Assembly (NCBI GenBank): GCA_040954595.2
Contig: CM082578.2
Location: 6,681,519-6,745,518 of the forward strand
Length of the DNA: 64,000 nucleotides
DNA from: Balanoglossus misakiensis
Taxonomy: Eukaryota > Animalia > Hemichordata
Direction: 5' to 3'
The notes beneath the pieces were generated by a model that saw nothing but the letters and a program-made list of their open reading frames with translations, made no database searches and was not told the origin of the DNA. Both the position numbers and the translations under genes were made by a program. Positions 1-64,000 of the stretch are shown piece by piece (within the stretch, counting starts at the first letter, position 1; each line of letters begins with the position of its first letter).

Positions 1-3000
1 GGAGCTGACTGGGGAGACATTCCGGGCGGCATCTGCATTCCCTGATTCCCCATGTGGTTCCCCATGGGCGACATCCCGTGCGTCATTCCCTGTGGCTGGG
101 AATGGGGCGGCACTCCTTGCATTCCCTGCATGACCCCGCCCGCGGGCGACATTCCCTGGTGGCCGGCCATCATTCCGGGCATGGCGCCTTGCATCCCTGC
201 GTGCATTCCGGGCTGCATTCCTCCCTGCATGCCCGGATGCATTCCACTCTGCATACCTGCGGGATGTGGATTAAAATCAGGAAATCACGTCCTCTGCAGA
301 CAGCGGGCACTCATCATCCAGAACTCGCACATGAACGCACGCACGCGCACACACACACACACCCCAAGTTCAAATTCTATCTATACAACTACTTCATACT
401 CTGCATCAAACATTTCAAAGTTCAAGACTCACACATCTTGTAATCTCAAACACAATCTGCCCATTTCGACAACATGAATTGCCTCCGTCATTATAACAAG
501 ACTGCCTGATAATGTGCACCGAATGGGGGCAGAATGACTTTCTGCTCAGGGACAGATAAACTGTTGTAAATTCTTGACTTGAAATATGCAGGGTGTTGAA
601 GTATCCTGGTACTTTTACCAACACTACAAGTGAACTGAAAGCAACACTGTCTCACACTGACGCACATATCTTTTCCAACCTAATTTCACAGAAAGTAGGG
701 CTTTAAGTTCAGTTGTAGTACGAGCAAAGTAGCAGATGTCATACAGAAATGGATGACAGAGATCAACTTGCCCTGCATGCTGTTGTTGTTGTTGATAGCG
801 GAAACATGCTGCTGAATCACCATACCTACAGGAGTTGGTGGACCTACAATACCCATCATGGCACCTGAACTGCTGCCTGGCGTCAGTGGACGTCCTCCGG
901 GACCTGGAGATGCACTCTGCAGGCCACCACGGATTGCTTGCCGTGAAAAGAAGTTTCTGTGGGAAAAATGTGACAGATTATAGGTAGTGAGCTTGACAGA
1001 AAGGCGTTACTGAGACAGCCATGTTTAATACCCAGCTCAACACCCTTTCAAGAAATGAATGAAAACTGCTGGGTACAACTGCACATTTCCAGGAATGGGA
1101 AAGTGCAGTAGAAAATTCACACTTACATATGTGTCAGACACCCAACAGAATTCAACTGTGCCAGGTACAATACTATTGCACATTCAATGAAACTGACAGC
1201 TGAGGCGTGACCCCTTACCTGCTTCTCTGATTTGGATAGATATGCTTCGCAGCAACTCTCAAATGTACTTCTTTACAATGCCTTATCAGTCTTGCCATTT
1301 GAGGGAATGGTCTGGGTAAAAGAAAAATTGAAAGCGCAGTCATGTAATGTGTTTGCAGTTTATGCCACTGAATTTTCCCAATAGCACACTACAGATGTTC
1401 ACCAGTACACAGACACGAGAAATAAGCTGATACACATGATATTGAGATGGTAACTTATTGGAGTGACGCCCTCGCTAGGAAGGAGGGAGTCTATGTGCAG
1501 GTTTGTTTTCAGAAGGAGACCATCTTTGAGATGTACTGGATTTTGTTTGATGTAGCATGTTGTTTGCTCAATAAAAAGATAAGTGAAATAAAACACCATT
1601 TCATTACTCACTGATTGACTTTCCTGTTCCTGGGACAGCCACGCCACAAACATGGGTACTCTGGAGTCTCACCTGGATGCAAAGGAATAACAGAAATCAA
1701 AGTATGAAGCTGCAACAGTTTCACTACGGATGCAGGTGAAGGTATACAGTCACCTCTAATTTACATATGCCTATGTATGGTAAAATGGGCATGTCTAAGT
1801 GTTTGAATGACCATGTTGTGGTGGCACACTTTTTCGCCTTTGCCACCCACTGAAAATCTGTGATTGGTTATATTTTAACTTTCCATGGCAACAGTGGTTA
1901 AATTTGCATAGGTGACCGTGTACCTTTAATATACAGCAACAAATCATGTCCATAATCACTCGCATCACGAAAAATAACAAGAACAGTGTACTCACCCATC
2001 ATCCTGAGATGGCCAGAGTTCTCCAAGATGTGATTCGTCAAGTCTTGTAAATCTTCAAACTGGAAGTCGCAATCACCCCAGCCACACTCATAGACCACCA
2101 GGGTTCCTGCAGGGGGTGCAACCTGGGAGGCTGGGGACCCTGGTGTCATGGATGTCTCATTGCGGGCAGCCTCTTCTTTGGCAGCCGCCTGCAAGGCAGC
2201 TCTCTCTTCATACGCTGATTTCTGTTTGCCTTCTAGATTTCTCCACTGCGCGAGAGGAAATGATACAGAGCACAAACAAATTTCAAAATCCTGGCACATA
2301 CGGGGACAGAGAACAGCAAATGGTCGGACACGATGTTAGCATTGCTTTTGGTACATGTATGTCAGTTCACAAGCAATTCTGTAACACCTGAAATTCAGTA
2401 AGATGTTTTCACATAAAGAAGAAATTCACTGTTTTCAAAACCAAATTGAAGTTCACCCCAAATGGGAAGCTTAATTAAAGGTGCATGGTGTGACTATGAC
2501 TGACAAAATATGTATGTGCATGCAGTGTTTAGCATTCACATGCGGGATTGAGTAAACATCATAAACATTGATATTTAACCTTTCTCTGATATTCAACCTT
2601 TCTCAGATCCGAAATCTGGTCCGTGACAACCTAGTACCCCATTTCATATTCTGTTGTTGATCTTATTTTAGCACATTAGCATTCGATAGATGCATCAGCA
2701 GACACAACCAGGCTTCTTTGAATGCAACCTTACCTCAGTGCCGATGACTCGACTGAGCTCTCCAAATGAATGGTCCGGGTACTGCTGCTTCAGCTGCGAT
2801 CTGATCTCGCTGGCAAACAGGATGTAACCGCTGGCAGTTCTCTTGGGCTTGGGCTGCAAATACAGGAACAGAGATCAGAAATGCAAATATCAGTGTTGCA
2901 TAGTGATGGAGTGGAACAATGGCAAAAAAAACAGTAGAAGATGGCCAAAGTATCAAGGGCATTTCACTCTCATGTATGGAAACGTTTTTAAGTACAGTGC

Positions 3001-6000
3001 AAAGCAGCAAAAGGGAAAGCGCACAATATTTTTGGCTTCTCCATTGAGAAGTGAACATATGTGTTTGGTTGCTGGGAAAGGTCATTTCAGAAGTCATTCC
3101 CTCAAACAGCTGAGTCCAATTTCAACTTATGAATTCTTAGAACTCATTTATAATTTTTTACTCATTTAAAAGATCAATTGCTTTTTACCGTGTATATGAC
3201 AAGCTTAAATGTACCTTGGTGCATTCCCTGAATTCCAGGATTCACCTTTCTGACCCAGATTGATTTAACTAGAATTGAACTGCAAACCAACCCACCTTGA
3301 CTGGTGTTTCGATGACAGGAGCTGGTGGTGGAACCACTTCCATGGCAGTGTCCTCTACCTCCTCCTTGGTCTCCGCTTCCTGCTCTTGCTCTTCCGAGAC
3401 CTTCTGCAGCAGCGGTGACGGCTCCTTCAGTGGTGTGATGGCCTTCCGGAAGAAGTAGATCTCGTCGTCGATGACCTTGTTGGCCAGCGAGAACTTCTTC
3501 AGCCCCTTGAGTTTCCTGATCTGCCTCTCGGCTTCGTTGTAGCGAGCTTCGCATACGAACACGTCGTCCTCTGCGATCTCTGTGGGCCGACCTGGACAAG
3601 AAGTGTTAAAACGGGATTGAAATTATCACAATGCAGTGTCTCAGATTCAGAGAATACACGTCTAAATACCAGACATGAAGGGTAATGTTTGGGATTTATG
3701 TTTAGAGGATGTAGCTCTGCATATGCCCTAAAGGTGGATTGTTTTGTGAAAGCAAGTGGTACCATACTTCCCGGCTCACAGGGACTAAAAACTTAAACTT
3801 TGACACAAACATGGTTGTGGAATCAGTCGAATCACTTTGACTTACTGTGAAGATAATCTTTGAATGCAAAGACGGCACATTTGCCACTGATACTGCGCAT
3901 GGGGTTGGTATCTTCTATGGAGCTCAGAAAGACTTCATTCTTGTAGAACATGCGGGTCGGCTGGTGTTCCGTCTCAGACGGGTGCACGTACCATGGACCG
4001 TGGAACCAAGGATCACCGCTGTGGTAAATGACAGAGTAGAGTGAAAATTAAGCAATAACCCCGCGCCATGGGCGGGGTATACATGAGATTTGGGTATACT
4101 GTAATTCAAGACATATAGCACAAACCATAATAGGCCCTATGGTTAGTGCACATACACACGCACACACACACACACTGCATATCAGAGATCTCAACAAGGA
4201 ATGTGGCGTACAACTGTTCTCACTCACTTTGAATCTTTCCACATTCTGTCTATCCTGGCCAGGTAGGGCTTGTCCTCATCAGAGCGCAGATACACACAGT
4301 CGCCGAGTTTGTAGTACCCAGACTCTATGTTCAGCTGTTCGTAGTATGTGCAGCCTTCGTCCGGATTGGTGACTTCCACCTCAACATCCTTGGGACAGAA
4401 ATGACGCAAACCGTACAAACAGCACTGAGTTTAAGATGCTTCACAAATAATGGTAAAATATTCAAATTCAAGGTCTTCACACACAAAGGAAATCTGAAAG
4501 TCAAAGCCATCTCTCTGCCCATGTACAAGTGAGATAGTTAAATTCTGAAATCTAAAGACACACACCTCTCTTTCTTTATCCAAAACCTCCATGGCATCCG
4601 TTTCCATTGGCTCTTCTTGCTTGTTGATCTGATCAGCGAAGACCGAGGCAACTCGCACCCTTGATAAGGGTTCATCCCGTGGGACGATCTTCGTATTATT
4701 TGACGGCATGGACCAAATCTGAAAATGGAAATCATCAGATTTCAAACAACCAACAAAACACACCTTAACAAGATTACGAGTAGTCACACACCAATGGGAA
4801 AAATATCTGTAGGGGTAGTGACATGTACCGGTGACGTGTCCCTACACTGACCTTGATCTTCTTGAAGCACTTGGCCTTGGCATTGTATCTTGACTCGCAC
4901 ACAAACACGTCCTCCTCAGCGTAACCATCGGGTTTGGTCTTGAAGTAGTCCTTGACAAACATGACGTAACACTTGCCCATGACTCTGCTTACTTTAGCAC
5001 TGTTGTAGTAGTCGCTCTTGAAAACCTCCTGAAATGCAAGGAAATTTAAAGATTTCAATTGAAGGACATGATTCATTTATTTCAAGTCAATTATAATAAA
5101 ATTTCAGTTCTTTCCTGGGACCACTGAAGCAGCTTTTCAATGACTATTCAAGGGTTTTGAAGTAAGTTTGAAAGATTATCTTTTTTCCATGAATATCAAC
5201 GTAATGTGCTTGAAATAATTTTGTCAGATGAGAGAAAACTGGCATAATTTACAATTAAATTAAGTATGAATCTAATTACAAGCAACTTGCTAACCTTTGT
5301 CAGGAATTTCCTCGTTGCGAGGTGGAATGTCTCATCCGGTCGGTAGAACCAGTTGCCATGCAACCACTGCTCCCCGTTGTCACCAGTCCAGAGTTTCTCG
5401 ATCAGGACGATGTGAGGTTTCAGATTCTTCTCCCTATTGAGTTCAAGGTGACAAAAATTTGTCAACCTAAATTAAGGAAAATGATAATTTGTCAAAATGC
5501 GTAATTGATACATTTTTGCCAGATAAATGGCAGAATGTTGTTATTTGTTATTGTTAATGTTAAGAGGGTAAATTTTCTTTGTAAATTTTGGATAATTTTT
5601 TACTAAAAGTTATTTTTTCAAATATAGAAAGGTTAGTTTTGCACACAATTTTAACAGAATGATACACCTCTGTTGATGACTGTTTGTTAATAGTCACCAT
5701 TAGTTTATTTTGACGACTACAAATGATGGTACACCAAAATTGCAGTGTATTATCAAGAATGTTGTTCTATAATGTTGTTCATACATTCAGTTGCCCATTT
5801 AGATAGGTAAATGTACATTTTCATGATGTCGATGGATACAGAAAAGCTTATTAAATAAATTGAAATGGAGATTTGAGACTCCACACAGACTAAATGCTAG
5901 AACTTGGTGACCATTATTTATGTCTACCACCATATAAAATAAATGCAATTTTTAAAGTGCAGTTATTTTAACACCCGCAAATATGAGCTTGTGATAGAAG

Positions 6001-9000
6001 TTACGATTACCAAATCCAGATCATGGGAAGACACCACAGCAAAAAAACCCAAGCAGTAGAAAGAGGTGAGAGCTCAGCTAGTAATAGAGAAAGAGTGAGA
6101 GTTCAAAATAAAAGACAGTCAGTGAACAGAAAAGCATTCGGCTCAGTCTAAAGAACCTACAACAGAAGATACAATGATATATGAAGAATTAACAGAAAAA
6201 AGACGAGTGGATACCCAAGTTATAAGTCCCTAGCAACAGGTGAAACCTGAAATATGCATGAACCAAGTATAATAAATGAATATGTGTACATGTACATAGA
6301 AATACACATATCTCCAGGTACATGTACATGTATATGTTCAAGCTTTAGGAAAGATAGGAAGCTGAGATGACAAGTTCTATTCAACTATACTGACAGATGA
6401 CAAACAACAAGATTGACCACTTACAACGGCTCCAAGTACACAAAGTCGCCAACACGGTATGTCTGCCCCTTGACATCAACTCCATCAGTGACCTACAGAA
6501 GTCGTACAGATATATTGCAAGTATATGGTTAATATGCAGTATGTGATATGGGTTTTAAAAATTCACAAAATGGATCCATGCTTTGTAAATTTCACTATGT
6601 CCAGGAACTGGTGTAGAAAACACGGAACATTTAACCCTGACTTGATGACCTGAATTAAATACTACAATTTTACTTTGTGATGTCTATCAAAACAAAATTT
6701 CCTTCTACAATAAATTTAACCCTTTCACACCCATGGTGTGATCCAACTCCATTGCTCACTGGTGAATAATTACAATTAAATGTATACGGCCATCTAAACA
6801 AATTTAGCCACAATTACAATGGAAAGTTGAGATCTGGAAAATCACAGATTTTCACAGGGTGGTCATGCGATCATTTGAAGACTTAGACATGCCCTTATAA
6901 CCATGTATTGGCATATGTAAAGCGACTGTATACCTTGAACTTTTCTCAAGAAATCAGTCAAATACAATCAATCTTTTCCAAAACGGCCTAGTTACCTCTA
7001 CAACTGCATTACCCAACAAACTCACCACGCTCGATTGGCCTTCCTCCTTTTCCGCCTCTAATTCCTGCAACCGTTTCTCCTCTTCCCGCTTCTCCTGGTC
7101 TTCCTTCATTTCCTTGGGCAGCTTTTCCTTCTTCTCCTTGTCCAGGTCATTCTGCAGATGCTTGTGAGTGTAACTCAGAGCTGGGGACAGCAGCAGCTCG
7201 CCGTTCTTGCAGATTTCGTCTCGGATTGTGATCAGGAATTTCTGCAGCTCCATAGCGTCTTCATAAACCTAAAATAGGCATGTGTCAGAATTTATCAGTG
7301 AAATTGAATTATTTAACTGTAGGACTTATTTTAAAAACAAATGCGTTTACTTTCTTTTTTTTCTGTTCCTGAAAATATTCTAAAGCACATATTCCTGCAA
7401 ATGGAAGAACACTAACTCCACTAACTCTCACCTGGGAATCTGTACGGCTGAGTTTCCGAGCTGTTTCAAACACTTCGTACATGTCGTCTTGGAAACGATC
7501 CAGTCTTCTGTAACGTCCTCTGTCAAGATTTCTTCTAACTGCATCCAGGTCCAAAGGTCTCCTGGCACGTTGAAAGCAACACGATTATGAGTGACAATGG
7601 ATAGTCATTGTTAAAGAGGCCTGAAGATGTACCGGTAATGGTTATCTTTTCCATGGGCATATAAATATTAAAAAACATAGAAAAACTCACTTCACTGTCT
7701 TCAGATCTGAACCTTCTTCTTTCTCGATGGGGATCTCAGCCAAGGAGTCACTGTAACACCTTCCTTCTTCGTCTTGATGATTCACCACAGACACGTAGAG
7801 ATTGGTCATGATTTCACGCACCAGCATCTGTACATCAGGCACTCCGGACGACTCGTCACTCATCAATTCAGCATTCTTTTGCAAAAGTATCCTTTGCAGA
7901 GTAAGAGCATCCTTAAGAAGAAAAAAAAAACAATCAGATGAGTTCATGGAATGTTAGGATTAAACCTTTCAAGTATGAGAACACACCCACAATTTATACC
8001 ACCATAGACCACTACGCGGATAGGGTATCTGCAATGCATGATGGTATAATTTGTGTTCAATATAGCGTCTAGTACATGGCTAACACACACGCTCAGAACG
8101 CAAACTGTCCCACAACCCCCTGCGTTATACTATCCGCGAAGTACGTATAGGGTGATCTGGCCTGAGAGGGTTAAAAAGGCCAAACTCGCACAAGAGACTG
8201 AATGAATCCATTACACTGCTTGTGTTAATTGAATGTTATTCCAATATGACATGTTACAGCCAGCTTCTCCTCATAATAACATGATCCCTCTCCACAATTC
8301 TAACCTTGTATATCTGTGAGTCCGGTTCGTTGAATTTACAGGCATTATCGAACATGAGCAGGAAGTCTGCCACCATGTCATCCAGTGTTTCATACTGGTT
8401 ACACTGGATTCGCTGATGTATCTTTTGCATGTCGATTGGTTTCTTGATCACTTGGTAGTATTCGGGATACTCCTGTGAAAGTCATCACGAAAAAAAAAAG
8501 AAAACCAGTAAATGTTGTGTTTTTTTTTCCTTCTCTCTTGAGATCTGCCCGTGACTCAAACCTGTGTATATAGTGGCCAGTCAAAGAACTCTCCCAAGCT
8601 AGCCTTTATAGACAGGTTAATTAATGTACATGTAATTTGTACAGGGACTGTTAACAAAGTGGCCACTATATACAGGAGGCCACTAACACAGGTTTTACTG
8701 TACAATGTTTTGAGTTTGTAATGTTGAGGTTTTTAAATTTAAAAATCCAGTGACAGTCGATGCAAAGCGTCTTTTCGATGCTTTGAATGCTTCATTGAAT
8801 TGTACAGTAAGAATGCTACAGAACCTTCCAAAAGAATGAACGTTAGTTTTCTTATGCAATCACATACAATGGGAATGTGGAAAATCATCACAAATGGATA
8901 CTTACACTTTTGGATGGCAACCTTTGGAAGATTGTTGAGAGTACTCTTTTATGGCTGTCTTTGTAATTGCTGACGGTTTCGTACAGTTCTTTGAGCTTCT

Positions 9001-12000
9001 GTGCCAGAGGTGTCAGAGCTTTGCTAGACTTCTTTGGAGTAATCTTCTTCAGAGCTTTGGCTTTCGGTGCTGGAGTTATGTCTGAAACAGGGAGAGATCT
9101 TGACTATTAGCAATGATGTAGTTAATAGCTGGTGACAAGTCAAAATGCCCTGTCTGAACTCATTCACCATGTTGAAGAGTCTATTCACTACACTAACCAT
9201 AGAGATGCATGAATGAACTCTTGAATCAGCTCAGCAACACATGAAGACATTCTGAATCAAAGGAAAACCTCATGTACCACTGACATGCCACAGTTACTTC
9301 ACAGAAACGCAGGTTCACATCATAACCGGGATTCATCATTTGATTCCACGTACCTTGTGGTATTGGACCCAGCTCCTTATGTTTCTCCACCAGTAACTGT
9401 TCCAGGGTGTCAGCGTCCCTGTACACCTGGGATTCCTCTTCATTGTAATGTCTGGCATTGTTGAACATCAGCTTGAAGTCAGCAATGAGACCTTGCTCAG
9501 CGGTGTACTAGAAACAGACAGGGTCTGATATGTTAGTCTCTGGTGGTAGTTGTGAAATGTATGATTATAATGATGATGATATACTATGTGTGATTACAAG
9601 ACTGTTGGTCTACCTTTAACCCTTTCACCCCAAGTTCCCTCTATAGAAGCCCAACTTTACCATAGAAAACAATAGATTTGAGTCAAACCATGGTTGGTGA
9701 AAGTATTTAATCTACATGTGTTTACATTACGTACCTTGTCGGAAAGGATGTTGTTTTCTATGGTTATCATGTCTATGGGTTCACTGATGACTTTGTAGTA
9801 GTCCGGGTAGAACTTCTTCGAGGGTTTCTCCATGAACAGATCCGTCAAGTACCGACCATTAGCATCCTGTGAAAACAACAGCAGTGAACAGATTGATTTT
9901 ATAATCATCAAACATGACAGGATGTTTATTCCTGAAAGGGTCGCACTAGCAGGTAAGTGGAAAAGCTGCCAGAATGCTAATTAATTACCAGCTAAGACAT
10001 GCAATACTGGGCTGGGAAAAAAATAATCAGTACGATACTGTGCATTTTGGCCAAATTTGCCACTAGGGCATAAACCACATATGTTTTCATGCTAAGTACC
10101 AGTACACAAAAATGCCATCATCGGAAAAAAGAACCTTGTTGCTCAGGCGTAGTTGTGTTCGTGAGAACAGGGTTCCAGAAACAGGTACTTAACCATTACA
10201 TTGATAATCATGAGTTTCTGCTTCAGTCTTTATTCAGCAGACACTGCTACCTTCCTTACCTGATAATCTTCAATTGTCTTATACAGAAACAACATTCTCT
10301 TTTTCAACTGAGAGTCTGTATCTGTACTTTCCCGACGCATCTTCACTTTCTTTTCCTCGGTTGTGGATGACATTGGCGATGCGGTCTTTCTCTTCTTCAT
10401 CTTCTCTTCAGAGTCTTCTTCAAGAACACTTTCATCTTCTTTCTGCCGAAGCAAATTTGAAAAGGTCATTGTTTTCTGTCTGCAGTTGGGATCTCTTGTG
10501 AATTATTCATGAATCTTTATTAGATATATTGGTGAAAAAATGAGTCCTATGTTGATCAATTCCAAATACATGCCTAGTTCAATCGGACAGTCTATTATCG
10601 GAGGTAAACATAACAAGCCCACTTCCAGTTCAAACATCCATTTTGTCTTATGATAATTATCTCACCTGCCTTTGAAATAATTAATTCAAGAACGGGTGTT
10701 CACTGTTCAGACATTTTTAATTCATTGATTCATTTCCAATTTATCTTTAACAACTATGAGTAACTTTGTCAACGCACCTTGACTTCAAACCTTTCCAACT
10801 CTTTCTTCTTGGCCTGCATGAGCTTTTGCAACCTGTCCGCATCTTTGAACAGTCGTGAGTTGGGCATGTTGTACTGTTTAGCATTGGCAAAGACCAAGTT
10901 GAAGTCTTCCTCAAGTTCATCCAAGGAATTATACTTGCTAGACTAAAATATCAAAAATGTGATTAGTCAGATATAGTAAAATACCATTGTTCTGCAACAA
11001 CATTCATGGTCATGTGTATAGATGTACTGTTAGATGTGACAATTCTGAATCATTAGCGAATGCTACCCAATAACACACTGTATGCACAAGTCCAGCATGC
11101 ATGCATGCATGCACGCACACAAACTCACACCCACATCCACACACACATGTGAAGTGAAGAACGAAAGCATAACTGAGTTACCAGGGCCAATCACGAAGAA
11201 AGACCAGAATTTCACCCCGCATATTTCACCAACCTTCAACTTGCTCCTGATCTTGCTCAAGGCCAACGGATGTTCAATTTCTTCATAGTAATCGGGGTAA
11301 GCCCTGCTGTTGGGCAACCTCATAAACGGCTCGGCCACCAGCTGTCCCATGGCGTTCTTGAAACTGGTGACGGCTTCAAACAACACGTGCAGCGGATCGC
11401 CGACATCTACCAGGAAGCTGCTGTCCGTGCCGGATTCCTCGCCTTCCTCGTATTCCAGAGGTTTGAAAGGATACTGGATCTCTTCTTCTTCGTCGGATGA
11501 TATCTGCAACGCAGCTGTGATCGCCGACAGCGCGTTCTGCCCGGAACTTTGACGAGCTCTGTGGGAAGACAGTCTTAATAAGTAAAACTAAACGCGAGTC
11601 ACGGCAGGCTGCGTGGTGCAACTGAATGCGAGTTGCTGTAAAAATTACCATTACACTGTGTGACAGCCAATATCAAGCTCTCTTCCCTTTCATTTTTTAT
11701 GAATGAAATTGATAATTTATGTAGCCTAGAAACTTGGCACAAACCTTGGTATGTGTGATTACTCAATATGTGCAACATGGCAGTGATTTTAACAGTTTTA
11801 TCTGTTGGGATGCCTTACCAGTAGTTGTAATTTTTTCACCACTCTCATCAGAAATGGCATGTCTACAATACAAGAAGTACCACACACACTTAAATACCAC
11901 ACTTACTTCAGCCTCTCGCTGGACTTGGAAGGAATCTGTCCATCCTTTGCCTGACGCTCAAGTTCAGCCTTCTTCCCGCTGATGATCTTCTTCAAGGTGC

Positions 12001-15000
12001 AGGCATCTTTGTAGACTTGAGAGCCGGGTTCATTGAATGTCTTGGCATTCTTGACCATCAGCAGCAGGTCTTTCTCAAGCGCATTCAATGAATTGTACTG
12101 TTCATTCTGTGAAGAAAGATGGATACCATTTTCACAGCTTTCCAAGTTCTGTACATAATTTCAACTGCAAAATCAAGGCAATGAAGATTTTTTTCTTTCA
12201 GTTTTAAAAGCTTCCTCGCTTCAGGAAAGCAGCAAGCTATACTAAAATAAAATACAGGCAAATTGGAACTGAAATCAAGGTAAAGGGGAATACTAGTATT
12301 ATGGTGGTAGTACATCATAATTATATATGAGGAAAAAATGCTGAGAATATTGTATTACGCTTACTCCTCACATTACAATGCTGCAGTGTAGTGTAGTGTA
12401 GTGGAAAAGGATATAATGCAGCTACAAGACCACAGTACATACCTTGATCTTTTTAGCAATGATTTTCATGTCTATAGGGTTGTTGATGACATCATAGTAC
12501 TCGGGATACGCCGACCTGGCTGGCAGTTTTCTGAAGAGGAGACTGGTGTACCTCGCATTGGCGTCTTTATGTGTCATCACCGACGTAAACAACTGCTCAA
12601 AGGGACTATCCGGATTGTCCATGGCGTAGTCGGAATCCTGTCCACTGTCCACTTTGGGTTCCTCAGAGTATTCACCTGCTACCTCATTGATAGATTCCTA
12701 AAATTCAAGGAAATATTATAATATGACTTTTATGAATTACTGGTCACTTCTGTATATTCACTGTAGTTTGGTAAATAACATTTCATATACTATAGAGTCA
12801 TATTCCTTTTATAACAACAAACAACAAACATTGACTTCCATTTTATGATTCAAATGATCACCCTAGACACAGACCTGACATAAATAACTTCTTCATTTAA
12901 CAGAAACTGTATGAGTGTGTTGCAAGTGAGCGCAAATACAGGCTGCATGCTTTTAAATAGTTAACGCAAAATGGCACATAATCCTTCACACACAACCTAA
13001 AAATAATGATTTAGACTCCTTCCACATTTTCAAAGTTTATAGAGAAGACTGCTTCAAACACGATTACACCATCTGTGGCAATATATCAACAGTGAAGGGG
13101 AGGGCTGCAACTCTGCCTGTCAAAATTCTGACAATATTGCATGACTTTTAGTACCTATGGCTAAACTAGGAATACTGCTATTCTCATTATGAGTAGCTAC
13201 CATGGTCAGGTGCAATATATGCGATGCTCTGAGTCCCTGCACGCATTGATCAAAGGGCGACACTGTCTCGCCTCCAAACTCCTAAACTATAATGAAGGAA
13301 TCATAATGGCACAGAAAGAATGAATGAACAAATCATAACTGAGTGAGCGAGTGGGTGGGTAAATCAGGAAAGAAAAGAAGGTTGGGTTTGAAAGATGGGT
13401 CAATCATTACTGGGGTTGGGTGGGGGGGATCTTTGCATGCTGAAGTGTAAGACCCAGTCAGCACCGTGAAGAGATCTGTACTCCAAAAGGTCACCTGAAA
13501 TAGGAAAAACATGCAGGAGAGGGCAAGAAGGTACATTTATAAGTAGTGATGAAAACACATGCAACAGAAGAGAAAGAAAACAGTGACGGAAGTTGAAGGT
13601 GAGTTTTTTAATTGGACATCTTGGAGGTGGAAGACATGGGAGGTGGTCGGCATAAAGTTTTCATCTTTCTGACAGCCACTGCCTTCTAAGTAGTAGTAGT
13701 AGTTCTAGTGGTAGTAGTGGTAGTAGTACATGCATGGCTATACCTTGATCACTACATGCTTCTCCCCTTTTTTAATGTTACTGTCCTGGTCTTCCACTTG
13801 TGAGGATCGGATTGATCTCAGAGACCCCTTTCCGAGATCGCCGACCGACTTCTTTTCCTCTTCAATCTTGTATGATTTCGCAGCCGGCTGGGCCTCTTCC
13901 AAATTTGCTGGTTTCTCAAATATGTCACTACTGGCTTCCTTGGGCAAGCTGCCTGCTTTAAATTTTATACTGCTGGTCACGTTTAGCGGAGCCTCTAACA
14001 TTTCCCCTGAATTGGAAAGTTCGACATCTTGGAATTTGTCTCGAAGTCCCCACTGAGATTTTTCTGCACGCTGGGGCATGGTGTCTTTGTCTGTCATTCT
14101 ATCCTTGGATTTTTCTTCATTGGGTTTTCCTTGTTCGACATCCATGGGTTCGGACGCTGCTACTGTCTTTGACGCTGGTGGGTCACCTACATCTGATGAC
14201 GATGTGGCAGCCATGACCTTCACGAGAACGGCTTCAGGCTTTTCTTCACGGACAGAGGGAGCCTCCGAGTCTCCGCGATCTGACGCATCCCTTCTTTCAG
14301 AAGTGGAGGCAGCAGAAACAGCAGTGGGAGTGGTAGTACTAGTAGTAATGGTAGCAGAACTAGAGGCAGAGGGCTGAGAGTTAAGTTGAAAAGACAGTTA
14401 GCTACTTTTCTCCAACACTGAGATGAATGCAAAGTGAGATTTTTTCATTTATTAAAGTTATTATCTGGGAAGGAAGGGTGAACACTGTGATATTTACAGA
14501 GAGTACCTTCTAATACCACAGAATTGTAAGAGAGAGGACAGTTATAGGAATCAAAGGGATGGTTAGCTATATCAGTCTGCTGTGGTGATACCATACACAT
14601 AGCATAGATACAACATCCAACACCACAGTGCACACACATGCAGGACAGTTGGTTAATGTCTATTTAGTCAATATCATGCTCTCCTCCCACTTACCTGGAA
14701 AGTGTGTTTATTATTTATTCAGGTCGACACAGAATAGTGCAGTGTGTATGTCAAAGCGTGTTCTCTATCCATGAACTGTTTAACTCACCTCATCGCTCAT
14801 TTCAGTCGTACTGCCAGATTCGGCCGCCGGAACTGGATCAGCGGTAAACGACTTCTCTGATTTTTCCGATTCGTTCTTCCCAGGGGGCTCAGCATGATCA
14901 GACTCCCAGTCGTCTGCTGCCCCATGGCCGCTCAGTTCCTCGTTCTCTTCCAGGATCTCGTTCTTGGTTTCCACGTACAGGTCCCAAAGGTCGCACGCAT

Positions 15001-16215
15001 CTTGGTACTCCTGAGAATCTTTCTGTGTTGGTGAATGACAATACACAACATTAACCCCTTGAAGCCTGACCCCTTGATGACCTGTATATTATAAGGCAGT
15101 GGGGCCTTTAATACCATTAAAACAGGATGCAATGGGTCAGTGCTCAGCGTAGCTTGCTATGCTATCAGAAGTCAAATTCCTTGAATAATACTTTTTACCA
15201 ATCTTTTGAATTTATCATCACCTATGTTGTTTCCTACGAGAAACTGTCTTGCTTGTGTGAATTTTGACCTTTGGTTTGAATCCATGGCAAAACTGGACCG
15301 ATGCACTCAAAAATGAGGCAAAAGAGTTTAACCCTTTCACCCCCAGTTCCATCTTTAGAGGTCCAACCTTATCATAGACAACTTACAATGGGTTAGGACT
15401 GAATCATGGTGGTGAATTGGATTAAGAGAGAACAGCTACCTTGAAGAATGCTTTGGTGTTGTTAACCAGAAGTTCAATATCATGGGTCAGTTGGTCAATG
15501 GTCTCGTACTCGTCCATCTTCAACTTCTGTTGGACCTTCAGCAAATCGATGGGCACAGTCACCACATCGTAGTAATCTGGCAGTGATCTGAAATCAAGAA
15601 GTTGAGGACGCAAGTTTCACTATGTACAGATGCATGAAATAAAAAGTTATACACTGTTGAGATTTAAGTCAACATATGATAGAGAAACCAACCATACCTT
15701 CGTTTGGGAACTCGGACAAAGGATTCACAAAGAAGTCGCCCATCATCATCTTTGTAATTTCGAATGGTTTCATACAATTCTTGACATATATCAGCCTGCA
15801 AGAGGAGGCAAGGTCTTAGGTGGAAAATTAACAACAGTGAAGTACATTATACATTGTACCAGTAAACTCTCACAGATTCACTCACCACCTTCACAAACTT
15901 ATTGAGTGTGTGCTCTCAACATTCCGCAAGCAAGCCAGTTTCGGATACTTCTGAGTGTCTATAGCTCTGCTACATGTATGCACAAGTAAAAGTTGGGGAG
16001 GCTGGTGTTTTTCATACAACTTCAATAAACCACATTTTGCAATATTAACTGTGCAACAGATTGTTTCCCTTTAAAAGAAATTAAAACAATGAATGTACCT
16101 GATCCACAGTCTGGGTCACTGATCTCTTTCTCTTCTTTGCTGCTACAGAGACAGCAGCTGGTGGTGGCTCATCATCTCGAAAGTCTGATGTTACTGATCT
16201 TCTTCTCTTAGACAT
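1..16215 (-). CDS. PBRM1: Polybromo-1 (BAF180), multi-exon; 3' end lies beyond the window start
   Basis: ATG at 16215 (MSKRRRS...). Six bromodomain segments (e.g. [13 protein letters not shown] 15440-15587, [14 protein letters not shown] 12444-12697, [12 protein letters not shown] 11234-11558, [14 protein letters not shown] ~9735-9867, [10 protein letters not shown] ~8305-8472, [30 protein letters not shown] 7432-7911), two BAH domains ([30 protein letters not shown]; [28 protein letters not shown]), an HMG box ([11 protein letters not shown]...[16 protein letters not shown]), then zinc-finger and Gly/Met-rich exons. GT-AG boundaries keep the frame. Non-coding first exon near 17141-17240. Confidence 0.97.
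6716..6775. mobile_element. Degenerate inverted fragment of the same MITE
   Basis: TTAACCCTTTCACACCCATGGT...CCATTG resembles the reverse-complemented right end of the family. Confidence 0.5.
7960..8174. mobile_element. ~215-bp TTAA-flanked palindromic element (piggyBac-like ends)
   Basis: TTAAACCTTTCAAG ... CCTGAGAGGGTTAA with internal inverted pair ACTACGCGGATAG / CTATCCGCGAAGT. Confidence 0.5.
8554..8702. mobile_element. Degenerate MITE ending ACTGTA (Tc1/mariner-like end)
   Basis: AAACCTGTGTATATAGTGGCC ... GGCCACTATATACAGG...ACACAGGTTTTACTGTA inverted repeats. Confidence 0.5.
9616..9710. mobile_element. ~95-bp piggyBac-type MITE, copy in PBRM1 intron
   Basis: TTAA-CCCTTTCACC...GGTGAAAG(TAT)TTAA; internal sequence similar to copies at 15328 and 63734. 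Confidence 0.75.
15328..15425. mobile_element. ~95-bp piggyBac-type MITE, copy in PBRM1 intron
   Basis: TTAACCCTTTCACCCCCAGTTCC...CATGGTGGTGAA...TTAA; same family as 9616 and 63734. Confidence 0.75.
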
Positions 16216-17199
16216 GATTTCTTCTTTCTTCCCTAAGAAACAATGAAGGAATACAAAGACAGTGGTCATCACTTTGTGTTGAATTTGTCAAATGAAGCAA
16301 TGAGCCTAAGGCGTCATGTGAGGTGATACAGCTAACAATGTCCAATTCCCCCCCCCCCCCCCCAAAAAAAGGATATGTACATGTATCTGAGGTTAATAGA
16401 CTCTCTATCACAAGGAGTGTTTTATCATAGACTGACTGTAGACTGATGTGACTCCAATTACGTGTGTATGTATATATATATTTTTAATTTTTTATGTATA
16501 TATGGTGGGGGTGTCAAATTCCCCTAGAACATTTGACAGGACACATGTACTTATAACCTCTTCAGTGAAAATTCATTGCAATGGGCAGACTGTGGGGGGT
16601 GGGGCCAGCCTTTGCCTGAGCAGGAGGCTGGAGTTCTTACCGACAGAATTAAAGTACACACACATGTATGTGCATCAAACACTTTGACAACTCAATTATC
16701 TCAGCATTTTCAACATTTCCAAATTATATTTCCCGGAATAAGATTCATAACCTTCAAAACTACAGAATGTAGCACGAAAGTCGAAATTGAAAATACTGCA
16801 AATTTGGTTTCACAAAGCTACATCGTCGGGTCACTGGATCCGGAGCTCAAAATTAACCAGTTTTTAACGGTGGGTGTAATAACGTGACCACGAAAGTACA
16901 CGTGATGATTTTGTAAACAATACAACACATGCATGCGCGTGGATGTAGTAGTACTTCCGTACACAGTGTGTACCGCTGTACGAGAAAATGATCAAGCTGA
17001 ACAAAAGAATGCACAGCAGAACGATAACAAAGCAGACAGCCTCGACACATTTCACACCGACACAAAATCGTTTCACCGCAAACGGTTATCAACTGCCAGG
17101 GAAGGGTTAGCAATGCTGCTATTTCACAGATGAATCTCACCTGGATTTTAAGTGGTAACGCAGGCCTTCCTTCCTACAGCTGTTTTCGATGAGTCGACC

Positions 17200-17529
17200 A
17201 TGCGAATGATCAAACTTTGCGCCCGATTCACGCCGCGGCCATACTATCATGCATTTGCGTGTTGAGAGTTGCGCGACCTCGTTCACAGATAAAGTTTTGA
17301 ATTTCCTTTAGATTCCATTTTAAATGTTTTACCTCTTTGACATACACAAACCGCAAATTGTATTATATTGTAAAATAAATATGTAAATAATGTTAAATTT
17401 GTTACTATGAACAGATAATCAAATATCGCTTTGAACAAGGATGACCTTTGACCGCAGCTGACCCACGTGTATCTGTGACTTCACCGGAGAATCCATACGA
17501 CAGAGTGTACAGCGAAATACGACTTGAAA
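17200..17529. promoter_or_regulatory. Probable bidirectional promoter PBRM1/GNL3
   Basis: Divergent first exons about 300 bp apart, CpG-richer edges, CACGTG E-box near 17464. Confidence 0.6.
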
Positions 17530-20500
17530 ATGGTTAAAAAGGGAAGAGCAAGTAAGGATCTTGTTTCCCCCTTCCATTTCTTATTATATTCTGTTTTCTT
17601 CTATAGAAACAATTAACCAGAACCCGCTTGTTTAAATGTTTGTGTACACAGGAAAGATGAAGAGCAAGCGCATGACGTGTCGACGGAGATTCAAGATCGA
17701 AAAGAAGGTATGGTATTATTTCACACCTAGTTGGGTGATTGAGCAATACACATGTACTTGACACATTCCAGCTGTCGATCGATCTTTTAGAAAAAGTGAC
17801 TGTCGATGGTATAGATGTACAAATACATAACATACATACAGTGATACAATTACATAACATACATACAATACATGCATACATGTACATACATACATACATA
17901 CTGTACATACATACATACATACATACTGTACATACATACATACATACTGTACATACATACATACATACATACAAAATGCGCATACATACATACATGTACT
18001 TACATACATGCGTACGGTACACACACACACACACACAAACAAACAAACATGTGATTTACCGTAAGCCATAACCACTGATAATCACCGTATTCCTTAAAAT
18101 GATGATGTCAAGCTTGATAAAATCATTATATTTCTTTCAAACAGTCTAGAGTATGTACATTGAGTAAAAGATACTGTGGAACAGGTGACCAATTGTCTTC
18201 TTCCATACCCTCAGTGACATTGTATGTTTCATGCACAGGTAAAAGAACATCACAAGAAATCACGGAAAGAGGCCAAGAAGAACCAGAATCGACCCAAAAT
18301 GAGAAAAGATCCTGGTGTGCCGAACATGGCACCATTTAAAGAACAAGTCCTTCGGGAAGCTGCAGATAGGAAGCAGAGAGTATGTACACATACAATGTAT
18401 CAAGCATACACACACGCATATACATACACTATTGTAATTCCATAATACAGTATGTGTACATACTACTAGTATGTACACCACTGTCCATTGTATTTATATT
18501 TCAATCTTCCTTGAATCTGTATTTTCAAAGCTATTTTACTTTTAACATAAATCATTAACAATTAATAGCATGATTTATTTCCATAAACATTGGGTTCCAT
18601 GACAGTTGCTCAAAACACATCTATCAGCATTTTAAACTGGCTGCTGGGTCAGGGGTTAGAGTTAGTGACACCCCCCCACCTGGAGTGTTCACAAAGAATA
18701 TATCATCTGTTCAGTGCAAATATTTTATGTGAAAATTAAGAATTGTACGCAGATGAGAAGTTGGGTGTGCGACGTATAACCTCTCCAACTTTGAATTGGA
18801 GATTTAAGTGTAATATGTTTATATGCTCTTTTCGTATACAGGCTGAAGAGGAAAGACAAAGGCAAAAAGATCAGCGACAAAAGTTAAAGGCAAAAAAGAG
18901 AAATTTAGCAAGTTTGGCAGATGAAGCTGAAAAGAAACAAAAGGAATTTGAGAAAAAGGTTTGCGGAGTTTGTTCTTTCATGGTTTTACACAGCAGATTC
19001 CAGAAATTCATTTTTCCAGTGCATGAGAGAAATTCTAGCATGCGGCCAAGAAATCCAATATATCTTTATCGGAGAGTTTAATTACCATTGATAACAAATA
19101 TAACAGCTGAAACATTTTTTCTCCATCACCAACAGAATGCCTTCATGAAAGAAATTTCCTCTGCGAAGTATGATGCCGGCAGTGGAGTGGAAAATTCCAG
19201 GAAAGCTTACTACAAAGAGTTCAGGAAAGTTGTGGAAGCGGCAGACGTGGTCTTGGAAGTGTTGGATGCCAGAGACCCACTGGGATGTCGATGTCCACAG
19301 GTGGAACAGGCCATCATAGCATCAGGAACAAACAAGAAAGTTGTGTTGGTACTCAATAAAATAGGCAAGTTTTGCATCATAGAAATAACATACATGTGCT
19401 TTGGATATAGTTATAGTGCCAGCCCTGACTGACAAAAATGGGAAAAAAGTTTGCTTACTGTGTTCTCTGCCATTGAACTATATCATCCGTCAAAGATTCT
19501 TGCTTCTACTTGCAAGAAAGTAGTGGGCCATCTGATAGAAAGTTGCACAGAGATCATTGGCTCATTTTCTGGCGCTGACAAAATCGCATCATCTAACAGT
19601 TACAAAAAAGGGTACTCACTCACTCACTGGACTTCTCTGCCTATATTGATACACCCCAGATCTTATACCAAGGGATGTGACAGAAAAATGGCTCAAACAT
19701 CTTCGAAATGAATTTCCAACAATAGCGTTCAAAGCCTCAACACAGACACAGAAACAAAATTTGGTGAGTAGTGACTTATCCTTTGTCTGATTCCTTGCAA
19801 TCTTTGAAGTACCACTCATAGGTAACCTACAAAATGTATAGGCTAGCCAATGAATGATCACAATGTCAACTCAAATAACATTCTTCAGAATCTTGGGACA
19901 GATTGAAACATGCCATAAAAGTTTGAAAAGAAAATGTATTGTGACAGTATATGTATGACAATCTTTCAAATAAATGAAAGTTCAGATGGCAGATTCCAGA
20001 GCACAAGTTTCACATTTATACTTGACGTGTACACAAGAAATGGCATAATTTTTGTAAGCTGTGCTTAATATTATAATATCCTAAAGCTTGAGATCATACA
20101 CAGCTATGTGCATGAGATAATGATTCCATCATTGTGTCTTTATTCTCAGTCGAGGAGTAAAGTGCAGCTAAATATAGCCAAACAGGAATTGGTGGAATCA
20201 AGTGTGTGTTTAGGAGCTGACTCGTTATTAAAATTATTGGCCAACTACTGCAGGAGTGCTGACATTAAAACGTCTGTAACAGTCGGAGTTGTTGGTAAGT
20301 TTTTTCGTATGCCAGACAGATGTGTGGGCTTTTCATATCAGACATAAGTAATAATTCTGAGTGAGTTTTGAACCACGTTATGAAAAAACTGTATACATGT
20401 ATACTCCTGACACACAAAGAATGATACTTTGAAGTCAACTGCTAATAACAGAAAGAAGAGATTATTCCTTCAGAGCAAAGAAGGGAAAACATAACTATAA

Positions 20501-23500
20501 TCTTATACTATTCTTGTCTTTTTTGTAGGATTTCCGAATGTTGGTAAAAGCAGTCTTATAAACAGTCTGAAAAGAGCCAAATCATGTGTTGTTGGCAGTA
20601 CACCAGGTCTTACAAAGTGAGTCATAATTAGCTGACTGTTATATTAGCATTATGATTAGCCAGATTTTAGCACTGCAATCAGGGACTTTGCAACACATAG
20701 CAATTGTGTGGCAGTGTCCCTTCTCAAAATTGTTTACAAAATATCACAGCCATTGTCTCAAGTGTAAAGTGATTTGACCCTAGTTGTAACTTTCTTCAAA
20801 TGCAGGGCGATGCAAGAGGTGCAGCTGGACAAACACATCAAACTCCTGGACTGTCCTGGAATTGTCATGGCAACAGCCACATCTGAAGTTGCCATGGTGT
20901 TGAGGAATTGTGTCAAGGTGAGTTGGGGTACCTGGCTTTCAGAACAGACTATGGACAGTGATGGGTGAACACAGTCAAGTTTCCTTGGTTGTTTTATATT
21001 ACTGTGATTTAATACATACAGATTTTACAGAACAGTTACCTCCAGTGTAAACAGTGTTGTCAGTCTGCTTGTCTTGTCTGTTTTGTCAGTGACAACATAA
21101 TTTCTTGATCATGTTGAGATCGACTTGCCTTATAGAAAGACTCAAGTCCAGTTGACTATTTTACACTATTTTTCAAATTTTTTTACTTCTTTACACTATG
21201 AATGGAGATTGCAGGTTTGCCCATGTTACTGTGACAAAACAATCACTGAGTGAAACAGCTAAAATTTAGACTTTGAATTCCTTGTCCTCATATTTCTTTG
21301 TTCAGATTGAAACCCTAGCAGATCCAATCACACCAGTGGAAGCCATAGTGAAAAGGTGCAACAAGACACAGGTGAGAGATTTACTCAGTCTCCATGTAAA
21401 TTTACACCACTGATCGTTACAAGGTGCAGATCTTGAGAGATGACATGGCACATACATGTATGTTCAAGTTTGAGAACAGGTACATGTAGGATGTTTGTAC
21501 TACTGTAACATGTAACTGTAAAATGTTTTTTTTTCATGACAGGAAATTTTCGCGATATCAGAAGAAGCAACTAATATGCGAGAATTCATTTTGGCGTTCT
21601 CGTATTCCACTAACTGCATCGTTATCTCCGAAAATTATTTTATGCGACTTTTTATTTTTGTGTTTTTTATAAATTTTCGCGAAATACGCGAGAGCCAAAG
21701 CGAAAATAACCCGTTTTACCATATGCAATATTACAATATATTTAACTTTATCAAAGCTAAAAGTGGTCATATTTTTCCTCTACAGCTTTGTCTGTATTAC
21801 TCAATCCCAAATTTTGAGAGTGTTGGTGAATTCCTGGCATTGTTGGCCAAGAAACAAGGGAAACTCAAGAAAGGCGGCGTTGCTAATGTTGACAAGGCAG
21901 CCAAGACTATTTTGACAGATTGGAACAGGTGAGTTGTTGTCTGTGGAGTCCTTGCATGTGAAATTAAGTTATTCAATTGGAAAAATACTTGTGCAGGAAA
22001 AGAAGTGAGGAAGCCTGCACAACTCTCCACTTTAACCACCATGTTTTGGTCCTAATCCACTGTTGTCTGTGGTAATGTTTGATCTCTACATAGGGAAATG
22101 GGAATGTGGGTTCAATTTCTGCATTTTTCTTCGGTGCAGTCATGATTTTTAGGACCCAGTGGTTTGTTGTGTTAGATTCCTGTTCAGATGAATTTTGCTT
22201 CCCTAATGTGTACATCTCTCCCCATGGTCTCTTCCCAGTGGTAAGATCACATACTACACCCATCCCCCAGAACAACATACCCTACCAACCCACATCAGCG
22301 CTGATGTTGTCACTGAACTCAGTAAAGCTTTTGACGTCTCTGCTCTGGAGACAGATGAGAAACAGATGCTGGAAGGTAAGCGAATACTGGGTGTTTGTTT
22401 TCAGAATTCTGATTGTGTCACACTTTTTTGTCTTTCTCCTGGACCAAGAAAACACATACCCGAAAACATCTGGCTCTTCAATTCTGATTCATTTTCAAGG
22501 TGTCCAATTCACCCATTGGAAGAATACATTTGTGTCAGCATACCCCTGTGAACTGCAGCAAGTATGATAACCTAGATGGGTTCCAAATGACATATCACAC
22601 AAACTGTGGTCTCACTTGATAGACCATCATCACTTGCAATAGAGCAGGTGTATATTAACCCTTCCACCACCATTGTTCAGTCCAAACCCATTGTTTTCTA
22701 TGGGAAGGATAGACCATGCATGTTATAACCTGATGGAGTTCAAGCCTGAATCCAAATGTTTGATACTCTTTTAGGTCTTAGCAGTGTGAAAAGCAGTCGC
22801 TCCATCTTGTTCGAATCCACTGGGCTGACTGAGGGCGCTGTGCAGGATGAAGAACTGGAGAGTGTCGGCGATGAGAGGGAGGAGCAGGAAGGGGTGGAAA
22901 CTGAAGACATGGATGCAGAGAAAGAGGAGGAGGAAGATGAAAATGTTGGTGCAGATGAAAATAAAGAGGTAAATTAACTTCTTTGATTGAAGACGTTATT
23001 TTTCACGACGGGCCTGATAGAATGCTGTAGCCTATGTGGAGATAGAGCTGCTAATTGTAGAACAGCCTTCATGTTGGTTTTGATCATTCGTGCCGTCTGC
23101 CTTTGAGCTCTGACAACAGCCAAACATATTTAGTAGCATCCAAGATACCTGGTATATTGTGTAAAAATACACCAATAGGCTTGCCATTTACCTGTAGTCA
23201 AATTGACTGGCTCATGTCACTGAGCCTCGGTAAGTCTTAGGTTCAGACAAAAAAATGACAATCCCGATAATGAGCATTGTACTTCAATACCTTTTGCGAG
23301 GAAAACATTTTAATTTAAAAATCAAAACACTTGGAAATGCCGTACTAGGGAAACAGATTTGAATATATCCCTTCCATACCAGTGGGTGTGTATAGGTGCA
23401 GTAACATTTTCCAGTTTGGTCACGTAGATGTATGTCAAAATGCTTTGAAGACACTCTGTGCCATTTTCTTTCAGATGGGAGCGGTCACGATAGAATTTCA

Positions 23501-24149
23501 AGGCAAACGAACGTCAAGCAGAATCAAACTTCTGAAGGAGTTGAAAGAGTCAAAGAAGACCAACGTGGGTGCCGCCCTAGAAGGAAATTTACAGCTCGGG
23601 AAAGAACTGAAGAAGAATATGAAAAAAGTGAAGAAACAGCGAAGGCGGGCAGGTCAGTCAAACATATATTCCAAGGTTGTTCTCTGTGCCCTGGGAGTAA
23701 ATTTTCATTCAGTCTGTTTTGTTTCAATGTTATTGTGAAGAAGTAATGTTCCACATTAATTATGCCACATTTGTAGACTTGCAAAAATTTCCCATTTTCA
23801 GTATTCATTTTTTTGAGTCAACTATAGCATGTTCATTTTGATGTTAACCAAGATTTTGCTGCTGTCAAAATTGTGTTAAAAATGTATTAGGTATTTGAAA
23901 TTGTCAGAATGAATCATGCAAGTTTCATTTGCTGGCAAGGGCATACAAGCATCAACAGGCAAAACTTAGCCACAGTAACTCAAATAAAGGGTTCTCTGAA
24001 AAAAACAAATAACATATTTTTAAAATCTCTCGTTTCTTCCAGACAACTTGGCCACCAAACTGTCGGATGATCTAACTGCCGCCATGAATTTCTCCCTGTC
24101 TGGTGATGGTGGAGACGATTCCTACAACTTTGGCACAGACTACAAGTAG
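17530..24149 (+). CDS. GNL3: Nucleostemin/GNL3-family nucleolar GTPase (GNL3/GNL3L co-orthologue), multi-exon
   Basis: Spliced N-terminus [49 protein letters not shown], circularly permuted GTPase motifs [15 protein letters not shown] (G4), [14 protein letters not shown] (G1), DCPG (G3), KLKKGG, C-terminal [11 protein letters not shown] with TAG at 24147-24149. Confidence 0.95.
17815..18048. repeat. (CATA)n / (CA)n microsatellite in GNL3 intron 2
   Basis: Runs of TACATACA interrupted by CTG, followed by (CA)n and (CAAA)n. Confidence 0.95.
21515..21723. mobile_element. Probable degenerate MITE in a GNL3 intron
   Basis: CpG-rich TTTTCGCG/CGCGAAA inverted motifs between ACTGTAAAA and GTTTTAC ends, atypical of the surrounding intron. 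Confidence 0.4.
22655..22715. mobile_element. Truncated, inverted copy of the same MITE in a GNL3 intron
   Basis: TTAACCCTTCCACCACCATTGTTCAGTCCAAACCCATTGTTTTCTATGG is the reverse complement of the right half of 63734-63826. Confidence 0.65.
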
Positions 24150-24617
24150 ACAGTGTGGAAGATGGAACGATTGGCAGTCAGATATCTTTATTGAGAATTT
24201 CTATGTACAAAAATACATAATTAATAAACATGGACTAAAATTCACAGTTTGTACGTAGTCTACTTGTGCTCTGGGGTGGCATAGCAAGTCATTTCTGAGG
24301 CCATTTAGGGCAGTTTATGCTGGAACATTATGATATACATGTATCCCCAACAAAAATAGCCAACATGCTGTTTTCAATTCCCATAATTGGAGTGGACTTC
24401 AATTTATTAAAGATTTAAAAAATGCACATGACATGCCCAATCAGAAGGCTTTCAGTTTTTTTTTCAGGTAAACAGACTGTGTCCCAAAATTGATTGTGGA
24501 AAAGGACTTATTACAGTTTGATATATTGTATGATTTTTACAATTATATATACATAAACTGCAAATAATTTGACAAAGTTATGTACAAATTATCAATAAAA
24601 TTTTGGTAACTTTAAAA

Positions 24618-27600
24618 TCATGAGGATCCATCCAAATTGATGGTGCTAGGGTTGAATTTTCCATGGTGCTTTGTGGCGTCGTATCCAACACCATAGTTAT
24701 CACTGAGATAGTCCAATATGGCTGGAATACTCGTCAGGGTGTTAAAGACTCGCTTGTCAGCTTTGCAAGTCACATGGTCCATCATCTGTATAAGATGGTG
24801 ATGGAAGCACTGTATAGGTGTTCCTGTCTGTAATGCTATGTCCACCTGTGAACGGGAGATAATGGTTAGTTAATGCATGTGACAATCTCGGTCCTCATAA
24901 ATGACACCAAGAAGAACTTAACAAATTTGGCTAATACATGATCTATGCTTCAAGAACCACATGCCACAGGAAACCACCTTCTTCCACAGTTGCATGTGAG
25001 ATGAGGACAAGACAGTACAATATACACATGGACACATTTGTTTCATGATATGATCCAAGTGGGTGGACAGGCCACATGTACATATATAGCATCTAGACAC
25101 CAGCCAATCCAGCTACGCACACATGCGCACCATCCAGACTTCCGACAGTGTCAGAGGTAACCAAGTACGCTTTTTAGACAACCTGGATTCGAATCCAGAT
25201 ATGTAAATTTTGATCAGATGGAGAAAATGTATGAATTTGTGAATCCTTACCCAGTCCTGTATACATTCCACTGGTGTGAATTCATACCCAGCATACATTG
25301 CAGGGTTTTGGAGAATTCCCCTCGCAGCCATGACTCCTGGAACACAGAAAATAAATGCATTTTTACAGCTGAAGTATATTGGGATGACAAACTTACAAAT
25401 TCGAACAAACTCTCATATAAGGAGAATGTATTATGGCATGTTATACATTCTCGTCACACAAAATACCCTGGAGCTGATAACCATGAAAACCTATCTTCAT
25501 TCTTGTCTAAATTTGTTGCTTGTAAATAAATGGAAATGACATAGCTGTTACAACAATCCTGTATATCTATTAGCAACACTGGCAGCGATAGTACCAATGC
25601 AACTTCCACATGTACCACTACTTACTACACCATGTATCATGCATCAAGTCACCCAAAGGCACGTTTGATAATTACCATTAACCCCTGTAAGTTCATGGAC
25701 CTTCTGAACATCGTCCAGCGATCTGATGTCGCCGTTGGCAACAACGGGAATAGACACGCTGTCTTTGACCACTTTGATGTCATCGTAATTGGCCGGTTCC
25801 GTGCGCTGTTCACTCGTTCTGCCGTGGACCGTGATCCAGGAGACGCCAGCTCGCTCTGCTTGCTGACAGAAATCTACTGTATCCCTGGAAAGAGTGCAGT
25901 GATTTGCATTAGAAACCTGCTGAACTTGTTTGCTTGAAAATATAAAGTATAGTTGCAACTCAGTACAGAATTCGGTGACTTACGCGAGCAGTTATAGCGT
26001 TTTTTGCATTTTTTTTCAAAACTGGTGGATTCATGCCCACAAAAATATCAGGATGAATGATCATGAAAAGACCTAATTGTCTCTCTGTGTGTATATAACT
26101 TGGACCACAATGTGGAGGAACTGTGCTTTGACATATAAACACTGAACAATGAGCACAACTGAGGACATTAAAGATGGGTATGATTGCTGCTTTTATTACA
26201 AAGACAAACTTGTAGTGCTACTTGCTGGGAATATATGTCAAGGGACAGACCAGAAGCAAACAGTATATAGAGAATTATCAGTGTTAGATTTGCGGGCAGG
26301 ACCTTACCTGAGATTAAAGCGAAGCCTGATTTTGATAGAAACTGAGAAGTTTTCATCCTGAACTCTGCTCCTTGTTTGTCTTATCATATCTTTCACCAAG
26401 TCTGGATTTTTCAATAAATGAGCGCCGTAACCCTCAGCCATTGCCCATCTGCAAGCAGATGTTATTACCATGAGAAATGTGACGTGGTCACTGCAAAGAT
26501 AATTACTCATCTTCTTGTCAGCTACACATTTCTTCCTCAACGCAATCTCCTTCACTTTCATCAAACCTGTCATGCCTACACTTTGACATCATACTTGCTG
26601 TCAGTATTAAAAATGACTGACTGACAGTTACATTTCCAGAATCTTCAACACTCATTTACAATAAGGACATATACAAATATGAAAACTCCAGACATCAGGT
26701 CAAAAACCAGTGTAAGAATATTGGTGTGTGTCATTGGATCTCAAAGCTATTGATTTTTTTATTCCATTACCTTTGGGGACATCCACAGTTCAAGTCAACA
26801 CCATCAGCATAACTGCAGGAAAGATGTCAAGTTGGGAGTAAGGTCAAAGTTCATGACAGTAGTATGCATATACATTGTATCATGTTAGTGGAATAGAATT
26901 TTTCCATGAATAAATCAAAACTATTTTTGTGTACTATTTCACAGACTGCTAATCTTGGGCTTGTACGATCACAGTGATAATTTAAAATGCATGCACATGT
27001 GGTCTGTGATCTGGGTTTTGCTCAAGTTTATGTACATATGATACAATAATCAAGAAACTGCCACCATGATCATTGTGATAAAGATGACATTCTAAGACTA
27101 CTCACGGAGCAATGATCTCTGCAGCATCAGCCAGATCTTTTGCATTGTTGGCAGCAAACTGCACAATCAACGGTCTATCCCCTGAAAGGCAATGTGGAGG
27201 GAGGGTGAACATGATGGGTCTTATAATTATGACTACAGGGAGTACAGGCTCATCAGCTGGACAGTATTAATTAAAGGGGAAGGGTCATCAGAACTTTTTT
27301 GTTTACAAAAACACCATCAGACTTGTTCCTCTTAAGAATTCAGGGAGACCATGTCACCACTTTTGCATATGCACTACAAAGAAAAGCTCATCATTGTGAT
27401 GGACATTGTATCAAATTGACTATCAAAACTGGCAGACATAATGCACTCATACCTGAATTTGTAGAAAATTCAATATCTCTCGCTTTGATTGATTTGATGA
27501 ATGAATCTGATACAATCATTGGAGTAAACGCTAGGTCACATCCATATCTACAAGAGGTCAAAGTTACCAACGCATCAGTTAATATGTGCTTGTGTTTGCC

Positions 27601-28079
27601 CCAGGAATAACTTCTGATACTGGCAAATTCACAATATATTATGATAATGAGTTTGTTTCCCCAGTATTAAAATGTTTAATGGCTGATAATATTCCAACTT
27701 CACTTTACTTGTGTCATTTGAAGCATATGCCATTAACTTGATGTAGAACTTTAAAAAAGTACGAAATAAACTACAGATTTAAATGTAAAACATGACAAAA
27801 CGATGTATTGCTTAGGTTGTTTTAGGTTAATAAAGAACAAACATTCACATGAATACTTACTTTCTCACAAGAGTTCTAAATGCCAACCTGGAAAAAGAAG
27901 TGAGAATTGTATTAGCAGAAGAGAGTGTAAGTATATTGCTAACATAAATTATCATTATTTCTTATTCATGTATGTACATCACGGAGACAAGATTCCGCTG
28001 TGCATAATTCTTTGAAGGAAAAGTGCTTGCGCACAAGGAATTTATCTGAATAACTTTTTCTGATCTTAGCAAATTAAAA

Positions 28080-28138
<59 letters not shown>

Positions 28139-28288
28139 AATATTAAGAACTTACTTGGAATAGCGTACCATCGGTGCAGATATTTTTAGCACATGGTTTT
28201 GAGTCAGCAATTCTGGGACAGATAATTTCATATTGTTCGATTGGCTGATTTCGCTTGCCCCATTCCGATGTTTGTATTCATCACTCAT
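24618..28288 (-). CDS. DUS4L: tRNA-dihydrouridine(20a/20b) synthase DUS4-like, multi-exon
   Basis: First in-frame ATG 28288 (second at 28231); APMVRYSK|LAFRTLVRK, DLAFTPMIVSDSF, PLIVQFAANNA, GVDLNCGCPQ, GYGAHLL, SIKIR, ITVHGRT, PVVANGD, MAARGILQNPAMY, FHHHLIQM; TGA at 24618. Confidence 0.95.
28077..28138. repeat. (AAAT)n microsatellite in DUS4L intron 1
   Basis: About 15 perfect AAAT units. Confidence 0.97.
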
Positions 28289-28774
28289 TTGTCCAATCAC
28301 CGGTAAAACTGCCTACACGTGTGTAGATCAGGGTCGCTGTATGGTGGTTGCGTACAGGTGCATTTCACAAAATAGTCATGTTGCCATCGTGGTATCTTCC
28401 TACCGCTACACCTTTTCGCGTGACAGACACCCGGGACAGACACTGCAGCACTTGCAGCTGTTCGTAATACACTGCACTCCCGATCCTAGGCACCAGGCGC
28501 TGAGTACGCGTGTAAACGATGGCGAACACAAATTTCAAACAAACAAATCCAGTTGACATTTCCAGATCGTCGTTCACCAAAGTCAAATTTTAGTTGTCCT
28601 TTTTGTAATCCAAATAAAAAAATATCTTAATTAATCAATTTAAAACATAAAATCTATATGGTGATTTTTCATACAATTTAAATGTAGTAGAAAACGACTT
28701 TTGATTAGATCTTGTTTGTTTTATTACTAGTCGAACTCACGGTTTGCCAATACAAGACTATGCGGATTGCCAAC
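28289..28774. promoter_or_regulatory. Probable bidirectional promoter DUS4L/COG5
   Basis: Start codons 486 bp apart and divergent; CACGTG near 28317, CCAAT motifs near 28293 and 28747. Confidence 0.6.
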
Positions 28775-36277
<7,503 letters not shown>

Positions 36278-38250
36278 GGGAAATAGCGGCGTCTGTATGC
36301 TTTCATCATGAACTGCCTGCGGATTTTAGAGTGACGGAGGATGTGATCTAGAAGACAGGCCATCTTCATGTTGTACTTTGCAGAATCTGCTCCATGCATG
36401 TGACAGTACTGGTGAATTTTGGTTATTGACTTTGAGGAGACTTGGAATATACTGAAAGGTTTAGAAATTTACTGTAATAGGAGAGGGATTATTATTTCAA
36501 GGCAGGTATATCTGTTATCCAGAAGTATGGATTTATTTGGTTGATTTTTGAACCTAAAAGTAACGCATCGATTTCCACCAGGTAGGCTTGGGTATGTCAG
36601 GGCAGGACAGGATACAGTAGAACAGTCATGGAAATCTATTCTGAAATACTTCGTCGTAATTAGAACTCTGAAAAATAGTGCAGACTCACCTAGGAACTAT
36701 TATTTCAATGATAACCTTTGAAGTTGACAGCAAGACTGTAAAAGTACCTGTTGACAGGACTTCAAACACTGTCAGGTCAACATGTCCAAAATATGTGACT
36801 TCTCACGGGCATAATTTCCAGGTGCCCCAAAATATTTGTTGTCAACTAATGTAATCAGACTGCATGCTGAGCAAATCTATTGTCTTGTATGATAAATATT
36901 CATACTGCTTTTCACATCCAATCAACAAAGCCCTGATGAACACTGTTTAAATTGTATGCTCCTTTGCCATCATAAATGTTGGATTTTTAACTCTGGCAGT
37001 AGATCAAATGTCTTCTAATTTGATTTTACTCGGTTTATTCTGGGTATTTTTTTTGGGGGGGGGGGGGGGGAATTAACATGTTTGCCTGCACCAGTACATT
37101 AACTCTTTCCAAAATGTGTATTTATTTCATTGTTTCTGGGTATCAGAACATGTACAGAGATTTTTTAATGTAAGAATATGTCGGTTCCAAGGTTGTATTA
37201 TCATGGGAAGGGTACATCAAGCAGGCTCTTTTTCTAAGAACTTTAAAAAATAAATCATGGAAAGGCAAATGCACCGGTATGTGTGTGTCGTTTCTCTTCC
37301 TCATGCCATTGTATATTTTGCTGCTTACTGGCATCAATATTTTTTCAAAATTCCAGTAACTTGACGAGTCTGTAAACATCACTCGAACACTCCCAGGATA
37401 CCTCAAACTCACAGAAATCACCACACAACAAATTAGCTAAACTACTCATACATTTTTATTCTTGCATTTACATTCACAGATTTTCTTTCACAGTTCAAAG
37501 TTGATTATTTTTGCACACAATTCACAATAATTACTTTATCCTATATGTCAATGACTATTAAAAAAGTGACACGTCTGTGTGTTCATAAATACTCTTACAT
37601 TTAAATAAAAGTATACATTTTTTTTTTCCAAAGGGGTACAGATAGACATCAAAAATTACATGTGATAAAAAATGGCCAGCAATATGTGACATTGAAAAGT
37701 TTAAAAACTACATTCCCTTCACCAGATAGTACATATCTACACGGCACACAACAAGGTCATTGGAATAGACACTATGATGACATAAGCACCGATGGTGACA
37801 TCATAGCTATGACATCATCAGTGAAGACTCCAATGATATCATCGGTGCAGACACTACAAACAGCTCAGATTTACATAGGTCGTTACACACAGCAGAACTA
37901 CACTCTACAGATTCAGTAAAAACATCAGTACACTAAAGCGCTAGAAAACTTTGAACTTCTTGCGGCAGGAGTGCCGCTTGTTAGAGATAAGTGTTTTGCA
38001 GATATTGCACAATGTTCCTTGTAGTTTCAGAACTCAAACACATCAACGGTTCCTCAAAACACACAATGACAGAACATTTTTACACAAACTCCATCACGCT
38101 GGTCACTTAATTGTATTTTTTTTCTCTCTAAATTGTCAGATAAAATACCCTGCTTTACATAAATATTATATAAATTCAACTAATATTATTTTGAGCGATA
38201 AACATATGTATTCATTTTACATTTAATTGGAGAAATAAAAAAAAATATGT

Positions 38251-38583
38251 AATGTTATATTTAAGCAATAAAACACCCCCAGCCATGGTATACCACGAGA
38301 TTTTGACCAGTTCACGACATATACGCACGAGCGATAGCGAGTGTGTATATGGAGTTGAACTGGTCAAAATCGAGTGGTATACCATGGCTGGGGGTGTTTT
38401 ATTGCTATTATATTATGCCAGTATATTGAAACTTTGCATAAAACATTTTAAAAAGGCATTTTCTTTGACTATGATATATGACTGTGGTATATGGCTAATA
38501 TATCACGGTCACATGTCGTGTCTCGACCAATCAAATAGCTTGATTTACACCATCAATATACTGGTATAATATAATATAACATT
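38251..38583. mobile_element. Palindromic non-autonomous element with a 143-bp near-perfect hairpin
   Basis: Ends AATGTTATATT / AATATAACATT; hairpin 38264-38406 (AGCAATAAAACACCCCCAGCCATGGTATACCAC...GTGGTATACCATGGCTGGGGGTGTTTTATTGCT); second inverted pair TATTATATTATGCCAGTATATTGA / TCAATATACTGGTATAATATAATA. Confidence 0.75.
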
Positions 38584-41195
38584 TAATAAGATATGGCTTT
38601 GGTAATAGAAAAAGCTGATAGGGCTCACTGTTCACTGCAGTGTTTGTGACAACACTTTTGAGCATCAATTGCTGCAACCAACTGAGAAATCTATGTTTCA
38701 GATTTTTTTTACAGTTGGCTCTACAATTATGACTGTGATCCTTGATTCTCTGAGCAATGAAAGTAATATTTCCACCAGACTGATGAAGGTATTCACTTTT
38801 TAGTATTATTTACACCACCTGGTAAGCGCTGCTTCAACTGCACACCAACCTCTGCGCCCTATAATCACTGTTTGCTATAAACTGGTGAGCTCAGAATCCA
38901 TGACTACAAAATGGTTGGGCTGTTCATCCCCTTCAAATTTGTGATCATATTTCCCTTCAACTACCAAGCTGTGGTACATTCCTATTGTCGGCATGGCATG
39001 GACTGGCCCATTTTGAGGGGAAATGGGGATGACAGGGTACCCCCACCCCCATAAAAAAATGCCCTTGCTAATGCCTAAACTAAATTCTAAAGCACAGAAC
39101 ATTGACACTACTATAATATACTTGAGAGCCAAAATGCTCAAAATCAAGCTGATAAATTCAAAATTCCCAGGAGCAACTTCTCCGCACAATTACTACTGCC
39201 CTTGCAAAGACACGGTCGATGGATGAACTTCACGTCACCAACTGCAATGCCAATGAAAACTGTCAGCTGTGAGATGGCACGGCCTGTTATGCCTAGTTCA
39301 CTGGTAAACATCTCGTAATTATTATGACCAGGTGTTACGAATTCTAAAATCGCTTCAAGAATCTGCTGGGGATGTGATTATATTGCCTATCAGAACTACC
39401 AAGCAGGTAAATTGAATACCCAATTGCAATTATCTGTACGTATAGTGGTCCAGTAAATTATACAGACCGAGCAAAGAATTCATTCATTCTTTCACAGGGT
39501 CACCAAATGCCCAGTTTTCACTCCACTGGCCATGGATATTTCACTTTACTAAACTGACAGTTAACTGCACAGTAAACGCAGCAACAACCAATGTTTTTTC
39601 TCTCCAAATAAATACAATTAATTATTGCCAACTGTTGGTTTTTCCCAACAAAATGACATTCCAACTACATTTAATGCTGCTTATTAAAGCTTTCCACTGC
39701 AAGTTGATAAGATATGAACAACCCACTTGAGCTGTCCAGCTAAGATTTTTGTGCTCTTTGCGTACAGGCGGACTGTGGTACGGGGTGCCCCTGAGGTCTA
39801 CACGCAGAACTAGAAGCTGGCCACATCAGATGATATCAAACATATGGCAGTATTTACAAATGCATGTATCACTGATACATTCAAAAAAAGCAATAGGCTG
39901 GGGTAAAGTCCACCTTCTCAGGATCTGACAATAATACTTCCTTGTTCCATTTGAAACATTTTTTTCAATGCTATGATTCTAAACCATTCTCTTTGTTTAT
40001 TTGGTTATATGTCTTGCAAATGAACTCAGATCCCTTCACTTTCTTTTGTGACATAATTTTATCTTGCCTGATATCAGCGTAAATGGCTTACTGTAGTTAT
40101 CATGATTTCTACATAAACTCCCAAATTATTTTATCTTTTAATAGGCGGGAACGCATTTTACCAAATTGTTAAGTTTCTGAGTTAATTGACATAAAGCAGC
40201 TGTCTCTTGCCAAACTTGTGATGTCTGATAAACAAATTTACAAACTCTTATTTGTACGTGCATAACTGGAAGCCTATGAAGATTAGCCGCGCAAGGACTG
40301 CATATTTGAGTAGAATTCCGTCAATGTGAACAGAAAGCGGAATCAAAACAACTCCATTAATTGTACATCAAAACTCACTGCTAGCAAGTTCTTCAAATGA
40401 GCCATTGTTCATTTTGCCGAAGGCAGTGGTCTATGAGAGCGAACCTAGACAATTTGCTTTTTCATTTGTGACAACACTGACAGATAAGCAGAAAGGCTGA
40501 CAGATAAACATATACACACACAAATGGCAGGCTATATCAGTGCACAAAAACTGACAGTCAGTTTGAGATGCAACTTGTCACAACAGAAACGACACCCGCC
40601 CGCAGCTGGATTTCCTTAGAGACATAAATCCAGAAAGTACAACAACACAACACAGTGAGTGTTTTCAATGTTCAGCTCCCGGCTTTTACGGGAGCCGACT
40701 CTACAAAGTGAAAATCGTCAATGGGAAGTATTATAATACAGTAAAAAGCCGCCGTGATATCTTGTAGTTTTACAACGATGTGCGTCTAAGTAAATAAAAA
40801 ATGTCTCTATTAAGTAAGAAAAAATGGAATGGTCTCATAATGTAGAGTTTCAGTTGGTTGGCTAAAAAGGTTGTCTTACCTTCCACTTTGGACACGGGAG
40901 AATAGAAATGGAGGTTGATTACGATGAGCTGTTTACTCGGTTCAGACATTTTTGTTGTTGTGATATTTGCATTTCAGTACTGATGGCAGGAAGGCTGTCA
41001 ACATTTCAAGACGCAAGTCCCTGATATCAGTCAAACCGCTGACCCGACATTCAAGGTCAAAGGTCAAACAATGGTACCAGCGTACCACACTGAAAAATAA
41101 TAACAAAAGTCATCAATATCATGGTCTACATGACTGGCATGGGTAGGATGTGTACGACAGCCTGATAAAATAGAATCACAAATTCAATCGTCTAT

Positions 41196-44100
41196 TTAGG
41201 GGTTGTAATGGCACGACGTGACGTTGGGCCCACCCTCCTGTTTGACTTGAAAGGTGTCGGTGAAATTCGGCAGTTGGTGAGCCATGTTAGCCGAGTCCAA
41301 AGGCTGGACGTTGGGACTGTGGCCTGACGTGCCCGGCATCATTGTCCTCTCGTGCATTGGATTGTGAGCCGACGAGACAGGTGGCATGGCTGTCCTGTTC
41401 TGCATGCTGCCGCCCTGCTGCAGGTGATGGTGCAGTGCTGGGTGGCCCGGGTAATTGTCGATGTTCGGAATATGGTCAATGAAGCTGCCGGGCTCAAAGC
41501 CGGAGGCGACCACTGTGGGATGATGGATGCCGTAGCCGCTGTCTGCCGGCTCCTGCTTGATGTGAAATCCCAGGCCGTTGGGTGGTCTTTGAGACTCCTC
41601 AGGCGGCTCCTGCTTCACAAGGGTATTCATGGAAGTCGCCTGGGCGGTCGCCAAGAAGTCCTGGTTGTCGTAGTTGATGGGCTGAAGTTGTGACGACTCC
41701 AGATCCCTCTTCTCCGCCTTGACCAGGGCTCCGGCCCCTCCCTTTGACTTCGACTTGGGGGGAGGTGGGGGTGGTATGATCGGATCCGGGGAGTGGGGGC
41801 GGCCTGTCAGATCATTCCGCAATTTTTTCAACTGGAGGTAGAAGGGCACTTTGTCGGTTGCCCGGGGAAACTGGGAGCATCGAGCACTTGAAGAGGGCAT
41901 CACGAAAACAACCTGATAAACAATGAACAACACAAACGACAGAGGAAATTGGATAGATTAGAATGTATCCAAGCTGGGCACCAAACCCTGTCATATTTTC
42001 TGCCACAAAGTTGTGACATGTGATAAAGAGAACAGGGAGAACCAAAAATCTGTCAAATATAAAACGACGGCTTGAAACGACTAAAAGTGTTATTGTCCTG
42101 TTGCTAAAGTGTGAATTTTTTTGTCTGCACACAGTTGCATTCAGGCAGAAGAATGGACCAAGGTCACGGGCCAAACAATAGAGAAACTCCCTTTGAATCA
42201 TACTGCACTCACTGTCAGACACATCTGTGTTTCTGCTGCCAATGCCTTTGTGTGTTCTCTTTAGACAAACCGTGCCCTCGATCAATACTACATTCATATG
42301 CTTCAAATACAGTGCTAAATGGGAATAGCAATCAAATAAAACGATTTTGTTTCCAACACAAAGGTGCACATAGGATCTTATACCAGAATCCCTATGCAGA
42401 AAATTTATTAAATAGAATTTAAACAAAAAAAGACCCTCCTACCGTATCCGTGCCTTCTATAGGTTCCGGTTGTCTGCCAATTTCAAAGTCCTTTTTACCA
42501 CTGAATATCTCGTAGATGCCTTTGCCATTGAAGCACACAATTTTTGGTGTGTATTTCTTGATCTTCTTCAAGAGCTCTATACCTCCCTCTTTGATTTCTT
42601 TTCTGAAGTTCAGATTTTTGGGGGGAGGGGGGGGGGGGGGGGGCGAACAAAACAAAAATCAATAAGCTTGTGTATCTTGCAAAGCCCATTTTTTTCACTG
42701 AAGATGTTTACAATATAGATAGAAGAAGCTATTTCAACAACCACCATAATGATGAAAAGATAAATACTTAATAGTGTCACAAGAAACATTTTAGAATACA
42801 TCCTCAATAATACACACCCACAAAAAAGATCTATCCCCACATTTTAGCAGTTTTTCACTCATACGATAAATTTTCCACACAAACGAACCTTGTCAAATCA
42901 GCACTTCCTCTGCTGGTCCTCTCGACGATATTAGTAAAGCCAATCCCGAACTCCTTCAGTCTGACATCATCCAGACAGGTCATCGGTTCCGGTATCAATC
43001 CAGACAGATACAGACACTTCCCTGCAAGGTGTAAATTATGTGACGCATCCGGGATGAGAAACTCGCTTTTTGGCATGACAATTTCCCCCCATCCTTTGTT
43101 TTCAGCTACCTGAATAATTACCCGTTTTTAACGAGGGCGTTGGACTTTGATCAGTTTGGGACAGACTGCACAGGCAGCTGACTACCGTAAGTACTGTATT
43201 TCCAAGCAGCACATTGCTATTTATTTATTTCGTGCATATGATAACATATGTGCATGTTTGTGCATTTGCCATCTGTTCATACGTCTGTTCAAAATCCTAG
43301 CCCGACATTTCATCACTGAACAGAGACTTTCCAAAGCCAGACAAGTGGCAAAGTAACAGTGTGTAGCTAGTTGTGTTTTTGCAACTTACAAGTGACCTAA
43401 AGGTGGTATCACAGGTTAAAAGTACCAGCCCTGCTTTCTGTGGTACTCATAATTTACTAAACTTAAACAGTTACTTTTGGGGTTTTTTAGTCAAAGAATA
43501 GTATTGAGTGAGAAATAAACCTACAGAAGTGATTTCCAGGCCCAGCATAGTGATGACCTTTGAAGGCAGCATATAAACCAGGATTGATTCCGACCTGCAA
43601 ATTAATATGAAACACTCAAAGTTATCAAGGGCTGAGAGAGCACACAGGAGGACAACCTGGAGACGAACTTGTGGCTCAATAAATATTCACAACATCATAG
43701 ACACAAATTTATCAAAATATCTTGTATTGTTAAATATTTTCAAATTAATATGATTTGTACTTTCTTATCTGAATGCTTAGTAACTAAAGCCACCTTCATT
43801 ACAAACAGATAGGTGAATCTCATTACCAGCCATAGTAAAGAGACACAGTTACAGCTCCAACAATAAATTGGAATTTTAGGATAAAATATTACAGGGTTGA
43901 TGGAAACATGAACCAAGCAACATTTGTAGATAATTCACCCTGCTTTGACAAACACAAGTAACATAAAATAACAGATGAATACTGTAAAAAGAGATGGACA
44001 CATATTGTCACGAAAAGACACATCATCACAAAGACAAATACGGAGGGGGAAACTCAGAAACTGAGAACCTACGATAGCTATATCAAGGTTGTAGTCTAAG

Positions 44101-45522
44101 TGATCTGGCAGTGTTCTCTTGAGAACCTCCTCTTCGGGCATGCCTTGGAACCTGTCCACTTTCCTCCTCTTCTTGGCCGGAAAGGCGTCTGTTATTTTCT
44201 CCTGCTTGACTTTCTTCTTCCGTCCCTTTGCCGGAGTGTTTGAGACCGTCGGCTGTTGGAGTTGTTGCAGTTGGTGTTGTGGTTGGTACATGGGCTGCAT
44301 CTGCATCATTTGGTGGTGATGTTGTTGTTGTTGTTGATGATGATCATAGTGTTGCTGTTGTTGTTGTTGATGATGATGCTGTTGTTGTTGTTGGTGGTGG
44401 TGGTGGTGATGGTGGGGGTAATCAGGTGGTTCTATTTTGATCATGTGCGGGTCGGGTGGTTCTATCTTCACCATCGGGTGACTAGTGACAAATTCAGAGC
44501 GACATACAATGTAGGTGCAAGAATTATACTCAGATCTTTTGCCTTTTTTATCTTTAGCTGTAATAGTATGCCTGCTTTTGGCACATCAAAAAATATATAT
44601 ATATTTTTGCAGCTACGTACTGCAGTGTATGGCTTCTGAAGAAAAAAAGCTGAAAACTTGGAAAAGAGACATTTGGGGTCACAGTTTAGGGATGCACCAG
44701 TGCCACAGCTGTGTAACTGGAACACGTTACTTTCTTGACGCAGTGACCAAAAAACACTATTATGAGACTTCAGTTTCTACTTAAAGGTCAAGGGTCAAAA
44801 AGCAACATTCCAATTTCCCATGATTCAAATTACATGTATACAACTACATTGTATTATGTAACCCTACAAATGCAATATTTTTGACACTGTTACATTTTTG
44901 ATATTTTGTGGTTCTACATAGTCAAATAGTGTGTGGTTGCCATACATGGTTTGATATATGCAATTACCGGATCATGGTAATTAGGATTTTTTTTTTGTAT
45001 TAGAGACCATTGCTTTGTGTACGTAAAAACATACATCTGTATTCAAAATAACGATTTCTATGTGACACTGATATATTCTTGAAATCCATCACTTCAAACC
45101 ACCATTGTTAATTTGAAAGTGCTTTAATTAAACAGCCGTGTTTGGAATTTTCTATACTAGCCTATTTACTGAGTTCTACAGTACGCTAGCCTATTTACTA
45201 AATGTAAACTAAACCTGAAAATGGTGGTCTTACAGACTTGACTGCTGACGGCTAGAGACATGCACAATTTATTTCACATTTATAAACAGACTCCTTGGTG
45301 GAAAGGCTAGTGACGGTTTTCTTTCAAATGCGTTTTACAGTTGGAGATAATTTGCATATTATTGTTTTTGAAAGGCGATTTAAATGCGTGAATCTCATTT
45401 AGCATACACATTCACACTGTCCTCATTTTGTGTTGTTGCGACTTGCTAATGTTACATACAACGTACGTATATACTTACAAATACGGGCTGGATTGATGGG
45501 GTGGTGGTTGTGGGTAGTCCAT
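41196..45522 (-). CDS. TDG: G/T mismatch-specific thymine DNA glycosylase, multi-exon
   Basis: ATG 45522 ([15 protein letters not shown]|HPMVKIE); [28 protein letters not shown]|[87 protein letters not shown]; TAA at 41196. Confidence 0.96.
44310..44415 (-). repeat. Coding CAA/CAT/CAC trinucleotide repeat encoding poly-His/poly-Gln in TDG
   Basis: [35 protein letters not shown] in the TDG N-terminal exon. Confidence 0.9.
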
Positions 45523-47171
45523 GTCTACCTCAATTCTGCAAAATAAAGAACCAGGAAAAAACCGTTAGCCACATACACGTGTCGATGTTTTAAGGCATTT
45601 AAACAGAACCTTGAACGTGAAACGTACATGCGGTTCACCAACCGTTCGGCTCAAATCCAACCACTTGTAAATTTCGCTTGTGGTTGCCAGAATCATATAA
45701 TTATATTCACACGATGAAAATCTTGAGCGCGGAAAAGATTATTTTAAACGCTGAAAGAAGAAGAAGGTGAATCAGGACAATATACTCTACCGTATTTTGT
45801 GATCTTGAAAGCCAAAACGATCCCTTTTGCGAGAACAATGAAGCTCTCTGCAGATGAAAACCGGTTGTCGAAAATATTTCGGGTCACCGCTAACGGCGCT
45901 ATTTTAAAAGGCTGGCAAATTTGTCGAAGGCTAGCAATTCAGTCTTCTCGTCATTATTGTCGGTTTACTGTGCAGAACTACTTCTTTTCTCGTTTAACAA
46001 AAAATATGCCTCTCCGGAAATGATATTTTCAAAGTATTTTGCCAAGTGGTCTTTGTCTCGCCAGCGCTGACACGGGAAGAGATTGTGCAAACAAACTGTT
46101 CAAACATCCTTTCTCTATGGGCTCGTAGAGGGCTCCATAACAGTGTCAGCTGCCATGCATTCTTGCAGATTCTTGTGCATGGTCCTGGGGACCGACCATC
46201 CTCAGCTCAGTATCCACGGAGAAGGGCTAATATATCAATTTGTACATTTATTGGGTGGTAAAATAAGCGGATATCCGCTCATAATATAAAAACAGCAGTA
46301 TTATTTTCTTTATGAAAGTTTTTGGTCTTTCCAGTATTGAAATGACTCGGGGATAAGTTGGGAGATATTTTCAAGAAAACTTTTACGGTGAAAAGTTCAA
46401 TCAAATTATTAATCATAAACATTACAACAATATTAAGTAGAAAACAGTAACATTACACAGCAGTTTCTACTATTTATATTTGTGAACTGTATATCCCGAC
46501 TTTTAGCAGCTGAAGGAACACAGAGAGGCGCCTGGCAATGATATGCTGTAAAAGTTGCATTGAAAGTTGCGGCACTTGAAGAATGGCTGATATAGTAACA
46601 AATTAGCTTTTGTCCGGGGCTTTTGTACAGGAGAGTTTCCCTAGAACAGAAAACTGGCTACATAGTTGAAAGGGGAAAAAAGTATTGTAGGATTATTTCC
46701 CAATTTCAAATGTCACCAACATTTTATTTCTTACCTATTTAGGAGGTTATTTGTCTGTGATATAATTATTGTAAGTATGTACAAATGTACTATGTATCAA
46801 CTGTATCAAACATATTACAATATTATATTAATGAAAGTAAAACTGATAACTTATAAATTTAATAAAACCATTCAACAAATCAACGCCTTGTGCGCAATTG
46901 CAAACTTTATCATATAACATGAATCCGAAACAGTATTACAAATCCAAACCCGATTTCGTATAACAGACATGCATGACATCATTTGACCTCGACAATACCG
47001 GTTGATCTGACAGAAGTATTGCATGCTCGTACGTGTACACAGTCAATTTTGCCCCTTTTCGGCGAAATTTGGAGATAACATTTTCACGCCAGCGAGTAGC
47101 CAACCTCCAACAGTCGAAAGGAAAAGCTAAATAGTCGATATAACATCGGCTGCCAACCACGTCCAAAGTCG

Positions 47172-48182
47172 ATGACCGAGTGGCAGAGCAGACGACTGCG
47201 TCGTTTGCTGCAGAAGTGGCCAGGCAAGAATTATTTCGGAATCTACAGATTTTTGCCGCTTTTCTTTTTCGCCGGAGCCGGTATAGAATGGATCATGATA
47301 AATGCTAGAATAGCACCTGGTGGAGAAACATTTTGTAAGTGTTGTCGCTTGGTGTTTGACCCGGATCTGGTTCTCTTAGTGGACACGACTATACCCCATG
47401 GCAACGATACCATGGCAATGAGGGTGAGTTAGGGTTAGGGTTAGGAGGGTTAGGGGTGGCAATGTGAGGGTGAATTTAACCCTAACCCTAACCCTCCTAA
47501 CCCTAACCCTAAAAAACCATATTATCGCCCGTGGAGTATAGTCGTGTCCACTAAGAGAACCAGATCCTTTGACCCCCCCCCCCCCTTACTAGATTACATA
47601 CACCCGCATGACCCGGGATGGTACCAAGGTCAGGGCAACGCTTGTATACAGTACATGTGCGTGCGTGCGTGCACACTGTTCAAGTAGTATATTTGCATTA
47701 CTGGCCGATTGATCGATCCACGTCCCTTTATGGACATATCAATATTGAATCACTCATTTATGTAGACTTATGCATAATACCACAATCTGCCTGTGCTATA
47801 TTTTTTTTTATATCAAAGAAATTGAAGCATTTACATCAGTTGCCATAGTAATTAGTAAAATTCTAAACCTGGCATCTTTGTAAAATGTTGAAACTGAGTT
47901 TTATTTCATGAAATCTTGCAAACTGAAACAGGATAAGTGTTGATCTGGTTACATTTTTCAAAATCCAGTGTTGATCCGTGGCAAATTTTGAGAAATGGAA
48001 AACTCCACTCAATAAACAGTAGACAGTAGACTTTCAAAAGAGCGAGGGAAGATACCTTGTTTCTTACATAATAATGGCTAGGTCCTGCAGTTCAGAACCT
48101 CTTTTGTGTTATTTTCCCAGATGATGTACATCGAAGGAAACAAGCAGAAAGATTAGCCGAAGAAAATTCTGTGGATAACTAA
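47172..48182 (+). CDS. UQCC5: UQCC5/SMIM4 (sloth1 homologue), complex III assembly micropeptide, 74 aa; exons 47172-47334 and 48121-48182
   Basis: MTEWQSRRLRRLLQKWPGKNYFGIYRFLPLFFFAGAGIEWIMINARIAPGGETF|YDVHRRKQAERLAEENSVDN*. Family hallmarks PGK..FGIYRFLP.FF..G..EW.MI and ETFYDV.RRK; phase-1 GT-AG intron. Confidence 0.95.
47363..47567. mobile_element. 205-bp non-autonomous TIR element (MITE) with internal inverted telomeric repeats; 8-bp TSD
   Basis: 32-bp perfect TIR GGATCTGGTTCTCTTAGTGGACACGACTATAC / GTATAGTCGTGTCCACTAAGAGAACCAGATCC; direct repeat TTTGACCC at 47355-47362 and 47568-47575; internal TTAGGG and CCCTAA arrays. Lies in the UQCC5 intron. Confidence 0.9.
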
Positions 48183-48247
48183 ACTCAAGAGATCTACTGC
48201 AGTACACAAGTTACACACAGCTTTATACTACAAGAATACACTTCAAG

Positions 48248-48961
48248 ATGCCTGCTGGAGTGACCTGGTCACAGTATCTGAAGTTTTTGACTGCAGGGCT
48301 GGTGACCATGATGGCTGGAGCCCAGCTGGTTCATATAATTTATGGACCTGATATGGTAATTGATGCACATCATGTTTGTGCACGTTGTTAATTTTTGCAT
48401 TAATTGCAAAATATCTCAGGGTGGACGGAAATCACCAATGAAGGATGGTTAAACCAATCAAACATTAAGAAGGACATTTTTACATTTACGAAGATTTCAA
48501 GGTCATTCTGGCAGTTATGTTCCGCAGTACCTGAGACGCAAGAAACAAATGTGTTATGTCCAAGCACAAGATACACTGCAACACACACTTTGACAGATAC
48601 AGGATAAATATTTTTGTGGCCTTTCAACTTTCGAATAGTGACAGCCTCTGGGGGGGGGGGGGGGGTATTACAGAGTATTTACTGAAGAAAAGGACACACT
48701 AACATTTAATAGGCACCTTCTTCATTTTCAGATTTTGTTTGAAAAATTGACAAAGTCCACACATATAAAAAAAAATCAAAGAAACACTTTAAGATAAAAA
48801 ATAATCAAAAGTTGCAACTACTGACGCTTTAAAAATGATGTGATCAACTAATGCTTGTTTTATAACTCTTCTTTTGTTTGTAGAGCATACGAGGCCCTGG
48901 GGAACACCCTGACATACCACCACCTAGAGATCCAACAGAAAACCAGGGAGAGAAGAAATGA
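48248..48961 (+). CDS. UQCC6: UQCC6/BRAWNIN (C12orf73, sloth2 homologue), complex III assembly micropeptide, 61 aa; exons 48248-48355 and 48884-48961
   Basis: MPAGVTWSQYLKFLTAGLVTMMAGAQLVHIIYGPDM|SIRGPGEHPDIPPPRDPTENQGEKK*. Matches the BRAWNIN signature MPAGV...YLK...M.AGA..VH..Y.PD; phase-0 GT-AG intron. Not in the ORF track. Confidence 0.92.
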
Positions 48962-49832
48962 ATGTGTGTATCCTGGTAGAGTTGAGGATCAGCTGACCTG
49001 TGTGTACACCTAGAGATGTTGGCCACTCATGCTGCAGGGATCACTTTCCATTCATTATCTTCACTCAAACTCTTTGAACTTTATCCAAACTTCTTTTGAA
49101 CTTCTTCCGAATCTTAGTTTTAGGTGTTTACTTGTAGTCTAGGCATCATTTTTGACCCTTTATTACACTGTAAATTGTGTCAGTAAGATTCACTCAGTCT
49201 CTGATCCCAAGGGTGAGCAAGTCGTTTTCTGGTCCACAAGTAGCGAAAGATGACTAGCCCAGCCTAAGTTACATCTGGCCCATAAATCTATTGTCAGATT
49301 TGAAGACAAATAATATGTTGGTTTGTCAGGCAAGTCAGATAGAAAAACTACTAGCCCAGTTATAAAATCTGCCGGCACTAGCCCCATGAGTTGGGCTAAC
49401 GGCCTTGTTCACCCTGGCTTTGATCTGAAATCACTTCTTTCAATCTAGTCGTACCACCTGGATAGATTAATATCATCATGCATGCTGTACTGTATTTTCA
49501 AGATCATACCAAAAATTTTACATCCGTAAAAATGTAAAAATACACACACATAATATTCTTCTTAATAATAGAATAGATTATCAGGAGAGGGATGTAGAGT
49601 GCAGAGTAAGTAGAAGTCAGAACAAACTCATCATATGACCAAGGATGGAGTATACCGTACTGTACCTATAAAGTAGAGATGTTTTTTTTACACAAGCAAT
49701 TTCTTGTGATTTTCTATTTCAGGTAGCAACATTTATTGATATCATCACCAGTGAGCAGTTGAGTATGTTGTAGTAAGGTTCATGTCTAAGACAAATTATT
49801 AAGGAATAATGTAGTTTAACTTGTACTTAACT

Positions 49833-50703
49833 TTAAGGGGACAAAGTCTCTCTCTCGCTGCCGTTTTTCCATTAAAGGCACGTAAGCTGTAACTTTTGGG
49901 ATAATTTTCATAATTTTTGTTTCAAACTGCACTACCATTAGTCCATGCAGATGAAGGCAGTGAACTATGAACAAGCATTATAAACCCTAAATATGAGTGC
50001 ATATGCAAGTTTTAACCAGATAAATAATAAAGCTTTGCCCCAAGCGATTATGGCCGCCACCGTGGGAAAATGCAAGAAACAATGAAAATGTTGCATTTCC
50101 GGTTATGAAACTTCATAAACAAAACATGACCTCATCCACTTGAGCTCATGGAAGTAAATGTACACCACTGAGACATCAGATTTTCACTTTTCATTGCAAT
50201 ATTGCACTTTTTTAAAAATTTCAGGAATTTTCGTTTTTCTTTAATTTTTGGCCATTTTGTCATAAATAAGTGTTGAGCTTGATATATTATCATGAAATAG
50301 CATTTAATAGAAATAATTAAAAGCATATATGAGATTATTTAAAACATTGATTTTTTATCCAGTTGCAGCTTACGTGCCTTTAATTATGTTTGATACAAGA
50401 CACCATTTATGTTAATGTACATGTGTATATGTAGTGAATGGATGTTCTATCACACACAACTTCCATCTCGCTTGTATGATATGAGAATAAAAACTCACCC
50501 AAAATGAAATAAATGGTACAGAACGATTATTCATTTTGGCAAGTTTTTCGTCTTTCGTGTCTACAAGCAGGATGGAAGGTGTGTGGTTGAACGTTGATTC
50601 ACTATACATGTACATGTATATCCACATGTACATTAACATAAACGGTGTCTTGTATCAAACATAATGGAAAAGGGGCAGCGAGAGAGAGACATTATCCCTT
50701 TAA
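49833..50703. mobile_element. TTAA-flanked long-TIR non-autonomous element interrupted by a second insertion
   Basis: Right arm ...CACATGTACATTAACATAAACGGTGTCTTGTATCAAACATAATGGAAAAGGGGCAGCGAGAGAGAGACATTATCCCTTTAA is the imperfect reverse complement of 49833-49874 joined to 50384-50425. Confidence 0.8.
49872..50383. mobile_element. ~510-bp TTAA-flanked TIR element (Kolobok-like ends) nested in the element above
   Basis: TTAAAGGCACGTAAGCTGTAACT at 49872 and AGTTGCAGCTTACGTGCCTTTAA ending at 50383; no ORF of transposase character inside. Confidence 0.8.
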
Positions 50704-53166
50704 GTGAGAGATTCTAAACATGTGGGCTTTTGTCAATCCCACTCACATACTTTAGTCTTCCCCACCAGTCAGGTTTAATGTGATAATACACCCCATATAT
50801 ACTAAACCTGTTACATGTCCATCCACCTATATCATAACATGCCACATCAACCCATTAATACCTGCCAAACTACCTACCTACCCATCTTGTGCACAGTCTC
50901 TATATACATATACCCATCACAGTTTGATACCCACCTTCCCCATCATAGACAAATCTATCCAATATATTCTCAACATCTGCCAATTACAGCTCTATCCATT
51001 CGCCCACCAAAGACCCATCTGCAAAGACAGTACCCGTCATATGAGCCATTGCATTCTCTGTTCAGCACTTTCGAGCTCATTTCATTCACATTGAAATAGA
51101 CTTGTGCTAGTTAACCTCTAGTTATGGTAATTAAGGATGTACATGTATAAACTAATCATATTTCAGGTCTTTTATTGAAATCATCAAATTCCATTAGATA
51201 ACCATGGTAACTTTTTAAAAAAAAATATTGCTGCAAATCTATCTTGCCATTTTATACCTTGTACATCAATGAACAAATTCAGGTATATTTTTCAAAACTT
51301 ACTTTCTCTTTGCATTCTGAGAGAATCTTATCAGATGTTTTGAGTTGACTTTTATTCGAAGAGCTTTCTCCATGTGTGTGGTTTCAGTAGCAGATTTTAT
51401 GTTTATTAAAATCATAGGACATGAAGCTCCAGGGTCAGAGGTCAAGTCGACCCATTTATATCAATGTGTACTCTTGTCTGATTCCCTGCCCCCTTTCTCA
51501 TGCTGTTGGTGCTACACTCACACAGCCAACGGCGAGGATGGGGCAGGGGGGACCAGACTATATGTACACCAACAGGTGTGTCACCCACCACCTATTTTCA
51601 CTGGAATACAATTTTTGCCTTATAGGCAGTGAAATCTGTCGGCACTGGGAAGTTCGTTTCTATTGAACACTTTTTCCCAGCTGTCTTTTAAATTATGGAT
51701 TTTTGGATTCTCCTTTGAATGTATTATGAAAATCCGCAATAAAAAATAAGAATCACTGCACTTGTTTTCAAAATACAAGGCTATGAATTTTGTCAGTTGT
51801 CTATGGGCTATACATTTTACAAAATTTATCTCAAAATAGAGCGCAGTGACCATACGATTTTAACACTCAATTTAATTGTATTTGACTGAGCTGTGTGTAA
51901 AATTCTAATAAATTAGAAGTGAATTTTCTAGCTATTCTCAATGTATGGAAAAAAAACGAAAGAACACAGTTTACAAGTTTACGTTCTGCGCGTACATCCT
52001 TAAAAGTAAACACCTGCAAACTAAATAATTTCCATGGTCCCTTTGGTGTCCAGTGTGTGCATATATTGATATTTGAAGTCTATAATGTAGTTTCCACTAA
52101 CGCTCAGCTAGGCATGAGAGAAAGATAACACAATAAAGACTTCCAAATTGAACTTCAAGTGAAGACTGCGTTAGTGTTTTTAGGTATGACTTTTTAAGTG
52201 TGAAATACAAGAATGTGTCTCTGTATGCAAATAAAGTGTCAATTGTAATTTGTTGTAATTGCTGTGCTGTATCCCATTCTAATTCCATCCCAAGTATGTA
52301 CCTCAGTCCCTCTATCACAGTGTACATACATATTACATGTGGTTTGTACCAGATATTTGTTATTCAAGGTCACTGTCATACAGTGTGCACATGTAAATTA
52401 GATGCTAGTCCAGTATGTGCTAGCAATGTTTTGATGTGGAAAAAAATATGCTGGTACCAGGAGGTATATTTTGCAATAAAGCTTTATTGAAATCTGACAA
52501 GTGCGTAGAGTTTGTTGGATTGTTGATGAAAATGGATTCATTAAGCTGTATCCGCTTCCTGCATTGTTTCATGCTTTTAGCAAAGTGCCTCCATTGGGTA
52601 AATCCTTCCTGTAATTGTTTTCTCAGAATCGCTGGTACATTTGGCTTGAAATGCAGTTTGCAGAAAACAAATACGGGCTGATGTGCACTCACTTGGACAA
52701 TTTTGTGTCCATGAGTTAAAGGCTTCAAACTTTACCCACATACATAGAAATGGGAATGCAATCTTCCAGATAGGGTTGTACAGTTCCGTACACCTGCAGA
52801 TTTTAAATGACTTACACACGCAGACAACATGTAATAATTTCAAATATTTTTATTGAATTGACAACGACATTAGTTCTCAAAATGGCAGTGGTGAAACATA
52901 TAAAAAAAAGTAAATGGCTTCCTAAAAAATTGCAATCTTTAAAAAGACACTGATATATATAAATATCTCTAAATAAAACCCATGAAATTATTACTAAAGG
53001 ACTTGCGTTTATTTTAAAACTGAGTACAAAATAGTATCTAAATACTCATAAATATCATACAGCAGTGTTAATAAAAATTCATATGTTCAGTCCAGACTGA
53101 TTCAAATTACACTAGGTATGCACTATATGTTAAAATATATACACAGGAAAAATTATATTTCAAATA

Positions 53167-56100
53167 TTATAAGTGAAAGGGTGTCAGTTTAATATAATTG
53201 GAATCTTCACCTTTGTGTAGAATGATCCCACATCTGAGTAAGAGTTCAATGTATGGTGGCCAGTATTTGTCTTGAATTGGGATGTACGGGTCGTGCGGAC
53301 GTTCTAGCTGTGCTTTCACTAATTTCTGATGGAAAGAGGGGGGAAAAAAGTTAAGAAACGATAAGGATTCATCTGTTAATCATAGCAACAGACCACTGAG
53401 TCAAAGGCTCCCCTATCACACTGACTATCCAGCCAAAGGATCCCCTAGCACACACACCATCAAGCCAAAGGCTCCCCTAGCACACACACACTATCAAGCC
53501 AAAGGCTCCCCTAGTAGACAGACTATGCAGCAAAGGCTCCCTGAGCCAGCATGCTAGAACCAAGGTGATACAACGGATTTGTTGAAAATCAACAAAGTGA
53601 CTATACCTGAACAAGGCTGTGAAGTGATGAGAACTTCTTTCCGCTTGTAAACTGATCCAGGGTTCGATTTCCAGATGAAGACCTCTACAATTCGAATCAA
53701 TGAAAAAACATGTAAATAAGTTTTGATGCAGTGAGTCAAGATACCCTAATGGGGAAGAAGCTGTAACTCTTTGCTCTTTTCGAAGATACTTTTGTTCCAT
53801 GAATCAATTAGTTTCTTGATCTACTGCTGACATCATGCTAAATTCCCTTGAAAAGATTAAAATATCTTCTACATGTGCACATTCATTGGAAATATCCGCA
53901 AAATTTGTTCAAATGTTTGGACATCTCCGTCCATTCTTTCGAGACCGACCGACCACACCCAGCAGAATAGTTGTGGGTATGTAAAATTTTACGACGTACA
54001 GCTTTGCATTTTTTATAGAATTTTTAACGTTAAAGCTGAATTTAAAACAAGGTCTCAGAACTCAAAACCTGTGATGCCTCGATAAAAAGCAATTTTACAA
54101 GTACCTACCCTTCTCCTTTGCTGATGCACTACATCAGCCGTAGGTGCTGGGAAATGCTTGGTGAGAAAGTCAAAGACACTCTGATCGAGGTCACTCAGGT
54201 ACTTCTCCAGCTTTTTCTGTTTCCTGCGCAATGTTTGCCTGGGTGTAAGCAGAAGTGAGTGGGTTTAAACCGCTGGTTAATTTTGTACATGGTAAAGCAA
54301 TGCAATGTGGAGTGAATTCAACTAACACACACACATATATACACACACACACACCAATTCTCAACAACTGCAGGAAACTTTTCACATGCAAAGATGGGGA
54401 CCTGATATAGGACTGGGAACTTAAGCATTGTCTCATTATTTCTACTTGATGCAGTGCCACCAAAGGCTAGTTGCAGACACTGAGATGCGAAATGACACTT
54501 CTCATAATTTGATACGTACAAAGTAGAGTTGGCAGTCGTTTCATCGTCAAGTTTAGATTTGATCGCCTCCTGAACTTCGATGTGTTCCTGAAGTTGGTCT
54601 TTAGCCCTGAATGTACCACAAACAAGAATCCAAAATAGTTTACTGGTCTAAAAAAAATAGTCTGTGGATGCATTTAGTTTATTTGTATTATCATAACAGT
54701 GGCGTGTGCCACTGATCACATTACACCCCAACTTGACAGACACCTCTGGCTATAATATATTCCTATAACATTCTATGAGATAACATATTTTGCATACCAA
54801 GCCTGATTCCTTGAGGCCAATCACTTCAAAGACCCAGGCTACAAATTCTACATTGCAATGAGCCCAGAATGATTCATCCTCATTTGGACAAAAATTCACT
54901 CTCAGGCATTGTAATCATGTTTAAAAATAGCATTATCATTGGTGGAGAGTTTACTTTAGTTTCCTGAATCCAGACAAAACATCAGCACCGCTTTTTTGGA
55001 AGACATGAGATGCCATGATTTCCAGGGATCGATGCATGTAGTTGCTTTTGCCCACAGACTTCAATCATCAGCTATGATGGACCTGTCAGCCATCTTGAAA
55101 TGTTCAAAATCTTCTGTAAAGTGTCAAGGATTTTTGTTTGCTGATAACTGCATTGCAACATTGTTAAACAAAAAATAGAAGAAAAACTCCTTGATTTTTA
55201 CCTCTTTAAATCGTCTCGGAGTTCCTTTTTGTGAGCCTGAACATTAGAGAGAGTCTCTTGGAGCTGTGTCACTGATGTCTGTATATCATCTGCCAGGACT
55301 GTTTTTAACACAACAGTATCTGATGGTAGGACTGGATGAATTGGAGAACACACAGTTTAAGTCACGTTTCGTTCAGCATCTCCCAAATTTTCACAAACAA
55401 TATTTGTGGCAAAAAATCAGATAATGGAAATAGTACATATTTTATTCCAAAATCACCTTGAATTATGATTATACTGTACAATGGTTGCAGAAATCCTAAC
55501 TGTAATATTTACTCAATGTATATAATAATTGTGTTTGTTAGAGAACACAATTCTCCTGATTTGACCGTTTCCTCCATTTATCTTCTAAATAACTCAAAAG
55601 TGGATGATCAGAAGTTTAGCCAAATTTTCCAAAAATCAAAAACAAAAATATTCAAAAACAATATTGTGATTAAAACTATATTGTCACAAATCTTTCGCAT
55701 ATTAATCTAATGCTTAAAACACTTATCAAAATCACACATACTGTTCAGGGGTTTCTGTTTGATGACGTCAATTTCAGCTTGTAACCTTTGCTCTTTTGCT
55801 TGGAACACTCTCACCATCTATGCATCATAAACAGAGAAAGCTTTATCAGCACAGAAAATCCTGATTAAAAATTAAGTGCCGGTGCATTTGATGTTGTGTT
55901 TCTTTACCAGCTGGAGCCATATGATGGCAATTAAACTATTAAATAAAAGGTATACGGTCACCTATGCAAATTTAGCCACGGTTACCATGGTAAATTGGGA
56001 TCAAGCCAATCGCTGAGTTTCAGTGGGTGGCACACGCGAAAAAAAGAGCGCCACCATATGTTCTTTAGAACGCTCAAATACGCCATTTCAGCCATATATG

Positions 56101-57558
56101 GGCGTATGTAAATTGGAGGTGACCGTATAACTTTAAGAATGACTGTTTCAGAAGCTTTAAGTTTAAGAATGGAATCAAGTGAAGTCCAGTGCATATGAAA
56201 GCAGAACAGTATCTGACACTTGTTGCCAGTGATCATGGCACACTTTTTGTGTGGTCATCCAGTGAAAATTTGAAATTGGCTGGATCTCAACTTTCTATAT
56301 TTGGTGTGACTATATTGTATGAGTGTATACCTTGACAGAAATGTGGGTATCTGTGGGTCGCCCTACATTTATGCTCAGCAAACTCTTGGTTTTCTGGGTT
56401 CTGTGGCAGTATTCTCCCAACACACACACCCTCTGCACAAAAGCAACTATTCGTGTGGCATTGCAATACTTACAGGATTAGTTCCATTTTCTGAAGTCTC
56501 CACTGCTACATTATTCTCCACATTATGATGGAGCTGCAAAAACAGAGAAAGAGATGATGGAACTGTAATTCCAGTCCTTTCACACTTCCACAAGAAAGTA
56601 CACAACTGGGCTCGATCTTTACATTTGCTGGTTATTTGCTGTTCTGTTCTGACATGTAGGGAGGTGGATACCCCAGGGTTGAGACTGATTTTACATATCT
56701 TGTTCTTGTCCTGAGGGTCAGTACAGTGTGTAAACACGCATTTTGCCTTTTTATCATAAATGCAAAACAATTATTTCAGAGTGAGTTCGTAACATCCGCC
56801 AGACCTAATACACAGCTCCTTATAGGTTTTCAGTGCTGTTAGAGCAACATTGTTGCTATATATTGGCTTCCTCTCTTGCAATTGGGCAACAGAGAAGTTC
56901 ACTCCCTGTTCCTCACTGTTGGTGACACCATGATGTTCAGAAGTTTGTCAAAGCAATAGACTTAGTACTACACCAGTGCCTAATGCTTTGGACCTACCAT
57001 ATGAATGTCTGTCCACTGTTGTTGACATTGTGATTTCAGTTCTTCTATTCCTTCCCGCCCCCTCTCTTCTGCAACCATAGTCTCCTGGAATTAAGTGTAC
57101 AAGAAAATTTAAATTTAAGAATGTAAAGTCAGTAAAGTGTTAATACATGGAGTAATTCGAGGTGGGGGTCGGTCGTCATGTATGTATGCTGGCACAGGCG
57201 TTTAGATTAGGGGAGTCGATCGTTACGTCGATGTGCTGCTAGTATGCCCAAAAGGAAAGTTGTTTCTAGTACACGTACTGATATATTTCATTTTCCACAG
57301 ATTTCACGGGTCAAATGCCTGTGCTTTTTACTGTACATGTAGTACTTTATTCAGTGGCAGGCTGATTAGTTCAGAATCAGACATTGATAGTGGGTCAAGG
57401 GTAACCGTGAAAGTGACATGCTTTCGAAGGAAGTGACATAAAAAGGTCATGTACCACCGTAAGCAGCGCCCAACAAACGATGGATTTTATACCGGGAAGA
57501 ACATACCGGTACCCGACGCTGCCGATAGCGACACAGAGAAAACGTGTGTACTCACCAT
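53167..57558 (-). CDS. CENPK: Centromere protein K (CCAN subunit), about 9 short coding exons
   Basis: ATG-only exon 57556-57558; 57084-56998 ETMVAEERGREGIEELKSQCQQQWTDIHM; ~56533-56474; ~55817-55741 RLQAEIDVIKQKP; ~55331-55202; ~54607-54520; ~54241-54108 FDFLTKHFPAP; ~53685-53607 FSSLHSLVQ; last exon KLVKAQLERPHDPYIPIQDKYWPPYIELLLRCGIILHKGEDSNYIKLTPFHL* (TAA 53167-53169), matching the CENP-K C-terminal PHDPY...WPPYvELLLR.GI motif. Confidence 0.92.
53402..53543. repeat. ~32-34 bp minisatellite, about 4.5 copies, in the last CENPK intron
   Basis: CAAAGGCTCCCCTAGCACACACAC(T)ATCAAGC-like units in tandem. Confidence 0.9.
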
Positions 57559-58093
57559 TGTATAAGAGATGCCCCGATTTCGTGTTGTGTATAAATCAAT
57601 GTGACTTTGTGACAGTTTCAAAGAAATCTTCAACTTGTGACGAAGAACTGACAAACTTACAGGGGAACCCCTTTTGGAAATTCCCGCTCGTCGGAGGGCT
57701 GTTCCATCTATCCTTTATCGTGATACGTGTACTTCTATATACCCTTATGTCATTATTATGGACAAGAATAGACGTTTAGTTTTGTCTGTTTTATATCTTC
57801 TATCAGCTGTTTAAGTCCCACTGATATTATAAGTTGTGACTTTGTACAACATTTCTTGCAAAAATGTTATACAGAACTATTGTAGTAGGGGTGCGAGATA
57901 CTGGATGTACTTGTCAAAACAGCATAATGATTGACAAGCTGTAGACGGAATAATCCCATTTATGTATGCAACATTTTAAAAAACTGGCCAACCACACTCC
58001 CTTTTGGTGGACACGTGGTTCATGATAACCAATCAAATCGCGAGTTATTTACGGTTACTATGCGTCCCCTACAGTCGTTCAACAATAGCCATC
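57559..58093. promoter_or_regulatory. Probable bidirectional promoter CENPK/HBP1
   Basis: Divergent ATGs 535 bp apart; CACGTG near 58012 and CCAAT near 58029. Confidence 0.55.
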
Positions 58094-61000
58094 ATGGCGT
58101 CGGTTGTGGTAAGTATTTTCCCTATGAACTTTCTTGTGAAAATTTTTCAAAAACTTTGTATGCCACAAGTATTCCGATTGCAAGTATACACCTAAAAATT
58201 TGAAATTATTTTCTCAAGGTGTAGATTTTTTTTCGCATGAATATTTTATATATAAATGAGTCTTCCCATTGCCGAAAGTTGATTAAATCTATTTACTACG
58301 TCTGTCGCCGATGTAATTTGCCGTCTGTCAGTGTTACTATTTCATTGATGCAATCGAATACGCGGATTGCGTACTGTCGAAAGTGACACCGGGTACATCC
58401 ATTATAAATGACTAGCTTATGACACATGTAAGGAACTTGCATTAAACACATTACCCAATTCTTTGACACTTCTGCGATTTCGGTGCGGTCTTTCGGCGTT
58501 GTTTTGAATGAAGTTCTGAACCCTGGAGGTTCGGGATATGATTGGGCCGATTGCGGTTTCATTCATCGCAAACCGCAAACATTCGAGAAGACGATTCGTT
58601 ATTGAGTAACACTGACTTGCCATGCTTATATAACGTAAACAAGTGTTGAAATTGGTGCAGGTCGTTGTGTCAAAAACTTAGAATTCTGCAAGTTTGGAGA
58701 TATTAAAAGTAGGGCACCGGCCGACCTGAAGTTTGCTAGATGTTCATTCATTGTCTGGTAGCAGTAGCATAGATTGTTTGCAGTGTAAAATTGTGTTCGC
58801 GTTCCGCTCCTCTTGGATAAATAAGAGCCTCGGCATTAATTTCATATTACAGTACTGCATCTTGTGTTAAATCAAAATCAACAATCTGGCGAACATTTTA
58901 CTTGCCTTGTCTATTTCTACACCGAGAAAACGTCGCTTGTACGGGCTGTCGATCGGCCGTCCAAACGCAAAATGCAACCCGACCTACAATACCCGGATGA
59001 CCTCGATAGTACAGACGTACACATTCCGTCAGATTGCACGTAATTTATATTATCCTATAAGTGTTGTGTAATTCGTACACGAAAAAATAAGTCTATCGAC
59101 ATCTTGGCATATAACCATTCACCGTAATGAAGATAACCTTGATTGTTTACGCATAAAATTGCAGAAGTACATGCTGTTGTTAAAAATCCAATTGTTTTCC
59201 CCTGTAGTTTATAGGTTGTTGAAACGCAAGTACATGTATACAAAACCGAAACTTCACAAACTCGTGCCAAAGAATACTAGTTTAGATCATGCTGCAATTG
59301 GATTAGTCAGTGTGAGCATAGACAGTAGAAGCTTTGAGGTGTGAAAGTGGTAAACAAACAGGTTTTAGAGAAAGAACAATGATAACTGTTAACAGTTCTC
59401 AGGTGTCAACTATGTTACTATTAAAGTGTATCAGCAGCAATGACCAGGTAACAATTTAGCAGAGGATGTTGATGATGAAATATTGCTGGAATATTGCTCA
59501 CCAACATAAACATTTCTGTCATGTGGTTTTGCTACAGAAAACAAGACCACACACAAAGACAGAAAAAATGTTGCAGTTCTCGCAAAGTCAAGAATCGTCT
59601 TCACAGAAACTTTTAAAGTGTCCAACAGAAGGATGTGATAAAGTTTTAAGTAGCTCCCCAGGACTTAGATACCACATGAAAACACATGAAGAGACAAGAC
59701 CATACTCATGCAACCGATGTTTAAAAACATTTAAAAGGTATGTAACATTGTAATATTTTTAGGAAGTGATGAAACATGCATATCATGTATATGTGGAAGT
59801 AATATGTTTAATAAATAAACAAATATTCATGAGAAGGGAAATACAAATTTTAAAATGTTAGCGCTCCAGCATCGTTTTATTGTAGTTAAATTTAGGCATA
59901 CTATGTCTATCAGTATTATTTGATGGTATACTTATAAAATGAAAGATTAATTTATTCTCCACAAAAAAAAGTTATATAATGTTCGACACTGACATTTTAA
60001 CCTTGAAAATGTCTATATTGCATAAGCCCATAAATTTTGGATGCTTATGCAACCTTGGCAGTCACTTTAGAATAATTGATTATCCAATTTGAAACTGTTT
60101 TTTCTATTATATTTTCAAGTGCCAATGGCCTGAAGTACCATCTTGAGAAGACCAAGTGTGGAGCACATATCAGTATTATTGAACAACCAGCTGTAAGTTA
60201 TGAAGCCATCGTCGAAAACAAACATTTGCCAAACAGGGAAAATGGTGAGTGGTGACTTTTCCATTCCCAGCTGATAATGCTTATCCCTATGACCAGATTG
60301 CCTGCATTATTTTCATTTAACCATAGCAAAATATTGGTGGAAAAATGAATAAAAGTAATGATTTTCTGCGTTTTGGCTCAGGTGAAAGTCAATAATAAAA
60401 ATTTGCAGGTTTAGAACCCTTTTCCCCTTCAGTATAGTCAATATATCAAAAAATGACCATTCAGTTACCATATAATTAAAACTCTTCATAATTTTGCAGT
60501 AAGATTGCATTTTTTCTCCAACTTTCTTCTCCCCTTTGGTCCAAGATAGACTAGCCAGTTGATTGTAACACGGATGACCTTGCGTGTTAACCCCCACCCC
60601 CAGAGTGCCTGGTCACTATTGGATTCAGTGAAATTACGCATGCAGATATTTATGCAAAGAGGCTTTTGTTGTCCTTTGTGAATAGTTTGAATTGAGGCTG
60701 AAATACGTCTTGCATGGATAACAATAGCCGACTGTGTTTGAATAGGCTTAGGCTGAAAGTGGGGTTTCAATGGCATTGTTATAGTCTCAGGCCAAGGCAT
60801 TTAAACTCATTCACTTTTTCTTTCGATCAGCTGCCACATACAATAAATTCCTATAATTTATCATAAAAGTGGTGAAGTTGATATTCCAGTAATCACAGCA
60901 GCTTATTATAAAAAGTTGTAACTTATACTCTATCAGGTTTCATTGGAGGGGATTTGTAACAAAGAAGATTGGTGAAAGGTGATAAGTTATTAAATGAAAC

Positions 61001-64000
61001 CTGATTTAAAACTTGACAACCACTGAGATTATTCTCAGAGATGCTTAGATAGACTAACATCGTGAACTTTTGATGCTTATCCAATGATAGAAATCTTCTG
61101 AACAAACCACTCTGACTGATAATTCTGTACAACTACTTAGCCATCTTACTCTGGCATGTATTTGAAAGGATAAGAAAGGAGACAGTTTCACCTTTATGTT
61201 TTGAAATGAGGAAGGTTTCATTTCTCTGTGAATTTCAAGGATAATTATTATAACTATAAACTTTATTTCAGTGTAAGAAACTAACCAATCATATAAAAAG
61301 AAGCTTGATCCACACTATATCAGAATTGAAGTACAGTAATGTACAAATACAACTGTACATACAATTGTATTACTACTCTTCACAAGCTGCTGTGTTAACT
61401 TAAGCCATGATAAATTTGCTTTCGTCGCCGTAAAAGTGTGTCAGATTTGCTGATCCTATTGGTAACAAACATTGAACTCTCACTATGTAACGTTTTTCAT
61501 AACCCAACTAGAGTCACGCAGCATTATTGTATGAAACTTTCAGTTTTCGCATAACAGATTTTTTATTGTTTTGTTGTTTCCTCTCATCTTTGTTCAAATT
61601 GTTGCCACGCACATGCAAATGAATGGTCATAAAATTGACAGTCCACGTATCATAATGAGAAAATTGTTGGGAATGAAGAAAATACAATATTTGTAGTGAC
61701 CATTTATAAAGCGCCCACTGGTCATCAGAACAACAAACAAAATAGCAGGTTCATGCCTAGATAAGAAAGTATGTAACCTTGGTAATTCCTGAAATGATTC
61801 TAACCCATCTCATAATTGGTGGTCTTAACACTCCTTATCAATTGCGACACAAAAGTCACAAAGCCATAGTCTGCTTTAATGAGATAATGTCAAGTGATGC
61901 TGTGACCTTTCCACAGACTTCTAAATCAATGATATGACCTTATTTTTTATGCTGGGTGCATTTTGCTACAAGTTTTAATTCAACAACTGTCAATTAAATT
62001 AACGACCTCTTGTCATCTAATGTCCTAGAGGGATCATTAAAATAGTGTAGCAGGGCATTTAAGATGTTTATTTTTATTTTGCAAAAGCTTTGAAGGGATG
62101 GCTTAGCAGATAACAACCTCAAATTGGTATCTCTGATTGTATAGTAAAGATTCAGACAGGTGGAGTCATCTATCGTTCAGTACTACTATTGGACCAGTGC
62201 ACATTTATGTTCCAAAGAGCAAAATGTTTTTAGAAATCACTTATCATACAACTGTGCACATTCAGAATTTTCTGTTTTTCATAAATTATGAGCACCAGGA
62301 AGAGCACAGTATGTGTCTGTGTCTCTGCCTTTGTAAGTATGTATGGTATGTACATAAATATGTCTGTGTGTGTTACAAATAGTCCTACTTCCAAGTTTCA
62401 TCATACCATGTATGAAACAATGTCATTATTTAAAGCGTAATGGCAAGAACTTCGCTGATGTATTTGACCTATAGGTGAACTCAGTAGGAATCCTATCTAT
62501 GGCAGCTGATAAGAGCTAGTATAAGCATGTATTTGGTGCATATGATTTATATCAGTGTTTATGCAATAATTTTTAAAACAAATGTTTGTAAAATGAGTTA
62601 TGCCAGCTAAAGTATCAGATAAATCACCAGATTACTGGTGATCTTGCTGAATGACTGGCTGTTTTGTTAGTCTTGTCACCACATGACAGCATGAAACGTT
62701 ATTGGAATCAATGTAAATTTATTGTTATGATAACGCCACTTTGAAATAGGAACATAACCCTATTTATAATTATGATCATACAGATTTTGAGAAGTATATT
62801 GAGTTTAATATTAATGATTAGCTCAATTTGCAATACAAGTGTATTCACCCTCCAGACATCTGTATTTATGGATACTTAACTGTGTGTGTGACTATGTTTG
62901 TCAGTGTGTGCATAGATGAATAAAGAATAGGTACACTACAAGGCAGTATCATCAACTAGACAAAGTAGTTAAAACACAATGGTATTGCATATGGGTAGTC
63001 CCTATTCACTGTTTAGTGTTACTACAGAAATGAAATTCCCTTTGGGAAAAATGTCAGTGACTGAGACCACTTAGTGACTTTATTTATTTTTTTATAGTTG
63101 AATGTTTCTTGGACCTGGTAATTTGGGAGTTTTCCCTCAATATCATAGCTGCATGATTACAGTAAATGGGTTTCAATGAACCAAGTTGATTTTATGAAAA
63201 TATTTGATCACGAAAATTGAATTATTATCATACAAAAAACATGAGTTCCAACTGAGATGTTCTGTTTTGTTTGTCTTCTCTCAGCCGAAGCAAGTGATTT
63301 ACCAGCTATGGAAACCCCAAAGAAGACAAAATACATACCCCACGCTTTAACCATAGACACCAACACTTCACACTTTGAGGAGCCGTCAACCACAATAAAG
63401 GAAGGTGCCAACACACGCGTGTCAGGTCTCTCACCAACATCGAGCAGTGAAGAGATGGAGGGTGGTGTCGGTCACAGCCAACCGTCGAATATGAACTGGC
63501 TAACAGAGTTAGCAATCATTGCAACAAGTCCACAAAGTCCTTTACTTCAGAAGACATCTCTTTCAAGGTAAGCTTCCAGTTCCACAGAGGGGAAACTTAT
63601 AATATCATTCTGTTCCATCACGTCCCTAAGCCTTGAAATTCTCTGATGGTGACTGCTCACTTCTTTCACCATTCAATCATTAGGGTATGCCCATATTACA
63701 TTGAATGGATTACCAGTCAGCCTCTTTTGATCTTTAACCCTTTCACCCCCAGATCCCTCTGTATAGTTCAAATCTTACCATAGAAAACAATGGGTCTGGA
63801 CTTAACCATGGTGGTGAAAGGGTTAAAATCGTATACTCTCCGCTGTTTATTAACGTAGAACAAATGCATTGTACTTAGGCCAGAATAATTATGTAAATTA
63901 TTGAACAATTTCTGTTGCCATTTCAGAAGTTCATCTTCCACTGTTGATAGATCTTTACACAGCTACGCAAAGCCTCCAAGATCGCCAAGTCCACCACCGG
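58094..64000 (+). CDS. HBP1: HMG-box transcription factor HBP1 orthologue with N-terminal zinc fingers; 3' part beyond window end
   Basis: Exons 58094-58108 (MASVV), 59538-59737, 60120-60244, 63285-63567 and 63927-end splice in frame. The last two read WLTELAIIATSPQSPLLQ...RSSSSTVDRSLHSYAKPP, matching vertebrate HBP1 WLTELANIATSPQSPLMQ...SLHSYARPP. AXH and HMG domains are not in the window. Linkage of the zinc-finger exons is inferred from phase compatibility. Confidence 0.85.
63734..63826. mobile_element. ~93-bp piggyBac-type MITE, most intact copy, in HBP1 intron
   Basis: Perfect TTAA-CCCTTTCACC ... GGTGAAAGGG-TTAA termini. Confidence 0.8.

What the first reader, a model, noticed from the sequence alone, without database searches (positions are those of the whole stretch)
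47172..48961. Bicistronic micropeptide gene: UQCC5/SMIM4 and UQCC6/BRAWNIN share one exon
Seen: the UQCC5 stop (TAA 48180-48182) is followed after 65 nt, with no ATG and no AATAAA in the spacer, by the UQCC6 ATG (48248); the exon starting at 48121 ends at the donor after 48355, so one exon holds the end of ORF1 and the start of ORF2. ORF1 has a weak start context (tcgATGa, pyrimidine at -3), ORF2 a stronger one (aagATGc), but five further ATGs lie inside spliced ORF1. Established: both are complex III assembly factors, bicistronic in Drosophila (sloth1/sloth2) and on separate chromosomes in human, so the arrangement is not new in principle. Inference: a three-exon operon-like mRNA in which ORF2 is more likely reached by re-initiation than simple leaky scanning. 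Easily missed by annotation.
Basis: partly seen in the sequence, partly recalled or inferred. Interest (0 to 1): 0.85.

Follow-up and report, generated by a model that had tools for sequence, protein, structure and literature searches.

The report
Two-in-one mitochondrial microprotein gene
An acorn-worm-type genome encodes two tiny respiratory-chain assembly proteins that are likely made from one shared messenger RNA, an arrangement already known from flies and lampreys, and its neighbouring genes suggest that the two human versions were likely separated when early vertebrates doubled their genomes.

Summary
Observation confirmed. ORF1 (74 aa, PF15114, UQCC5/SMIM4) ends and ORF2 (61 aa, PF14990, UQCC6/BRAWNIN) starts within one 235-nt exon, 65 nt apart. 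The only CpG-island promoter lies at ORF1. No RNA of this species was available, but 47 of 80 UQCC5 loci from metagenomes carry UQCC6 just downstream. One contig (L028) is the spliced form of a genomic locus with the same three exons. The arrangement is published for fly, lamprey, sea squirt and choanoflagellate (PMC9681215), and this scan met the pair before in another genome, so it is a new member of a known kind.

Two additions. (1) ORF1 here holds two out-of-frame ATGs with a purine at -3, against one in 21 relatives. ORF2 is therefore likely reached by leaking past ORF1's weak start and re-initiating after a 6-codon internal ORF (inferred, about 45%). (2) TDG lies head-to-head and PBRM1/GNL3 lie 23-30 kb away. 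These are the neighbours of human UQCC6 (chr12) and UQCC5 (chr3), which suggests reciprocal ORF loss after vertebrate genome duplication. I did not find this in print.

The parts
46800..47171 (+). CpG-island-type promoter and 5' leader of the bicistronic gene (start site not mapped)
   Evidence: CpG o/e 1.0-1.4 at 46701-47400 against 0.25-0.4 at 47801-48500; no ATG between 47026 and 47171 (read by eye)
47172..47334 (+). Exon 1 coding part: ORF1 (UQCC5/SMIM4/sloth1) codons 1-54, weak start context, phase-1 donor
   Evidence: PF15114, 75.6 bits; 80% identical to Glandiceps talaboti UQCC5-like
47288..47308 (+). Out-of-frame 6-codon internal ORF with strong start context (A -3, G +4), ending 153 nt before the ORF2 ATG in the spliced message; proposed re-initiation relay
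   Evidence: function inferred
47335..48120 (+). Intron 1 (786 nt), at the family's conserved phase-1 position
   Evidence: same position in L030/L058 versus spliced L028
48121..48355 (+). Shared exon 2 (235 nt): end of ORF1, 65-nt spacer, first 36 codons of ORF2
   Evidence: 227-nt counterpart in L030/L058 is spliced as one exon in L028
48183..48247 (+). Intercistronic spacer: no ATG, no poly(A) hexamer, no strong acceptor, A-rich, weakly structured
   Evidence: YAGs have 9/20 pyrimidines; MFE -4.5 kcal/mol
48248..48355 (+). ORF2 (UQCC6/BRAWNIN/sloth2) codons 1-36, A at -3
   Evidence: PF14990, 62.2 bits
48884..48961 (+). Exon 3 coding part: ORF2 codons 37-61 and TGA; 3' end not mapped (first ATTAAA 49871, first AATAAA 50026)
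41199..45522 (-). TDG, head-to-head neighbour (likely ATG about 45522, 1.65 kb from the ORF1 ATG), with its own CpG island at about 45400-46100; 3' limit approximate
1..24146 (.). PBRM1 (minus strand) and GNL3/GNL3L-type GTPase (plus strand), the neighbours of human SMIM4

Best explanation
The window encodes UQCC5/SMIM4- and UQCC6/BRAWNIN-family microproteins whose frames share one exon, and they are likely translated from one three-exon mRNA in which ribosomes would leak past the weak first start, translate a 6-codon internal ORF and re-initiate at the second gene. SHOWN: both ORFs, family membership, splice signals, a CpG island only at ORF1, an ATG-free spacer, and the same three-exon bicistronic message in a relative. 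INFERRED: the transcript in this species (about 90%); both peptides acting in mitochondrial complex III assembly as in fly and human; the route to ORF2 (leak plus short-ORF re-initiation about 45%, pure leaky scanning 20%, re-initiation after long ORF1 20%, separate message 10%, other 5%). As in the fly, this would fix the ratio of two subunits of one complex. The locus likely shows the pre-vertebrate state, from which jawed vertebrates kept UQCC5 beside PBRM1/GNL3 and UQCC6 beside TDG. The confidence given is for the bicistronic gene, not for the exact route.
For: (anatomy). 47 of 80 UQCC5 loci have UQCC6 downstream on the same strand, 23 with no intron between the ORFs. L028 matches genomic L030 and L058 at 98-99.7% in three blocks with both introns removed. 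14 two-ORF contigs begin with a copepod spliced-leader-like motif and have none in the spacer (primer table of PMC4664967). In 21 dereplicated relatives: spacers 2-133 nt, 1 ATG in 676 nt against 9.9 expected; purine at -3 in 19 of 21 ORF2 starts against 12 of 19 ORF1 starts; 13 of 19 ORF1 starts are weak or have a competing ATG within 10 nt. The window has 2 out-of-frame purine(-3) ATGs in ORF1; the 21 relatives have 1 in total. Short uORFs permit re-initiation (PMC5972666). Fly reporter and cDNA data (PMC9681215).
Against: No RNA, ribosome or peptide data for this species. Out-of-frame ATGs are not significantly depleted in relatives' ORF1 (14 against 16.4 expected; purine class 1 against 3.8, P=0.056), and ORF2, the control, looks alike. 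The strong internal ATG at 47288 is not conserved in the relatives, so it may be incidental. The start-context preference of this lineage is unknown. The relatives are skewed to related arthropod-like lineages and are not independent. At least one lineage has lost the linkage (L012, L020, L029, L044, L045, L054), so bicistrony is not obligatory.
Confidence: 0.85

Rival explanations
1. Same bicistronic mRNA, but ORF2 is reached by plain leaky scanning past all six upstream AUGs, as proposed for the fly gene.
For: Fly reporters: weakening the sloth1 start raises downstream output and an optimal context lowers it. ORF1 has T at -3. In relatives most internal ATGs have a pyrimidine at -3 and spacers lack ATG.
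Against: Here three internal ATGs have A at -3, one with G at +4, so few ribosomes should pass all of them. The fly result also fits leak plus re-initiation.
Confidence: 0.2
2. Ribosomes translate all of ORF1 (or its in-frame 33-codon tail from 47295), terminate at 48182 and re-initiate 65 nt on; this is the first reader's mechanism in its plain form.
For: Short, ATG-free, unstructured spacer. 12 of 19 relatives have a purine at -3 of ORF1 and still keep ORF2.
Against: 74 codons exceeds the usual re-initiation range. No UGGGA core before ORF2 in the window, and in only 4 of 21 relatives. Spacers as short as 2-5 nt occur, and fly ORF2 output is anti-correlated with ORF1 initiation.
Confidence: 0.2
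3. Two mainly separate messages: an internal promoter or trans-splicing gives an ORF2-only RNA.
For: Spliced-leader trans-splicing has a patchy distribution across animals (PMC3342872). UQCC5 stands alone in one other lineage.
Against: No CpG island near exon 2, no acceptor-like site in the spacer, no poly(A) hexamer between the ORF1 stop and ORF2. Even contigs carrying a leader-like 5' end hold both ORFs. The passages read named no leader in hemichordates (weak).
Confidence: 0.1

Closest known systems
Drosophila sloth1-sloth2 (CG32736-CG42308), and its lamprey, Ciona and Salpingoeca counterparts (Bosch et al. 2022, PMC9681215)
   Same: Same two families, same order, one predicted transcript, weak first and better second start context, ORFs out of frame. 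The ORF1 intron is at the same place as in the lamprey sequence of supplement 1 (read by eye).
   Different: Hemichordate-type genome, not in that paper ('hemichordate' has 0 occurrences). The spacer is 65 nt, not 5. There are five internal ATGs, three with A at -3. A second intron after ORF2 codon 36 is kept here. Neighbour synteny is not discussed there ('synteny' and 'TDG' have 0 occurrences in the main text).
Human UQCC5/SMIM4 (3p21.1) and UQCC6/C12orf73/BRAWNIN (12q23.3)
   Same: Orthologous families (PF15114, PF14990). SMIM4 lies in a block with PBRM1, GNL3, GLT8D1, NT5DC2 and STAB1. C12orf73 neighbours TDG in human, and the chicken order is GLT8D2, TDG, C12orf73, HSP90B1. PBRM1, GNL3 and TDG all occur in this window.
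   Different: Monocistronic and on different chromosomes in jawed vertebrates.
Short-uORF re-initiation (GCN4 type) and calicivirus TURBS termination-re-initiation (PMC5972666)
   Same: A 6-codon ORF followed by 153 nt before the main start fits the short-uORF type.
   Different: The short ORF lies inside an upstream coding ORF. There is no TURBS motif 1 core. Nothing was tested experimentally.

Membership tests
UQCC5/SMIM4/sloth1 (PF15114) | Profile match above the gathering score | tested here: met
   75.6 bits against 27 on exon 1 alone; best hit is named UQCC5-like
UQCC6/BRAWNIN/sloth2 (PF14990) | Profile match above the gathering score | tested here: met
   62.2 bits against 27, profile positions 1-36
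sloth1-sloth2 bicistronic gene | UQCC5 then UQCC6, same strand, short ATG-free spacer within one exon | tested here: met
sloth1-sloth2 bicistronic gene | Single promoter upstream of ORF1, none before ORF2 | tested here: inconclusive
   The CpG profile fits, but non-CpG promoters are not excluded
sloth1-sloth2 bicistronic gene | One mRNA spanning both ORFs | tested here: inconclusive
   Seen for relatives (L028 and others); no run was listed for this species
sloth1-sloth2 bicistronic gene | Weak ORF1 start and stronger ORF2 start | tested here: met
   T against A at -3, judged by the general Kozak rule (recalled), not a species-specific one
sloth1-sloth2 bicistronic gene | Both peptides made, mitochondrial, needed for complex III assembly | not testable with these tools
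   Inferred from orthology (PMC9681215)
TURBS termination-re-initiation | UGGGA motif 1 upstream of a closely coupled stop-restart | tested here: not met
Spliced-leader operon | Trans-splice acceptor and 3' end formation between the ORFs | tested here: not met
   No pyrimidine-rich acceptor and no AATAAA/ATTAAA in the spacer; sequence-level test only
2R ohnologous regions 3p21 / 12q23 | Flanking paralogue pairs and a single invertebrate pro-orthologous block | tested here: inconclusive
   GLT8D1/GLT8D2 flank the two loci and the window joins neighbours of both. The paralogon paper covers chr3 45-58 Mb and chromosomes 7/12 (chicken 1), but these genes were not found in its supplements or in those of PMC8040251. 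No gene trees were built.

The most novel reading that the evidence does not exclude
This hemichordate block preserves the ancestral state, TDG head-to-head with a bicistronic UQCC5-UQCC6 gene close to PBRM1 and GNL3. The human genes are the two halves of that one gene: after vertebrate whole-genome duplication one copy kept ORF1 (3p21, beside PBRM1/GNL3/GLT8D1) and the other kept ORF2 (12q23, beside TDG/GLT8D2). This would be a clean case of a eukaryotic bicistron resolved by reciprocal ORF loss, trading translational coupling for separate promoters. In this species the coupling would run through a 6-codon ORF hidden inside ORF1.
Probability: 0.65. Interest if true: 0.58.

Novelty: new member of a known kind. 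Interest (0 to 1): 0.38.

Why it matters
The bicistronic gene itself is published, so this adds a hemichordate member and dozens of further invertebrate examples. What is new is the context. The published account says only that the ORFs 'became unlinked' towards jawed vertebrates. This locus supplies a likely mechanism (duplication and reciprocal loss) that can be checked in lamprey, shark and gar genomes, and it predicts decayed remnants of the lost ORF beside each surviving gene. The locus is also a natural test case for how a ribosome reaches a second ORF across several good AUGs. If the 50-nt rule applies (recalled), the ORF1 stop 173 nt upstream of the last junction would make mRNA stability depend on ORF2 translation.

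Tried and rejected
Expression: no RNA holder was listed for 47000-50100, so no reads were laid; this is no evidence either way. No whole genome is held.

Protein searches: ORF2 found no word-sharing candidate and ORF1 only one. I first took this as a sign of missing annotation, then dropped it: GNL3 is only 59-94% identical per block to the Ptychodera flava protein despite one 100% exon, so the species is a relative that may have no proteome there. No solved structure matched ORF1 exon 1. UQCC5-UQCC6 fusions: 0 of the 47 hits scanned (nearly all over about 100 aa; 47 of 150 listed) carry PF14990.

Splice modelling: my first exon-2 picker chose a wrong acceptor for the window and failed on two loci. 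It was replaced by HMM scoring.

Depletion of out-of-frame ATGs in ORF1: not significant, and ORF2 behaves alike. All 16 serines before the conserved internal Met use TCN, but this codon class is inherited, so I give it no weight. TURBS rejected.

Literature: 0 papers for C12orf73+TDG+HSP90B1, SMIM4+C12orf73+'genome duplication', and five of six GLT8D/NT5DC/STAB names. None of the 25 listed of 778 mentions UQCC5 or UQCC6. Supplement searches of two paralogon papers were blank. No look-alike locus among earlier findings by place. No structure or complex prediction was run, as the interaction is already published.

Full report
OBSERVATION. ORF1 runs 47172-47334 and 48121-48182 (74 codons); ORF2 runs 48248-48355 and 48884-48961 (61 codons). 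The 65-nt spacer has no ATG and no poly(A) hexamer; the first ATTAAA/AATAAA after ORF2 are at 49871 and 50026. ORF1 exon 1 is PF15114 (75.6 bits) and the ORF2 exon is PF14990 (62.2 bits), cut-off 27 each. The best database hit of ORF1 is UQCC5-like of the hemichordate Glandiceps talaboti, 80% identical. The splice sites were tested separately. Acceptor 48121 wins by 15 bits in HMM scoring of all AGs of intron 1. Acceptor 48884 is best of 133 AGs against a relative's C-terminus. Both are pyrimidine-rich, unlike the AGs in the spacer. CpG is high at 46701-47400 and at a separate island at about 45400-46100, and low over intron 1's end and exon 2. This fits one promoter ahead of ORF1.

ORGANISM AND NEIGHBOURS. 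A GNL3-type exon is 100% identical to a Ptychodera flava protein and 89% to Saccoglossus, but the whole protein matches at 59-94% per block. The window is therefore likely an acorn worm related to P. flava. Gene order: PBRM1 (minus), GNL3/GNL3L (plus), a Dus-like gene (minus; weak Pfam hit), COG5 (plus), TDG (minus; likely ATG about 45522), then UQCC5-UQCC6 (plus).

RELATIVES. A scan of metagenome contigs with a 59-protein UQCC5 alignment gave 81 loci, of which 80 were kept. 47 of 80 have UQCC6 downstream on the same strand. Of the 33 without, 26 are genomic with under 2.5 kb downstream and say little. Six have 4.8-5 kb without a hit and one (L012) is intronless. L012 and five of those six (L020, L029, L044, L045, L054) share a convergent cyclin-like gene instead (weak Pfam hit), which points to an independent loss of linkage. 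23 of the 47 have no intron between the ORFs. L028 aligns to genomic L030 and L058 at 98-99.7% in three blocks, so it is the spliced message of a three-exon gene whose 227-nt middle exon holds the end of ORF1 and the first 36 codons of ORF2, exactly as in the window (235 nt). A donor after ORF2 codon 36 occurs in 8 of 24 intron-bearing loci, so this layout is likely old. Fourteen two-ORF contigs begin with a motif matching the copepod spliced-leader primers (PMC4664967, passages and primer table), with none in the spacer. Assembled contigs are not single molecules, so a minor ORF2-only form is not excluded.

HOW ORF2 IS REACHED. I dropped four loci with modelled spacers over 150 nt (L001, L037, L077, L078) and dereplicated 43 loci to 21. 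Spacers are 2-133 nt with 1 ATG in 676 nt against 9.9 expected, as any scanning route predicts. ORF2 has a purine at -3 in 19 of 21 and ORF1 in 12 of 19. Eight of 19 have a competing ATG 4-10 nt before the ORF1 start, and 13 of 19 are weak or so obstructed. All 21 have internal ATGs in ORF1, so these alone do not argue against leaky scanning. Out-of-frame ATGs are not significantly depleted (14 against 16.4; purine class 1 against 3.8, P=0.056), and ORF2 looks similar; these loci are also not independent. The window is the outlier, with two out-of-frame and one in-frame internal ATG with A at -3. The first, at 47288, also has G at +4 and opens a 6-codon ORF ending 153 nt before ORF2; the next out-of-frame ones follow 26-29 nt after its stop. 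Re-initiation usually needs uORFs under about 30 codons in mammals and some distance to reload initiator tRNA (PMC5972666, passages). In the fly, ORF2 output rises when ORF1 initiation is impaired. I therefore infer that some ribosomes start ORF1 while others leak past its weak start, translate the mini-ORF, resume scanning and start ORF2 (about 45%). Rivals: pure leaky scanning 20%, re-initiation after long ORF1 20%, separate message 10%. There is no TURBS core. None of this is tested experimentally, and the 47288 ATG is not conserved in the relatives. By eye, the visible part of lamprey ORF1 also has three in-frame internal ATGs with a purine at -3.

WHAT IS KNOWN. Bosch et al. 2022 (PMC9681215; seen: abstract, outline, passages, all of section 5, and supplement 1 with each sequence cut after about 400 characters; a zip supplement could not be read and may bear on this) describe the fly gene with cDNA, RT-PCR and reporter support. 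They also report the same architecture in choanoflagellate, sea squirt and lamprey, and separate chromosomes in jawed vertebrates. Searches for the bicistron listed only that paper and reviews (listings only). This scan met the pair before in another genome. The finding is thus a new member of a known kind.

THE NEW ANGLE. Human SMIM4 lies in a chr3 52.5-52.9 Mb block with PBRM1, GNL3, GLT8D1, NT5DC2 and STAB1 (PMC5545733, table passage). C12orf73 neighbours TDG at 12q23.3 (PMC11714271, abstract passage), and chicken chromosome 1 lists GLT8D2, TDG, C12orf73, HSP90B1 in a row (PMC12937304, table passage). The window holds neighbours of both: TDG 1.65 kb upstream head-to-head, GNL3 and PBRM1 23-30 kb away. 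TDG is also head-to-head in L013 and L050, and L055 shares L050's upstream exon. That is two lineages among 23 loci with at least 1.5 kb upstream, so the link is old but often lost. Blocks on human chromosomes 1, 3, 7, 12 and X, including chr3 45-58 Mb, form one 2R paralogon (PMC3826523, passages). That NT5DC3 and STAB2 lie at 12q23 is recalled, not from a call. The simplest reading is duplication of the bicistron followed by reciprocal ORF loss. Against: I found no listing of these particular genes as ohnologues, built no trees, could not view vertebrate DNA, and unlinking happened in an invertebrate lineage as well. Bosch et al. do not mention synteny or TDG in the main text, and searches found no paper making this link; subscription journals are mostly not covered. 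Probability about 0.65.

VERDICT. Real, well supported, and largely known. Interest 0.38; up to about 0.58 if the reciprocal-loss history and the hidden relay ORF hold.

Noticed in passing
L028, L031, L036, L039, L040, L048, L066, L068, just upstream of the ORF1 ATG: 8 of 19 relatives have an out-of-frame ATG 4-10 nt before the UQCC5 start opening a 1-12 codon ORF. This may throttle ORF1 and feed ORF2 where the ORF1 context is good.
   Followed up: partly
L012, L020, L029, L044, L045, L054: UQCC5 without UQCC6, followed by a convergent cyclin-like gene: a likely independent break-up of the bicistron in an invertebrate lineage.
   Followed up: partly
L013:230-1109; L050:1989-3254; L055:232-732: TDG head-to-head with UQCC5, as in the window.
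   Followed up: yes
window 48182-48355: The ORF1 stop lies 173 nt upstream of the last exon junction (135 nt in L030). By the recalled 50-nt rule it would invite NMD unless ORF2 is translated.
   Followed up: no
window 24600-35500 and 63245-63568: Dus-like gene head-to-head with COG5, and a segment resembling the HBP1 N-terminus (recalled, no Pfam hit). Their human counterparts cluster at 7q22 (recalled), a third arm of the same paralogon.
   Followed up: no
window 47395-47570: Inverted-repeat element in intron 1 with TTAGGG/CCCTAA-type units in its arms, probably a small mobile element (by eye).
   Followed up: no
window 57200-63600: CpG islands at about 57300-57800 and 58100-59200, and a C2H2 zinc-finger exon at 59460-59750.
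   Followed up: no
L051 and L064, upstream of UQCC5: A different head-to-head neighbour, resembling a MOB-family protein (recalled likeness).
   Followed up: no
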